A stretch of 64,000 bases of DNA from an uncultured Gemmatimonadales bacterium (GCA_963798085.1 CAWCRS010000005.1:13880-77879), one strand, 5' to 3'. Positions 1 through 64,000 are shown, numbered from the stretch's first letter. Translations and numbers: made by a program. The notes: a model not told the origin generated them from the letters alone.

Positions 1-38
1 TCCACCTCGTATCGAACGCGCGGTTAGCGGACCGCGTT

Positions 39-1352
39 TCAGTTGTCGCCAAGACGTGCCCCCAGAACCGCCTCCAGCTGCGCGATGCTGACACCGAGCT
101 GCTGTTTGGCGCGCACGAAGCTGGACTCCGCATCGGCCAGCGACAGCTGTGATGTCTGCAGTTCCACGATTGTGGCCACCCCGATCTGGTAGCGTTCCTC
201 CTGAACGCGCAGGTCCTCGCGGGCGAGGTCCACACTGCGCCGGGCAATGGTGACCCGCCGGCCCGCGGATTCCACACGCTGTGCCGCATCAATGGCCTGA
301 GCGCGGGCTCCAATGCTTGCGTCGCGGGCGCGGGTCGCCGCCACGCGCTCCGCCGCAGCCGCGCGCTGCACGCTCGCCTCCCGGCTGAAGCCATTGAACA
401 GCGAGTACGATGCGGTGAGGCGGACATTCCAGCTGCGCGTCGTGGGCGGGTACGTCGGCGCGAACCAGTCGAAGCCGCCAGTCGCGCGCAGGTTGGGAAG
501 GTAGGTCGTGTAGGAGGAGAGCTTGCTCGTTCGCGTATCGGCCCAGACGGCGTCCGCGGCCAGGGCCTGGGGTGAACTGCGTGCGGCGCGTGCCGCCAGG
601 CTGTCCGGGGGCGGCAGCACCGGCGCTTCTTCGGGCAGCGTCGAATCCGTCGGCTCGACCTCCCCGCCCGTGCCGATCTGCTGCCCCAGCGTCAAGCGAG
701 CCGAGCGGAGCGCGGACTGCGCATCGATGAGGGCCAGCTCGGCGTTGCCTACCTCGATCTCCGCGCGCAGCACATCGGAGCGCGTGGCACTGCCCACTTC
801 GAGTCGGGTCTGAGCGAACGCGAGCTGCTGCCGTGCGCGCTCGAGGCGCTGGCTGGAGGTACCCACCAGCTCAGCCGAGGCGGCCGCGTCGTAGTACGCC
901 GAAGTGGTAGTCAGCGCCGTCTGGAAGCGCGCCAGCCGCATTGAGGCGTCGGCGGCGTCCAGGCGGGCCTGCGAGCTGCGGTAGGACATGAATCGTCGCC
1001 CCGCAGTGAACAGGTCGTAGCTGAACTGCGTCTGGGCGGTGTAGCTCGTGGACACGAGACGGCCGGTGGCCTGATCGAACCGCGTATTGCTGGAATTGGC
1101 GTAAATGCCGTTGGCTGTGAACTGTGGCAGGAACGTTCCGAACGACTCGAGGCGCGATGCCTCGGCCGTCTGCACGGCCGCCTCGGCACTCACGGTGACA
1201 GGGTTGTTGAGCCAGGCCAGCCGGAGCGCCTCATCGAGCGAGATCGTCCGGACGCCGGGCTCCTGGGCACTCGCGCCCAATGCCGCCAGCCAGAAAGCGA
1301 AAGCTCCGAGCCGGAACAGACCTCGGCCCGGCGCAGCACATGAATTCTTCAT
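39..1352 (-). CDS. TolC-family outer membrane efflux protein
   Basis: 437-aa ORF with ATG at 1350-1352. N-terminal signal peptide (FWLAALGASAQE) followed by the 'SLDEALRLAWLNNP' type start and repeated coiled Lxx(A/Q)xxxL segments typical of OMF/TolC proteins. Confidence 0.8.
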   Translation of the reverse strand: MKNSCAAPGRGLFRLGAFAFWLAALGASAQEPGVRTISLDEALRLAWLNNPVTVSAEAAVQTAEASRLESFGTFLPQFTANGIYANSSNTRFDQATGRLVSTSYTAQTQFSYDLFTAGRRFMSYRSSQARLDAADASMRLARFQTALTTTSAYYDAAASAELVGTSSQRLERARQQLAFAQTRLEVGSATRSDVLRAEIEVGNAELALIDAQSALRSARLTLGQQIGTGGEVEPTDSTLPEEAPVLPPPDSLAARAARSSPQALAADAVWADTRTSKLSSYTTYLPNLRATGGFDWFAPTYPPTTRSWNVRLTASYSLFNGFSREASVQRAAAAERVAATRARDASIGARAQAIDAAQRVESAGRRVTIARRSVDLAREDLRVQEERYQIGVATIVELQTSQLSLADAESSFVRAKQQLGVSIAQLEAVLGARLGDN

Positions 1353-1510
1353 TCCTGCCCCTGGGGTGAACTCAGGAGAAACTGACGCGCAGCGGGCGCA
1401 GAACGTTGAGGAAGCCCGGGTTGGGTGGGACGGGCAGCAGCGCGCAGGGACAAGACCGGCGTGCGGCGAAAGGGGGTGGGCTACGGGTGGACCCGTCCGC
1501 AGGCCTGTTC

Positions 1511-2074
1511 TCAGGCTTCCGCACCCGCCTGCAGGGCCCGCAGCACGTCCTCGCCGTAGAACATCCGGATGTACTTCGCCTGCACCGGCGTGATGCGGCG
1601 GACCGCCCAGACCAGCTGGACATAATTCGGCTCGTGGGGCGGCCGGATGAGGTGCAGCCCGACTTCCAATGGCAGGCGGCTGCCCTTGCGGTTGTTGCAG
1701 GGCGAGCAGGCCGTGACCACGTTGTGCCAGCTGTTATCGCCGCCGCGCGAGAGCGGCACGATGTGATCGCGTGTCAGGAACTCGCGCCCGCGCAGCTCGG
1801 TGCGGTGACGATTGCAGTACTGGCAGCGGTAGGCATCGCGCGCGAACAGGAAGGTGTTAGTCACCTGCCGGCGGAACTTGCGCGGGACGTGCACGAAGCG
1901 AACAAGCCGTATCACGGAGGGACACGGCATTTCGCGCTTCTCGGAGCGGAAGCTGCGCGACGGGTCGACTTCGAGGATTTCCGCTTTTCGGTCGATTACG
2001 AGACGGAGCGCCCGCCGTAGCGGGAGCATGGTCAGCGGCTCGAAGGAGGCATTAAGTGCCAGACATCCGACCAC
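1511..2074 (-). CDS. HNH endonuclease
   Basis: 187-aa ORF with a GTG start. Motifs 'CQYCN...TRDHIVPLSRGGDNSWHNVVTACSPCNNRK' match the Cys-box plus H-N-H catalytic core. Confidence 0.8.
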   Translation of the reverse strand: MVGCLALNASFEPLTMLPLRRALRLVIDRKAEILEVDPSRSFRSEKREMPCPSVIRLVRFVHVPRKFRRQVTNTFLFARDAYRCQYCNRHRTELRGREFLTRDHIVPLSRGGDNSWHNVVTACSPCNNRKGSRLPLEVGLHLIRPPHEPNYVQLVWAVRRITPVQAKYIRMFYGEDVLRALQAGAEA

Positions 2075-2212
2075 GGCGAAACGATTCTCCTCTGCTGAGT
2101 GCGCCGGCCCTCACCGCCCACCCGCGCCGGCAACCGGCACCGGGAACGCTACGCACGCGCTCCCAACAGTTTACGACAAGTGGCGCCGCTCATCAATACA
2201 AGCGCGCACCCG

Positions 2213-4453
2213 TCACAGGAGTGTGACGGGGTCGCGATCGAGCAATAATCGCAGCTCGGCCCGTCCGCTGCGCAGCTCGTAGCGGTACTGCAGCAGCCTG
2301 CCGATCCCGCCCAGCGCTCGCGCCCGGCCGCTGCGCAGCAGGAAGTGCCAGCGCCAGCGTCCGCGGATCTTGTCGATGGGACAGGGTGCCGGCCCGACGA
2401 TCTGCACTTCGCTCAGACCCTCGGCCGTCATCGTGTTGCGGACCCAGGCGACGGCATCACGGATTGCGGCGTGGACTGCGTTCTCGTCGACGCCACTGAC
2501 AATGACGTTGGCGAGCCGTGAGTGGGGCGGGTACGCGGCCGGCCGGCGCTCCTCGACTTCGCGCTCGGCGAAGCGTGCGTAGTCGTGCGTTATCGCGCAC
2601 TCGATGGCGTAGTGCTGGGGCAGTGCCGTCTGCACCAGCACCTCGCCGCCCGCGGGTCCCCGCCCGGCCCGGCCCGCCACCTGCGTGAGCAACTGGAACG
2701 TGCGTTCGCTCGCACGGAAATCGGGCAGCGACATGCCAATGTCGGCGTTCACCACGCCGACCAGCGTCACGCCCGGGAAATCGAGCCCCTTGGCGATCAT
2801 CTGCGTGCCCAGGAGAATGTCGATCTCGCGGCTCTCGACGCGCGCCAGAATCTCGTGGTGCGACCACTTCGCGCTCGTGGTATCCACATCCATCCGCGCG
2901 ATGCGGGCGCCGGGGAAGCGCTCCGCAACTTCGCGTTCCACCTGCTCCGTCCCCACGCCGAGGAAAGCGGGGTCTGCGGAACCACACTGTTCGCAGACCG
3001 TGGGCGGTGGCTCTTCATGGAAGCAGTAATGACAGACGAGACGCCGTCGCCCCCGGTGAAAAGTCAGTGTGACGTTGCAGTCTCGGCAGTGCCATACGTG
3101 GCCGCAGTCGCGGCACTGCACGAAGGTGGCGTAACCGCGGCGATTGAGCAGCAGGATGGTCTGTTCGCCGCGCTGCAGTCGCGTCTCGATGGCCTGGGCC
3201 AGATCGGTCGAAAGCGCCCGCCTGCCTTCATCCGGGCTGCGTCGCGAGCGGCGCAGGTCAATGGTGCGCACGGGAGGCAGCGGCCGGCCACCCACGCGCT
3301 CGGGCAGCTCGATCAGCTGCCACTTGCCGCGGCGCGCGTTGTGGTAGCTCTCCAGCGCGGGAGTCGCGCTGCCCAGGACACACACCGCGCCCGCCAGTTG
3401 CGCGCGCACGACCGCGACTTCGCGGGCGTGATAGCGCGGCGCATCGCTCTGTTTGTACGAGCCCTCGTGTTCCTCATCCACGATGATCGCGCCAAGACTG
3501 CGCACCGGCGCGAAGATGGCCGAGCGGGCGCCGATCGCGATGCGCCGGCTGCCGCTGTGCAGCGCGCGCCACGCGTCGTAGCGTTCGCCATCGGAAAGCG
3601 CCGAGTGCAGTACGGCAATGGTGTCACCGAAATGTGCGCGGAACCGCGCTACCGTCTGCGGTGTGAGCGAGATCTCGGGCACGAGCACGATCGCGCCGCG
3701 ACCCTGTGCGCGCACGACCTCGTGCAACAGCTCGATGTACACCTGCGTCTTGCCCGAGCCGGTCACGCCCAGCAGCAGAAAGGGTGCGACGGCGCTCGCG
3801 GCGCGCGCCGCCGCCGTCAGGCGCTCCACCGCCGCGCGCTGCGCCGGGGTCAGCGTGTGTGCGGGCGGAGCCGCCACCGGCTGGTTGGTGAACGGATCAC
3901 GCAGCACGGATTCCTCCACCAGCACGGCGAGACCCTTGTCTACCAGGCCGCGCAGCACGGAGGCGGAGAAGCCGTTGCGCTCCTGAAGGTGCGGCACGGC
4001 CGCACTGCCACCCAGCGACTCCAGGAGCTCGAAACACTCGCGCTGACGCGCCGAGCGGCGGAACGTTGCCGCACGCTCTGTCAGTGTGGGCAGTTCCGTG
4101 GTGAGGCGCAGCACGCGTTGTGTGCGCACCGGCGGCGTGGGCCGTGCGTGATGGCTCAGCAGCGCGGGCAGCGCGACACGCAGCACTACGCCGAGCGGGG
4201 CCAGATAGTAGCTGGCCACCCAGCGACACAGCCCCAGCAGCTCGAGCGTGACGCTGGGTTCTTTTTCGAGCACGCGTTCCACGGCACGCAGGCGCTCGGG
4301 CACGCGCTCGCCGGCGGACGGGCCAACCACCCAGCCTACGAGGCGTCGCCCGCTGAACGGCACCAGCACGCGGGTGCCGGGCGCAATCGCGGCTGCGACT
4401 GTGTACGTGAATGTTCGCGGGACCGGAACCGGCAGCGCCACCTCCACCAGCAT
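2213..4453 (-). CDS. priA: Primosomal protein N' (replication restart helicase PriA)
   Basis: Walker A 'GVTGSGKT', DEEH box 'IVDEEHE', and the PriA Cys-rich zinc insert 'CRDCGHVWHCRDCNVTLTFH...CHYCFHEEPPPTVCEQCGS'. The track ORF starts at a TTG (4471). ATG at 4451-4453 (MLVEVALPV) is the more likely start. Confidence 0.9.
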   Translation of the reverse strand: MLVEVALPVPVPRTFTYTVAAAIAPGTRVLVPFSGRRLVGWVVGPSAGERVPERLRAVERVLEKEPSVTLELLGLCRWVASYYLAPLGVVLRVALPALLSHHARPTPPVRTQRVLRLTTELPTLTERAATFRRSARQRECFELLESLGGSAAVPHLQERNGFSASVLRGLVDKGLAVLVEESVLRDPFTNQPVAAPPAHTLTPAQRAAVERLTAAARAASAVAPFLLLGVTGSGKTQVYIELLHEVVRAQGRGAIVLVPEISLTPQTVARFRAHFGDTIAVLHSALSDGERYDAWRALHSGSRRIAIGARSAIFAPVRSLGAIIVDEEHEGSYKQSDAPRYHAREVAVVRAQLAGAVCVLGSATPALESYHNARRGKWQLIELPERVGGRPLPPVRTIDLRRSRRSPDEGRRALSTDLAQAIETRLQRGEQTILLLNRRGYATFVQCRDCGHVWHCRDCNVTLTFHRGRRRLVCHYCFHEEPPPTVCEQCGSADPAFLGVGTEQVEREVAERFPGARIARMDVDTTSAKWSHHEILARVESREIDILLGTQMIAKGLDFPGVTLVGVVNADIGMSLPDFRASERTFQLLTQVAGRAGRGPAGGEVLVQTALPQHYAIECAITHDYARFAEREVEERRPAAYPPHSRLANVIVSGVDENAVHAAIRDAVAWVRNTMTAEGLSEVQIVGPAPCPIDKIRGRWRWHFLLRSGRARALGGIGRLLQYRYELRSGRAELRLLLDRDPVTLL

Positions 4454-4460
4454 GGCGGAC

Positions 4461-5132
4461 TCAGCGGGCAAGGCGCACGAAGTCGTAGGCCGGCCAGGGG
4501 CCGGTCACATCCAGGGTGAGACGGGCGTCAGCCGCGGCCAGATCTTCGGCGCGCTCGACGAATTCCACCCAGGTACTGCCGGGCACGAGGAACGCGGCGC
4601 TCATCAGGCGGTGTTCGCGCGCAACCAGCGGCATGGCCGCATGGGCTTCCCGCCGCAGCTCCGTGTAGAGCAGGCCGGCGGCCTGCTGCAGCGAGGGCTC
4701 CAGGGATGCCGTGCCGCGCACGCCTACGTGCACGCGCAGCTCCCAGTAGCCACCAATGATGTTGAGCGCGTCATCCAGCCGCAGGTACTGCTCATCGAAC
4801 CAGCGCAGCAGCTCACGGCGGTCCCGGAAGACGACACCACAGGGCATGGGCAGCACCGCCGCCCGGCGCATCACCGACTCGACGACGCCCTGATGCTCCC
4901 TTAACAGTGTGTCATCAACGGCCGGCACGCGGAACGGGAAGACCCGCACCACGGCTTCCAGCTCGCGGTGGCGAATGCTGACCACGCCGGCCGGCTCACG
5001 GCGGCGTGCGCCCCGCAGACCGCTGCGACGGGCAATGGCGAAGAGATAAAGACCTTCCGCCGGAGCGCGTGCGCCGCCGGTGTCGGCCCGCGCTTCCGCG
5101 CCCGTATGCGGCGCTTCCGGCGGCATGGTCAT
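4461..5132 (-). CDS. GvpL/GvpF-family-like protein (orphan, not in a gas-vesicle cluster)
   Basis: Only the C-terminal 223 aa of track ORF 4461..5561 look coding, starting at MTMPPE (ATG 5130-5132). The pattern 'GLYLFAI...LEAVV...H..VV......VLPMPCGVVF...L...L......L...L....G.WELRVHV' resembles the GvpL_GvpF N-domain as recalled from memory. An ATGA overlap links it to the upstream M24 gene stop (5129-5132). Confidence 0.5.
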   Translation of the reverse strand: MTMPPEAPHTGAEARADTGGARAPAEGLYLFAIARRSGLRGARRREPAGVVSIRHRELEAVVRVFPFRVPAVDDTLLREHQGVVESVMRRAAVLPMPCGVVFRDRRELLRWFDEQYLRLDDALNIIGGYWELRVHVGVRGTASLEPSLQQAAGLLYTELRREAHAAMPLVAREHRLMSAAFLVPGSTWVEFVERAEDLAAADARLTLDVTGPWPAYDFVRLAR

Positions 5133-6332
5133 ACGTCCGGGAAGGTAGCCATCGCGGACTGGATTCCGCCGGGCGTCACTTCCGGGCCGGACTCGCTCAT
5201 GTACACGTTGATCTCCGTGCGCACACCGATCTCGCCGGCAATGTAGATACCGGGTTCGATGGAGAAGCCCACACCGGGCAGCAGCACGCGCGTCTCGTGC
5301 GTCTCCAGATTGTCGATATTGGGGCCCATGCCGTGTGTCGCCGTGTCGATGGAATGGCCGGTGCGGTGGATGAAGTAGTCCGCGTAGCCGGCATCGCGGA
5401 TGACGGCCCGGGTCACGTCGTCTACCTCGTATCCCTGTATCGCGCGACCAGCGGACCACGACTTCTGCAGAAACGCGATGGCAGCGTCGCGTGCGCGGCA
5501 GATGATGCCGAACAACTCGGCGGCGCGGGCCGGAACCTGTCCGCCCAGGCACGCCATCCATGTCTGGTCCGCGAACGCCGACTGCTCGGTCTCCTTCGCC
5601 CAGAGGTCTAACAGCACCACATCACCTGCGCGGAACGTGGCACCGCCGTTCTCCGCCTCATAGTGCGGATTGGAAGCATTCCGGGCCGTAGCCGCAATGC
5701 AGTCGGCACCGGCGCCCGCGCCGTGCGCCACCAGCTGCGCGATGACGTGCTCACGCATGCGGCTCTCCGTGATGCCCTGCCCCACGTGAGTCGCGAGCCA
5801 TGCGAACGCGTCGTTGGCCACTTCACGGAGCACCTGTGCGGAGCGGCGGTGCGCCGCGAGCTGCGCATCGCTCCAGCGCGAATAGAAGCGCGTGATCAGG
5901 TCGCCGGAAGAAACCGGTTCGCCGCCGGCGGCGCGCACGATCTCGGCCACACCTGCCGGCACGAGATCACACACGGGCACGGCGTCGCGCGCCGACAGCT
6001 CCATGGCAATGCGCGTACGGCCGGCCAGCAGGGACGCCAGCGCGGCGTCGAGCGAGCGCCAGCTCACATAACTGGTCTGTTCCCACGGCCATGCCCGCCA
6101 GGGACCCTGCTCGAATGCCGTGGGTCAGCGCGAACGGCGTACCCTGTGCCGGGATGAGGACGAAGTAGCGTCGGCTCATCTCGCCGAGTCCGAGCAGGGA
6201 GGAGGCGACGATGTTCCGCCCGCGCAGATCGTACAGCAGCCAGCCGTCGAGCCGCAGCTCGCGCAGGGCGGCCTGGATTTCGTCGAGTTGTGCGCGCACG
6301 CGGCGGAAATCGGAAGCCGGAGCGATGCTCAT
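5129..6332 (-). CDS. M24-family Xaa-Pro aminopeptidase, frameshifted near 6104 in this sequence
   Basis: The N-terminal creatinase-like part is in ORF 5967..6332 and the catalytic part in ORF 5129..6067 ('HRTGHSID', 'GFSIEPGIY', 'RTEINVY'). Removing one base in minus-strand 'att c gag' (about 6104) joins '...FALTHGI' to 'EQGPWRAWPWEQTSYVSWRSLDAAL'. Confidence 0.75.
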
Positions 6333-6438
6333 GAGCGCTGTTCCTTCGATCGCGGGTCGTGGGTGATGCGTGTTCGCCGCCTGCAGCGCAGGCGGCGCGT
6401 CGTGATGCGTCGAATGTAGACCGGCGCGCGAAACGCGG

Positions 6439-7416
6439 TCAATCCGGCCAGGGCAGTCCGCAGAGTGCGTGCAGCGTGGCGACCACGCCCTTGCCGACGC
6501 GGTCCGGCGCGTAGCCGCCCTCGAGCAGCACCGTGCAATGACCGTGGCTGAAAGCCAGGGCGCGCTCCACGACGGAGCGCGTCATGACGTAGAGATCACG
6601 GGGTTCGAGCAGCAGCCGGCCCAGCGGATCCCCCGCCATGCAGTCGTAGCCGGCGGAGACGAGAACGAACTCGGGTCTGAACTCCTCGCAGGCTGTATCG
6701 AGGGCGTTGTGGAAGGAAGCCAGGTAATGCTCGCGCGGCGTGCTCGCGCGCACCGGCACGTTGCGCGTGGTGCCGCGGCCGCGGCCGGCGCCGCGCTCCG
6801 CATCCGCGCCCGAGCCCGGGTACCACGGGTACTGGTGCAGCGAGAGGTAGTAAACGCTCGGGTCTTCCCAGAAGATGTCCTGCGTGCCGTTGCCGTGGTG
6901 CACATCCCAGTCGACGATCAGCACGCGCTCCACCTGCTCGGCCTGCAGCGCACGCGCGGTGACAGCGACATTGTTGAACAGGCAGAAACCCATGACGCGC
7001 TCGGCGGTGGCGTGGTGGCCGGGCGGCCGGCACAGCGCGAACGCCGTGTTAGCGCGGCCCGCGAGCACCAGCCCGGCCGCATCCAGTGCGCACCCGGCCG
7101 CGGCCAGTCCGGCATCCCATGATGCCGCGGAGATCACCGTGTCGCCGGCGACCGTGACCAGCCCGGCCGCCTGCGCCGCCTGGTCCACGTGATGCCGCAC
7201 GCGCTCGACGTGGGCTGCGGAGTGCACCCGCAGTATGGCGTCGAGCGCGGCGTGTGTGCCTTCCTGCTGCGTCAGTGCCGGAAGCAGCACCGGCGTGTCG
7301 TGTTCAATGGCACGCACGATCGCCGGCAATCGACCCTGATGCTCCGGATGACCCCAGCCCGTGTCATGGCGCCCCGTATCCGGGTGCATTACCAGGGCAC
7401 AGGCGGGCGTATTCAA
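6439..7416 (-). CDS. Histone deacetylase-family (acetoin utilisation/acetylpolyamine amidohydrolase-like) protein
   Basis: Motifs 'RPPGHHA', 'DWDVHHGNGTQ', 'SAGYD' and 'EGGY'. The track start is a TTG. ATG at 7387-7389 (MHPDTG) is an alternative start. Confidence 0.85.
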   Translation of the reverse strand: MNTPACALVMHPDTGRHDTGWGHPEHQGRLPAIVRAIEHDTPVLLPALTQQEGTHAALDAILRVHSAAHVERVRHHVDQAAQAAGLVTVAGDTVISAASWDAGLAAAGCALDAAGLVLAGRANTAFALCRPPGHHATAERVMGFCLFNNVAVTARALQAEQVERVLIVDWDVHHGNGTQDIFWEDPSVYYLSLHQYPWYPGSGADAERGAGRGRGTTRNVPVRASTPREHYLASFHNALDTACEEFRPEFVLVSAGYDCMAGDPLGRLLLEPRDLYVMTRSVVERALAFSHGHCTVLLEGGYAPDRVGKGVVATLHALCGLPWPD

Positions 7417-9068
7417 CGCGCGCGTATCGCGGACGCTGGTGCGTCAGCGGCGAGGCCGCGCTGCTGCTTCTGCTTGCGTACCATCTCCCGCACATCGGCC
7501 AGCATTTTCTTCGCGTCGTACACGATGCCATCCTTGATCGTGTACTTGATGCCGCCCACGCGCTCGATCTTGCCGGTCTGATCGTTCAGGCGCATGGCGC
7601 CCGTGCCGTACAGCACCTTGAGATTGGCGAGCGGGTTCTGGTCGACCACGACCAGGTCGGCCTTGAGGCCGGCGCGGATGATGCCGAACTCGGGCTCGAT
7701 GCCCTTGGGCTTGTACAGCTGCTTCGCGCCGTTCATGGTAGCGGAGCGGATGACTTCGAGCGGCGTGAAGCCCGCTTCGCGCAGCAGCTCGAACTCGCGC
7801 AGGTAGTCGAAGCCGTAGAGCTTGTAGATGAAGCCCGAGTCCGAGCCCGTGGTCACGATGCCGCCGGCGTTCTTGAAATCATTGAGGAACTGCATCCAGC
7901 GCTGGTAGTAGTGCTTCCACGCTACCTCGTCCTCGGTGGTCCAGTCGTACCAGTAGGAGCCGTGCGCCTCACGGCTGGGCTGATAGTAGTCCCACATTGA
8001 CGGCAGCGTGTACTCGTCGTGCCATTCCGCGCGTGAGGCGCGCATCACATCGCGGCTCGCCTCATAGATCGTCATGGTGGGATCGATGCCGAAGCCCAGG
8101 TCGAGGAACTGCCGGATGAGCGCGTTCCACTGCGGGCTTTCCGGCTCGTAGATCTGGTTCCAGAGGCGCCCGATCTGGCCGAAACGCTTGGATTCGTCGT
8201 TGTAATTGTAGTCGGCGGGCCAGTCCTGGATGGAATTGTCCTTCAGCATGGACTCGAACAGCCCGTAATGATGTGTCATCATGTCCAGGCCCATCTTCGC
8301 GGCATCCAGTGCGGTCATGCGGGCCAGCCCCATCTGACTCAGGTGGGCGACGGTTCCGAGACCGTGCTTGTGGGCCTCATCGATGATCGCCTTCATGATC
8401 TCGGGATCGTAGGCATCCATCTTGACGCCATCGATCTTCTGGCCGTCCACCACCTGGTCCGCCGCCCAGCGCACCCATTCGCGGGCGATTTCGGGTGTAT
8501 CGATGGGCTTGCCGCCCCAACCCTTGCCCGTGCCCGGCCGCGTGTAGGCGAACATGCGCGGCGCCACGATCTCGTTGCGCGCACTGCGCGCTTTCTCTTC
8601 GAGCTGCCACTCGAACTCGCCATGCGGTACGCCGCGCGACGTTGTGATGCCGTTGCCCATCCAGAGCTTGTAGACGTATTCCGCCTGCGGCGCCTTGTCG
8701 GGACCGCCGGTGTGCGCGTGCATGTCAATGAATCCCGGCATCACGTACATGCCGCTGACGTCGATCTCGCGGGTCGCGCCCTGCGGCCGGGTGCGCGCAT
8801 TGATCGGCACCTTGGGGAAACCGACGCTCACCACCGAGCGGATCCGGTCCTGCTCGATCACGATGTCCATCGGCCCGCGCGGCGGTGCGCCCGTCCCGTC
8901 AATGACCATGGCACCGCGCAGGATCAGCCGCGGAAACGGACCCAGGCCTTCGTCGGAGCGCCTTGCCGTAGTGCGCTCCATGCCCCCGCCCTGCGCGGAT
9001 GCGCCGGCCGCGAAACTGACAGCAGCCAGCGCCAGCGCCATGCCGGCGTATTTCCTGCGCGTGTGCAT
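7413..9068 (-). CDS. Secreted amidohydrolase-family metallohydrolase
   Basis: 551 aa with signal peptide 'ALALAAVSFAAGASAQ'. N-terminal 'ILRGAMVIDGTG' and 'GFIDMHAH' metal-binding motif of the amidohydrolase superfamily. Confidence 0.75.
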   Translation of the reverse strand: MHTRRKYAGMALALAAVSFAAGASAQGGGMERTTARRSDEGLGPFPRLILRGAMVIDGTGAPPRGPMDIVIEQDRIRSVVSVGFPKVPINARTRPQGATREIDVSGMYVMPGFIDMHAHTGGPDKAPQAEYVYKLWMGNGITTSRGVPHGEFEWQLEEKARSARNEIVAPRMFAYTRPGTGKGWGGKPIDTPEIAREWVRWAADQVVDGQKIDGVKMDAYDPEIMKAIIDEAHKHGLGTVAHLSQMGLARMTALDAAKMGLDMMTHHYGLFESMLKDNSIQDWPADYNYNDESKRFGQIGRLWNQIYEPESPQWNALIRQFLDLGFGIDPTMTIYEASRDVMRASRAEWHDEYTLPSMWDYYQPSREAHGSYWYDWTTEDEVAWKHYYQRWMQFLNDFKNAGGIVTTGSDSGFIYKLYGFDYLREFELLREAGFTPLEVIRSATMNGAKQLYKPKGIEPEFGIIRAGLKADLVVVDQNPLANLKVLYGTGAMRLNDQTGKIERVGGIKYTIKDGIVYDAKKMLADVREMVRKQKQQRGLAADAPASAIRAR

Positions 9069-9171
9069 CGCTTTCCCCCTGGTTGAATGCCCCTGCTCAT
9101 TCTCGAACCTATGTCTGCGCTGCGGCCGCCGCAGCAGGGCCCCTCCCCCGGAGTCGCTCCCGCAAAGCGCC

Positions 9172-11563
9172 CTATCCCTGATTTCTGCGGATTTCGAAAT
9201 CGGTGGGCGGATCGATGCCCAGCAGCCACTTCACGAAATAATCCCAGGTGCGGCGGATCACGTACGGTTCGCCGGCAAAGCCGTGATTGCGATTCGGCAG
9301 CACCAGCAGATCGAAGTTCTTGTTGGCCTTGATCAGCTCGTCGATCACGAGCTGCGTGTTGTTGGGGTGCACGTTATCATCGAGCGTGCCGTACATGAGA
9401 TACAGATGGCCCTTCAGGTTCTTCGCCAGGTTCTGGTTGGCCTGGCTGTCGAAGTTGTCCCCACCCTGCGGGCTCTTCTTCACCTGCCCCTGATACTTCT
9501 CGCCCCACGTGTAGTCGTAGCTGCGATTGTCGTGATTGCCCGCGCTCGAGACGGCGACCTTGAAGAAATCCGGGTAGCGAAGGATGGCATCGGTGGAAGA
9601 GAAGCCGCCGCCGGAATGGCCGAAGATGCCGACCCGGCCAATGTCGATGTACGGGTATTTCGCACCCAGCCCCTTGATCACGGCAACGTGATCGGGCAGG
9701 CCGTTGTCTCCCATGTTGCCATAATAGGAGTCATGGAACGCCTTGGAGCGGAGCGGCGTGCCCATGGCGTCCAGCTGCACCACGACGAAGCCCAGCTCGG
9801 CGAGCGCCTGCGCATCGCCGCGGGGCGCCACGGTGAAGGTGCGTGCTCCGATGGCGCCCACCTGGGGGCCCGGATAAATGTAGTCAATGATCGGGTACTG
9901 CTTCGCGGGATCGAAATTCGACGGGCGGTAGAGCAATCCGTAAATGTCTGTTATACCGTCCCGGCCCTTCAGGTTGAAGCGTTCGGGCCATTTCGCGCCC
10001 AGGGCTGCATACTCGGAAACATCGCTCTCCTGCACGGTCATGGCGACGCTGCCATCAGGACGGCGCAGCACGGTTACCGGCGGCAGATCACGCCGGGAAT
10101 AGCGAATCAATGAAATAGTGGCCGGATGGCGAGGCGTTGATCTGATGATCCGCATCCTCGGGCGTCAGCAATGTCAGCCCGGTGCCATCCAGTCCGACGC
10201 GATACAGGTTGCGGAAATACGGATCGCGACCCGGCTCGCGGCCGCCCGCGGTGAACCAGACCTGTCGTGTGGCCTCGTCCACTTTCAGCACATCGAGCAC
10301 CACCCACGGTCCTTCCGTGATGCGGTTCTTCAGCTTGCCGGTCTGTGCATCGAACAGATAGAGGTGTCCCCACCCATCGCGCTCGGAGAACCAGATCACC
10401 TCGCGATTGCCGTTGATGACGCGCCAGTTGGGAAAGCCACCGCTCTCCAGGTTGAACTCCACGAATGTCGGGCTGGTCTCGCTCAGGATCGTGTTCGCCT
10501 GGCCGGTGCGCAGATCGAGGTGCACCAGGTCGAACTTCTTGAAGTCGCGCTGGCCGTGCGTGTAGTAGAAGTCGTCGCTGCCACTGCCCCACTGTGCGTC
10601 CTTCCAGAGCGTGTCCGACGTGAACCAGCAGCAGCTCGTGTTCACGGCATCCTGAAAGCCGCGTGGCGAGCGCGTCTGCTTCTGCGACAGCACATCGAAC
10701 ACGTCGACCTCGTAGCGCGGCACCACCGAATCGCCGGGCAGCGCGTACTTGTACGGGTGCAGAATGGGCCGGCCCACGTGCGTCTCCAGCAGGTACAGGT
10801 CCTTCACGTTGCGCTCATCCAGCTTGTACGTGCCGATCTTCTTCGAATCGGCTGACCACGCCAGGATAGGGCGCTTCTGCGTGTGCAGGCGAACGCTGGT
10901 CACCGCATCGCAGCACGCCTGCGGGTTCACCGCGTAGCCGAAGTCCTTCTCGCCATCCTTGCTCAGCTGGGTCTCCTGCCCGCTGGCCACGTTGCGCACG
11001 TACAGATTCTCGTCGCGCTCGAACGCCACCCACTTGCCGTCCGGCGACTTCGCTTCGCTGATGCGTCGCCGGTCCGGTTTGTCACTGCGGCAGGTGTACG
11101 CCGTCAGATCGCACAGGTAGCCGCGTGTCGTGTCCAGCGCCACACGCAGCCCTTTCCCGCCGTCCGTGTATTCGAACGTGGTGAAGGGCAGCTTCTCCGC
11201 GATGTAGGACGTGTCCGCGGCGAGAGAAAGCGCCGCGGCGAGGCGCACGTGATCGAAAGCAGGCTTGCGCGTGCGCGTGACTGGATCGATCACCACGAAC
11301 TCGGTGCCGGTCTTCGTTCGATTGCGGTACCAGAAGCGATCGTTGTCGAGCCATGTCGGTGCCACGGCATCGCCTGCCACCAGCGACCGCGCATTCACAC
11401 CGAGGAAACGCTCCGCGCGTTCGTAATCGGCGCGCGTGCCCTGGGCTGCGAGCGGGCGTGCCAGTGGCAGCAGTGCAGGCAGCACGAGCGTCCACACGAG
11501 ACAGCGCCGGCAGCTTCGGCCGCGACGGGAACGCGAACGGGCGTCGTCGCCTGACATCAACAT
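9172..11563 (-). CDS. S9-family serine peptidase (DPP-IV-like propeller plus alpha/beta hydrolase), frameshifted at about 10102
   Basis: The propeller half is ORF 10088..11563 and the catalytic half is ORF 9172..10155 ('GHSGGGFSS', 'DDNVHPNNT', 'NRNHGF'). Deleting one base in minus-strand 'tcg c tat' joins 'GHYFIDS' to 'YSRRDLPPVTVLR'. This is colinear with the paralog at 15309-17781. Confidence 0.8.
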
Positions 11564-11832
11564 AATGCATCCTCCACGTGGGTCGAACCGGCCTGGGGTT
11601 CCGGCACCGCGCGCGCGCGCAGTGTCCGGCCACCTGTGTCCGTGCAGGCCTGCCGGTTCCGGCAGTCGCGGGAATCGGCAGCAATGCGCATTGCGAGGAC
11701 GCCAGGACGGTCCGAAGGTTTGCTTTCCGGAGGTGTGTGACCACGATTCTGCACGCGCCGCTGGCGCGCGTCAATCATGCGGGGACAGCAACGGCGCGAG
11801 AGCAGCGCCGGCGGGAGCGGAAACGGTCGGCT

Positions 11833-15097
<3,265 letters not shown>

Positions 15098-15109
15098 GCA
15101 GGCTCAAGC

Positions 15110-15220
15110 TTAGAGGCTCTTTTCGCGTTCCTTGCGGATGGCCGTCCATGCAATCAGGACGAAGCCACCCCACACGATCCCGGCGACCACAATGAATGTG
15201 ATGATTGCAGAGAGATTCAT
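15110..15220 (-). CDS. 36-aa single-pass membrane micro-protein (MetS-like small subunit?)
   Basis: Hand translation gives ATG 15218-15220, 'MNLSAIITFIVVAGIVWGGFVLIAWTAIRKEREKSL', TAA at 15110-15112. It has one hydrophobic helix with a central WGG and a basic tail. It is too short for the ORF track and sits 13 nt upstream of the carB start. Confidence 0.4.
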   Translation of the reverse strand: MNLSAIITFIVVAGIVWGGFVLIAWTAIRKEREKSL

Positions 15221-15308
15221 TTTCTTCCCGTTCGCGGTCCCCGAAAACTATGCGAATCGGCCCCTCGCGCAACTCCCAGCGCGAGGGGCCGGATTCGACC
15301 GGGCCGGC

Positions 15309-17781
15309 TCAGCTGCCGGTCCGCTTGAGGTCGAACTCGCGCGGCGGATCCGCCTCCAGCAGCCAGCGCACGAAATAGTCCCAGCGCCGGCGGACATAGT
15401 AGGTGTCGCCCAGGCCGTGCGAATGATCGGGCGCGAGGATGAAGTCGAAATCCTTGTTGGCCTTGATCAGTGCATCAATGACCTGGATGGTGTTGGCCGG
15501 GTGCACATTGTCATCCATGTCACCGGCCATCAGCAGCGAGATGTCCCTTGAGGTTGCCCGCCAGCGTCTTGTTGGCGGACGCCTCGAAGTTGTCCTTCCC
15601 GGTGATGCTGTCCTTCTTCAGCAGTCCCTCGTACTTCTCTGCCCAGTAGATGTTGTAGCTGCGGTTGTCGTGATTGCCGGCGCCGGACACGGCCACCTTG
15701 AAGAAGTCCGGGAAGCGCAGCATGGCATCGGTCGACGCAAAGCCACCGCCCGAGTGGCCGTAGATGCCTACGTGGTTGATATCAATGTAGCTGTGCATGG
15801 CCGCGAGCTGCTTGATGCCCGTCACATGGTCGGCCAGGCCGTTGTCACCGAAGAAACCGTAATAGTTGTCGTGGAATGCCTTCGAACGGAGCGGCGTGCC
15901 CAGGTGGTCGATCTCGACGACGATGAAGCCCAGCTCCGTCAGCGCGCGCTCCTCACCACCGACCGACCACGCCCACTGCCCCACGCTGCCGACCTGCGGG
16001 CCAGGATAGATGTGATCGATGATCGGATAGGACTTCGTCGAATCGAAATTGGATGGCGTGAACATCACGCCGTAGATGTCCGTGATGCCATCCCTCGCCT
16101 TGACGCTGAACACCTGCGCCGGCGTCCAGCCGATCGCCTTCAGCTGGCTGATATCCGACTCCTCCAGCTTCTTCAGCACGTGACCGTCCAGCGCGGAGCG
16201 CAGCACGGTCACCGGCGGCGTCTCGATGCGTGAGTACGTGTCGACAATGAACTTGCCGCTGGGTGAGAAGCGGATCACGTGGTTCGCGTCTTCCGGCGTC
16301 AGCAGCTCCATGCCCGTGCCGTCGAAATTCGCGCGGTAGAGGTGCGCATAGTAAATGTTGTGGCCCGGCTCGCGGCCGCGCGCCGTGAAGTACAACTGCT
16401 TCTTCACGTCATCCACGTAATAGACGTCGCCGGCGGCCCAGGCGCCGGACGTGATCTGGTTCTTCAGTACCGGGTCGGCAGCAATGGTGGGCGGCGCCAG
16501 TTCGAATGGCAGCACTGTGCCGTCATAGTCGTGCGCAGGCTGCAGCGCGCCGGCATTGGGGCCCACCCCACCACGTCCACCACTCTCCGTGCTCACCGCA
16601 CTGCGCGTGGTGCCACCTGCATCGAAGCGCCACAAATGCGGCCAGCCATCGCGCTCCGACCACCAGATCACGTCGCCTGCCTGTGTCACCGTCCAGCTGG
16701 GACGTCCCTGCGGGTTGGTCTCCACCCACGTGCGCGCTGAGTCCTTTGCCAGGATGCGCGTGGCGCCTGTTTCCGCATCCGCCTCGACCAGATACTGACT
16801 CTTCGACGCGCGCGTCTGGTAGTAAAAGCGGAATTTCTTCGAGTCGGGCGTCCAGATGGAGTCGATCGGCGAGCCGCCCAGTGACAGCTGATTCGGCGTG
16901 GGACTCAGATTCAGCGCGACGTTGCGCTTCGATGCGACGTCGATGATCTGGATGTTGGGGATGGGCACAATGGAGTCGCCGGGCAGCGCATAGGGCTGCG
17001 AGAAATACTGCGGGCGCTGCGACGTGTACGAGATGTACGGCATGTGCAGCACGCGGCGGAAATCCTGACGGTAGACGATCAGCTTCTTCGAGTCCGGCGA
17101 CCAGCGCACCTGCGCGCGCGGCGGCGGCACCTTCCCCTTGCTGGTGAGCAGCTGGAACGGCCCGGGCTCGCCGGCGCCGTACGACCAGTACTTCACGCCG
17201 TCGGTGGTCAGCTGCGTCGAATCCCCGCCACCCTTCTTGCGCAGCCACAGGTTGTAATTGCTGTAAAACGCTTCCATGGTCGAGTCGGGCGAGCCCACAT
17301 AACGGCTGACGCTCGCCAGTGTGTCACCGACCGTGCACGTGTAGTTGCTCAGCGCACAGTGGAAGCGCTTCTTGCTCGCGTTGAACTCAATGGCGCGTTC
17401 GTTGTCCACCAGGTCGAAGTTGGTGAAGGGCAGCTTGTAGCCAATGTAGGACGTGTCGTTGGCGAGCGACATGGCGGCGGCGAGCTTCGCGTGGTCGAAC
17501 AGGGGCGCCCGCGTGAGCCGCACAGGGTCCACCAGGATGAACTCCGACCCCGACATGGTGCGGCTGCGGTACCAGAAGCGGCTGCCGTCCTTCATGAACA
17601 CCGGGTTTGCCTGATCGCCCGCGACCAGGTCATTGCCGTTGAGAATGCGTTCCGCCCGCTGATAATCCGCGAGCGTGCCCTGTGCGGCCACGGGTCGCGG
17701 CAGCAGCGGCGCGGCCGCGAGGAGCAGCACGGCGAGCCGGGCACGCCGCAGCGCCCCGGAGGTGGCTGTCCCAGTAATCAT
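15309..17781 (-). CDS. S9-family serine peptidase paralog, frameshifted at about 15537
   Basis: ORF 15520..17781 (signal peptide, propeller, 'GHSGGGFAS') ends prematurely at 'NLKGHLAADGR*'. ORF 15309..15530 carries the missing 'DDNVHPANT...HSHG' (catalytic Asp/His). Removing one base restores 'KGHLLLMAGDMDDNVHP', matching the paralog's 'KGHLYLMYGTLDDNVHP'. Confidence 0.8.
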
Positions 17782-17942
17782 GACTTGTCTCCGTTCCTGG
17801 TGGGTAAAGCGAGTCTGGCATCGAAATGACGACCGGCGGCGGGGGTGATTCCGGTCGAACCACCTGCAAATTGCAGCACAATGAAATGCGACGCCAGCCC
17901 CCCTTGTTCTCCGCGCACCACCAGCGGGCCGTCAAAACAAAT

Positions 17943-17966
17943 GGGGCAGGCCTCTCGGCCTGCCCC
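17943..17966 (-). terminator. Intrinsic terminator-like hairpin downstream of the SusD-like gene
   Basis: Perfect 10-bp stem ggggcaggcc/ggcctgcccc with loop tctc. On the minus strand it is followed by 'atttgttttg'. It lies about 35 nt after the stop at 18000. Confidence 0.55.
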
Positions 17967-17999
17967 AATTTGCCCGGATGGAAACCGGAATCTGGCGAA

Positions 18000-19308
18000 C
18001 TAGCTGAGTCTCGGGCAGGTCCGAGGCAGCGAGATATTCGGATTGACGGTCGCCTCTGTGCCGTTCAGCGGGGCCTTCGTGCTGTAGCCCGTCCCAATGA
18101 CGCTGGGGAACAGGTTGAAGCGGTACAGATCGTTGGCCCGTTGCGCCTCGAGGAACAACGTCGCGAAACGCTCCTCGAGCAGCCTGTCCAGCACGCCCTG
18201 CGAGGTGCCCGGATTCGTCAGATCAGGCAGACCGACATCGTGGCGCACCTTGTTCATGCTGGCGATCGCATTGGGGAAATCGCCGTTGTGCCAGTAGACC
18301 TCGGCCTCGATCAGGCGCATTTCACGCCAGCTGGCGAGGATGATGTCGTCATTGCGGGTCTTGTACTTGTCCTGGCTGAAGAACAGCGTGTGACCGTCCA
18401 CGCCCAGGCGGTTGCCCACGCGGAACAGGATCGGAATGCGCGGATCCGGCATGCCACTCCACTTGTCGATGAAGTAGTCCTTGCCGTTCGCGTTGGTGGT
18501 GTCCACCTGCGCCCAACGACGGCTGTCCAGTCCGGCCGCCTTGTTCTCCGGATAGTGATTGAGCGTCACGAACGAGTTCTGGCTGCTCGCGTCGGAGAAC
18601 CGGGCGTAGTAGAAGAACCCGTCGGGCACGGCCTGCGCATCCGTCAGCGCTTCCGCGTACTTGCCAACCATCAACTCGGCGCGCGCCTTGCCCGCCTGAG
18701 CGAAATTCTTGTACGCGGTCTGGTTCGCGCCCTGCGCCACCGTCATCGCGTTGGCCAGCTTGGTGATGGCGAGCTGGTACATGGCGGTGTCCGAAACCGC
18801 CGGACCGCCTGGCTCGGCCACGCTCTCGCAATTCTCCATGGCCATCAGCAGGTTGGCCCAGCCCTCGACGACGGACGCAACGGACAGGTACTTGCCCACG
18901 TCGGTCCCGATACGCGTCATGCACCTTGTTGAAGCGTTCCACGCCCTTTTGCGCGGCCGTACGAACGCCGAGCCAGCTTCCCTCGGCGCCGGCGTCACCC
19001 GAGGCGGGCGGCGGACGCCACTTGCCGTGATCGGCGTCCTCGTAGCCCGCCCATGTGCCCGTGTGCATCAGCTCATCGCTCAGCAACCCGCTGTTAATGG
19101 CAAACGTGGCGATGGAGAACTGGAGGTCGCCCTCCAGGCCGGCAGCGATCGCCGGCAGCGCGTTGGGCACGTCCAGTGATTCGTCAATGAAACGGGAGGG
19201 GTCCTCGACCTTCAGGGCATCCTTGATATTGCACCCCGCGAGCAGTCCGCAGAATGCCAGCCCGAGGATGACCCGGCCCGCTTCCCGGGTCTTCGTTCTC
19301 GAATGCAT
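18000..19308 (-). CDS. RagB/SusD-family outer membrane lipoprotein, frameshifted at about 18921
   Basis: N-terminal lipobox 'GLLAGC' and the SusD-like start are in ORF 18349..19359 (ATG 19306-19308). The remainder is in ORF 18000..18998. Deleting one base in minus-strand 'gtg c atg' joins 'ERFNKV' to 'MTRIGTDVGKYLSVASVVEGWANLL'. It lies immediately downstream of a SusC-like gene. Confidence 0.75.
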
Positions 19309-19384
19309 AGCCTCTTTCCTCTGGTTTTGGCCACCGTTGTCCCGCGTGGGCGGCAACAACTGCCGCCCACGCGGGGTCGAGTTG

Positions 19385-22353
19385 TCAGAACAATGTGCGT
19401 ACGCTCAACAGGAACTGCCGGGGCTGCGGCATTGCCAGGAAGCCGGCGTCCACCGAGAAGTCCGCACCGCCCGTGTAGTTCATGTTAGGATCGAGGCAGT
19501 GGCAGTTATCCCACCACTGGAGGTTCTTGCCCGCCAGCGTGATCGTGGTGCCGCCGAGGCCGAAACGGCTGGTGAACGAGGACGGCATGCGGTACGTCAC
19601 CGTCAACTCGCGCAGACGCCAGTTGGCGCGCGGATCCACCGTGCTGAAGTTGTTCATGTAATCGAACAGCGAGTCCGACTGGAACGTCCGCATCTGCGTC
19701 TCGACGCACTTGGTCGTGCACTTCGAGTAGTCGAGCAGCGAGAGGTACTCGTCGCCCGTGCGGAAGCGCACACGGTACGGACGGTCCGAGTTGCCGAAGT
19801 AGGCACCCGCCTCACGCGTGATCAGCACGTTGGCGCGGAAGGCACCCAGCGTCAGCTCGTTGCCCAGCGAGAGGTTGAACGTGGGCAGCGCCGGCCCGAT
19901 GTAGATGGCCGTGTCGGAACGGGTGTGCTTGATGGTCGTGGCATTGAACGCCACCGGCACCACGGCGCGTTCACCGCGCACCGGCAGGCCGAGGCGCAGG
20001 CCGCCGCGGATCTTGATGATCGTGTCGGTCGCCGGGTCGCGGCCCAGGTCCGTGATCTCGTTGAAGTTGCGGTCGGCACGAACGTCCCACGACCAGCGCA
20101 GGTTCTTGCTCTCGACCGGCGTGAACCGGAACGAGCCTTCCCAGCCGTGGTTCTGCAGCTCGCCAATGTTCGAGTTCGGCGCACTGCCGAAGGACTGGCT
20201 GGGCGGAATCGGATGCGCACCAGCGCGTCCTTGGTGATCGACTTGTAGACCGTGAAGTCGGCGCCGATGCGGTCGTTCAGAACGCCCGCCTCGAATCCGC
20301 CTTCGAACTCCGTGGTCTTCTCGGGCGACAGCTGCGGGTTACCCTGCTGGCTGGCGCGCACCGCGTTCTGGTCATCGAGGGCCACGAACGGCGAGAAGGT
20401 CTGGAACTTGTCGAACGCGCCCGGGGCCAGACCGGAGGTGCCGACCGCACCACGCAGGCGCAGCTGGCTGAACAGGCTGGGCACGAACGTTTCGTTGGAC
20501 ATGTCGTAGGACAGCTGGACGTTCGGGTATGTCTGGTAGCCGTAGTTGTCACCGAACGCGCTGTTGCCGTCCACGCGGATGCCCGTCGTCAGGAACAGCT
20601 TGTCGTGGAATGCGATGCGGTTCTGGCCGTAGAAGCCGATCTGCACGCGTTCCGTGAAGCTCTCGGTCGCTTCCTTCACGGAGCCGCCGCCCACCGTGCT
20701 GACGCCGGGCGCCGCGTAGTTGCGGCCAATGGCGAAGTTGGTGCGCTGCGAATCCCAGAAGCCCTGGGCGCCGAAGGACAGCTGGGCATTGAGCTGGCTG
20801 CTCAGCGTGTACTTCAGGGTGCCGAGGTAGTCGAGCGTGAGGGTGCGCGAGTTGCGATAGCCGAGCGCCTTCTCACCCGACGGAATGTACACGTACGCGT
20901 AACCGAACGGCGTGAAGCGGATCTTTTCCTCGTTCACCTGGTCGAGACCGACCTGGAACTTGTTGGTGAAGATCTCGGCCGGGTTGTAATTGAGTGTCAG
21001 GCCGCCCGTCCACCGGACCGCGTCATCGAACGTGTCCATGTCCTTGATGGCCGAGACGCTCTCCCACGGCTCGCCGTAGGGTCGGTCCTCGGTGGGGCAG
21101 GACGTGCTGAGCGAGCATGCCTGGAAGGGCACGCCCAGCAGCGCGTTGCCGAGCAGCGAAGCCCAGTTGTTGCCCGACTGCAGCGAGGCGATACGGTTGC
21201 GCGTGAACGCCGAGGTGGCGTCGAAGGACAGCTTGTTGCCGCGCAGCCAGTGCAGGTTGAGGCGCAGGTTGCCGCGCCGCGACCAGTTGGGCTGAATGGA
21301 GCCCTCTTCATCGGTGTAGCCGCCGGACACGAAGTACGTGACGGAGTTGCCGCCGCCCTGTACGGTCACGTCCGCGCCGCCGTACCCACCATTGTTGATC
21401 AGGTGGTCATTGGCATCCCAGGCCTGGAAGCCATCGGGCCCCGTGAACTTGGGATACGTCGTCGTCTGGAAGTTGCCGCGATAGCGCTGGTAGCCGCCGG
21501 TGACACCGACGCTCCACCGCGGGGCGCTGTCATTACGGCCCTTCTTGGTGAAGATCTGGATCACGCCGTTGGAGCCCTCGGAGCCGTACAACGTGCCGGC
21601 TGCCGGGCCCTTGACGACCTCGATGCGCTCGATGTCGGCAGGGTTGATGTCGCTCAGGCGGTCCTGGCCGGCGCCGCCGTCAACGGAGCAGCAGGAATTG
21701 CCGGTCGTGCCCCATTCCGTCTGGCGCGTGTCCACGCGCACGCCGTCCACGTAGATCACGGGGCGCTGGTTCAGGCTGAAGCTGGACATGCCGCGAATGC
21801 GCAGGTCACGGCTGGAGCCGACGCCGCCCACCGTGCCGATCGAGCGCACGCCGGGAATCCTCGCCTGCAGCACGGACCCGACGTCCGCCACGGGCACCTG
21901 CTCCTGGATCTTGGCGACGTCCACGGACGCCACGGTTGCACCAATGGCTCTGCGTTCGACCGCGCCCGCCGTACCGGTGACCACCACTTCCTGCAGCGAA
22001 ACGGCCGACACGGCCATGTCGAAATCGACCTGTGCCGTCCCGCCCGCTTCCACCGTCACCTGTTTGTCAATGGTGCGGTAGCCAATGTACACGGCCTGCA
22101 CCTGGTGCTGTCCCGGCGGTACTGCCGGAACCAGGAACCGGCCCCGGCCGTCCGTCAGACCGCCGCGGTTGGTTCCCACAACGGACACCTGGACGCCGTT
22201 GAGCGGCTGTCCGGTGGATTTGTCCGTCACTGTCCCGGTCACGGTCCCCGTCTGGGCCTGGGTCGTGCCGGCGAGCAGTGCCAGACCGAGCACGCTCCCC
22301 AGTACGCCGGGCAACCATCGAGTCCGTGCAACCCGACTCCGTGGGTCTCCCAT
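19385..22353 (-). CDS. SusC/RagA-type TonB-dependent receptor, frameshifted at about 20222
   Basis: ATG at 22351-22353 preceded by 'ggaggagaggag'. Signal peptide, carboxypeptidase-regulatory-like domain ('GTVTGTVTDKSTGQPLNGVQVSV'), plug and barrel. The C-terminal ORF 19385..19981 ends in the typical aromatic residue ('SVRTLF'). One base appears to be missing in 'cgc at ccg att ccg', which should read '...KDALVRIPIPPSQSFG'. Confidence 0.8.
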
Positions 22354-22771
22354 ACTCAGGTCTCCTCTCCTCCGGTGGATGAAAAAACAGCCTGAACGAA
22401 AACGAACCGGGTCGATGGCCGGAGGGGCCACCGACGAACACTGTCATTACAACGCGCGACGGTCGCAGTACGAGACACGGGATGCAATTGTGGGTGCAGC
22501 AGTCCTCCTCGAGCAAAGCTCCAGTGCCAATGGCGCCGTCAGGCCACGATTTGCGTCTGTCGCGTTCCGCGCGACGCTGCGTCGCGCAGTCCCCCTTGCG
22601 GAGCCCCGCTGCGCTTCGCCCGGCCAGCCCGGTGGCCGCCGGGCAGCGCGCCGCGCTCCGTGCTGCGGCCCGGCCGGCGCACGCCGTCGGCGGGGCGTCG
22701 ATTTGCGGCCCGATGCAGGGGCTGCGTGAGTGCTCGGGGGTTGCTGCGCGCCGCTGCGAGCGCGGCCGGTA

Positions 22772-23020
22772 CTACGTCGTCTTGTGCGTCGAGTCGGGCA
22801 GAACCACGACCTGGGTGTCGGGCAGGTTGAGTTTGCGGAAGCGCGCGACGTCGCTGCGCTTCTCGCCGTGCATGAACACGCCCATCCGTTCGAGGGGCTC
22901 CTTGGAGTATCCGCGATGGTCGTACGACGGCGGATCGCCGCAGGCGGCGAGCAGCAGGACCAGGCCGAGACAGCGCCAGGCAGAGCGCGGATTCACGATC
23001 CTCCTCGGGTTTACGGACAC
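22772..23020 (-). CDS. Small putative lipoprotein
   Basis: 82-aa ORF with the lipobox-like 'LLLAAC' after a basic N-terminus. No recognisable family. Confidence 0.45.
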   Translation of the reverse strand: MSVNPRRIVNPRSAWRCLGLVLLLAACGDPPSYDHRGYSKEPLERMGVFMHGEKRSDVARFRKLNLPDTQVVVLPDSTHKTT

Positions 23021-23080
23021 GGCGCGCGCAATATGGGGGGGTGGGTGGCTGGGCGCTACCCCTGGTGGGGCTTCGCCCCC

Positions 23081-23170
23081 GTTTCCGGTTTCTCGGGCTG
23101 GGGCTGGGCTCGGGCACGGCGTGGCTCGGGCTGGGTTGCCGGGGCTGGTTGCTCGGGAACGGCGAACGGA
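23081..23170 (+). repeat. GC-rich dispersed repeat, copy A
   Basis: 'gtttccggtttctcgggctggggctgggctcgggcacggcgtggctcgggctgggttgccggggctggttgctcgggaacggcgaacgg'. Matches the reverse complement of 37171-37280 (hand counts 27/32 and about 41/47 in two blocks, separated by a ~17-nt insertion in the other copy). Also matches 36954-37012 on the same strand, with an internal deletion there. Confidence 0.7.
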
Positions 23171-23583
23171 TCTGGGGGTCCTGGAATGCGTGTTCGCCTG
23201 ACTGTGCGTTCGTGCACGCGGCTGGAACGGTCGGCCGCGGGCGACGGCGCAGGCCCGGCACCTCCGCTGGTGTGGGTCAGGACGTCGTGCGGGAGCAAAC
23301 GGTATGCTGCAGACGTCGCGTTAGGAGTACAACGCCGCGGTGTTGCGTGCTGCGCTCCTCATCGACAAGGGACAAAGGCCTCGCAATTTCGATACGAATC
23401 ACGCTCGCAGTCGGGGTTCGGGCGCACTGTTGTCAGCTGATAGTCTGTTCCAGCGGTATTTCCCTGCCCTGGTTGTTGGATTGTGCCGCGACTATCATTG
23501 CGACACTTGACTTTATAGTCCGCATATATGCTTTTATCCGCGCACCCCCGACACAACAGCACGTCCACAGAGAGGGGCACAGA

Positions 23584-24072
23584 ATGGCAAAGATCAGTGA
23601 CCGTGTCATGGAAATGGTGCGCCGGGAAATTGGGAAGAACCCGGACGTGACAAGCGGCACACTGTACGACCAGGCGCGGAAACTGGATCGTTCGATCAGT
23701 TCGCTGGACCTGCGACAGTTCCACGCGCGGTACCCGTTGCAGGTACGGCGATCGATGAAGGGCGGGAAGCGCAAGGCGGCCGCGAAGCGCGCCGGCAGGC
23801 CTCCGGCAACGGTCGCTGCGGCGCCGATCATCCGGCGGCGTGGCCGTCCGCCGAAGAACGCGGCGCTCGCGGCGGTTTCCGCCGCTGCCGTGCCGGCGTC
23901 GAAAGCAGCGGCAGCGCCCAGGGCCGGCACAGCCACGGACCGCAATGCACTGCGCAATGTTCTGCTGGAGTTCGCGGGGGTTGTTGCGCGAGCCGAGAAC
24001 AAGGTCGACGTGATCACAGTAATCGGCGGGCTCGAGGGCTGGGTCGACAGGATCATGAAGGCCGCCAGCTGA
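23584..24072 (+). CDS. Small basic protein with two AT-hook-like GRP motifs (putative DNA-binding/nucleoid-associated)
   Basis: ATG 23584, 'MAKISDRVMEMVRREIGKNP...'. A central K/R/A/P-rich linker carries 'KRAGRPP' and 'RRRGRPPKN'. The upstream part of track ORF 23041..24072 is repeat and AT-richer non-coding sequence. Confidence 0.6.
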   Translation: MAKISDRVMEMVRREIGKNPDVTSGTLYDQARKLDRSISSLDLRQFHARYPLQVRRSMKGGKRKAAAKRAGRPPATVAAAPIIRRRGRPPKNAALAAVSAAAVPASKAAAAPRAGTATDRNALRNVLLEFAGVVARAENKVDVITVIGGLEGWVDRIMKAAS

Positions 24073-24129
24073 CCTGACTCGCGATTACGCCGTTCTGCAG
24101 TTCCTGAGCGAATGGTCCTGCTCACGAAT

Positions 24130-24161
24130 GTGACGGCGCTGCCCGGAGGCGGCGCCGTCAC
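24130..24161. terminator. Hairpin between convergent genes (possible bidirectional terminator)
   Basis: 14-bp stem (one G-U pair) pairing 24130-24143 with 24148-24161, loop 'cgga'. It overlaps the stop codon of the HD-domain gene. Confidence 0.45.
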
Positions 24162-24736
24162 GTGCGGCTGACCTGCTGTCCGCTGATCCCCAGCTCTCCG
24201 GCAATCTCACGCATGGCGCTGATCACGTTCTGGATATGCTCATCGAGCGGCACACCCAGCAGGTCGGCGCCGTGCTGGATCTCTTCACGGTTCACACCGC
24301 GCGCGAACGTCGCGTCCTTCATCTTCTTTTTGACCGACCTGGGCGCGAGGTCATCGATGCCCGTGGGTCGCACGAGGGCGGTGGCATTGATGAGGCCAGT
24401 CAGCTCGTCACAGGCGAGGAGGGCCCGGTCGAGTGCGGACTCGGGCATCACGCCGGTGAAATCGGCGCGGTGGGCGAGAATGGCGTGCAGCAGCGGCTCG
24501 GGCCAGCCCTGCGTACGCAGATACTCGACAGCCCGGCGCGGATGATCGTCCGGGTATTTCTCCCAGTCGAGATCGTGCAGCAGGCCGGTATTGCCCCACT
24601 CTTCCTCGTCCTGGCCCGCGCTGCGCGCATAGAAGCGCAGCGCCACTTCCACGGCGCGCATGTGGTTGCGCAGCGCGGGGTTTTCCACCCAATCCTGGAG
24701 CAGACGCACGGCCTCAGCGCGTGAGGGCATTCCCAT
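24158..24736 (-). CDS. HD-domain (HDIG-type) phosphohydrolase
   Basis: 192 aa. 'HMRAVE' (His) and 'GLLHDLD' (HD doublet), followed by a later 'HAILAH'. Confidence 0.8.
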   Translation of the reverse strand: MGMPSRAEAVRLLQDWVENPALRNHMRAVEVALRFYARSAGQDEEEWGNTGLLHDLDWEKYPDDHPRRAVEYLRTQGWPEPLLHAILAHRADFTGVMPESALDRALLACDELTGLINATALVRPTGIDDLAPRSVKKKMKDATFARGVNREEIQHGADLLGVPLDEHIQNVISAMREIAGELGISGQQVSRT

Positions 24737-25157
24737 CCTCCGTGAGGGCTACGGGACGATCGCGATCACGATTCACGATGCACAAGAAGCCAAACGGTTC
24801 GTTAGCGGCGTTGCGGAACTGGTGCGGTGTGGTCGGGGCGACGTACACCACATTGCCCGGACCGATTGCCTGCAGCTCGCCGGCCAGGCGCACGGTGCCG
24901 CGGCCGCGCACACAGTAGACCACGTGGACGTGCTCGTGCTGCTCGAAGCTGGTGAAGCCGTCGGGTCCGACTTCGAAGTAGCGCAGCTCGAACGCGGCGT
25001 CCGCGGGCGCGGCCAGATTGTGGCGCGTAACGTGACGGTGCGTCGTCGCCTGATCCTTGTAGGGCCGGGGCGGCACGCCCACCCAGCCGGTGCGGGTCGC
25101 GGGCACCACGAAGCTGCGGGCACCCATGGGTGCGGCATCGTTCCCGCGCCCGCTCAC
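24714..25157 (-). CDS. Cupin-domain protein
   Basis: 147 aa. The 'FEQHEHVHVVYCVRGRG...GPGNVVYVAPTTPHQFRN' two-motif cupin signature. Confidence 0.75.
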   Translation of the reverse strand: MSGRGNDAAPMGARSFVVPATRTGWVGVPPRPYKDQATTHRHVTRHNLAAPADAAFELRYFEVGPDGFTSFEQHEHVHVVYCVRGRGTVRLAGELQAIGPGNVVYVAPTTPHQFRNAANEPFGFLCIVNRDRDRPVALTEDGNALTR

Positions 25158-25224
25158 GCCACGCTCCGGAACACAGTCATGGGCGCAAGATGCCCCTGCG
25201 GGCGCTGCCTGTAAACCCGGCGGC

Positions 25225-26271
25225 TCAGCTCCATGGCAACACGATGGTCTTGATGCCGGCCTTCGCGGAAATGCGTTCCAGCGCCTCGCCTACCCCGTCC
25301 AGGCCGGCGCGGTGCGTGATCAGCGATGCGACGTCCAGTCTGCTCTCCGCGAGCAGGCGCAGCGCGGCGCGCGTCTCATCCGGGCCGCTCGAATAACTCT
25401 GCATTATCGCGATCTCGCGGAAGTAGAGAGCGGACTGATCGACGGTGAGCGGCAGCTCGGGCGCCTGTGGCGTGAAGCACACGACGCGCGCACCCGGGGC
25501 GGCCATGCGGATGCCCGCCTGGACGGTGCGCGGGTCGCCGGGACAGACGATCACCACGTCCGCGCCTCTGCCACCGGTGGCTTCCCGCAGCGCCTGCATG
25601 TCCTGTTCGCTCGCGGGATCGAGGGCGAGCTGCGCGCCGAGCGAGCGAGCGCGCTGGCGTCGCTCCGGGATGAAGTCGAGGCCGAAGCTGCGGCGAGCGC
25701 CGAAGATGCGGCTCAGCTGCACCATGAGCAGACCCATGGCGCCCAGGCCAATGATACACAGGTCGTCGCCTTCACGAAGACCACCCTGCCGGCGCACGGC
25801 GCGGATGCAGCAGGCGACCGGCTCGATGAACGTGGCCGTCTCGAAATCAAGTGTTGCGGGGAGTGCCAGCGTATCGCGCGCCACGGTGTCCGCGGACGCC
25901 AGCGCGAATTCCGCGAAGCCGCCGGGTTGCAGCGCCTGGCGCCGCCACGTCATGCAGTTGGACCACAGTCCGCGGCGGCATTCCGCGCACTCGCCGCAGG
26001 CGGCGTGGTGGTGCACGAAGACGCGGTCGCCGGGATGCAGTGTGGACACTGCGCTGCCGACGGCAGCCACCGTGCCGGCGGGCTCGTGTCCCAGCACGAC
26101 CGGCGCCTTGCGCTCGACGTACCAGCGCAGCGCATCGGAACCGCACAGGCCACACGCTGCAATGCGCACCACGATTTCGCCTCGGCCGGGCTGCGGCACG
26201 GGCGCGCTCTCCACACGGACATCGCCCCAGCCATGGAAGCGGGCCACGCGCATGGTGCGCGGCAGACTCAT
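25225..26271 (-). CDS. Zinc-dependent alcohol/polyol dehydrogenase (MDR family)
   Basis: 'CGLCGSD', 'GHEPAGTV', structural-zinc Cys cluster 'CGECAECRRGLWSNC', and Rossmann 'IIGLGAMG'. ATGA overlap with the upstream gene (26268-26271). Confidence 0.85.
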   Translation of the reverse strand: MSLPRTMRVARFHGWGDVRVESAPVPQPGRGEIVVRIAACGLCGSDALRWYVERKAPVVLGHEPAGTVAAVGSAVSTLHPGDRVFVHHHAACGECAECRRGLWSNCMTWRRQALQPGGFAEFALASADTVARDTLALPATLDFETATFIEPVACCIRAVRRQGGLREGDDLCIIGLGAMGLLMVQLSRIFGARRSFGLDFIPERRQRARSLGAQLALDPASEQDMQALREATGGRGADVVIVCPGDPRTVQAGIRMAAPGARVVCFTPQAPELPLTVDQSALYFREIAIMQSYSSGPDETRAALRLLAESRLDVASLITHRAGLDGVGEALERISAKAGIKTIVLPWS

Positions 26272-27302
26272 GGCCTCACCGCCACCTTGATGGCCTGACG
26301 CCGGAGTGCGAGTTCGAGCGCGTCCGGCAGCTGTTCGAGACTGCGCTGATGCGTGATCAGCGGCGCAGCGGCGATGCGCCCCTCGCTCAACAGCTCGAAC
26401 GCGCGGCGCACGTTGGCGCGCGTGTAGTGGAAGGCGCCCTTCAGATCGACTTCCTCATAGTGCAGGCGGAACGTGTCGAACTGCGCGCGCGTGCTGGCCG
26501 CGCAACCGCCGTACAGCAGGACTTCGCCGCCCGGCGCGGCCAGCGTCTGCGCGAATTCCCAGAGCTGCGGCGTGCCCACGCACTCGATGACCACGTCGGC
26601 GCCGGCCATCAGGTCGGATGCCTCGCCGTCGAGGGCGGCAGGGTCGAGCCGCAGGGTCTCGGCGCCGAGCCGGGTGGCGGTGCGCAGGCGGATGTCGTGG
26701 TGCCCGGCCACCAGCACCGAGCCGGCGCCCTGCAGCCTCGCCAGTTGCGCGAACAGCAGCGCGATGGGGCCATCGCCCAGCAGCACGACGCGTGCGGCCT
26801 GCCCCAGCCTGACCCGCTCCGCCCCGTGCACGACGCAGGCCAGCGGCTCCAGCACCGCGGCGACTTCGGCCGTGAGTCCCGGTGGTCGTACAAACACGCT
26901 GTTGGACACGATGTGGCCGGGCAGCAGCACATATTCGGCAAATGCGCCCAGGACGATGCGACCGATGGCGTCATGGCAGAGGTTTTCCCTGCCCCGCAGG
27001 CAGAGTGCGCAACAGCCGCAGGGCGCGGTGGGAACGCAGGCCACGTCATCGCCTTCGCGGAATTGCGTGACGCCCTCGCCTGCCTGTGCCACCCGCCCGG
27101 CGAACTCATGACCGAAAGCCGTGGGCAGCGGCAGTTTCGGGTGTCCCCGGCGGTACAGCTTGAGATCGGTTCCGCAGGTCAGCGCCGCCTGCACGCGGAT
27201 CAGGAGCTCGCCGGGTCCCGCATCCGGCACCGGCACTTCACGCAGCTCGACCTGACCGGGCTGCACCAGCTCCGCGCGCAGCATGCTGCGGGGTGCCGTC
27301 AT
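26268..27302 (-). CDS. Zinc-dependent alcohol/polyol dehydrogenase (MDR family), second copy
   Basis: Start taken at MTAPRS (ATG 27300-27302). 'CGTDLK', 'GHEFAGRV', 'CGCCALCLRGRENLC', 'LLGDGPIA'. The start overlaps the upstream stop by 1 nt (TGATG). Confidence 0.85.
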   Translation of the reverse strand: MTAPRSMLRAELVQPGQVELREVPVPDAGPGELLIRVQAALTCGTDLKLYRRGHPKLPLPTAFGHEFAGRVAQAGEGVTQFREGDDVACVPTAPCGCCALCLRGRENLCHDAIGRIVLGAFAEYVLLPGHIVSNSVFVRPPGLTAEVAAVLEPLACVVHGAERVRLGQAARVVLLGDGPIALLFAQLARLQGAGSVLVAGHHDIRLRTATRLGAETLRLDPAALDGEASDLMAGADVVIECVGTPQLWEFAQTLAAPGGEVLLYGGCAASTRAQFDTFRLHYEEVDLKGAFHYTRANVRRAFELLSEGRIAAAPLITHQRSLEQLPDALELALRRQAIKVAVRP

Positions 27303-29410
27303 CAGGCGCCGCGGAAAGTGCGCAGCACTTCGCGCAGCGCCTCCGGCTCGCTGACCGGCGCGGCACACGCGCGGTCGGCACACACGTACGCACGCGGGCG
27401 CTCGCGCGTCACCATGGCACGCAGCGCCTCCGGCAGTGACGCCGCATCCACGGTTGCCGCAGCAATCAGGCGAACCACCGTGCGCGGGCGAGCGGTGCGC
27501 AGCGCGGCCCGCAATAACACGCTGTCAGCGGGAGCGGCGTCGTCGACGACGATCACGGTGGTGACGGGCAGAACGGCCCAGGCCAGGGCCTTGTGGTACG
27601 TGGCGGCCGCGCTCTGCAGTCGAGCGGCGGAGCCGGCGAAGGCACGCAGCACGCCTTCCGCCAGATCGCGCGGCTCGTCGTCGCCAGTGATTTCGGCAAG
27701 ACGCAGCAGCGCCAGCGCCGCGGCGCCGTTGCCCGAGGGCGTGGGCGAATCCGCGATAGGCAGTACCACGCGGTCGAGGGTGCGCACCGGTGCGGAGCCG
27801 GCGGGCCGGTCGCGGAACGCACCGCTGGCGGCTTCGCGGAACCGTTGCGCCAGCACAGCTGCGAGCTGCTGCGCGCGTTGCAGGTGAACACTCTGCTGCG
27901 TCAGCTCGAACGCGTCGAGCAGGGCGAGCAGCAGGAAGGCCTGATCCTCGAGCACCTCGCCGCTCCCGGCATCCGCCACACGGTGGCGCACGCCGCGAGT
28001 CGTGTCGAAGCCTTCGTCCCAGACGCGATCGAGGGCCCGCAGCGCCGCCTCGCCCGCCTGCGCATTGTCGAGATAGCGTGCAGCGGCGAGGTGACCGGAA
28101 ATGACGAGAGCGGTCCAGCCTGCATAGAGCGAAGTGTCCACGAACGGGGCGGGACGGCGGTCACGCTCCGCCTTCAGCGCGCCCCGTGCGCGGTCGAGAA
28201 TCGCGCGGGCCTCGGCAGCGGGCGTCCCCAGCGCTTCGCCGAGCTGCGCATCCTCGAGGGCCCGGAACAGCACGTGACGACTCGCGTCGACGTGCATCGA
28301 GCTGGCCGGGTCCTCGAGACCGTACGCCAGACGGACCGCCTCGAATTCCACGCCGGCGCCCAGCACAGCGCCGACTTCCGCCTCGGTCCACGTCCAGTAA
28401 TCCCCGTCATCGGTCGCACTGAAATCGGCATCCTGCGATGCGGGGAAGCCGCCCTCTGCGAGCAGGGCGGGCGCCACGTCGACGTAATGCTGCACGATGC
28501 CGCTCGCCACTTCCGCAAAGAACGGATCCGACAGTGCGCTCGCGGCCGCGGCATAGCTGGCCAGAAGCGGCCCGTTGTCGTACGCCATCTTCTCGAAGTG
28601 GGGAATGATCCAGCGCGCATCCGTGGCATAGCGATGGAACCCGCCACCCAGCTGATCGAAAATGCCGCCGCGGCCCATGGCGTTCAGGGTCTCGACGACA
28701 ATGCGGCGGGCCCAGTCCGTGCCCCGTTCGAGCCAGGCGTCGAGCAGCAGATCAATGCCGCCGGGGTTGGGGAACTTGGGCGAGCGGCCGAAGCCGCCGT
28801 ACCGGAAGTCGAAGGCGTTGGCCAGCTCTTCGAGCGTATCGTCGATCAGCTCGACGCGCAGCTCGCCGGATTGCGTCTCGGCCTGCGCATGTTCTTCGAT
28901 GCGCGTGTTGATGCCGGCCACGGCCTCGCTGGCGCGGCGGCGATCGTCTTTCCAGACGCGCGCCACTTCGAGCAGGACGCGCCGGAACGAGGGCCTGCCG
29001 TAGCTGTCAATGGGCGGGAAGTAGGTGCCGCCATAGAACACGTCGCCCTCCGGCGTGAGGAAGGCGGTGAGCGGCCAGCCGCCCTGCCCGGTCAGCACCT
29101 GGACGGCGCGCTGGTAGCGCGCATCCACATCGGGCCGGGCGTCGCGGTCCACCTTGATGGGCACAAACAGCCTGTTAATGAGCGCGGCGGTCTCCGCATC
29201 CTCGTAGCTTTCCCGGTCCATCACGTGGCACCAGTGGCACCACACCGCGCCGATGTCGAGCAGCACCGGGCGATCGCCGGCACGCGCCTCCTCGAAGGCT
29301 GCCTCGCCCCAGGGCCACCAGTGCACGGGCTGGGTCGCGCCGTGCCGCAGGAACGGACTGCCTTCGCCGGCCAGGCGCTGGCCGCCGGTCACGCCATCCG
29401 GGCCGGTCAT
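27302..29410 (-). CDS. Thioredoxin-domain protein of the YyaL/DUF255 family
   Basis: 'VHWWPWGEAAFEEARAGDRPVLLDIGAVWCHWCHVMDRESYED...FVPIKVDRDARPDVD' followed by a long alpha/alpha-toroid-like C-terminal region. Start taken at MTGPDG (29408-29410), which makes an ATGA overlap with the nth stop. Confidence 0.8.
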   Translation of the reverse strand: MTGPDGVTGGQRLAGEGSPFLRHGATQPVHWWPWGEAAFEEARAGDRPVLLDIGAVWCHWCHVMDRESYEDAETAALINRLFVPIKVDRDARPDVDARYQRAVQVLTGQGGWPLTAFLTPEGDVFYGGTYFPPIDSYGRPSFRRVLLEVARVWKDDRRRASEAVAGINTRIEEHAQAETQSGELRVELIDDTLEELANAFDFRYGGFGRSPKFPNPGGIDLLLDAWLERGTDWARRIVVETLNAMGRGGIFDQLGGGFHRYATDARWIIPHFEKMAYDNGPLLASYAAAASALSDPFFAEVASGIVQHYVDVAPALLAEGGFPASQDADFSATDDGDYWTWTEAEVGAVLGAGVEFEAVRLAYGLEDPASSMHVDASRHVLFRALEDAQLGEALGTPAAEARAILDRARGALKAERDRRPAPFVDTSLYAGWTALVISGHLAAARYLDNAQAGEAALRALDRVWDEGFDTTRGVRHRVADAGSGEVLEDQAFLLLALLDAFELTQQSVHLQRAQQLAAVLAQRFREAASGAFRDRPAGSAPVRTLDRVVLPIADSPTPSGNGAAALALLRLAEITGDDEPRDLAEGVLRAFAGSAARLQSAAATYHKALAWAVLPVTTVIVVDDAAPADSVLLRAALRTARPRTVVRLIAAATVDAASLPEALRAMVTRERPRAYVCADRACAAPVSEPEALREVLRTFRGA

Positions 29411-30135
29411 ACGCGCGAGCCGGGGCAGATGTCGGACAGTACGCAGACCTCGCAGCGCGGGCGACCTGCGCGGCACACGGCGCGGCCGTGCAGGATGAGC
29501 GTATGCGACAGCACGGTCCAGTCGGCACGCGGATAGAGTTTCAGCAGATCCTGCTCGATCTTCACGGCATCGCGCTCGCGCGTGAGTCCGAGCAGGCGCG
29601 AGAGGCGGGTCACGTGGGTGTCCACGACGACGCCCTCGTTGCGGCCGAAGGCCGTTCCTAACACGACATTCGCGGTCTTGCGGCCCACGCCCGGCAGCGA
29701 CACCAGTTCCTCCATGCTGTCCGGGATGACGCCCGCGAAGCGGTCCACCACGGCGTTGGCCATGCCCAGCAGGCTCTTCGTCTTGTTGCGAAAGAAGCCG
29801 GTGGAGCGGATCTGCTGCTCGAGGTCCGCGCGGCGGGCGTGCGCCAGATCGAGCGGCGTCGGGTAGCGGCGGAAGAGAGCGGGCGTGACCTGATTCACGC
29901 GCTCATCCGTGCATTGCGCGGAGAGGATGGTGGCAACCAGCAGCTCGTAAGGATCGTGGAAGCGGAGCGCTGTAGTGGCGGCCGGGTATTCCGGGCGCAG
30001 TCGCTCGAGGATCTCCGCGGCGCGCGCATGTTTCTGCGCGCGTGTCTCGCGGACGGCACGGCGGGCCGGCTTTCGGGCGGCCGTCTTCCTGCGTGTGCGC
30101 TGCTTCGCCGTGGAAGCCCGCTTGGCCTTCGCCAT
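29407..30135 (-). CDS. nth: Endonuclease III (DNA glycosylase/AP lyase)
   Basis: HhH 'LVSLPGVGRKTANVVL', catalytic 'VDTHV', and the 4Fe-4S ligands C-x6-C-x2-C-x5-C in 'CRAGRPRCEVCVLSDIC'. A basic K/R-rich N-terminal extension is present. Confidence 0.9.
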   Translation of the reverse strand: MAKAKRASTAKQRTRRKTAARKPARRAVRETRAQKHARAAEILERLRPEYPAATTALRFHDPYELLVATILSAQCTDERVNQVTPALFRRYPTPLDLAHARRADLEQQIRSTGFFRNKTKSLLGMANAVVDRFAGVIPDSMEELVSLPGVGRKTANVVLGTAFGRNEGVVVDTHVTRLSRLLGLTRERDAVKIEQDLLKLYPRADWTVLSHTLILHGRAVCRAGRPRCEVCVLSDICPGSRV

Positions 30136-30137
30136 GG

Positions 30138-30971
30138 TCAATCCTTCAGCGTCACCAGACTCGCCGGCAGACTCGAGGCTGGCAGCTCGTGTGTGGAGCC
30201 GGAACTCGTGGGTGGTGTCACGCGGGGCGTGGTCACCGCCGCGCGCTGCGTCGCAATGTAGTGGAACACGCGCGAGGCCAGTTTCAGCGCTTCGGCCACG
30301 GACACAATGCCGAAAAGACCACTCAATTCTCCACCCGGCAACCGGTTCGTGAAATCGGGTTCATCCGGGCGGGCCTCGAGGTCAGCCCAGTGGCCGGGCG
30401 CGGGCGCAGGCAGAGACGCGCCTGCTTCCAGTATGCTGAAACCCGGCCGCAGCGCATTCATGCCGAGCACGAGCAGCAGATCGAGACGCGTGCCGGCACC
30501 TGCGTCCTGGTCTGTCGTCCAGAAGAAGCCATCCACGGGCTCGGCCGGCGCCTCCGCGTGCACCCTCGCCCAGAGCAGGTTGCGCGGCAGCTGCACGTAC
30601 CCCGCGGGATGCGGCGCTGCCAGGTCCCATTCCCCGATGGGTGGAAGCGCACCCAGCAGATGGCGCGTGAGCGGCCCGTCGAGCACGAACAGACGCAGGC
30701 CCCAGCTCCAGAACTGCCACGCCTGAAAGAGCACGCGGCCATAGTCGTGCACGGCCTCAGGTGGTGGCAGCGTCGCCTCGCCGGCCCGCACTTCCGCGTC
30801 ACCCGGGCGCAATTCACGGAGTGTCCGGCCCACGGTGCCGAGCATCAGGAACGCATCGGGCGAGGCGGCGCTGGTGCCGGCCGCTTCTGCGCGGATCGCG
30901 GGGAACAGCTCGGCCTGGAATTGGGTGCTGCTGAACGCCAACTCGTAGGGCGTCAGGCGGGCGCCGCTCAT
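30138..30971 (-). CDS. Hypothetical protein (277 aa)
   Basis: Only the part of track ORF 30138..31643 from 'MSGARLTPYELAF' (ATG 30969-30971) has coding-like composition. The upstream part overlaps the better ORF 31018..31635 in another frame. No family recognised. Confidence 0.5.
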   Translation of the reverse strand: MSGARLTPYELAFSSTQFQAELFPAIRAEAAGTSAASPDAFLMLGTVGRTLRELRPGDAEVRAGEATLPPPEAVHDYGRVLFQAWQFWSWGLRLFVLDGPLTRHLLGALPPIGEWDLAAPHPAGYVQLPRNLLWARVHAEAPAEPVDGFFWTTDQDAGAGTRLDLLLVLGMNALRPGFSILEAGASLPAPAPGHWADLEARPDEPDFTNRLPGGELSGLFGIVSVAEALKLASRVFHYIATQRAAVTTPRVTPPTSSGSTHELPASSLPASLVTLKD

Positions 30972-31017
30972 GGGAGGGAGTCGCAGAGCGGAAGCGTCGA
31001 ACGCACGGGGGCGTGCA

Positions 31018-31719
31018 CTACTGCCTTTCTGCCCGAACCGTGTGTTGGGCCACGCGGGCGCCGCCCCGGCCCAGCAGCTCGCCCAGGCGGGCGCGCAGTG
31101 AGCGCGTGCGCACGCGCACCAGACACAGATCGTCGGGCGCCCCGGCCACGCCCTTTTCCACCGTGAGATACAGCACGTCCGCATCGCTCGCGGGCACGGC
31201 GACACGATAGCGCTGGCCCTGCCATTCGAATGCGCCCGAATCCTCGGGAATCTCGAAGAACCACGAATTCTCGAGGCGATACCAGCCGCCGGCCTCGCGT
31301 TCACCGAGACGGTAGAAGTACGGCGCGAAGCTGTCACCATCGAGTCGCCGGAAATTCTCCTCCACGGCCGCATCCACATTACCCAGGGCATCCTGCGCGA
31401 CGAGCGCTTCCAGATGATGCTGCAACTCGTGCGTGAGCGTTTCCCAGACCTCGGCCTGCCAGTCGAACTGCTCATCCTCTGCGGCCAGACGGAGAAAGGA
31501 ACCGTAGAACAGCACAACCGAGGAGCGGATGGTCTCGGGGCCGTCGAATGAGGAAGGCCAGGTTTCGGTGCGGCATTCGCCGAGAGTGTACACGTCGGGC
31601 GAACGCGCATCCACCAGCGCGTCGCGTTCCACCACGAGGGCATCGATACCGGCCCGGTAATCGACCGGTATCCGATGCCACTCGTGGCGCGCCAGCGACT
31701 CGAACTCGTCGTACTTCAG
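31018..31719 (-). CDS. Small zinc-metallopeptidase-like protein (HExxH; DUF1025/zinicin-like)
   Basis: 'LTHELQHHLE' HExxH motif. Family-like N-terminal sequence ('KYDEFESLARHEWHRIPVDYRAGIDALVV') continues upstream of the first GTG (31635) to just after the NSS stop. The only start-like codon there is CTG (31717-31719), so the 5' end is uncertain. Confidence 0.55.
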   Translation of the reverse strand: MKYDEFESLARHEWHRIPVDYRAGIDALVVERDALVDARSPDVYTLGECRTETWPSSFDGPETIRSSVVLFYGSFLRLAAEDEQFDWQAEVWETLTHELQHHLEALVAQDALGNVDAAVEENFRRLDGDSFAPYFYRLGEREAGGWYRLENSWFFEIPEDSGAFEWQGQRYRVAVPASDADVLYLTVEKGVAGAPDDLCLVRVRTRSLRARLGELLGRGGARVAQHTVRAERQ

Positions 31720-31725
31720 TGTGCC

Positions 31726-33292
31726 TCAGGGGATGGAAGGCAGAGTCTCTCCTTCGGGCGGCATGCTGCGGTCCACATCCGGGTTCGTGCGCCGCACCAT
31801 CCAGCCGTTGAGCAGGAACAGCGCGGTGCCCGCGACCAGGAACTGGACCACCATGTTGGCGATGCCGAACGCGCCCCACGGATTCTCGTTGCGCACGTTT
31901 ATGAACCACCACACCACGAGGACAACGGCCTCGAGCACGACGAGCCGGATGACCCATTCCCAGATGACACCCACGTGGATGTCGGCGTCGGGTGTGTTGA
32001 CCAGCGTGTCGCGGAATCGTCTAACCCCGTATTTCAGGACCGCCATGGCGAAGAAGAACCCGGAAATCATGAGACCCACGCCCCATACGAAGTCCTGGTT
32101 GCTGAACACGTCGCGGTTGAGCGCGGAAGGCACGCCCAGCAGGAAGCCGAGGATGCCCACGACGCCAATGGCGCGGGCGCGCGCCATGCCGCCATCCATC
32201 AGCACGCGCACGGTCAGCTCGATCATGGAAATGAGGCTGGTCCACGCGGCGAAGAACAGCGCAAGGAAGAACAGGATCATGAAGAAGCGGCCCGCGGGCA
32301 TGCGCGCGAAGAGCTGCGGCACCCAGGTGAAGGTCAGACCTTCATTGCCGGCGCCCACGATGGCACCGCGGATCATGTCAGGCGTGAGCTGCTGTCCATT
32401 GCGCACGGCGTCCGCCAGCGCGGGAAACGCGGACAGCGAGTCGGGCTGTGCCGAGAGACTGGACGCGAGCTGCGGCACCACGGAGAACACGGTGCACAGC
32501 ACCATGATGCCGGCCAGCAGCGACACGGTGTTGTTGCCGAAGCCCAGCATGAAGGAATTGAGCACGGTGTCTTCATGCCGGCGCATGTAGATGGCGTAGG
32601 TGAGCACGAGACCCCAGCCGGCGCCGGTGTCCCAGGCGTTCTGCGTGAGCGCTTCCAGCCAGACCTTGGGATGCGCGAGATCGCCCCAGTGCGGCGTAAA
32701 CAGGAAGTTGAGACCGTGCTGTGCGCCCGGCAGGGTCACCGCCCGCACGGCCAGCACGATCACGAGCACGAAAAGCGAAGGGATCAGGATCTTCGTGGCC
32801 GCTTCAATGCCTTTCACGCCGCGCGCCACGACCACAATGCCCAGGCCGAAGGCAATGGCCTGATAGAACACGGCCGTCGGCGTGTACGCGAAGCGCTCCC
32901 ACAACGCGCCCGGCCGTTCCGCGCCGATCTGGCCCAGCACGGACGCCACCGTGTAGCGGATGGTCCACCCGGCAACCACGGCGTAGTAGAACATGATGGC
33001 GATGGCAGTCCAGGCCACCCACGCGCCCAGCCACGCGTACTTCCTGCCCATGATGCGTGCGAACGAGCCGACTGTGCCGTAGCGCGTGAATTTGCCGAGC
33101 GCGAATTCCACGAGGATCAGCGGCACGGACCAGATGAGCAGGAACACGACCCAGGCGACCAGGAAGGCGCCGCCGCCGTTGTTCGCGACAATGCGTGGGA
33201 AACGCCAGAATGTTGCCCGTACCCACCGCCATGCCCAGCATGGCCAGCATCATGCCCCAGCGACTGGAGAAATGCTCCTGGTTCTTTGCCAC
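31726..33292 (-). CDS. Sodium-dependent transporter of the NSS/SNF family, frameshifted at about 33208
   Basis: GTG start at 33290-33292 preceded by 'ggaggaggag'. Removing one base in minus-strand 'aac att c tgg cgt' restores the NSS signature 'GTGNIWRFPRIVANNGGGAFLVAW...'. The remaining 473 aa (ORF 31726..33147) are multi-TM. Confidence 0.8.
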
Positions 33293-33336
33293 TCCTCCTC
33301 CTGTGTCGAGCGCCCTTCGCCGGGGTAGCGGACCGC

Positions 33337-34671
33337 TCAGACTTTCGGGTTGGCGATACGTTCGCGGATGTAGTTGACGACGTGATCCGTGCCGATGCGC
33401 TCCTGGCGCAGGGTATCACGGTCGCGCACGGTGACGGTGCCGTCTTCCAGCGATTGTCCGTCCACCGTGATGGCCCAGGGCGTGCCCGCCTCGTCCTGCC
33501 TGCGGTAGCGCCGGCCGATGGAGCCGCCATCGTCGAAAAACGAATTGAGGCCGGCATTGCGCAGCGCGCGATGCACATTGCGCGCGATTTCCGGCATGCC
33601 CTCCTTGTTGACCAGCGGAAAAACGGCTGCCTTGATGGGTGCCAGGCGGGGGTGCAGCGCGAGGACGACGCGGGTTTCGCCTTCGAGCGCCTCTTCGCGA
33701 TACGCATCCACCAGCGCCACCAGCATGGTGCGACCGACGCCGACGGCGGTCTCGACGACGTACGGCAGGAAGCGTTTGTTGCGATCGACGGGATCGACGT
33801 ACTCGAGCTTCTTCCCCGAATACTCCTGGTGGCGCCGCAGATCGAAGTCCGTGCGATTGTGAATGCCTTCGAATTCCTGCCAGCCGAAGGGAAACTCGTA
33901 CTGTATGTCGAACGCGCGTTTGGCGTAATGTGCCAGCTCATCCTTGCCATGCTCGTGGAAGCGCAGCCTGGAGGGCGTGATGCCCAGGTCCTGAACGAAC
34001 GCCATGCGCTGCGCGCGCCAGTACTCGAACCACTCTTCGTCACTACCCGGCTCGACGAAGAACTGCATTTCCATCTGCTCGAATTCACGCGTACGGAAGA
34101 TGAAGTTGCCGGGTGTGATCTCGTTGCGGAACGCCTTGCCGATCTGCGCAATGCCGAAGGGAATGCGCTGGCGCGCGGCGTTGAGCACGTTCAGGAAGTT
34201 GACGTAGCTGCCCTGCGCGGTTTCGGGCCGCAGATAGACCACGGCCGCGTCCTCTTCGACGGCGCCCATGAAGGTCTTGAACATGAGATTGAACAGGCGC
34301 GGCTCGGTGAAGCTGTTGCGCGCGCCGCACACGGGGCATTGCCCTGTCGCCAGCTCCGGCGCATCGGCGCGGAAGCGGCGATGGCAGTTGCTGCACTCGA
34401 CCAGCGGGTCCGTGAAGCCGGCCACGTGCCCGCTGGCTTCCCAGACGCGCGGATTCATGAGGATGGAGGCGTCGAGGCCCTCGATGTCGTCGCGTGCCAG
34501 CACCATCTCCCGCCACCACGCTTCCTTGACATTGTGCTGCAACTCGACCCCGAGCGGGCCGTAATCCCAGACGGACCCGGTGCCGCCATAGATCTCGGAC
34601 GTCTGAAATACATAGCCTCGCCGTTTGCAGAGCGAGACCAGCTTGTCCATCAGGTCGGATTCGTTGGCCAT
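33337..34671 (-). CDS. glyQS: Glycine--tRNA ligase (dimeric GlyQS type)
   Basis: 444 aa. 'RRGYVFQTSEIYGG', 'FNLMFKT', 'YLRPETAQG', 'GIAQIGKAFRNEITP', 'REFEQMEMQFF' and 'GRRYRRQDEAGTP' (class II motifs plus anticodon-binding domain). Confidence 0.9.
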   Translation of the reverse strand: MANESDLMDKLVSLCKRRGYVFQTSEIYGGTGSVWDYGPLGVELQHNVKEAWWREMVLARDDIEGLDASILMNPRVWEASGHVAGFTDPLVECSNCHRRFRADAPELATGQCPVCGARNSFTEPRLFNLMFKTFMGAVEEDAAVVYLRPETAQGSYVNFLNVLNAARQRIPFGIAQIGKAFRNEITPGNFIFRTREFEQMEMQFFVEPGSDEEWFEYWRAQRMAFVQDLGITPSRLRFHEHGKDELAHYAKRAFDIQYEFPFGWQEFEGIHNRTDFDLRRHQEYSGKKLEYVDPVDRNKRFLPYVVETAVGVGRTMLVALVDAYREEALEGETRVVLALHPRLAPIKAAVFPLVNKEGMPEIARNVHRALRNAGLNSFFDDGGSIGRRYRRQDEAGTPWAITVDGQSLEDGTVTVRDRDTLRQERIGTDHVVNYIRERIANPKV

Positions 34672-34899
34672 GCCTGTTCGACTCTCGCCACCCTGTTATC
34701 GAGGCGCGGAAAGTAGGGGTGGGGCCGCGGCTCGAACAAGACAGGCGACAATGTCGAGTGGGATGGCAGGCGCAGCGCGGCCGGACGGCGAGGCGGGCCG
34801 GAACGCGATGACACTGCCGTTGGCGATCGCCACGGGGCGTGCCGATTCTCGCGATATCGATGATGCGTGCTGCACGGACCGGGTTTGGAGCTCCGGCCG

Positions 34900-35220
34900 T
34901 CAGGCGTGCGGGTGATGCCTCTCCATGGCGGCTTCCTCGGGCTGCGCGGACTGCACGCGGAAGATGCCCAGGCGCTGCGCCGTGGCGATGTAGCTGGCCC
35001 ACACGGACACGCCGCCGAAAGCCAGCACGCCGATCAGACCGCCGCCCGCGGCAGTGCAGAGCGCACCCACCGCCAGCAGCGCAACCGCCACCGAGATCAT
35101 CGCGTGATCCGTTCGCCCCTCATGGAGCGAACGGGCACGCAGCGCGGCGAGGGCGGCGCCGCCCGCGGCGCACGCCACGAGCGCGATGAGAAGCAAGCCA
35201 GCGCGAACCCAGGGCGACAT
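34900..35220 (-). CDS. Small membrane protein
   Basis: Start taken at MSPWVRAG (ATG 35218-35220), about 106 aa with three hydrophobic segments. It lies directly downstream of the MCE gene. No family recognised. Confidence 0.4.
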   Translation of the reverse strand: MSPWVRAGLLLIALVACAAGGAALAALRARSLHEGRTDHAMISVAVALLAVGALCTAAGGGLIGVLAFGGVSVWASYIATAQRLGIFRVQSAQPEEAAMERHHPHA

Positions 35221-35239
35221 GTGTCCTGCTCCGTGCGCC

Positions 35240-36130
35240 TCAGAAAATGCGGACGTTGATGTAGCGACTCGGACGCTCGCGAATGTCGGTCGCGAGCAGG
35301 CGGAACTCGTGCAATGTCTGATGCAGCTCCATGTACATCGTCGAATCATTCACCAGCCGGCCCATGGTGCCCTGTCCGTGGTCGATCTTGGCCATGACGG
35401 ACTGGAACGAGTCGAGCGAGCGCTCCATGCTGTTCGCGGCGGAGGTCAGTGCCTGCGCCGTCTTCTCGAATTCGCCGGTCGCCGCATCCAGCTGACCGAG
35501 TGCGCGGTTCACGGCATCACCCGTGTGCGCCTCCGCGAACTCGTCCGCCGTGCGGCGCAGCGAAACCGCGGCCTGACGCAACTGTACGAACGTCTCGCGC
35601 AGCTGCACCGCGCTGGCGGGCAACTCGGCAGCGGTAGCCTGCACGTTCCGCACCGCCTCGGACGAGAGCAGCGAATCCACGGTCCCCAGCACCGCCTTCG
35701 TCCGCGCACCGAGATCTGCAGCCAGCTCCGTGATCTGCGGAGAGGCGGCGCCGCGCAGCGTGTCCTTGTCCTCCAGGCGCAGCACCGCGATACCCGGCTG
35801 AAGCTGGACGGAATGCGCGCCGAAGACGTCGCCCATCACCGCCGCCTTCGTGTCCCGTGGCAGTGCCAGATCATCGCGCACGCGAATACCCACCACGACA
35901 CCGCCGGAGGGATCGAGGTCCACATTCTGTACCAGTCCGACGTCCACGCCGTTCACGAAGACGCGATCGCCTCGCTTCAGGCCGGCGCCATTCTGCATCG
36001 CGATGGTCAGGTCGAGTCCACCTGTGAGCAGCGGATTGCCGAGCAGATAGTAGAGGCCCCAGAAGAAAACCACGGTGGCGATCACCACCAGCAGTCCGAG
36101 AGCCGTAATGTTGCGCTTGCGTTTGTCCAT
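35240..36130 (-). CDS. MCE/MlaD-family substrate-binding protein
   Basis: N-terminal TM anchor, MCE domain ('GLKRGDRVFVNGVDVGLVQNVDL...') and a long helical C-terminal extension. Confidence 0.8.
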   Translation of the reverse strand: MDKRKRNITALGLLVVIATVVFFWGLYYLLGNPLLTGGLDLTIAMQNGAGLKRGDRVFVNGVDVGLVQNVDLDPSGGVVVGIRVRDDLALPRDTKAAVMGDVFGAHSVQLQPGIAVLRLEDKDTLRGAASPQITELAADLGARTKAVLGTVDSLLSSEAVRNVQATAAELPASAVQLRETFVQLRQAAVSLRRTADEFAEAHTGDAVNRALGQLDAATGEFEKTAQALTSAANSMERSLDSFQSVMAKIDHGQGTMGRLVNDSTMYMELHQTLHEFRLLATDIRERPSRYINVRIF

Positions 36131-36159
36131 TTTGCCGAATCCCGTCCCGTTCCCGCGGC

Positions 36160-36915
36160 CTAGTGAGCCGCCGCCGATTCCATGATTTTGGTCCTGCGCA
36201 CGAATTTCTGCACGACAGGATCCTCGCTCGCCATGATCTCGGCCGGCGACGCATTCGCGCGAATCTTTCCCTCGTACAACAGCGCGATGTGATCGCCGAC
36301 ATCGAACGTGGTATCGAGGTCGTGCGTCACTACAATGCTGGTAACGCCGAGGCTCCGGCCGAGATCGAAAATGAGCTGGTCAATGTTGTCCGCGTTCACC
36401 GGATCCAGCCCCGTCGTCGGCTCATCCCACAACAGATAACGCGGCCGGCTGGCAATGGCGCGCGCTACAGCGACGCGCTTGCGCATGCCGCCCGACAATT
36501 CGGCCGGGTGTTTGGTGAGCACGTCCGCTGTCAGGTTCACTCTGGCCAGCAGCTCCAGGGCATCTTCACGCAGGTCCCGGACCGACGTCGTGCTGGTTTC
36601 ATCCACCTGCGCCAACGCCAGATTCTCGGCAACCGTGAGCGAGTCGAACAACGCCGCGTTCTGGAACACGTACCCCAGATTGCGGCGCACGCGCTTCAAC
36701 TCCTCCGGTGTGGCGCGCGAGATGGCAATGCCGTCCACGATCACGTCGCCCTCATCCGGCTCGAGCAGCCCAATGGCGTGTTTCAGCAGCACGCTCTTGC
36801 CGCTGCCCGAGGGCCCCAGCAACGCCAGCGTCTGCCCCTCTTCCACGGTGAGATTCACACCGCGCAGGACCTCGAGCGCGCCGAACGACTTGTGCAGGTT
36901 GCGGTACTCGATCAT
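36160..36915 (-). CDS. mlaF: ABC transporter ATP-binding protein (MlaF-like)
   Basis: Start taken at MIEYRNL (ATG 36913-36915). Walker A 'GPSGSGKS', signature 'LSGGMRKRVAVARA', Walker B 'LLWDEPTTGLD'. Confidence 0.85.
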   Translation of the reverse strand: MIEYRNLHKSFGALEVLRGVNLTVEEGQTLALLGPSGSGKSVLLKHAIGLLEPDEGDVIVDGIAISRATPEELKRVRRNLGYVFQNAALFDSLTVAENLALAQVDETSTTSVRDLREDALELLARVNLTADVLTKHPAELSGGMRKRVAVARAIASRPRYLLWDEPTTGLDPVNADNIDQLIFDLGRSLGVTSIVVTHDLDTTFDVGDHIALLYEGKIRANASPAEIMASEDPVVQKFVRRTKIMESAAAH

Positions 36916-36940
36916 TGGCACCCGGGCGTTGTGGTTCGAA

Positions 36941-37012
36941 CAGAATCCGGAGAAGCGTTTCTCGGGCTGGGGCTCGCGCTGGTTGCTTGGGAACGGCAAC
37001 CACGGATCGGGC
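36941..37012 (+). repeat. GC-rich dispersed repeat, copy C (deletion variant)
   Basis: '...ccggagaagcgtttctcgggctggggctcgcgctggttgcttgggaacggcaaccacgg'. Both ends match copy A on the same strand. It is inverted relative to copy B, which lies about 155 nt away. Confidence 0.6.
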
Positions 37013-37170
37013 GACCCGCGGCTCCAGATTCCGCGCGCGTCCTTTCGATCCCCGCCACGTCATGGCTCGTGCCGTCGGTTTGACGACGCGCATGTTCTAC
37101 CCGCACGCAGGCGTAAGATTCAATTCCGGGCAAGGCGGTTCGGTTTCAGCAGGGGCAAGCGTCAGAGGTG

Positions 37171-37280
37171 CGGCTCCGTTCCCGGGCAACCAGCCCCGGC
37201 AGCCAGCCCGAGCAACGCAGTCGTTCTGTTGATGCCGTTCCCGGCCCCAGCCCGAGCCCCAGAAACGCGGTTTCCGGTTC
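37171..37280 (-). repeat. GC-rich dispersed repeat, copy B (inverted)
   Basis: Its reverse complement, 'gaaccggaaaccgcgtttctggggctcgggctggggccgggaacggc...gttgctcgggctggctgccggggctggttgcccgggaacggagccg', aligns with copy A. It starts immediately after the mlaE stop codon. Confidence 0.7.
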
Positions 37281-38043
37281 AGAACGCCTTCAGCAATGGG
37301 ACCAGCAAGACATCGAGCGCCATGAGAATGATGGTGGTGAGCACGACGGCGGTGGTGGTGGCGCGACCTACGCCTTCGGCGCCGCCTTTGCCTTCGAGGC
37401 CGACGAAGCAGGCGATGAAGGTGATGGCGAGTCCGAAGAGGCCGCCCTTGATGACGGAGAAGAAGAGCGGCCAGGGGCGGAAGTAGAAGCGCATGCCGTA
37501 GATCACGTCGGCAGATGTCAGCCCTTTCACGGCGAGCAGGCCGACGAACCAGCCGGCGGCCATGCCCATGGCGTCGGACAGGACGGTGAGTGGCGGGAAC
37601 ACGAGCAGGCCGGCCACGACGCGGGGTGCGACCAGGAACGCGACCGGGTCACGGCCCATGGCGTACAGCGCATCGATCTGCTCGGTCACCTTCATGGAAG
37701 CCAGTTCCGCGGCAATGGCGGCGCCAATGCGGGCCATCATCACGATGCCCATGAGCAGCGGGCCCAGCTCGGTGATCACGCTGGCGGCCAGAACGCTGCC
37801 CACCACCCAGAGGGGCAGGCCTCCGGTGAATTGCGCGCCGGTCTGCTGTGAAGTGACCGCGCCGCCGAGGAACGCCATGAAGAGAACCAGTGGCAGCGAG
37901 GCGATGCCCATCACATAGGCCTGCTGCAGGGCCGCATTGATGTAGAGGCGAGGCCGGGGCAGCACCTTGAATGTCTGCCAGAGCATCACCGTGGCGCGAC
38001 CGATCCAGTTGAGAACAGCAGCCAGCAGCGCGCCAATGCTCAC
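37279..38043 (-). CDS. mlaE: ABC transporter permease (MlaE-like)
   Basis: Only the C-terminal ~254 aa of track ORF 37279..39228 are MlaE-like ('...ITELGPLLMGIVMMARIGAAIAAELASMKVTEQIDAL...'). A GTG start at 38041-38043 overlaps the TGA of the upstream permease (GTGA). Confidence 0.8.
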   Translation of the reverse strand: MSIGALLAAVLNWIGRATVMLWQTFKVLPRPRLYINAALQQAYVMGIASLPLVLFMAFLGGAVTSQQTGAQFTGGLPLWVVGSVLAASVITELGPLLMGIVMMARIGAAIAAELASMKVTEQIDALYAMGRDPVAFLVAPRVVAGLLVFPPLTVLSDAMGMAAGWFVGLLAVKGLTSADVIYGMRFYFRPWPLFFSVIKGGLFGLAITFIACFVGLEGKGGAEGVGRATTTAVVLTTIILMALDVLLVPLLKAF

Positions 38044-39431
38044 GCCGTCACACGACCTTCCCGCTTGCTGCGCCAGGAGCGCCAGACGTAGTAGACCGGC
38101 ACACCGGCGAGGATGATGCCGAAGTCGAGCAGCGTCGTGGCTGTCTGGCGCACGAGGGCATTGGCCAGCAGTCCGACGGAACCGATGAGGAATACCAGCG
38201 GAACGAAGGGATAGCCCGTGGTGCGATAGGGCCGGTGCAGCTCGGGACGGCGGCGGCGCAGCAGGAAAACCGCACCCACACCGAGCGCATAGAAGGGCCA
38301 GATGCCGAGTACGAAGTCGCCGGCAAGCCGCTCGAACGGCCGCACGGACACATACGCTATGCCCAGCCCGGTGGCGAGCGCGATCGCGGCCCAGGGGGTG
38401 TGCCAGCGCGGATGCACGGCGGCAACCGGCTTGAAGAACAGGCGATCCGAAGCCATGGCGAAGAAAATGCGCGGCCCCGTCATCATCGAACCGTTCAGCG
38501 AACCGAACGTGGACAGCATGACGAGAGCCGCCACAATCGCGGCGCCGCGGTCGCCGAAGATGCGCGTGGCCGCGTCCGCCGCCACCAGCTCGGATGCCGC
38601 CACATCCGGTAGCGGCAGCACGTAGAGGTACGCGGCGTTCGTGATCAGGTAGACCAGCACCACGGCCGCCGTGCCCAGCACGAGTGCGCGCGGGAGATTG
38701 CGTTCGGGGCTGCGGATCTCGCCCGCCATGAACGTGAGGTCGGCCCAGCCATCGTAGGCCCACAGCACGCCGATCATGGCGATCCCGAAACCACCCATGG
38801 TGGTGGGAGCCCACACCATGGGACCGGACAGCGCGCCATGGCCAGTGCCGAACGCGAACGCCAGCAGTCCCACGAACACGAGCGCGATCACCTTGGCCAG
38901 TGTGGTCGAGTTCTCGATGGCCGCGCCCCAGCGGACCGAGCGGATGTTGGCGGCGCCAATCCCGGCGATGAGCGCGCCCGCGAGCACGCGCTGGCCCACC
39001 TCGGACATGGGCAGGAAGCGACTCGTGTAGGCCGCGAAGATGACGGCAATGGCACCCAGCGCGGAGGGCCGGATGATCACCAGCTCCGTCCAGCCGAACA
39101 GGAACGCCGGCACCGGACCGTAGGCTTCGCGCAGGAAGACGTAGATGCCGCCGGACCGCGGGAACAGCGCTGTCAGCTCGGCGAGCGTGAGTGCCCCGAA
39201 CAGCGCAACGATTGCGCCCGCGACCCACACCAGAATGATGCCGCCCAGGGTGCCCACATCGCCGGCGACGCTGCTCGGTACACGGAAGATGCCGCTGCCT
39301 ATGGTACTGCCCACGAGCACCGCCATGGCGCTCCAGAGACCGAGACTGCGCGGCAGGTCACGGTCGGCCGGTTCGCCATCCGGCGCCGTGGCGCGCGTTC
39401 GGGCGGGCTGTTCCAGTTGCACGGCCGGCAA
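38040..39431 (-). CDS. Amino acid permease (APC superfamily)
   Basis: 463 aa with about 12 TM segments. N-terminal 'LGLWSAMAVLVGSTIGSGIFRVPS' APC signature. The start codon is uncertain because the track start is a TTG. Confidence 0.8.
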   Translation of the reverse strand: MPAVQLEQPARTRATAPDGEPADRDLPRSLGLWSAMAVLVGSTIGSGIFRVPSSVAGDVGTLGGIILVWVAGAIVALFGALTLAELTALFPRSGGIYVFLREAYGPVPAFLFGWTELVIIRPSALGAIAVIFAAYTSRFLPMSEVGQRVLAGALIAGIGAANIRSVRWGAAIENSTTLAKVIALVFVGLLAFAFGTGHGALSGPMVWAPTTMGGFGIAMIGVLWAYDGWADLTFMAGEIRSPERNLPRALVLGTAAVVLVYLITNAAYLYVLPLPDVAASELVAADAATRIFGDRGAAIVAALVMLSTFGSLNGSMMTGPRIFFAMASDRLFFKPVAAVHPRWHTPWAAIALATGLGIAYVSVRPFERLAGDFVLGIWPFYALGVGAVFLLRRRRPELHRPYRTTGYPFVPLVFLIGSVGLLANALVRQTATTLLDFGIILAGVPVYYVWRSWRSKREGRVTA

Positions 39432-39503
39432 GATAGCCGGGCCTGTGTCGAGGCGGTACCCCCGCGCGGATCAGTGCCTTCCCCGCGTCGGCGAAATGAC
39501 GAA

Positions 39504-39533
39504 GCGACGCGTCGGTGGCATGCGACGCGTCGC
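39504..39533 (-). terminator. GC-rich hairpin built from twin palindromes
   Basis: 'gcgacgcgtcg' (39504-39514) pairs with 'cgacgcgtcgc' (39523-39533) around an 8-nt loop. It lies between the stop of the 178-aa membrane protein gene and the start of the APC permease gene. Confidence 0.35.
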
Positions 39534-39571
39534 CTCGAATCCGTGCAGCCGTGCCTGCTTCGTACCGCGAC

Positions 39572-40108
39572 TCAGCTGCGGGTCGCGGCCACCTTCGTTG
39601 CGCGCTCGGGCGCCGTGATCACGCCCGGCGCCACACCCGCGCTCCGGCGCGGCAGCGCGCGCAGGCAGGCGGTACCCAGCCAGAGGAACGCGAACGCGGC
39701 TGTTACGTGCTTCGCGATGGCCCGCATGCCCGCCACCTGGAACAACGGCAGCTCGCCTGCTGGCACACTCGCGCGCAGCTGAAAGAAGTCCAGCACGAAC
39801 AGCGGCACGAGCAGGCCGAGCGCGAGTGCGCACGCCAGATTCAGCGAACCCACCACCACGCGCGCACCTCGCTGGTTGCCGGCAAGCGCGACCGCGCTGG
39901 CCAGCACCATTCCCAGCAGCGGCGTCAGCAGGAACCCGGACAGCAGGCCGGACACCCCGTAGCGCCAGTCCAGTTGCGATGGGTGCAGCGGCAGAACATT
40001 GCCGACGAAATCGAACGCCGGTGTCAGCACCAGCAGCAGCGCCACGAAATACGCGGCGCCACTCATGCGGCCCAGGCCGCTACGATTGTCCTGCAGCACG
40101 TAGCTCAT
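39572..40108 (-). CDS. Hypothetical membrane protein (178 aa, about 4 TM)
   Basis: ATG 40106-40108, 6 nt after the PEP-CTERM gene stop. It has several hydrophobic segments. No family recognised. Confidence 0.5.
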   Translation of the reverse strand: MSYVLQDNRSGLGRMSGAAYFVALLLVLTPAFDFVGNVLPLHPSQLDWRYGVSGLLSGFLLTPLLGMVLASAVALAGNQRGARVVVGSLNLACALALGLLVPLFVLDFFQLRASVPAGELPLFQVAGMRAIAKHVTAAFAFLWLGTACLRALPRRSAGVAPGVITAPERATKVAATRS

Positions 40109-40114
40109 TCTCGA

Positions 40115-40738
40115 TCAGACGCGCTCGAAGCGGAAGGACCGGCGGCGCCGCATCGCCAGCACGCCCAGCAGCAGGAGACCCGTCGCGAACAGGGCGACGG
40201 TCCCGGGCTCCGGTGTCACGTACGTCAGGAACTCCTGCGTGCCACCGCGATCCTTGTCCACGTCCGTCACCACATAGAAGTACTTCGGATTGACCTCGCT
40301 GTAGTGCTGGTTCGCGAGATTGAGCCAGTAGTCCCCACTGGTGGGCGTCGGTCCGGCGCTCGTGAACAGGCGCCAGATCGTGGCCTGGATGTTCTTCCAC
40401 TCGGCGGTCGCGTTCCTGCTGTACTGCTGCGTCAGCCACGCGGCTCGCAGATAGAGCGCATAGGCCGTCGCACCGCCGCGTGTCATGCTCAGATCGCCGG
40501 CCAGCGAGGAGAGGTTCGCCATCCACACCTGGTTCAGCGAGATGTGGTGCAGAAAATCGACGCAGTACAGATCAATGCTGGGCTGGCCCGGCTCGGAGAG
40601 CAGCACCCCCTGGTACTGACCCACGTAGTAGCCGAAACCGGTGACGCCACCAGCGCTTGTGAACTTGATTTTTTCCTGGGCGGCAGCCGGGGAGACCGTC
40701 ATGGCTGCGAGCGCGCCGATCAGCAGGAAACGTTTCAC
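40115..40738 (-). CDS. PEP-CTERM sorting-signal protein
   Basis: GTG start with 'ggaggg' upstream and signal peptide 'ALAAMTVSPAAAQE'. The C-terminus 'VTPEPGTVALFATGLLLLGVLAMRRRR' is a PEP motif, a TM helix and an Arg cluster. Confidence 0.8.
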   Translation of the reverse strand: MKRFLLIGALAAMTVSPAAAQEKIKFTSAGGVTGFGYYVGQYQGVLLSEPGQPSIDLYCVDFLHHISLNQVWMANLSSLAGDLSMTRGGATAYALYLRAAWLTQQYSRNATAEWKNIQATIWRLFTSAGPTPTSGDYWLNLANQHYSEVNPKYFYVVTDVDKDRGGTQEFLTYVTPEPGTVALFATGLLLLGVLAMRRRRSFRFERV

Positions 40739-40830
40739 CGTCGAAACCCTCCACCCGTTCCGTGAGTTGGCGGACCGTCGCGCGGCTCCGCGCGGCGCGC
40801 TCCATCGCGCACCGTTGACATGCTCGTGTC

Positions 40831-40846
40831 AGCATCGCCCGTGCCA
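40831..40846 (-). promoter_or_regulatory. Sigma-54 (-24/-12) promoter candidate for the PEP-CTERM gene
   Basis: The minus strand reads 'TGGCACGGGCGATGCT' against consensus TGGCACG-N4-TTGCW. GG and GC are separated by exactly 10 nt, with one mismatch in the -12 element. It lies about 95 nt upstream of the GTG start at 40738. Confidence 0.5.
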
Positions 40847-41100
40847 CCGCCCTCCGCTCCAGCGGCCGGGCCGACGACGGCATGTCGTCGCAGGCACAAG
40901 CGCTTCTCGGTGAAGTAGTTGCACGCGGTCGCCTGCTCCTGCCCTGCCCTTTCACGAAGCCCCGCGGAGCGCACGCGGCGTGTCCGGCGGTGGAACGATT
41001 CGTGGCAGGGCTGCATCGCTTTGCGTGCGAACGCCGGTGTTCGCACGCCACAGCCTCACGCCCGGCACGCACGCTGACGCAAGGGTCACCGTCCACGCTT

Positions 41101-41133
41101 GCAGAATGCAAGTCGCGGGCTCTTGCATTCTGC
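41101..41133. other. Perfect 12-bp hairpin in a relatively AT-rich spacer
   Basis: gcagaatgcaag (41101-41112) pairs with cttgcattctgc (41122-41133), loop tcgcgggct. Confidence 0.6.
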
Positions 41134-41137
41134 GAAC

Positions 41138-41173
41138 GCCGCGGGTTCTTAACACGCCGCGGGTTCTTAACAC
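41138..41173. repeat. Exact tandem duplication of an 18-mer
   Basis: 'gccgcgggttcttaacac' x2 (41138-41155, 41156-41173), followed by 'acagttaaacc', which repeats the GTT..AAC core. Confidence 0.8.
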
Positions 41174-41369
41174 ACAGTTAAACCTGCAGGGGCATGCGGG
41201 GGCGCCCGCCGCGACCCCGGCGCTGCGGCCGGCCCGTGACAACAAGTCCAGGCCGGCGCACATCCCGGGTGTGACACGCGGCCAGCCGCGCTCACGCATC
41301 GAAAACAGGGACGGGCGCGCGAGGAACAGCGGGTCGCCCCGTAATATATGGTTAGCCGCGCACGGGGTG

Positions 41370-41705
41370 TCAGTCGTGTGCCGGACGCAGCCCCGCGACG
41401 ATTCCGGGCAGCCGCGCGTGGGCGTTGTCGCACCCGGCACCGCTGCGCTCGAGGCGGATGATCAGCGTCATATGGCCCGGCCCGTCTTCCGTCATGGCGA
41501 GCGCCCACTGGCAGCCGCAGGCGAGCGGCTGCACGGGCGCCAGCTCCATACAAGCCAGCGCGCGCGCGTACAGCCTGGACTGCGCGAGATATTCCTCCCG
41601 CATATCGCCGGCACCGTGCTTTTCGGAGAGCCAGCCTGCGCGGTCGCGCAGGTTTTCCAGCTCGCGGCGCACGCGAGCCGTCGCCGCCGCCTCTGGCGCA
41701 CTCAT
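41370..41705 (-). CDS. Hypothetical protein (about 111 aa)
   Basis: ATG 41703-41705, 'MSAPEAAATARVRRELENLRDRAGWLSEKHG...'. The composition is coding-like, but no family is recognised. Confidence 0.3.
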   Translation of the reverse strand: MSAPEAAATARVRRELENLRDRAGWLSEKHGAGDMREEYLAQSRLYARALACMELAPVQPLACGCQWALAMTEDGPGHMTLIIRLERSGAGCDNAHARLPGIVAGLRPAHD

Positions 41706-42018
41706 GTGCCTGCCCCGGGCGTTACGCCCTGTTCGAACCCTCGTCGGTTCCGCGACGAGCCGGCGGCGCGATGCCGCGGGCCCGCGTCTCAGCGCCCTGA
41801 AGATGGGGAGCCCCTCTGACAGCGCCGCCGCCCTTGCAGGCGGTCCGTGCACTGCTGCGGCGTGGGCGGCAAGCGGATCGACTTGGTGGGCGCCCTTACT
41901 CGCTATACCTTGAACGAGCGGTCCTGTGGAACGTTCGCCGGCAGATCAGCGTCGCGCGCGGGCTGAGGCGCGCAGTGGTGCAACAGGAGAACTCGAACCC
42001 ACTCCCGGGGTTGCTGCG

Positions 42019-42432
42019 ATGCCCGTTTCCTACGCGGTCCATTCGGACCTTTGCCTGATTCGCACGCGGTGCAGCGGGCACACGACTCTGGCGGAAGTGC
42101 TGGCCCACTTCCAGGAGCTCAGGAGCACACCTTCGTTGCCCCAGCCTCTCGACGTGCATCTCGATCTCAGCGGATTGACGTCAAAGCCGACGCTCGACCA
42201 GATCGAGGCTGCAGCGGGCAGGACGGCATCACTCGCGCCCACACTGCGCTGGGGCGCGCTCGCCATTGTGGTAGACACGGAAAGCGCTCGGGAAACGAGC
42301 ATGCTCTACGAAGCCCTCATCCGCCACTACTTCGAGCGCATCGGGGTTTTTCGGAAGCCGGCCGACGCAGAGGCCTGGTTGGCGTCGGTGCGCGAGGAAC
42401 GAGGCCCTGACGCCGGGGATCGCCATCGCTGA
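42019..42432 (+). CDS. Hypothetical protein, possibly STAS/SpoIIAA-like fold
   Basis: ATG 42019, 'MPVSYAVHSDLCLIRTRCSGHTTLAEVLAHFQELRSTPSLPQPLDVHLDLSGLTS...VFRKPADAEAWL'. The pattern resembles small STAS-like proteins (weak, from memory). Confidence 0.4.
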   Translation: MPVSYAVHSDLCLIRTRCSGHTTLAEVLAHFQELRSTPSLPQPLDVHLDLSGLTSKPTLDQIEAAAGRTASLAPTLRWGALAIVVDTESARETSMLYEALIRHYFERIGVFRKPADAEAWLASVREERGPDAGDRHR

Positions 42433-42497
42433 GCGGCAGCGCGCCCGCGGTCGCTCTGCCGTGTCGCCCGATTCCCGGTTCGCGCAATGGTGGAGAA

Positions 42498-42570
42498 TGG
42501 AGCGTACCGGGATCGAACCGGTGACCTTCTGGTTGCAAACCAGACGCTCTCCCAGCTGAGCTAACGCCCC
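42498..42570 (-). tRNA. tRNA-Ala: tRNA-Ala (anticodon UGC)
   Basis: The minus strand reads 'GGGGCGTTAGCTCAGCTGGGAGAGCGTCTGGTTTGCAACCAGAAGGTCACCGGTTCGATCCCGGTACGCTCCA'. It has a 7-bp acceptor stem with the G3:U70 Ala identity pair, anticodon loop 'tTTGCAa', and a 'GGTTCGATCC' T-arm. CCA is not encoded. Confidence 0.92.
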
Positions 42571-42702
42571 GACGCACGCGTTTCGCGAATGATCACGAGT
42601 ATCGCACGCGCGCAGGACGACGTTAATGGGCGAGGAGATGCGATCAAGCCGGAGCGCCCGCGTTGCTGCGCACGAGCACGTAGCAACGATCTTCCGACTG
42701 AT

Positions 42703-43558
42703 TCAGGCGCTGCGGCCTCGTCGTGTGGGGCGAATCTCTTCGCGGCGGCGGCGAGCGGCCTGCAGGAGGATGGCTGCGGTCAGCTCGGCGTCCTCGACGA
42801 GGATGAAGCCGCGCGCGCTGTCGACGGATTCATCGAGGCGAAGGCCGTCGGCGAAGAGCACGACACTCTCGAGTCGTGCGTGCGGGATGCTGACTGTGCG
42901 CTTGGCGCCCTGAAACAGCGTACGGCGACTGGTGACGACGAACATGCCGAGGTCGACGGGCAGGATTTCCTCGTTGGGACGCAGCGCGGCACGGTGGCCC
43001 GCGGCGGAGAACCGGCGCCCGCCGGTCACGGCCAGGGTCACACCCTGCGGCTCGAGGCGGGGACGGCCGGGCATCTCCAGTCGGTCGGCAAGCGAGGCCT
43101 GCACCACCCAGTGACAGACTTCGCGTGGCACGAGCGGCAACGGCGATTCGACGGTGGGCAGTTCGCCCGCTTCAACCCGGGCCAGCAGCCGCAGGCGGGC
43201 CAGCCGATTCACATCCTCGCCCAGATCCTCCTCGCTCAGGCCGAGCTGCTGCTGCAGCCGGATCAGCTGCTGATCCTCTTCCGGCGTGAGACGCGCATCG
43301 GCCAGCGCGCTACGCAGCGCGCCACGGTCAGATGGCGCGCGCCACCATGCGCACCTCGGCGTGCGTGAGGTCACGCTCCGCGCGGATGCGTTCCAGTTCG
43401 GCGATTTCTTCCGGCGCGAGCGTGCCATCGGCGAGCGCGTTCTCGAGCGTGCGACGATAGAGACGGCGGGCGGCACGGCGACGCTGCAGCACCCAGAAGA
43501 CACCGCAACCGGCCAGCACGGCCGTGAATGCTGCGGCGAGTGCGATTGGTCCATTCAC
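42703..43558 (-). CDS. Membrane-anchored protein with C-terminal bacterial-PH-like domain, frameshifted at about 43330
   Basis: The N-terminal TM helix and 'LAPEEIAELERIRAERDL' are in ORF 43328..43558. It continues in ORF 42703..43554 from 'DRGALRSALADARLTPEEDQQLIRLQQQLGL'. The C-terminal 'MFVVTSRRTLFQGAKRTVSIPHARLESV' resembles bPH/YokE-type domains (weak). Confidence 0.45.
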
Positions 43559-43788
43559 AGCCGGATGCTAATGCGCGCGGCCGGACGCGGGCAACTGGCC
43601 CGGGACGACCGTAATCGGCCGGGCCGGCCTCGCCTGCGCGGGCGATGGCCTCATATCGAAGCCCGACGGAGAGTTACCCAGCCGTCATGGCGGGCGTGCG
43701 AATCGGCTTCCGCCGGCATTGGACCGGCCGTAGCTTGCTCCCAGCGGCCGAGGGATGGCCGGCGGACAGCCACCTGGATGGAGGATGC

Positions 43789-44463
43789 ATGCGCGCGATG
43801 ATCGCAGTGGTGGGTATGCTGGCACTGGCGGCGCCGCTGGCGGCGCAGGGTCACATGGGTGATCCAACGAAGAAGATCGAAGGCGGCGGTGTGTTTCCGC
43901 CGGGCTGGCACGCCCGCGTGGATCAGGCCAGCGAATCGACCGACCAGGTCAAGTTCGTGACGATGGGCAGCGGTTACCACGTCACCCTGGGCCCGCACAC
44001 CATCCTGTGGAACGCTACTAACACAGCGTCAGGAAGCTATCGCGTGACCGCGCAGTTCGCAGGCGTGCTGCAGCCCGCAGGGCATGGCGCGGGCGGTGAA
44101 TCCTACGGTCTCATCTTCGGCGGCTCGAACCTGGACAGGGACAACCAGACCTACTTCTACTTCATCATCCACAAGAGTGGCGAGTGGGAGCTGCGGCATC
44201 GCGCGGGCGCGGCGGTGCACGATGTGCAGACGTGGACCGCGAACCCGGCCATCCAGGCGGCGGACGCGTCCAGCAAGCAGACAAATACGCTGTCAGTGGA
44301 AGTGGGCGCGGACAAGGTGCGCCTGCTGGCCAACGGCAGGGAAGTGGGCAGCCTGGACCGCAGCCAGCTGGAAGCCATGAGCCCGCTGAACGGCATCGCC
44401 GGTATGCGCTTCAGCCACAACCTCAATGGGCACATCGGCAGCTTCACCGTGGAAAAGATGTAG
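43789..44463 (+). CDS. Secreted hypothetical protein (possible ConA-like beta-sandwich)
   Basis: ATG 43789 preceded by 'ggagg', signal peptide 'VVGMLALAAPLAAQ', and a beta-rich sequence. The functional call is weak. Confidence 0.5.
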   Translation: MRAMIAVVGMLALAAPLAAQGHMGDPTKKIEGGGVFPPGWHARVDQASESTDQVKFVTMGSGYHVTLGPHTILWNATNTASGSYRVTAQFAGVLQPAGHGAGGESYGLIFGGSNLDRDNQTYFYFIIHKSGEWELRHRAGAAVHDVQTWTANPAIQAADASSKQTNTLSVEVGADKVRLLANGREVGSLDRSQLEAMSPLNGIAGMRFSHNLNGHIGSFTVEKM

Positions 44464-44474
44464 GCGACGACGCC

Positions 44475-45593
44475 ATGACACAGCCTCGTACGGTGCACGA
44501 GCTGACGACGCCCGCCGGACTGGTGGACGTCGACCGCATGCGCGCCAACCTGGATCGGCTGGCTGAGTACACGCGGGTTCACGGGCTGGCGCTGCGACCG
44601 CACATCAAGACGCACAAGGTGCCGGCGCTGGCCCGCGAGCAGCTGCGCCGCGGCGCGGCGGGTCTGACGGTCGCCACACTGCACGAAGCGCGCTGCATGT
44701 CCGCGGTGGCGGACGACATTCTCATGGCGTACCCGCCTGTGGGACGCGTGCGGCTGAACGGCATCGTCGCGCTGCCGGAACCCGTGCGCGTGACGGTGGG
44801 CCTGGACTCGACCAGCGCACTCGACGCGCTTTCGGTCGCGGCGGCCGCGGCGGGCCGCACCATTGGCGTCTATGTCGAAATGGATGTGGGTATGCACCGT
44901 GTGGGATTGCCGCGCACGCAGGACGTGGTGCAGCTGGCGCAGCGCGCGATCGATGCGCGCGGCATCGCCTATCGCGGCGTGATGTTCTATCCGGGTCACA
45001 TTCGCCAGCGTGTCGAGGAGCAGACTCCCTGGCAGCAGCGGCTTTCGCAGGATCTGGCAGAGCGGCTGGATGCGCTGCGTGCGGCAGGGCTGACGCCGGC
45101 GGCGGTGAGCGGCGGCTCGACGCCCACCGCATATTCCTCGCACGAAGTCGCGGGCCTGACCGAGATCCGGCCCGGCACGTACATCTTCAACGATCGCGGC
45201 ACGGCGGAGATCGGTGCGTGCACAGCCGATGACTGCGCCTACACCGTGCTCGCCACGGTGGTAAGCACGGCAGTGCCCGGCCAGGCCGTGGTGGATGCCG
45301 GCTCGAAGGCGATCGGCCGGGAGCCGGTGCGCGGTGCGGAAGGCGAAGGCTATGGCGCACTGCTCGACAGACCCGAGGTGCTGGTGCGCAGCATGAGCGA
45401 GGAGCACGGCATTCTCGATCTGACGCAGAGCGACTGGCGGCCGGCCGTGGGCGACCTCGTGCGCATCGTCCCCAACCACGTCTGCTATTCGGTGAATCTC
45501 CAGCCCATCCTCTGGGCCGTGCAGGGCAATGTGGTGACGGACCAGTGGGAAGTCGCGGCCCGCGGCTGGACCGAAGCGCGGCCCGCCGCCTGA
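44475..45593 (+). CDS. PLP-dependent D-amino-acid aldolase/dehydratase (alanine racemase N-domain, DSD1/D-threonine aldolase family)
   Basis: ATG 44475. 'LRPHIKTHK' (PLP-lysine motif of this family), 'YPGH', and C-terminal 'SEEHGIL...GDLVRIVPNHVC'. Confidence 0.7.
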   Translation: MTQPRTVHELTTPAGLVDVDRMRANLDRLAEYTRVHGLALRPHIKTHKVPALAREQLRRGAAGLTVATLHEARCMSAVADDILMAYPPVGRVRLNGIVALPEPVRVTVGLDSTSALDALSVAAAAAGRTIGVYVEMDVGMHRVGLPRTQDVVQLAQRAIDARGIAYRGVMFYPGHIRQRVEEQTPWQQRLSQDLAERLDALRAAGLTPAAVSGGSTPTAYSSHEVAGLTEIRPGTYIFNDRGTAEIGACTADDCAYTVLATVVSTAVPGQAVVDAGSKAIGREPVRGAEGEGYGALLDRPEVLVRSMSEEHGILDLTQSDWRPAVGDLVRIVPNHVCYSVNLQPILWAVQGNVVTDQWEVAARGWTEARPAA

Positions 45594-45814
45594 GCCTCTC
45601 CTAACACGATCCTTGCAGGCGACGCCGCCGCTTTGCGTTCGCGTCTGTCCCGCGACCGGCACAGCGGAGTGACACCGTTTCCGGTCAGTGCGAGGCGCAC
45701 GGGCCCGCAGATCGATTCGTGCAACCACCTGCCCTGCAACGAAATACGGTCCACGACCGGGGCAAGGAACGGGCCCTGCCCTGAAGCCGGGTGCACTCGC
45801 ACGAGGGAGGAGCA

Positions 45815-46426
45815 ATGAGCACTCGACGTTTGGTTCTGATGACGACGGCACTCACAGTCTCGCTGGCGGCGCCGGTGCTGGCGCAGGGGCGGGACACCCA
45901 TGCAGAGCGGGCGCGCCAGGGACAGGCGACCGGTGTGATGGTGCCGCGCGGTGATAGTCGAGCCGATGGCGATCGGGATGAATGCGATGACAACGACCGC
46001 GCCCGGAATCGTGATCGCGACGCGGGCTCGCACGACTGGAACGATGCCGACGGCCGGCGCGACCGGCATGACAGCGACTGCAACGTGGTCGCCGAACGCC
46101 GGGACGGCCGCTACCCCGCGCGCTACGATGCTCGCAGCGTGTTAGTGCGGGAGCACGCGCAGCTGCTGGAGCGCCTGGAGCGCGAACACGAGCAGTGGCA
46201 TCGCGAGCACGGCTGGGTTGCCCGCAATCCCGGCTGGGAGCGTGCCCATGCGAAACTGCACGAGCGGCTGGAGCGCGAACACGAGCGCTTCCATCGGTCG
46301 CGCGCCGTGGGCTATCGCCTGCCCGGCGACCGCCGGCAGGGCTCTGCGGCCTGGGGTTTCATCCAGCCGGGGCTTCGGATCGGTGTCGTGGTGGAGGCCG
46401 GGAGTCAGGGCCGGCGAGAGCACTGA
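45815..46426 (+). CDS. Secreted charged protein with internal His/Glu/Arg repeat
   Basis: ATG 45815 preceded by 'gggagg', signal peptide 'ALTVSLAAPVLAQ'. A D/R-rich region is followed by two copies of '(E/A)HA.L.ERLEREHE..H'. Confidence 0.5.
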   Translation: MSTRRLVLMTTALTVSLAAPVLAQGRDTHAERARQGQATGVMVPRGDSRADGDRDECDDNDRARNRDRDAGSHDWNDADGRRDRHDSDCNVVAERRDGRYPARYDARSVLVREHAQLLERLEREHEQWHREHGWVARNPGWERAHAKLHERLEREHERFHRSRAVGYRLPGDRRQGSAAWGFIQPGLRIGVVVEAGSQGRREH

Positions 46427-46471
46427 TCAGCGGGCACTCGAGTCTCGCGCGTTCCGGAGCGGAGGCTGGAG

Positions 46472-46507
46472 AGCGGAGGTGGAGGCGACGACGCTTCCAC
46501 CTCCGCT
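46472..46507. terminator. Strong hairpin between convergent genes
   Basis: 12 perfect bp (agcggaggtgga/tccacctccgct), extendable to about 15 bp, with loop 'gacgac'. It lies between the stops at 46426 and 46512. Confidence 0.45.
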
Positions 46508-46511
46508 GCCG

Positions 46512-49309
<2,798 letters not shown>

Positions 49310-49566
49310 TGCAGGCTTCCCTTCCCGACCCGAAGAAGACGTCGTGCAGCGTCGTCGCCCGTGATGTTCTGCAATACCCCGCTGCGCCCGTGAGGAGGCA
49401 GGCGCAGCCGCGCCAATTATGTTGCCGCTGCCGCGGCCCGGCCAGCCTCGGCCCGCGCAGCGGGGCGCGGCCGCGCGTCGGGGCCGGCCGGCGCTTACTT
49501 GCGCGCGCCGTCGCTGCGGTTAGCATTCCGGCAGACGAACCAGCGACACCCACAGCGGCCAGCCCA

Positions 49567-50762
49567 ATGAACCGCACCGCCCGGCGCACGCACGGCTTCA
49601 CAGAATCCGTGATCCGCGACATGACGCGCGTAGCGAACGAGGCCGGCGCCATCAATCTGGCGCAGGGCTTTCCGGATTTTCCGGCTCCCGATGTGTTGAA
49701 GGAAGCCGCGTGCGCTGCGATTCGTGCGGACGTGAATCAGTACGCCGTCACGTGGGGCACGCCGCGGCTGCGTCGTGCGCTGGCCGCGAAGTATGCGCGC
49801 GACTACGGCATGGAAGTGGATCGAGGCGAGGGAAGTCACGGTGACGTGCGGCGCGACGGAAGCCATGGCCGCGGCGCTGATGGCGGTGATCGATCCCGGT
49901 GACGAAGTCATCATCTTCGAGCCGTTCTACGAGAACTACGGGCCCGACGCCATCCTCTGTGACGCCCGCCCCGTCTGGGTGCCGCTCGGATGCATCCGGC
50001 GCTCTGGACATCGAGCGCATCCGCGCAGCCATATCGCCGCGCACGCGCGCCATTGTGATCAATTCGCCCAACAACCCCACAGGCCGCGTATTCGACCGCG
50101 CCGAGCTGGAAGCGATCGCCGAGCTGTGCCGTGCGCACGATCTGCTGGCGATCACGGACGAGATCTACGAACACATCCGTTATGATGCCGAGCACGTGCC
50201 GATGGCCACGCTGCCGGGCATGCGCGAGCGCACCATCACGATCAGCGGTTTCTCCAAGACGTTCAGCATCACCGGCTGGCGCGTGGGCACGATCGTCGCG
50301 CCGCCCGACATCACACAGGCCATCCGCAAGGTGCATGACTTCCTGACCGTGGGCTCGCCTGCGCCGCTGCAGGAAGCCTGTGCCGTCGCGCTGGAAACCA
50401 TCGGCCGGGAATACTACGACAACATGGCGCAGGAGTATCGCGAGCGGCGCGACGTGCTCTATGGCGCACTGTTAGCCGCCGGCTTCCGCTGCGCACCGCC
50501 GGGTGGCGCGTACTACATCCTGGCGGACTTCTCTGCGCTGAGCACGCGCGATGACGTGAGTTACTCGAAGTGGCTGGCGCGCGGCGGCGCGGATGGTGGC
50601 GACGCGTCACGGGGCGGCGGCGTCGCGCCGGTTCCGGGTTCGAGCTTCTTCCATGACCCGGCCATGGGCCGGCACCTGGTCCGCTTCGCTTTCTGCAAGC
50701 GCGTCGAGACCCTGCGCTCCGCCGGCTCCCGCCTCTGCGCCATCGCGCGCGATCCCTTCTGA
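49567..50762 (+). pseudogene. Class I/II PLP aminotransferase (YbdL/kynurenine-aspartate type) with at least 2 frameshifts
   Basis: ATG 49567 ('MNRTARRTHGFTESVIRDMTRVANEAGAINLAQGFPDF'). Frame changes occur at about 49815 ('gat c gag') and about 49985 ('ctc g gat'). 'NSPNNPTG' and the PLP lysine 'SGFSKTFSITGWRVG' are in ORF 49899..50762. Confidence 0.8.
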
Positions 50763-50928
50763 GATCCCGCCAGGCGAAACAGCACGTCCATCGCTGCTAA
50801 AGCACACCTGCACAGGCGTCGATCCTAAGACCGACGCCAGCCGGCAATGGAGATGCCGGCGCGGTGTCAGGGGCCGGCCCCCTGGTCACACCGATACCGG
50901 CCTCGATCGAAATACTGAGGGAGCACTC

Positions 50929-51678
50929 ATGAAGCGAGTCCTGTTCGCGACCCTCGCAGTGGTCGCGTTTTGCCCGGCGCTGGCGCAGGCGCAGTTCCAG
51001 CCCGATTTCGGAAAGCCCTCGTACGGCCCCCGCTTCCGCATCATGCCCTTCTTCGGCATCGCGGCGCCCACCCGCCGGCACGAGCGCTGGCAGGTGGCGG
51101 GTCCGTCCGGCACGGTCACCGGCAACTTCAATGTGGATCTGGCGGCGGGTCCGCTCGGCGGTGTCTCGTTCGAGTACCGCGCGCTGGACCGTTTCGCCAT
51201 TGTCGCGTCCGGCAGCTACCTGTCCCGTGGACGCACCACGGAAGTCACACTCGCGGACGATCGCCAGTATCAGCACGAGGGCAGCAACTTTCTGCTGACC
51301 AAGGTGGCGCTGGCGCTGCACCTGAACGAGCAGACCTCCGAGCTGCAAATGCACAGCCTCTCGGCCACGATCTTCGTGGGCCCGTCGTTCATTCACGAAA
51401 TGCCCAAGAACGACGTGCTGGCGGATGCCGCACTGCTGCAGCCGCTGACCTATTACGGCGCCGACTTCGGTCTGGATACGGAAGTGCCGCTGCCGTGGAG
51501 CGGCCTCACCTTCCAGGCGGGCATCGAGGACTTCCTCGTGATGTGGGACAACGCCGAGCTGGCGCGCCGCAACGATCAGGTGTTCGCGAAAAACGGTCTG
51601 CAGACGCAGTCCTACGTCGAGACCGATGCATCGCACAACCTGGTATTCCGCGCGGGGCTGGCGATCCGCTTCCACTAA
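50929..51678 (+). CDS. Outer membrane beta-barrel protein
   Basis: ATG 50929, signal peptide 'LAVVAFCPALAQAQ', alternating beta-strand pattern, and a C-terminus 'FRAGLAIRFH' with a near-terminal aromatic residue. Confidence 0.6.
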   Translation: MKRVLFATLAVVAFCPALAQAQFQPDFGKPSYGPRFRIMPFFGIAAPTRRHERWQVAGPSGTVTGNFNVDLAAGPLGGVSFEYRALDRFAIVASGSYLSRGRTTEVTLADDRQYQHEGSNFLLTKVALALHLNEQTSELQMHSLSATIFVGPSFIHEMPKNDVLADAALLQPLTYYGADFGLDTEVPLPWSGLTFQAGIEDFLVMWDNAELARRNDQVFAKNGLQTQSYVETDASHNLVFRAGLAIRFH

Positions 51679-51806
51679 CACGCTGTCTGCAGTACCGACG
51701 GAACGGGCGGCCCTGCCGGACGGGGTCGCCCGCTTCGCGTTTCCACACCACGCCCCGGGCCGGTGCCGCGGCGGCCCAGCACGGCCGAGCCCGATCGGCC
51801 GCTCGC

Positions 51807-52469
51807 CTACAATGGCTCGATGCAGGCCGGTGTGTCGTTGGCGGCGTTGTTGACCGCAGCCGAAACCGCGTACGCGGTGAGGTCGTCGCCCGTGTACGGA
51901 TGCAGCAGGCGACGAAGCTCTTCCACGTCCGCGGCGGGATCCAGCCAGCGCTCGCGCTCTGCCGGCGTGAGCATCACGGGCATGCGATCGTGCACCGGTG
52001 CGACCACGGGGTTGGCATCGGTGGTCACAATGGCACAGCTGTAGAGCGGCTCGGCTGCCTCGCCCTGCCAGCGTTCCCAGAGGCCGGCGAAGGCGAACAG
52101 CCTGTTATCATTCAGGTGGAAGCGGAAGGGCTGGCTGCGGCCCTCCGCGCGGCGCCACTCGTAGAAACCGTCGGCCACGATGAGGCAGCGGCGCTGCTGG
52201 AAGGCCTCGCGGAAGACGCGGCGCAGCAGCAGGGTTTCGGCGCGCGCGTTGATGGTGTGCTGCACGCGCTTCGGGTCTTCCGCCCACCAGGGCACGAGAC
52301 CCCAGCGCAGGAACGAGAGCTTGCGCTCGCCCTTCGCATCCTGGCCTGCCACGGGCACGGACTGGCTGGGCGCAATGTTGTAATGCGGCTGATAGTCGGG
52401 CGGCACTTCCACGCCAAACTCATCGGCGATCTCACTGGCGTCACTGGTGAGCGTGTAGCGGCCGCACAT
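51807..52469 (-). CDS. yedK: SOS response-associated peptidase (SRAP/YedK, abasic-site processing)
   Basis: Start at 'MCGRY' (catalytic Cys2; ATG 52467-52469). 'HYNIAPSQ', 'LRWGLVPWW', 'INARAETL', 'CLIVADGFYEW', 'IVTTDANP...HDRMPV'. Confidence 0.85.
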   Translation of the reverse strand: MCGRYTLTSDASEIADEFGVEVPPDYQPHYNIAPSQSVPVAGQDAKGERKLSFLRWGLVPWWAEDPKRVQHTINARAETLLLRRVFREAFQQRRCLIVADGFYEWRRAEGRSQPFRFHLNDNRLFAFAGLWERWQGEAAEPLYSCAIVTTDANPVVAPVHDRMPVMLTPAERERWLDPAADVEELRRLLHPYTGDDLTAYAVSAAVNNAANDTPACIEPL

Positions 52470-52545
52470 GTCGTTTCCCCATGGAGCGCGAGGCACGAAG
52501 GGCGGCTGCCCCTCGTGCCTCGCCGTTAGCAGCGGGTGCGGCGAA

Positions 52546-55386
52546 TCAGCGCATCGTCGCGGACGCCGCCGGCCCGTAGTAGATGCCGTTGAAGAGCAGC
52601 TTGAACGTGCCGTGCGGCTGACCGCGGAACAGGATCTCGGGCGTGTAGAGGTACAGGTGCCCCTTGCCCACGGCGGCCTCGGCGGCAATCACACCCCCAT
52701 CGAGGTAGGTCTCTCCCAGCGCCCAGCCGCTGTGCAGCGGGTGCGGATTGTCGAACCACGCCACGGCCTTCACACCACCCAGCTCGGCTCCGGGCGGCAG
52801 CTGCAGCAGTGGGCTGCTGTCGAAGAAGAAGTCCGTGTGCTCCGCCAGTCCGGCCGCTGCCGGCTGGCTCTGATCGACGCGTGCGGTGAGCACTGACCCC
52901 GGCACGTAGAACTTCGTGCGTGGCAGACTGCGCTCCTCGCCGTTGACGACTTCCACCAGATGATCCTTGACGGGCAGGCCGAGGTGTGTTGCCAGCGATG
53001 TCGAGCTGCCAATCGTGATGACGGTACCGCCCGCATCGAGGAACGCCTTGATCTGCGGTATGGAGCGGTCCGCCGTGATGTTGCCCACCCAGCCGCGGAA
53101 CTCGGCCGGCAGCGACGTCGTGTCAGGCCCGCCGAAGCCACCGCCGCCACCGCCGCCACGACCCCCGCGTCCGCCACCGCCGGCGGCCGGAATCATGCCG
53201 TCGACGAAGACGAGCACGTCGTATTTGCTGCGCAGGTTCCCGGCATCGATGGTCTGGGGATAGATCACCTCGAAGGGGAACTCGAACTGCTCGAACTCGA
53301 AGCGCGTCCAGCCCGATGGCATGGAGCCGCCGTAGCGATCGAGCAGGCCGATGCGGACGGGTTGCAGCTTGAGTGCGCTGCCCGCTTTGGTGCCGGTGGC
53401 TTCGAAGACCAGGCCTTTCTGTTTCGCCAGATCATCGAGCAGCGGGCGTACACCGCCGGCCGCAGGAATGTAGAACGTGCCTGCGGGCCAGGTGTGGCCG
53501 TTGGCCGTGAAGGGGGCCTGCAGCCAGTACACATCCTTCTTCGCCTTCAGCAGCCGGTTCACGGCGACAAACGCGTCGTTCACCTCATGGCTGAGCAGGA
53601 ATCCCGCGTTGCCGGAACCGGCTACACGCCCGGGCGGCGGCGCCACATCGGGGCCGGGAATCATCTCGACGGGTGCGTCGAAGCCTTCCACGATGCGATC
53701 GAACTGTACGCCCATGGTGAAGGCCAGCGTATAGCCCGCATTGTCGTAGGGCGGAATGGGCGGACCGCCGGGATACGCGAGATCGTTCGGGTGATCCTGC
53801 GGCTCGAACATGTCGATGACGTGCGCGCGGAACGGCTGCGCCGCCTTCACCACATAGGAGCCGGCGGGATACGTCTTGCCGTTCACCTGGAAATCGCGCG
53901 TTGCGCGACCCACCTGTACGCCACCACGCGTGAGCGCCTGCACGAATTTCGTGGCCGTCAGGAAATCCGGCTGGCTGGACGGAAGGATGTAGCCGCGTGC
54001 ATCGCGCAGCGAAGGATCGCGCATCATGCGTTCGAAGTCGGCGCGCGTGCCGCCGCCGCCTCGCCCGCCGCGGCCCCCACCGCCACCACCACCCACCTCA
54101 TCAGCATCGGCGGCGGCGCCACCGCCCCGCCTGCCCGGACCGGCGAGCTTCTCGGTCGCGGCCGCAATGCGGCTCGGCGTATCCGTCCAGTGGTCCCTGT
54201 TGCCGTTGTCGATGGCGCGCTTCGCCATCAGGTACATGTTGTAGAGGAACTCTTCCCTGCGCCGTGAAACGATGTCGAGCACGGCGCGATCCGCGGTGAT
54301 CGAGTAGTCGACGGACTGCCGGAAGTGCCACGGTTGGGGTTCGATCGGGAGCGGCAGATCGCTCTTGGAAAGCAGACGGTCGGGAATGAACGGAATCTGC
54401 TCGGGCGTGGGATTACCGATGGTCTCGGTGAGCAGGCCGATCATGTTGTGGAAGTAGGCCATGGTGCGCAGGCCGCCGTTCCACCAGGTCGAGTAGTTGG
54501 AGCCGGACCGCATGGTAACACCGGGTTTGTGCTCGGTGACGAAGCGGTCGTGCATGGAGCCGCCCACGATCTCGAGACCCGTCTGGATGGCGGAATCGAA
54601 GTAGTAGTTGGGCGGATCGCGGAAGGGCGGCGAGAACATGACCGCGCCCGCCGGTCCCGTCTGGTGGTGATTGTAGACGACGACCGGGTACCACGTGCGG
54701 TACATCACCTGATTGTCGTTCTGCGTTTCCGGCAGATTCGCCATGTAGAAGTCGCGGTTGTCGTCGTGGCCCGCGTACTTCTCGTACAGCCGCGGAATTC
54801 CGTTGGTCGAGCGGCGCTGCGCATCCTGATTGCGCATGTACCAGTTGGAGACCAGCTCCATGCCATCGGGATTCACCTGCACGCAGAGGATGACGAGGTC
54901 ATTGAGGAAGCGCAGGGTCTCCGGGTCGTCCATGCTGACCAGCTGATAGACGATCTCCATCAGCTGCTGCGCGCCCAGCACCTCGGTTGCGTGCAGGCCG
55001 CCATCGATCCAGACCACGGCCTTGGTGTCGTGCGCGAGCTGCCGGGCCTGGTCCTCGGTGAGGCCGTCGGCCATGGCAAGGCGTCGCTCGTTCGCCTTGA
55101 GGCGATCGAGATTGCGGATGTTCTCGGGCGACGAAATGATGGCCATGAGTTGCGGCCGGCCCTCGGCAGAGTGGCCGATCGTGTCGAGGACCATCCGATC
55201 GGATTCCTTGGCCAGCTTCTGCCAGTACGCGGTCAGATCCGTGTAGTTGGGCAGGACGTAGTCGGCCCCGATCTCGTGGCCGAACTGCTGCTGCGGCGAA
55301 GTGACGCGCGTCTGCGCGCTCGCGGCAGCCGTCGCGAGCAACGTCGTACACGTTGCGAGCAGGACTGCTCGAGCTCGTCCTCGCAT
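52546..55386 (-). CDS. Large secreted M14-family zinc carboxypeptidase
   Basis: 946 aa, intact. Signal peptide 'LLATAAASAQ', 'HSAEGRP' (HxxE zinc motif) and 'NPDG'. Two Gly/Arg-rich inserts: 'GGGGGGGRGGRGGGG' and 'GGGGRGGRGGGGGGGFGG'. Confidence 0.8.
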   Translation of the reverse strand: MRGRARAVLLATCTTLLATAAASAQTRVTSPQQQFGHEIGADYVLPNYTDLTAYWQKLAKESDRMVLDTIGHSAEGRPQLMAIISSPENIRNLDRLKANERRLAMADGLTEDQARQLAHDTKAVVWIDGGLHATEVLGAQQLMEIVYQLVSMDDPETLRFLNDLVILCVQVNPDGMELVSNWYMRNQDAQRRSTNGIPRLYEKYAGHDDNRDFYMANLPETQNDNQVMYRTWYPVVVYNHHQTGPAGAVMFSPPFRDPPNYYFDSAIQTGLEIVGGSMHDRFVTEHKPGVTMRSGSNYSTWWNGGLRTMAYFHNMIGLLTETIGNPTPEQIPFIPDRLLSKSDLPLPIEPQPWHFRQSVDYSITADRAVLDIVSRRREEFLYNMYLMAKRAIDNGNRDHWTDTPSRIAAATEKLAGPGRRGGGAAADADEVGGGGGGGRGGRGGGGTRADFERMMRDPSLRDARGYILPSSQPDFLTATKFVQALTRGGVQVGRATRDFQVNGKTYPAGSYVVKAAQPFRAHVIDMFEPQDHPNDLAYPGGPPIPPYDNAGYTLAFTMGVQFDRIVEGFDAPVEMIPGPDVAPPPGRVAGSGNAGFLLSHEVNDAFVAVNRLLKAKKDVYWLQAPFTANGHTWPAGTFYIPAAGGVRPLLDDLAKQKGLVFEATGTKAGSALKLQPVRIGLLDRYGGSMPSGWTRFEFEQFEFPFEVIYPQTIDAGNLRSKYDVLVFVDGMIPAAGGGGRGGRGGGGGGGFGGPDTTSLPAEFRGWVGNITADRSIPQIKAFLDAGGTVITIGSSTSLATHLGLPVKDHLVEVVNGEERSLPRTKFYVPGSVLTARVDQSQPAAAGLAEHTDFFFDSSPLLQLPPGAELGGVKAVAWFDNPHPLHSGWALGETYLDGGVIAAEAAVGKGHLYLYTPEILFRGQPHGTFKLLFNGIYYGPAASATMR

Positions 55387-55594
55387 GAGACACCTCGGGG
55401 CTGACAGTTACGGGGGAATAGCGCACGGGCCCGGCCGACGAGCCCGCGTCAGAATAGCATCCACACCCGCGAGCGGCCAGCGCGTGCGCAGCGCAGTGTC
55501 GGCGCTGTCACATGCTGCGCCGCGGTTTGCGAGCACCGCCCGCGGCCTCTACGTTGCGCGCGCCGAACGCGTACGAACCTGGCGTGGAGGGGTT

Positions 55595-55987
55595 GTGGCT
55601 GATTTCGTCTTCCGGGCCCACTCGGGCTGGCGTTACTGCGTGCTGCTGGCGGGCGCGCTGACCGTGCTGCTCGCGCTGCTTGCGCTGGCAGGCGGCTCAC
55701 AGGGCCGGCTCGGCCGTGCGGCGCTGATCCTGTATCGCGTTTTCGTGGGCACACTCGACCTGCAGGTACTGCTCGGCATTCTCACGGTGGCACTGCGTCC
55801 GTTCCAGCCCGCGTTCATCGGACACATCGTGATGGTGGTGCTGGGTGCGGTGGCCGCACACTACTTCGCGGTGCTCATCAAGAAGCGGGCGCCCGAACGC
55901 CGCGTGATCCTGGCCTTGTCTGGCGTGGTGATCGCGCTGGTGCTGATCGTGGGCGGGATCCGTGCGATCGGCCGGCGTATCGTCTGA
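55595..55987 (+). CDS. Small membrane protein (130 aa, about 4 TM)
   Basis: GTG 55595 preceded by 'ggagg'. 'VADFVFRAHSGWRYCVLLAGALTVLLALLALAG...'. The upstream part of track ORF 55301..55987 is rejected. Confidence 0.45.
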   Translation: MADFVFRAHSGWRYCVLLAGALTVLLALLALAGGSQGRLGRAALILYRVFVGTLDLQVLLGILTVALRPFQPAFIGHIVMVVLGAVAAHYFAVLIKKRAPERRVILALSGVVIALVLIVGGIRAIGRRIV

Positions 55988-55996
55988 TGCGCAGGG

Positions 55997-56968
55997 TCAG
56001 CCGATGGCCGCCGCCTGCTGCGAGCGCTGGAAGACGCGCAGCGAATCGAGGCCTGCAGCCTTGGCTTCGTAGAGCGCGGCATCAGCGGCTGCCAGCAGAT
56101 CATCGGGCGCGCGCATACCGGGCCGGAAGCTGGCCAGGCCACAGGAAAGTGTGACGGCGCCAGTCGGCGGCTGCGATTCGCGGAGTCGGTTCTTGACGCG
56201 CTCGACGAAGACCAGCGCGCCCGCGATTTCCGACGATGACAGCACCGCCAGGAATTCCTCGCCGCCCCAGCGCCCGGAGATGTTCATGGCGCGCGTCTGT
56301 GTCGCCAGCGCCTGACCCACCGCGCGCAGCGCCTTGTCACCCGCCCCGTGACCGTGCCGGTCGTTGTACGCCTTGAAGCGATCGATATCGAAGAAAACCA
56401 CCACCAGCGGCCTGCCTCGCCGGGCGGCCGCGAACTCGCGCTCCAGTATGAGCCGCACGTAGCGGCGGTTGGGCAGACTGGTCAGCTCGTCGGTCAGCGC
56501 CAGCTCTTCGGCGTGCATGCGTTCCGAGTGCAGCCGGTCGGAGAGTATGCCAATGCCGAGCGAGATGAGCACATACGAAATAATGACGGCGACGAGCAGC
56601 GACACATTCGGCACGCGGTAGCCGGACATGGCCAGTCCGAGCTGCACGGACACCATCAGCACCATGCCCGCGGCCAGGGTCATCGTGACGCCTCGCCAGC
56701 CGCGGAAATAAGCCAGCAGGAATGCGGGCACGAGCAGCAGCAGCCACACGAGCAGCTCGTACTCCTCGGTGGCCTCGGGCATGACGACGCTGGCAATGAC
56801 AGGGACGAGCAGAGCAACGGCGCTCAGGACGAACGCACGGCGAGGCATCGTGGGACGACCGAGATACCAGACCGGCCTGCGGCCGGCCGGCTCCGCGTGG
56901 AGCGGGCCAGCAGCGGGCAGCGGGTCCGCCGAAATAGACTCCATCACTGAATTTCCGGTATCAAGCAT
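55997..56968 (-). CDS. Membrane-bound diguanylate cyclase (GGDEF domain)
   Basis: TM-rich N-terminus and a C-terminal 'DELTSLPNRR...FFDIDRFKAYNDRHGHGAGD...RWGGEEFLAVL' with a GGEEF active site. The start is uncertain (MLDTGN taken, ATG 56966-56968). Confidence 0.8.
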   Translation of the reverse strand: MLDTGNSVMESISADPLPAAGPLHAEPAGRRPVWYLGRPTMPRRAFVLSAVALLVPVIASVVMPEATEEYELLVWLLLLVPAFLLAYFRGWRGVTMTLAAGMVLMVSVQLGLAMSGYRVPNVSLLVAVIISYVLISLGIGILSDRLHSERMHAEELALTDELTSLPNRRYVRLILEREFAAARRGRPLVVVFFDIDRFKAYNDRHGHGAGDKALRAVGQALATQTRAMNISGRWGGEEFLAVLSSSEIAGALVFVERVKNRLRESQPPTGAVTLSCGLASFRPGMRAPDDLLAAADAALYEAKAAGLDSLRVFQRSQQAAAIG

Positions 56969-57177
56969 ATCCGCGGCGCCGGGAGCACTCGACAGGACGC
57001 GCAAGTCGTCTGCGTGGCCGTTGCGCCTCGCTGGCGGCGTGTCTCTCGTCCCGGCGGCTACAGTCGCCTCTGGAAGGAAGTATCGCCCGGATCGAAGCCC
57101 CGGTTGAACGCGGGCGGCTGCCGTTCCGGCGGACTGCCCGCGACCGTACATTGCCGGGCCATGGGGGAAGGGCGCGA

Positions 57178-58374
57178 ATGAACGGCACGATCGTCTGCCT
57201 GGCGAGCTACGAGAAGGGCGCGGACCTGCTCCTCGCCTGCGCCGATCTGGGCATGCCGCCCGTACTGGTCACGGTCGAGAAGCTGAAGGATGCGGAGTGG
57301 CCGAGAGACCGTCTCGGCGGGTTCTACTGGCTGGCCGACTTTCACACCCGCGATCACGTGATCCATGCCGTGAGCTGGCTGGCGCGCAGCCAGCGCATTG
57401 CACGCATCGTCGCGCTCGACGAGTTCGACCTCGAGCTGGCCGCCGCGCTGCGCGAGCATCTGCGCGTGCCCGGCATGGGCGACACCGCGGTGCGCTATTT
57501 CCGCGACAAACTGGCCATGCGCCAGCGCGCCGCGGCCGCCGGCATGCGCGTGCCCCGCTTCACGGCGGTATTCAACGACGAGGATGTGCGAGCATTCGCC
57601 GGGCGAGTGGCGCCCCCGTGGCTGCTGAAGCCGCGGACCGAGGCAGCGGCCATCGGCATCCGCCGCATCACGGACGAGACCGCGCTGTGGGCGGAGCTGG
57701 AGCAGCTGGGCGACCGCCGCTCCTGGTTCCTGCTCGAGGAATACGTGGGCGGCGCGGTCTACCACGTCGATTCCATCGTGGCGCGCCGCAGCGTGACGTT
57801 CGCCATGGCCAGCCGCTACTCGACGCCGCCCTTCGATGTGGCCCACGGCGGCGGCATCTTCGCCAGCACCACGGTGACGCACGGCTCGGCGGACGAGAAG
57901 GCACTGCTCGAGCACAACACGAAGCTGGTCTCTGCCTTCGGCATCGTGGGCGGAGCGCTGCACACGGAATTCATCCGCAGCGATGCGGATGGCGGCTTTC
58001 TTTTTCTGGAAACAGCGGCGCGCGTGGGCGGAGCGCACATTGTCGAGATGGTCGAGGCGGCGACGGGCGTGAACCTGTGGCGCGAATGGGCGGCCGTGGA
58101 GGTAGCCAGCGCGCGCGGCCAGCCCTACACGCCGCCGCTCCCGCACACGGACCACGCGGGCCTGGTCCTCTCGCTGGCGCGCCAGGAGTGGCCGGACACA
58201 TCCGCGTACGATGATCCGGAAATCGTGTGGCGGATTCGACGCCGGCATCACGCCGGCCTGATCGTGTCGTCGCCGGACCCGGAGCGCGTAGGCGTGCTGC
58301 TCGAGGCCTACCGCGCGCGTTTCGCCGAGGATTTCCTGGCCACCATGCCTGCGCCCGACAAGCCCACCGCGTGA
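57178..58374 (+). CDS. ATP-grasp domain enzyme (amino acid/carboxylate-amine ligase type)
   Basis: ATG 57178 ('MNGTIVCLASYEKG'). 'RDKLAMRQRAAAAGMRVPRF', 'PWLLKPRTEAAAIGIRRI', 'FLLEEYVGG.VYHVDS' and 'LHTEFIR...FLFLETAARVGGAHI' follow the ATP-grasp layout. Confidence 0.75.
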   Translation: MNGTIVCLASYEKGADLLLACADLGMPPVLVTVEKLKDAEWPRDRLGGFYWLADFHTRDHVIHAVSWLARSQRIARIVALDEFDLELAAALREHLRVPGMGDTAVRYFRDKLAMRQRAAAAGMRVPRFTAVFNDEDVRAFAGRVAPPWLLKPRTEAAAIGIRRITDETALWAELEQLGDRRSWFLLEEYVGGAVYHVDSIVARRSVTFAMASRYSTPPFDVAHGGGIFASTTVTHGSADEKALLEHNTKLVSAFGIVGGALHTEFIRSDADGGFLFLETAARVGGAHIVEMVEAATGVNLWREWAAVEVASARGQPYTPPLPHTDHAGLVLSLARQEWPDTSAYDDPEIVWRIRRRHHAGLIVSSPDPERVGVLLEAYRARFAEDFLATMPAPDKPTA

Positions 58375-59219
58375 ATCCGCGTACCAGCCACGCACTCACC
58401 GCACGCGCGTGGGTTCCCTACGCCACGGCGGAGGACGGCCCGCTTGCCCATCTCGCGGACCGCGTGTACGTGTTGCGTGATCTGGCCAGCCCACAGCTGG
58501 GCAATCGGCGCGATATCGTGGTGCTGCTGCCGGCCGGCCATGACGCCGGCGGGCGGACGTACCCGGTCGTGTACATGCAGGATGGGCAGAACCTCTTCGA
58601 CCCGGCCACCAGTTTCGCGAGCCCATGGCGAGCGGGCGAAGCGCTGGATGCGCTGCACGAGGAGGGGCTGGACGCGATCATCGTGGGCGTGCCCAACACG
58701 GGCGCGCAGCGTCTCGACGAATACAGTCCATTCCGCGATGCGCGCGTGGGCGGCGGCCGCGGCGAGGCGTACGTGCGCTTCCTCAGCGACACGGTGAAGC
58801 CGGCGGTCGACGCAGCGTTCCCGACGCGCCGCGGACGTGAGGACACGTTCGTCGCCGGCTCTTCGATGGGCGGACTCATCAGCCTGTACGCAATCTGCGC
58901 GCACGGCGAGGTGTTCGGCGGCGCGGGAGCGCTCAGTCCGGCGCTCTGGTTCGCGCGCCGCGCGTTCTATCCGTGGCTGCGCAAACAGTCTGTCAGGGGC
59001 CGCGTGTCACTGCGCGCCGGTACGGGCGAAGGACCCCTGCTGCTGGCGGATGTGGCGAGGCTGCGGGACATGCTGCTGGAGCGCGGGCTGCGGCTGGGCC
59101 GCGATCTCGATTGCCGCTTCGACAGCGGCGGGCGGCATGACGAATCCTCGTGGAGCCGCCAGCTGCCCGGCGTGCTGCGCTTTCTGCTCAACGCGAACGG
59201 CGCGCCGCCTTCCGGCTGA
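58371..59219 (+). CDS. Esterase-family alpha/beta hydrolase (putative esterase/esterase D type)
   Basis: GTG 58371 overlaps the ATP-grasp stop (GTGA). 'PVVYMQDGQNLFD', nucleophile elbow 'AGSSMGG', and a late 'GGRHDE'. Confidence 0.7.
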   Translation: MNPRTSHALTARAWVPYATAEDGPLAHLADRVYVLRDLASPQLGNRRDIVVLLPAGHDAGGRTYPVVYMQDGQNLFDPATSFASPWRAGEALDALHEEGLDAIIVGVPNTGAQRLDEYSPFRDARVGGGRGEAYVRFLSDTVKPAVDAAFPTRRGREDTFVAGSSMGGLISLYAICAHGEVFGGAGALSPALWFARRAFYPWLRKQSVRGRVSLRAGTGEGPLLLADVARLRDMLLERGLRLGRDLDCRFDSGGRHDESSWSRQLPGVLRFLLNANGAPPSG

Positions 59220-59982
59220 CACTGCGCCGGTTGTCGGCGGCACAGGCATCGGCAAACGCTTCGAACAGCGCAGTCGACGACGCGCCACTCAACGCCTCCG
59301 GGTGCCATTGTACCGCCAGCGCGAAGCCATCCGCGCGTGACTCGACCGCTTCAATGAGGCCATCGGGCGCGTGCGCCGTTGCGTCCAGCCCGGCTGCCAG
59401 CGTGTGCACGCCCTGGTGGTGCATGCTGTTCACGCGAACCGCGCCGTCACCGAGCGCGCCGGCCAGACGCGAGCCGGACGCCACGTCGACGTCGTGCGCC
59501 AGGTAGTCGCGGGTAAAGCCCTGCATCGGGAAGTAGTCGTGCTTGATGGAGCCGGGATACTGCGCAGTCGTGTCCTGCCAGAGCGTGCCGCCCAGCGCCA
59601 CATTGAGCACGTGCAGCCCGCGGCACACGCCCAGCAGCGGCTTGCCCTCGGCCGCGGCCCAGCGCGCCAGTCGCAGCTCCACACGATCCCTCGCCGCATC
59701 AATGTTGCCGCACAGCGTGCCCTTTTCCTGACCGTACTCCGCGGGATTCACGTCCACGCCCCCGGCGAGGAAAACACCATCCAGGCGATCGAAGATGGCG
59801 CGTATGATCAGCTCATCTTCCGCCAGCAGCGGCACCATCACCGGCACCAGTCCGGATGCGGCCAGCGTCGCGAAGTAGCGGTGACTCATCACCCAGGAAT
59901 GCGGGATGCCTTCCGGAATCCCGTCCATGGCCTGCAGCGTCTGGCCGGGAACTCCCACGAGCAATCGCGTACTCTTTGCCAT
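59188..59982 (-). CDS. Peptidase C26 / class-I glutamine amidotransferase-like gamma-glutamyl hydrolase (PuuD-like)
   Basis: 'FLAGGVDVNP', nucleophile 'LLGVCRGLHVLNVALGG', 'VNSMHHQGV' and 'AVQWHPE'. Its 3' end overlaps the convergent esterase gene by 32 nt. Confidence 0.8.
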   Translation of the reverse strand: MAKSTRLLVGVPGQTLQAMDGIPEGIPHSWVMSHRYFATLAASGLVPVMVPLLAEDELIIRAIFDRLDGVFLAGGVDVNPAEYGQEKGTLCGNIDAARDRVELRLARWAAAEGKPLLGVCRGLHVLNVALGGTLWQDTTAQYPGSIKHDYFPMQGFTRDYLAHDVDVASGSRLAGALGDGAVRVNSMHHQGVHTLAAGLDATAHAPDGLIEAVESRADGFALAVQWHPEALSGASSTALFEAFADACAADNRRSVSRKAARRSR

Positions 59983-60047
59983 GAATTCTTACTCTGTTGC
60001 GTACGCGGCCCGGGCGCGCTCTTCCTGCGCGAGTCGTGGTCCGCGCT

Positions 60048-61145
60048 TCATTCCTGGGTTTCCTGCACGAGCTGGTCCACCACGTCCTTCAGGTCGCCGG
60101 TGCGGTGGAATGTGGCCAGCTGGCGATCCGCACTGGAGCCCTCCTTCAGGATGCGATGGACGTACTCGACCTCGCTTCGGGTTCCCAGCTCGTCCACCAC
60201 GTCGGCAATGAACCACTCGACCAGCTCGAGGATCAGCTGGCGCGCGGGCAGCTCCTGCTGTTTGCCGAAGTCGATGAGCTGGCCGTCCAGGCCGTAACGC
60301 ACGGCGCGCCACTTGTTCTCCTCGAGCAGGTCGGAGGAGTACACCCGGAACGTCGTGTTATCGCGCCGCATCTTCCACAGCTTGGCAATGATGGCCTGCA
60401 GGATGGCGGCCAGACAGACGGCTTCGTCCACGCGCGTGCAGATGTCGAGCACGCGGAACTCGAGCGTCGGATAGTGATGATGCGGCCGCACGTCCCACCA
60501 GATCTTCGAGCCGTCCGGTATGGAGCGCGTGCGCACCAGGGTATCCTCCAGGTACTTGAAGTCGCCCCATGACTGGAACGGCCGCGGGATGCCGGTGCGC
60601 GGGAAGTTGCGGAAAATCACGCTGCGGTAACTCTTGAGCCCGGTCTCGCGGCCGATCCAGAAGGGCGAGCTGGAAGCCAGGCAGAGCAGGTGCGGCAGGA
60701 AGTAGCGCGCCACGTTCATGGCATCGATCATGAACTCGCGATCCTCGATGCCGATGTGGATGTGCGTGCCGAAGATCAGCAGCTGCTGCGCCAGCAGCTG
60801 CATGTCCTGCTTCACGCCCATGTAGCGTTCCAGCGGTGTGATTTCCTGTGTGAGCCAGGAGGAGAAGGGGTGCGTGCCGGCGGCGGCCATGCGCAGATTC
60901 TTGCGCGCCGCCAGGCCGTGGACCATGCGGCGCAGGCGACGCAGCTCCTGACCGGCTTCCGCCGGCGTCCGGCACACCGTGGTGCCCACTTCGACGATCG
61001 ACTGATGCAGCTCCGGCTTCACCTCGCGCAGAATCACATCATCTTCCTGCAGTATCTCCGTGATATAGGAACGCAGCTCCCGCGTCTCCGGGTCGATGAT
61101 CTGATACTCTTCCTCGATGCCAATGGTGAGTGAAGGCGGCTCCAT
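60048..61145 (-). CDS. Carboxylate-amine ligase, GCS2/YbdK family
   Basis: 365 aa, intact. 'LTIGIEEEYQIIDPETREL', 'PELHQSIVEVGT', 'AAAGTHPF', 'FGTHIHIGI', 'SSSPFW.G..TG..SYR' and 'WWDVRPH...PTLEFRV.D' are the typical YbdK pattern. Confidence 0.85.
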   Translation of the reverse strand: MEPPSLTIGIEEEYQIIDPETRELRSYITEILQEDDVILREVKPELHQSIVEVGTTVCRTPAEAGQELRRLRRMVHGLAARKNLRMAAAGTHPFSSWLTQEITPLERYMGVKQDMQLLAQQLLIFGTHIHIGIEDREFMIDAMNVARYFLPHLLCLASSSPFWIGRETGLKSYRSVIFRNFPRTGIPRPFQSWGDFKYLEDTLVRTRSIPDGSKIWWDVRPHHHYPTLEFRVLDICTRVDEAVCLAAILQAIIAKLWKMRRDNTTFRVYSSDLLEENKWRAVRYGLDGQLIDFGKQQELPARQLILELVEWFIADVVDELGTRSEVEYVHRILKEGSSADRQLATFHRTGDLKDVVDQLVQETQE

Positions 61146-61152
61146 ACCCCTC

Positions 61153-62513
61153 CTAACGAGGCTCTACCACAAAGGTGGCGACGCTGGAACCGCCACCTGC
61201 AGTAACATTGACCAGCGATTCCGTCGAGAGCCGGCTCAGACAACCATCCATGTAGGCGCCGTAATAGATGAACGGCGCAGTGTCCAGGATGCGCTCGGGA
61301 AACTGGACGCGGCCATCGACCAGAACGGGAAAGGCCTCGAGCGGAATGTGCACGCGTTCCTGCACCACGTGGGGCGAGGTCAGGGCCACGCGCAGGGCCG
61401 CTTCCCAGGCGGCATGCGTCCGTCTCCCAGCCCAGCACGATGCCCTTGCCGCCATACTCGTCGTTAGGCTTGAGCACCAGCTTCTCGCGCTGCTGCGCGA
61501 TGAAGGGCAGCAGGTCCACTTCCCGGCCCTGGTACTGCGTGACGCGCTCGGCCACGCTGCGCGTCCAGGGGATGTGCGCCTCGATGCCGGCGCGCTCTCC
61601 GGGCGTGAACAGCGCCGCGTTGCGCTCGTCGCTGAGCACGGCCAGGCTGGCCTTCTTGTGCAGCACCTTGCAGCGGAACGGATTGACCATGCAGACGGCG
61701 CGCTCGCGCACGGCGCGCACCACCGGGTGATCCATGCCGCCGCGATCGATCAGTTCGCTGATCAGCACGCGCTTGTAGATCAGGTCGACGGGCGATGTCG
61801 GCCGCGTATCAGCCGTCCCCTGCCGGTACTCCGACTTCGCGCGGGTCGGCAATGACGCAGTCCAGGCCTTGCGAGCGCAGGTACTCGGCGGTGATCACGA
61901 ACTCGCTGTAGGTCGGCACGTCGTGCCAGTCGAGGATGGCGATGCGCGGCGCCGCGCGCCGCCCGGACCACTGGTGCCAGGCATCCAGCAGCGCGTGCAT
62001 GACGTTCTGCCGCGACGGCTGGGGCCGCACCTCGTAGCGGCGCAGGAACTCGCCCATCACGGGAAGCCCGAGAAACACCTCCGCGAGCACGTCGTTGTAC
62101 GCAGGCGGCCGCCGGCGTCTCCGCATTGTACTCGGTGAAGCGCAGGCCACCGCGGTCGGGCACGAAGAACGCATCCAGCCGCGACACCGGACTGGGGTCG
62201 CGGAAGCCGGGGTCGGTCGCGCGAGCAGTTCGATCTCCCAGTCGTCGAGGCCGAACTGCGCCAGCACACTCTCATCCTCGATGGCCGCTTCGTAGGCTTT
62301 GCGGAACGCGCCCATGAGCACGCTGCAGCGGCTCTGCAGGAAGGCATACTGGGCCGCGGTCAGGAAGCGCGGCCGCAGCACGCTGCAGAGGGGGCGGTTG
62401 CCGAAGAAGAGGCCGCGGTACGCGAGCTGCGAATCCAGCCTCGCCTGTGTTTCTTCCGCCAGCTCGTCGGTCAGCAGGGCGTGCCAGTGCTCGATGGCGG
62501 CCTGGAGCGCCAT
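61153..62513 (-). pseudogene. Circularly permuted ATP-grasp (type 2)/glutathionylspermidine-synthase-like ligase with at least 5 frameshifts
   Basis: Pieces lie in ORFs 61809..62513, 61780..62187, 61034..61852 and 61153..61455. Reassembled, they read '...SRLDAFFVPDRGGLRFTEYNAETPAA', 'AYNDVLAEVF', 'VDLIYKRVLISELI', '[22 protein letters not shown]', '[19 protein letters not shown]' and 'HVVQERV...DTAPFIY.G'. The family call is from memory of the CP_ATPgrasp_2 pattern. The start overlaps the upstream stop by 1 nt. Confidence 0.65.
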
Positions 62514-63454
62514 CAGCTGCGCGTCCGCGTGGCCGTGAACAGCGTGGACCAGTCCAGGCGGTCACGCTGCGGCCTGGCCGCCTTCGCCAGGCGGATCGCC
62601 ATGTCCGCCATGTGCTCGACCGCCCAGTCGAAGTAATGCGATGTCAGGGAATACACGTCCATGTCGGGTGCGGGGTTCATGAAATCGATGGCGTAGGGAA
62701 TGCCGTCACGAATGGCCCACTCGATCGAGTTCATGTCGTAGCCCAGTGCGCGCACCAGCTTGAGCGAGTCCGCCACCACGCGCGCGCCCGTTTCCGGCGT
62801 CAGGTACTCGTGGTCCATGATGTACTTGCGTTCGCGCGGATCGTAGTGGATGGGCATGATCTCTTCCTGGCCCAGACAGATGCAGCGTACGAACTGATCC
62901 CACTCGATGTACTCCTGCACCACCATGGTGCGCAGGCCGGAGCGGTCGTAGTTGTCGATCAGCTCACCCATGGTGCGGCAGATGAAGACGTCCTTCCAGC
63001 CGCCGCCGTGCGCATCCTTCAGCACGCAGGGCATGCCGACGTAGTCCACGATGGCGTGCCAGTCGAGCGGATACACAAGGTTGCGCAGGCTCTCCGTGTG
63101 CACGATGCCGGGCACGTAGTCCTTGTTGGGCAGTGCCACCGTGCGCGGGTGCGCCACACCCAGCTTCCGCGCCAGACTGGCGCCGAAGAACTTGTCGTCC
63201 GCCGACCACATGAACGGATTGTTCACCACGGTGACGCCCTGCACCACCGCGTGCTTCAGGTAGCTGCGGTAGTACGGGACTTCATGCGAGATGCGATCGA
63301 TGATGACGGACCACGGCACCGGCTCATCCATGGCGGTGCCGCCCAGCTTGACGTACTCGACCACCACGCCCGCATCACGCCGATGCACTTCTTCGATGAA
63401 GGCCGGCGGGAACGACCACTCGCGGCCGACGAAGAGTCCCACCTTCAAGGCCAT
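62513..63454 (-). CDS. ATP-grasp domain protein (RimK/GshB-like size)
   Basis: Start at MALKVGLF (ATG 63452-63454), 313 aa. 'DDKFFGASLARKLGVAHPRTV', 'PCVLKDAHGGGWKDV', 'MVVQEYIEW' and 'NSIEWAIRDGIPYAIDFMNPAPD' follow the ATP-grasp layout. Confidence 0.7.
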   Translation of the reverse strand: MALKVGLFVGREWSFPPAFIEEVHRRDAGVVVEYVKLGGTAMDEPVPWSVIIDRISHEVPYYRSYLKHAVVQGVTVVNNPFMWSADDKFFGASLARKLGVAHPRTVALPNKDYVPGIVHTESLRNLVYPLDWHAIVDYVGMPCVLKDAHGGGWKDVFICRTMGELIDNYDRSGLRTMVVQEYIEWDQFVRCICLGQEEIMPIHYDPRERKYIMDHEYLTPETGARVVADSLKLVRALGYDMNSIEWAIRDGIPYAIDFMNPAPDMDVYSLTSHYFDWAVEHMADMAIRLAKAARPQRDRLDWSTLFTATRTRS

Positions 63455-63468
63455 GGTTTGTCCCCCGT

Positions 63469-64000
63469 TCAATCGTGTCCTCCGATGTAGAGCGGCAGCA
63501 TCTGCCGCCACCACGGCCAGTCGTGCGCCCAGCCGTCCCAGAGTCGGAAGGCGTGCCACACTCCTTTTTCCCACAGCACGCGCGAGATGTGTTCGTTGTC
63601 CGCGCGGTTGGGATCGTCACGCCCGATCGCGATGATGATGTCCGTGGCGCGCAGTGCCGCCAGCCGCGCCGGGTCCTGCAGGTGCATCAGGTAGTGCGAA
63701 GGATCGTGCGCATACACTCGCTCGTCCTCGTAACCGCCTGTCAGGCGCTTGATGTCGTAGAGCCCGGCCATGGCCAGCACGCGGTCTACCATGCCCGGAT
63801 GCCGCAACGCCAGGTTGAGCGCATGGTAGGCGCCGAAGCTCGTGCCGGTGGTGATCAGGAACGGATCCTGGTTGCGCTGCTGCGTGAACGGAATCACCTC
63901 GTGCACAATGTACCGTTCGTACTCGTCGTGCCGCAGCGCCGCATCCGAGGGATGCTTGTCGCGCGCGTACCAGCTCTCTGCATCCACGCTGTCCACGCAG
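63469..64000 (-). CDS. Esterase-family alpha/beta hydrolase, 5' end outside the window
   Basis: 'GTSFGAYHAL' nucleophile elbow, 'IIIAIGRDD' and 'WAHDWPWW'. The reading frame is still open at the window edge. Confidence 0.65.
   Translation of the reverse strand, partial: CVDSVDAESWYARDKHPSDAALRHDEYERYIVHEVIPFTQQRNQDPFLITTGTSFGAYHALNLALRHPGMVDRVLAMAGLYDIKRLTGGYEDERVYAHDPSHYLMHLQDPARLAALRATDIIIAIGRDDPNRADNEHISRVLWEKGVWHAFRLWDGWAHDWPWWRQMLPLYIGGHD

Follow-up and report, generated by a model that had tools for sequence, protein, structure and literature searches.

What might be built by a row of stand-alone amide-forming ligases and hydrolases that lies next to no NRPS? The question is raised by one end of a 64,000-nt stretch of DNA from an uncultured Gemmatimonadales bacterium (from here: the window), where inspection of the sequence had suggested a seven-gene amidoligase cluster for a small gamma-glutamyl peptide, thiol or polyamine conjugate, or for a peptide modification. 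Our analysis gives a probability of about 0.5 to a ribosome- and NRPS-independent amidoligase cassette with the core G-F-E-D, in which E is intact in the organism and the product would be a small glutathione-like peptide or peptide-amine conjugate.

Layout of the locus and families of its genes

Two genes lie on the plus strand: A (57178–58374), assigned from sub-threshold models to an L-amino-acid-ligase-like ATP-grasp protein of 398 aa, and B (58371–59219), for a PF00756 esterase of 282 aa. The end of A is the start of B in the sequence GTGA, an instance of translational coupling. Five genes converge on this pair from the minus strand. The first is G (63469 to beyond 64000), for another PF00756-family esterase (alpha/beta hydrolase), which is cut by the window end and has its N-terminus outside. 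It is followed by F (62513–63454), for a putative classical ATP-grasp ligase of 313 aa and of the Ddl/RimK/LysX-ArgX structural type; by E (61153–62513), an interrupted gene for a putative circularly permuted ATP-grasp ligase of the CP_ATPgrasp_2 / GspS pre-ATP-grasp type; by D (60048–61145), for a YbdK/GCS2-family carboxylate-amine ligase of 365 aa; and by C (59188–59982), for a 264-aa amidase of the Peptidase C26 / class-I glutamine-amidotransferase type. The F stop overlaps the E start in TGATG, the minus-strand gaps were confirmed as 14, 7 and 65 nt, and the 3′ ends of B and C overlap by 32 nt. A GGDEF gene (55997–57151, minus strand) is divergent from A. A check of ORFs and junction sequences found all seven genes, the junctions and the GGDEF gene where the sequence-only reading had put them. 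PADLOC gave zero matches to anti-phage defence for all seven proteins. The window also contains many peptidase-type genes (M14, DPP-IV-like peptidase, amidohydrolase).

The initial family assignments were confirmed by profile searches for D (GCS2), C (C26), B and G (both Esterase). D exceeded the cutoffs of Pfam GCS2 (PF04107; 186 bits versus 21) and of NCBIfam NF010039 (PRK13515, 'carboxylate-amine ligase'; 513 bits versus 371), and it matched the YbdK structure 1R8G with an E-value of 2e-46. Its second-best models carry the name glutamate-cysteine ligase. As an equivalog of that enzyme D was rejected: the best of these models, NF010043, gave 357 bits at a cutoff of 409, and NF010042, NF010044, NF010045 and TIGR02048 scored lower. 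Even for YbdK, the substrate used in the cell is not known to have been settled. C reached 201 bits with Peptidase_C26 (PF07722; cutoff 20.5), and its translation contains the motifs GVCRG and WHPE, which supply the nucleophile Cys and the His-Glu pair. The best named model for C was NF008471, the PuuD gamma-glutamyl-GABA hydrolase; with 111.8 bits at a cutoff of 266, this identity was rejected as well. The Pfam Esterase model was matched by B with 104.5 bits and by the window-truncated G with 40.2 bits (cutoff 22), the GxSxG motif being GSSMG in B and GTSFG in G. Full-length orthologues of G have about 223–243 aa, and one of them, from locus L003, scored 39.3 bits with the same model.

By sequence, the two classical ATP-grasp assignments stayed below threshold. 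F gave 16.9 bits with Pfam RimK (cutoff 21) and 33.8 bits with TIGR00768 (cutoff 143). A gave 18.6, 18.5 and 17.3 bits with ATP-grasp, ATP-grasp_4 and ATPgrasp_N, all under 27, and in NCBIfam 62.7 bits with PRK02186 (ATP-grasp part only) and 50.8 bits with PRK07206. For F, the fold was recovered at the level of structure. When its AF2 model, of moderate confidence (pLDDT 68), was compared with the PDB by Foldseek, Ddl, RimK and ArgX/LysX came out on top (E-values of ~1e-10, TM 0.55–0.61, probability 1.00), and according to this model F has an ATP-grasp fold, without placement in a subfamily. A and F lack similarity in pairwise comparison, as do B and G, and the duplicated esterase/ATP-grasp arms that had been suspected dissolve accordingly.

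Conservation of the gene order across phyla

The survey of the neighbourhood took in 80 genomes, which represent six or more phyla, with counts taken over the loci testable for each gene. In all 74 testable loci the gene after E is D; the gene before it is F in 59 of 62 loci, and in 47 of 55 G is found upstream in the same orientation. The order G-F-E-D is colinear in Gemmatimonadota, Rhodothermales/Bacteroidota, Chloroflexota, Armatimonadota, Acidobacteriota and Ca. Sysuimicrobiota taken together; in Ca. Sysuimicrobiota the E-D pair stands without G or F. Across phyla, the core proteins are 60–91% identical to those of the window (D, 68–91% across the fetched loci; relatives of F, 66–83%). 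With its core colinear in six or more phyla, the arrangement is far from what chance would produce, and the view of these genes as a functional unit, which a lack of co-conservation would have contradicted, holds for G-F-E-D.

The remaining genes vary among lineages. C follows D in 27/27 loci of Gemmatimonadota and 2/2 of Rhodothermales, in none of 21 of Chloroflexota and none of three of Bacteroidota (29/61 overall, all of them in the first two groups). As the C26 gene is absent from Chloroflexota, not every version of the system can be expected to include gamma-glutamyl hydrolysis. An S9 peptidase occupies the C26 position in about eleven Chloroflexota loci, mostly labelled Chloroflexia. B has orthologues no more than 8 kb away from the core in 20 of 36 loci; they may lie on either flank and in either orientation. 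A is present in seven of 36. The Thermomicrobiales locus L054/L086 has the colinear order G-F-E-D-A-B, and A is located downstream of D also in L041, L069, L076 and L077. The accessory genes that recur all encode either hydrolases or additional ligases; across the surveyed loci, the core has no conserved oxidase, dehydrogenase or transporter beside it. Hence, what had been described as one seven-gene unit is a four-gene core, G-F-E-D, with the C26 gene and the second esterase/ATP-grasp arm (A-B) as optional accessories. The adjacent GGDEF gene proved to be local synteny and not a feature of the system. That neither an NRPS nor a precursor peptide had been seen was borne out, and a search of 85 loci for a small ORF or carrier gene conserved inside the cassette or close to it found none.

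The interrupted ligase gene E

The sequence-only reading had placed E as one gene and yet doubted that it was intact. The doubt was justified: E is frame-broken as sequenced, and tblastn with intact 450-aa homologues as queries located its coding sequence in three reading frames. Eight inserted bases were assigned to seven sites (62216–62217, 62103, ~61832, ~61816, 61809, ~61790 and 61416), and in a DNA alignment with six relatives the window differed by insertions only. The insertions at 62216–62217 and 62103 enclose the signature block SRLD...EYNxxTP and put it out of frame; only editing restores it. Judged by these lesions, E as sequenced is non-functional.

The question is whether the lesions belong to the organism. 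If they did, E would be a true pseudogene and the pathway would be decaying and inactive in this genome, the cassette itself being real. The insertions are strongly clustered, with seven sites in 1.36 kb, and none was found in the other ~9.4 kb checked around E, where A, B, C, D, F, G, the GGDEF gene and the M14 gene are intact, which leaves some probability for a real lesion; E also gave one unbroken match in each of the other 85 loci. We nevertheless consider decay unlikely. All eight changes are insertions, whereas gene decay in bacteria is deletion-biased. Deletion of the 8 nt restores an ORF of 450 aa, exactly the family length, which retains 170 of 173 family-invariant residues, a loss no greater than in intact members. 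Furthermore, the housekeeping aconitase gene and those for the DPP-IV-like peptidase and an aminotransferase are likewise frame-split in the window, which makes sequence error likelier than decay. The inserted bases are thus most likely sequencing or assembly errors, and for this reason the organism itself probably carries an intact cassette.

Repaired E scored 31.6 bits with CP_ATPgrasp_2 (PF14403; cutoff 32) and 27.3 bits with GSP_synth (PF03738; cutoff 29.3), and for many intact homologues of E a PF14403 match is precomputed. A profile of the E family matched 3N6X, a putative GspS, at 1e-5; the sequence match to YgiC had an E-value of 0.14, and the block SRLDAFF...EYNAETPAA aligns to YgiC/YjfC as a pre-ATP-grasp signature. 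The fold search was run with a 78%-identical homologue instead of the broken E of the window, using a model of moderate confidence (pLDDT 71). Eukaryotic (homo)glutathione synthetases (human, soybean, potato, yeast) came first, with an E-value of 1e-9 and TM 0.53–0.55; next came Cp1B (9CJN), a ligase of the E-64 pathway, and then YgiC and YjfC. By sequence, repaired E did not match the glutathione synthetase families (Pfam GSH_synth_ATP / GSH_synthase); a eukaryote-type glutathione synthetase was therefore ruled out at this level, and the likeness is one of fold only. YgiC and YjfC ligate spermidine to peptide C-termini (PMC12568646).

Proposed chemistry and related systems

As the predicted fold of E is nearest to eukaryotic glutathione synthetases and to YgiC/YjfC, the obligatory E-D pair probably works like GshA followed by GshB. 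In a first step, D would couple a carboxylate to an amino compound at the expense of ATP; the likeliest carboxylate is the gamma-carboxyl group of glutamate. E would then phosphorylate the C-terminal carboxylate of the D product and add a further amine, either an amino acid or a polyamine, by the chemistry of glutathione synthetase, glutathionylspermidine synthetase and YgiC/YjfC. F, together with A where present, may add or pre-assemble more residues, and the esterases G and B may trim, recycle or degrade the product, a task that could be shared by the C26 amidase in Gemmatimonadota/Rhodothermales and by the S9 peptidase in some Chloroflexota.

Several known systems resemble parts of this scheme. 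E shares the SRLD...EYNAETP signature with the glutathionylspermidine synthetase family (E. coli YgiC/YjfC 7UK6–7UKA, 3N6X), aligns to it and finds YgiC/YjfC in fold search; however, its matches are weak, it has no amidase domain, its neighbourhood is different and polyamine genes are not linked. Comparative genomics by Iyer, Abhiman, Burroughs and Aravind in 2009 reportedly predicted amidoligase neighbourhoods that make peptides or tags, and the Pfam CP_ATPgrasp families are said to derive from that work. The cassette resembles these neighbourhoods in grouping ATP-grasp ligases with COOH-NH2 (GCS2-like) ligases and with peptidases, but it lacks the alpha-E and transglutaminase domains with which the best-known permuted-ATP-grasp system reportedly pairs. 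In the assembly of E-64, which is NRPS-independent and employs the ATP-grasp enzyme Cp1B plus an amide-bond synthetase (PMC12568646), stand-alone ATP-dependent amide-forming enzymes likewise act in succession to make a small molecule of peptide-like type, and Cp1B is among the structural neighbours of E. That system is fungal, makes an epoxysuccinate warhead and has neither a GCS2 enzyme nor an esterase.

The E-D pair might also be simply the lineage's own glutathione (or gamma-Glu-Cys-X) pathway, with D as GshA analogue, E as eukaryote-type GshB analogue, F and G as peripheral genes, and a product that is already known. The invariance of the pair, its separate existence in Ca. Sysuimicrobiota, the nearness of the E-family fold to the glutathione synthetases of human, plants and yeast and the glutamate-cysteine ligase names among the second-best models of D are all consistent with this, and a GCS2/YbdK ligase adjoining a permuted ATP-grasp ligase with a (homo)glutathione-synthetase-like predicted fold does recall GshA-GshB synthesis. 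Yet D fails the Glu-Cys cutoffs and sits in a separate, generically named equivalog, E is CP_ATPgrasp_2/GspS-like in sequence, and F and G, which glutathione synthesis does not require, show nearly the same degree of co-conservation as D. We regard plain glutathione synthesis as quite unlikely. The glutathione-type logic invoked by the sequence-only reading has thus gained support from the fold of E and the invariant E-D pair, while the class of the product is one that we infer. That each protein falls into a characterised pathway, which would have contradicted that reading, was not found: D remained under the Glu-Cys ligase cutoffs and C under that of PuuD, and no equivalog of such a pathway was reached.

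A catabolic or assimilatory route is improbable. As in the Puu (PuuA/PuuD) and EgtA/EgtC pathways with their removable gamma-glutamyl handle, a glutamate-activating-type ligase is paired here with a glutamine-amidotransferase-type amidase, and D could attach glutamate to an amine or peptide, for processing by downstream enzymes and release of the glutamate by C26 or other hydrolases. PuuD as the best named relative of C, the hydrolases among the recurrent accessory genes and the peptidase-rich window would fit. However, three or four ATP-spending ligases make no sense in catabolism, C is under the PuuD cutoff and confined to some lineages, D is of the GCS2 and not the glutamine-synthetase type, and the cassette has neither linked enzymes of oxidation or methylation nor a conserved transporter. 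Modification of the C-terminus of a protein or carrier peptide, with the hydrolases as erasers, is suggested by RimK (which acts on S6) and ArgX/LysX (on LysW) among the structural neighbours of F, by peptide-spermidine ligation among those of E and by the tagging roles reportedly predicted by Iyer et al. 2009, but is very doubtful given the lack of a conserved small ORF or carrier gene in the 85 loci, intergenic gaps of at most 65 nt in the window and a GCS2 partner typical for small-molecule chemistry.

We return to the cassette as a proposed producer of a small molecule akin to glutathione, either a peptide or a peptide-amine conjugate. A literature search found no description of a G-F-E-D cassette. 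Gemmatimonadetes, Bacteroidetes and Acidobacteria are predicted to make bacillithiol (PMC6282198), so that another thiol is not obviously needed there. Tentatively, we suggest that the cassette may make a so far undescribed glutathione-like metabolite, which could be a gamma-glutamyl peptide of three or four residues, a thiol or a conjugate of a peptide with an amine, common to at least six phyla. If this is true, the metabolite would occur in lineages from soils and hot springs among Gemmatimonadota, Chloroflexota, Rhodothermales/Bacteroidota, Armatimonadota, Acidobacteriota and Ca. Sysuimicrobiota, and the 60–80% identity that the enzymes keep across these phyla would point to an important and strongly constrained cellular role.

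Gene organization and family assignments

On the forward strand, the L-amino-acid-ligase-like ATP-grasp gene A (57178–58374) is followed by the esterase gene B (58371–59219). On the reverse strand lie the genes for the C26 amidase C (59188–59982), the YbdK/GCS2 carboxylate-amine ligase D (60048–61145), the circularly permuted ATP-grasp ligase E (interval 61153–62513), the classical ATP-grasp ligase F (62513–63454) and the esterase G (63469 to beyond 64000), which is cut by the window end. For A, B, C, D, F and G the ORF map reproduced the coordinates of the sequence-only reading, and its junctions were recovered as well: the A stop overlaps the B start in GTGA, the F stop overlaps the E start by 1 nt in TGATG, and the gaps in the array measure 14, 7 and 65 nt. 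The permuted ligase, taken there for one gene, is spread over three frames and its interval holds no single ORF. B and C are convergent and overlap by 32 nt at their 3′ ends. The GGDEF gene described as divergently adjacent to the cluster was found at 55997–57151 (−), divergent from A. Further away, a gene for an SRAP (SOS-response-associated peptidase) adjoins that of an M14 carboxypeptidase of 946 aa, whose linkers are long and rich in Gly/Arg (51807–55386, −). Promoter and terminator scans yielded counts not above those of shuffled sequence.

Pfam searches supported the families proposed for four of the proteins, namely PF00756 esterase for B (104.5 bits) and G (40.2 bits), Peptidase_C26 for C (201 bits) and GCS2 for D (186 bits). 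ATP-grasp models matched A and F below threshold only, and E, by sequence a divergent CP_ATPgrasp_2/GspS-type protein, is borderline for CP_ATPgrasp_2. The translations contain the nucleophile motifs GSSMG (B), GTSFG (G) and GVCRG (C), the latter together with WHPE. Among the NCBIfam models, D, at 513 bits, exceeds the cutoff of 371 for the equivalog NF010039 "carboxylate-amine ligase", and A resembles L-amino-acid-ligase-type ATP-grasp domains; membership was thus found for GCS2/YbdK, C26 and PF00756. The esterase/ATP-grasp pairing on both arms had been regarded as duplicated, but neither B and G nor A and F show pairwise similarity, ruling out a recent duplication of the pair.

Conservation of the cassette across phyla

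At an E-value ≤ 1e-5 the E family comprises more than 7,000 clusters, with lengths of about 450 aa throughout. When each species was represented by one genome, scanning detected at least 546 loci, the best 80 of which belong to Gemmatimonadota, Rhodothermales and other Bacteroidota, Chloroflexota (Ktedonobacteria, Thermomicrobiales, Anaerolineae and Chloroflexia), Armatimonadota, Terriglobia and Ca. Sysuimicrobiota. The window's proteins were mapped onto these loci, with the testable loci as denominators. D directly followed E in 74/74 cases, F preceded E in 59 of 62, and G was located upstream on the same strand in 47 of 55 and divergently in four more. C followed D in 29 of 61 loci (Gemmatimonadota 27/27, Rhodothermales 2/2, Chloroflexota 0/21, Bacteroidota 0/3), while B and A occurred within 8 kb in 20 and 7 of 36 loci, respectively. 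The seven genes had been proposed to form one set; across phyla this holds for G, F, E and D, which are broadly colinear, and in part for the accessory genes A, B and C. The position of C is taken by an S9/PD40 peptidase of 677 aa in about 11 Chloroflexota loci, most of which bear the label Chloroflexia, and Ca. Sysuimicrobiota possess E-D only. One Thermomicrobiales genome has the order G-F-E-D-A-B on a single strand, indicating that A and B are part of the same system despite their location on the opposite arm in the window. Across phyla, identities to the window's proteins are 66–83% for F, 60–77% for E and 68–91% for D, unusually high for uncharacterised enzymes. These data show that the cassette's three or four ATP-dependent ligases and its hydrolases are tightly coupled and inherited together.

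Genes flanking this set lack conservation across the mapped loci. The M14-GGDEF-cassette synteny is confined to the closest relatives (loci L001, L003, L008, L009 and L013), which rules out the GGDEF gene as part of the system; the acyl-CoA oxidase gene of these relatives is missing from the corresponding region of the window. A plasmid-borne mobile cassette was rejected since plasmid relatives were all below 33% identity, and a defence system since PADLOC returned no matches. The longer homologues P0060, P0207, P0219, P0229 and P0232 carry no extra domain and were discarded as hints from fusion proteins.

In one Chloroflexia MAG contig the E-D pair is tandemly repeated (L043, 4634–10740), and two contigs of one Gemmatimonadales MAG (L007 and L009) each carry a full cassette; true duplication, a mixture of strains or faulty assembly could each account for these copies. 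In a single genome (L087, 13765–19195) the cassette is followed by genes for a 502-aa protein and glutamate-synthase-like proteins (Glu_synthase, GXGXG), which might be related to glutamate supply.

Frame disruption of the permuted ligase gene

Intact 450-aa homologues align to the E interval in three frames, and GC3-phase segmentation agrees with this split. In a nucleotide alignment with six relatives, all length differences are insertions in the window. Alignment and a deletion test placed them at 62216–62217, 62103, ~61832, ~61816, 61809, ~61790 and 61416, and removal of 8 nt at these 7 sites restores a clean 450-codon ORF, the exact family length. Of 173 columns that do not vary among 20 intact homologues, the repaired E retains 170; a leave-one-out comparison of the intact members gave 0–6 missed columns. 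Together the first two insertions restore the frame, and the ORF 61809–62513 reads through, but with nonsense in place of the SRLDAFF...EYNAETPAA block, the signature aligning with the ligases YgiC/YjfC. E as sequenced cannot be active. Programmed frameshifting was ruled out: there are seven sites, slippery heptamers are absent from the contexts read, and 85/85 relatives are unbroken.

The lesions probably represent sequence errors. An aconitase gene at 46515–49736 (−) lies scattered over five or more ORF fragments in differing frames (Pfam Aconitase segments 13–312, 352–426 and 428–463, Aconitase_C segments 9–47 and 45–129, over 46.5–49.7 kb), suggesting clustered indel errors. A DPP-IV-type peptidase at 9175–11770 (−) is divided between ORFs of differing frames with a 74-nt overlap (DPPIV_N in 10091–11770, Peptidase_S9 in 9175–10164), which indicates one frameshift. 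A class I/II aminotransferase (49736–50759, +) is split at ~49.9 kb, with profile positions 66–119 in one frame and 119–313 in another; neither terminal part was located. That the cassette is truly pseudogenised in this genome would fit the clustering of the lesions in E and their absence from ~9.4 kb of eight other genes checked around it. Gene decay in bacteria is deletion-biased, however, whereas E suffered insertions only and lacks any sign of relaxed selection, and a housekeeping aconitase is shattered in the same 67% GC, free-living-type genome. We consider pseudogenisation improbable for these reasons and favour sequence error. Caution is needed with the window sequence, as clustered insertions, likely errors, break genes including the key cassette gene E.

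Elsewhere in the window, a TonB-dependent receptor ORF of 863 aa (19388–22443, −) matches barrel model positions 14–324 of 436 only and overlaps a 317-aa ORF of another frame by ~480 nt, which may be a further frameshift. The region 40776–42570 includes ~1.6 kb of many short GC3-phase segments lacking a convincing ORF; beside it lies tRNA-Ala(TGC) at 42498–42570 (−), the sole Rfam or ARAGORN match in the window. In several metagenome-assembled genomes, tblastn recovers F as two or three separate pieces (L017, L022, L041 and L043), and likewise G in L041, hence frame-breaking errors in the cassette are not unique to the window.

Predicted function of the cassette

The AF2 model of F (pLDDT 68) has D-Ala-D-Ala ligases, RimK and ArgX/LysX as neighbours (E-value about 1e-10, TM 0.55–0.61), making F a predicted classical three-domain ATP-grasp ligase whose subfamily is not assignable. 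For the E family a model was built on the homologue P0001 (78% identical to the repaired E; pLDDT 71). At full length it best matched the human, soybean, potato and yeast (homo)glutathione synthetases (E-values down to 1e-9, TM 0.53–0.55), followed by the E-64 pathway ligase Cp1B and then YgiC/YjfC. In each of these enzymes, a short peptide (gamma-glutamyl or other) is activated at its C-terminal carboxylate and an amine is attached there. YgiC and YjfC are peptidylpolyamine synthetases according to a passage in PMC12568646 that cites Pederick et al. 2023.

We propose, with a probability of about 0.5 and by analogy to these pathways, that D would form a gamma-glutamyl-type amide and that E would add an amino acid or polyamine to the C-terminus of its product, as GshA is followed by GshB, or as GspS does. 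F, and A where present, would add or prepare further residues, and G, B and C (or the S9 peptidase) would trim or recycle the product. That this product is a new glutathione-like metabolite is a tentative idea. A thiol is attractive but unproven, and bacillithiol pathways predicted for several cassette-bearing phyla (PMC6282198) weaken a role as main thiol.

Plain glutathione synthesis by D and E appears unlikely: the cassette works like glutathione or glutathionylspermidine synthesis, but D stays under every cutoff of the NCBIfam glutamate-cysteine ligase models and cassette members fall outside GshA and eukaryotic glutathione synthetase. Catabolic gamma-glutamylation of the Puu type is doubtful, with the C26 protein C reaching 112 bits against the NCBIfam PuuD cutoff of 266 and so lying outside PuuD. 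C-terminal modification of a protein or carrier peptide, another conceivable task of such ligases, is just as improbable; a precursor or carrier peptide was not found. Window gaps are ≤65 nt, and larger F-E gaps elsewhere are unrelated inserts or spacers. Two Bacteroidota genomes harbour a 121-aa DUF559 endonuclease-like gene between F and E (L020, 7469–7834, PF04480, 114 bits; L023, 3373–3738), L069 and L070 contain other unrelated inserts, and some Gemmatimonadota have ORF-free spacers of 400–570 nt with 81–82% GC (L018, 1217–1612; L051, 7603–8001; L074, 1961–2528). The initial impression of a locus lacking an NRPS and an obvious precursor peptide was upheld: the cassette contains neither an NRPS nor a conserved small ORF, apparent ones being shadows of the G N-terminus or the S9 peptidase.

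The cassette fits the class of amidoligase neighbourhoods that were reportedly predicted by comparative genomics by Iyer et al. in 2009. Full-text literature searches found no published account of this gene combination. Its enzymology is familiar; its conservation is unusually broad and strong. With four genes and neither an NRPS nor a precursor peptide, the cassette is small enough to be tested directly by heterologous expression. If a distinct glutathione-like compound is made, it would be a new small-molecule cofactor or protectant in abundant, poorly cultured soil phyla, and the YbdK/GCS2 family and a large permuted ATP-grasp branch of more than 7,000 clusters, none of them characterised, would gain their first physiological context.
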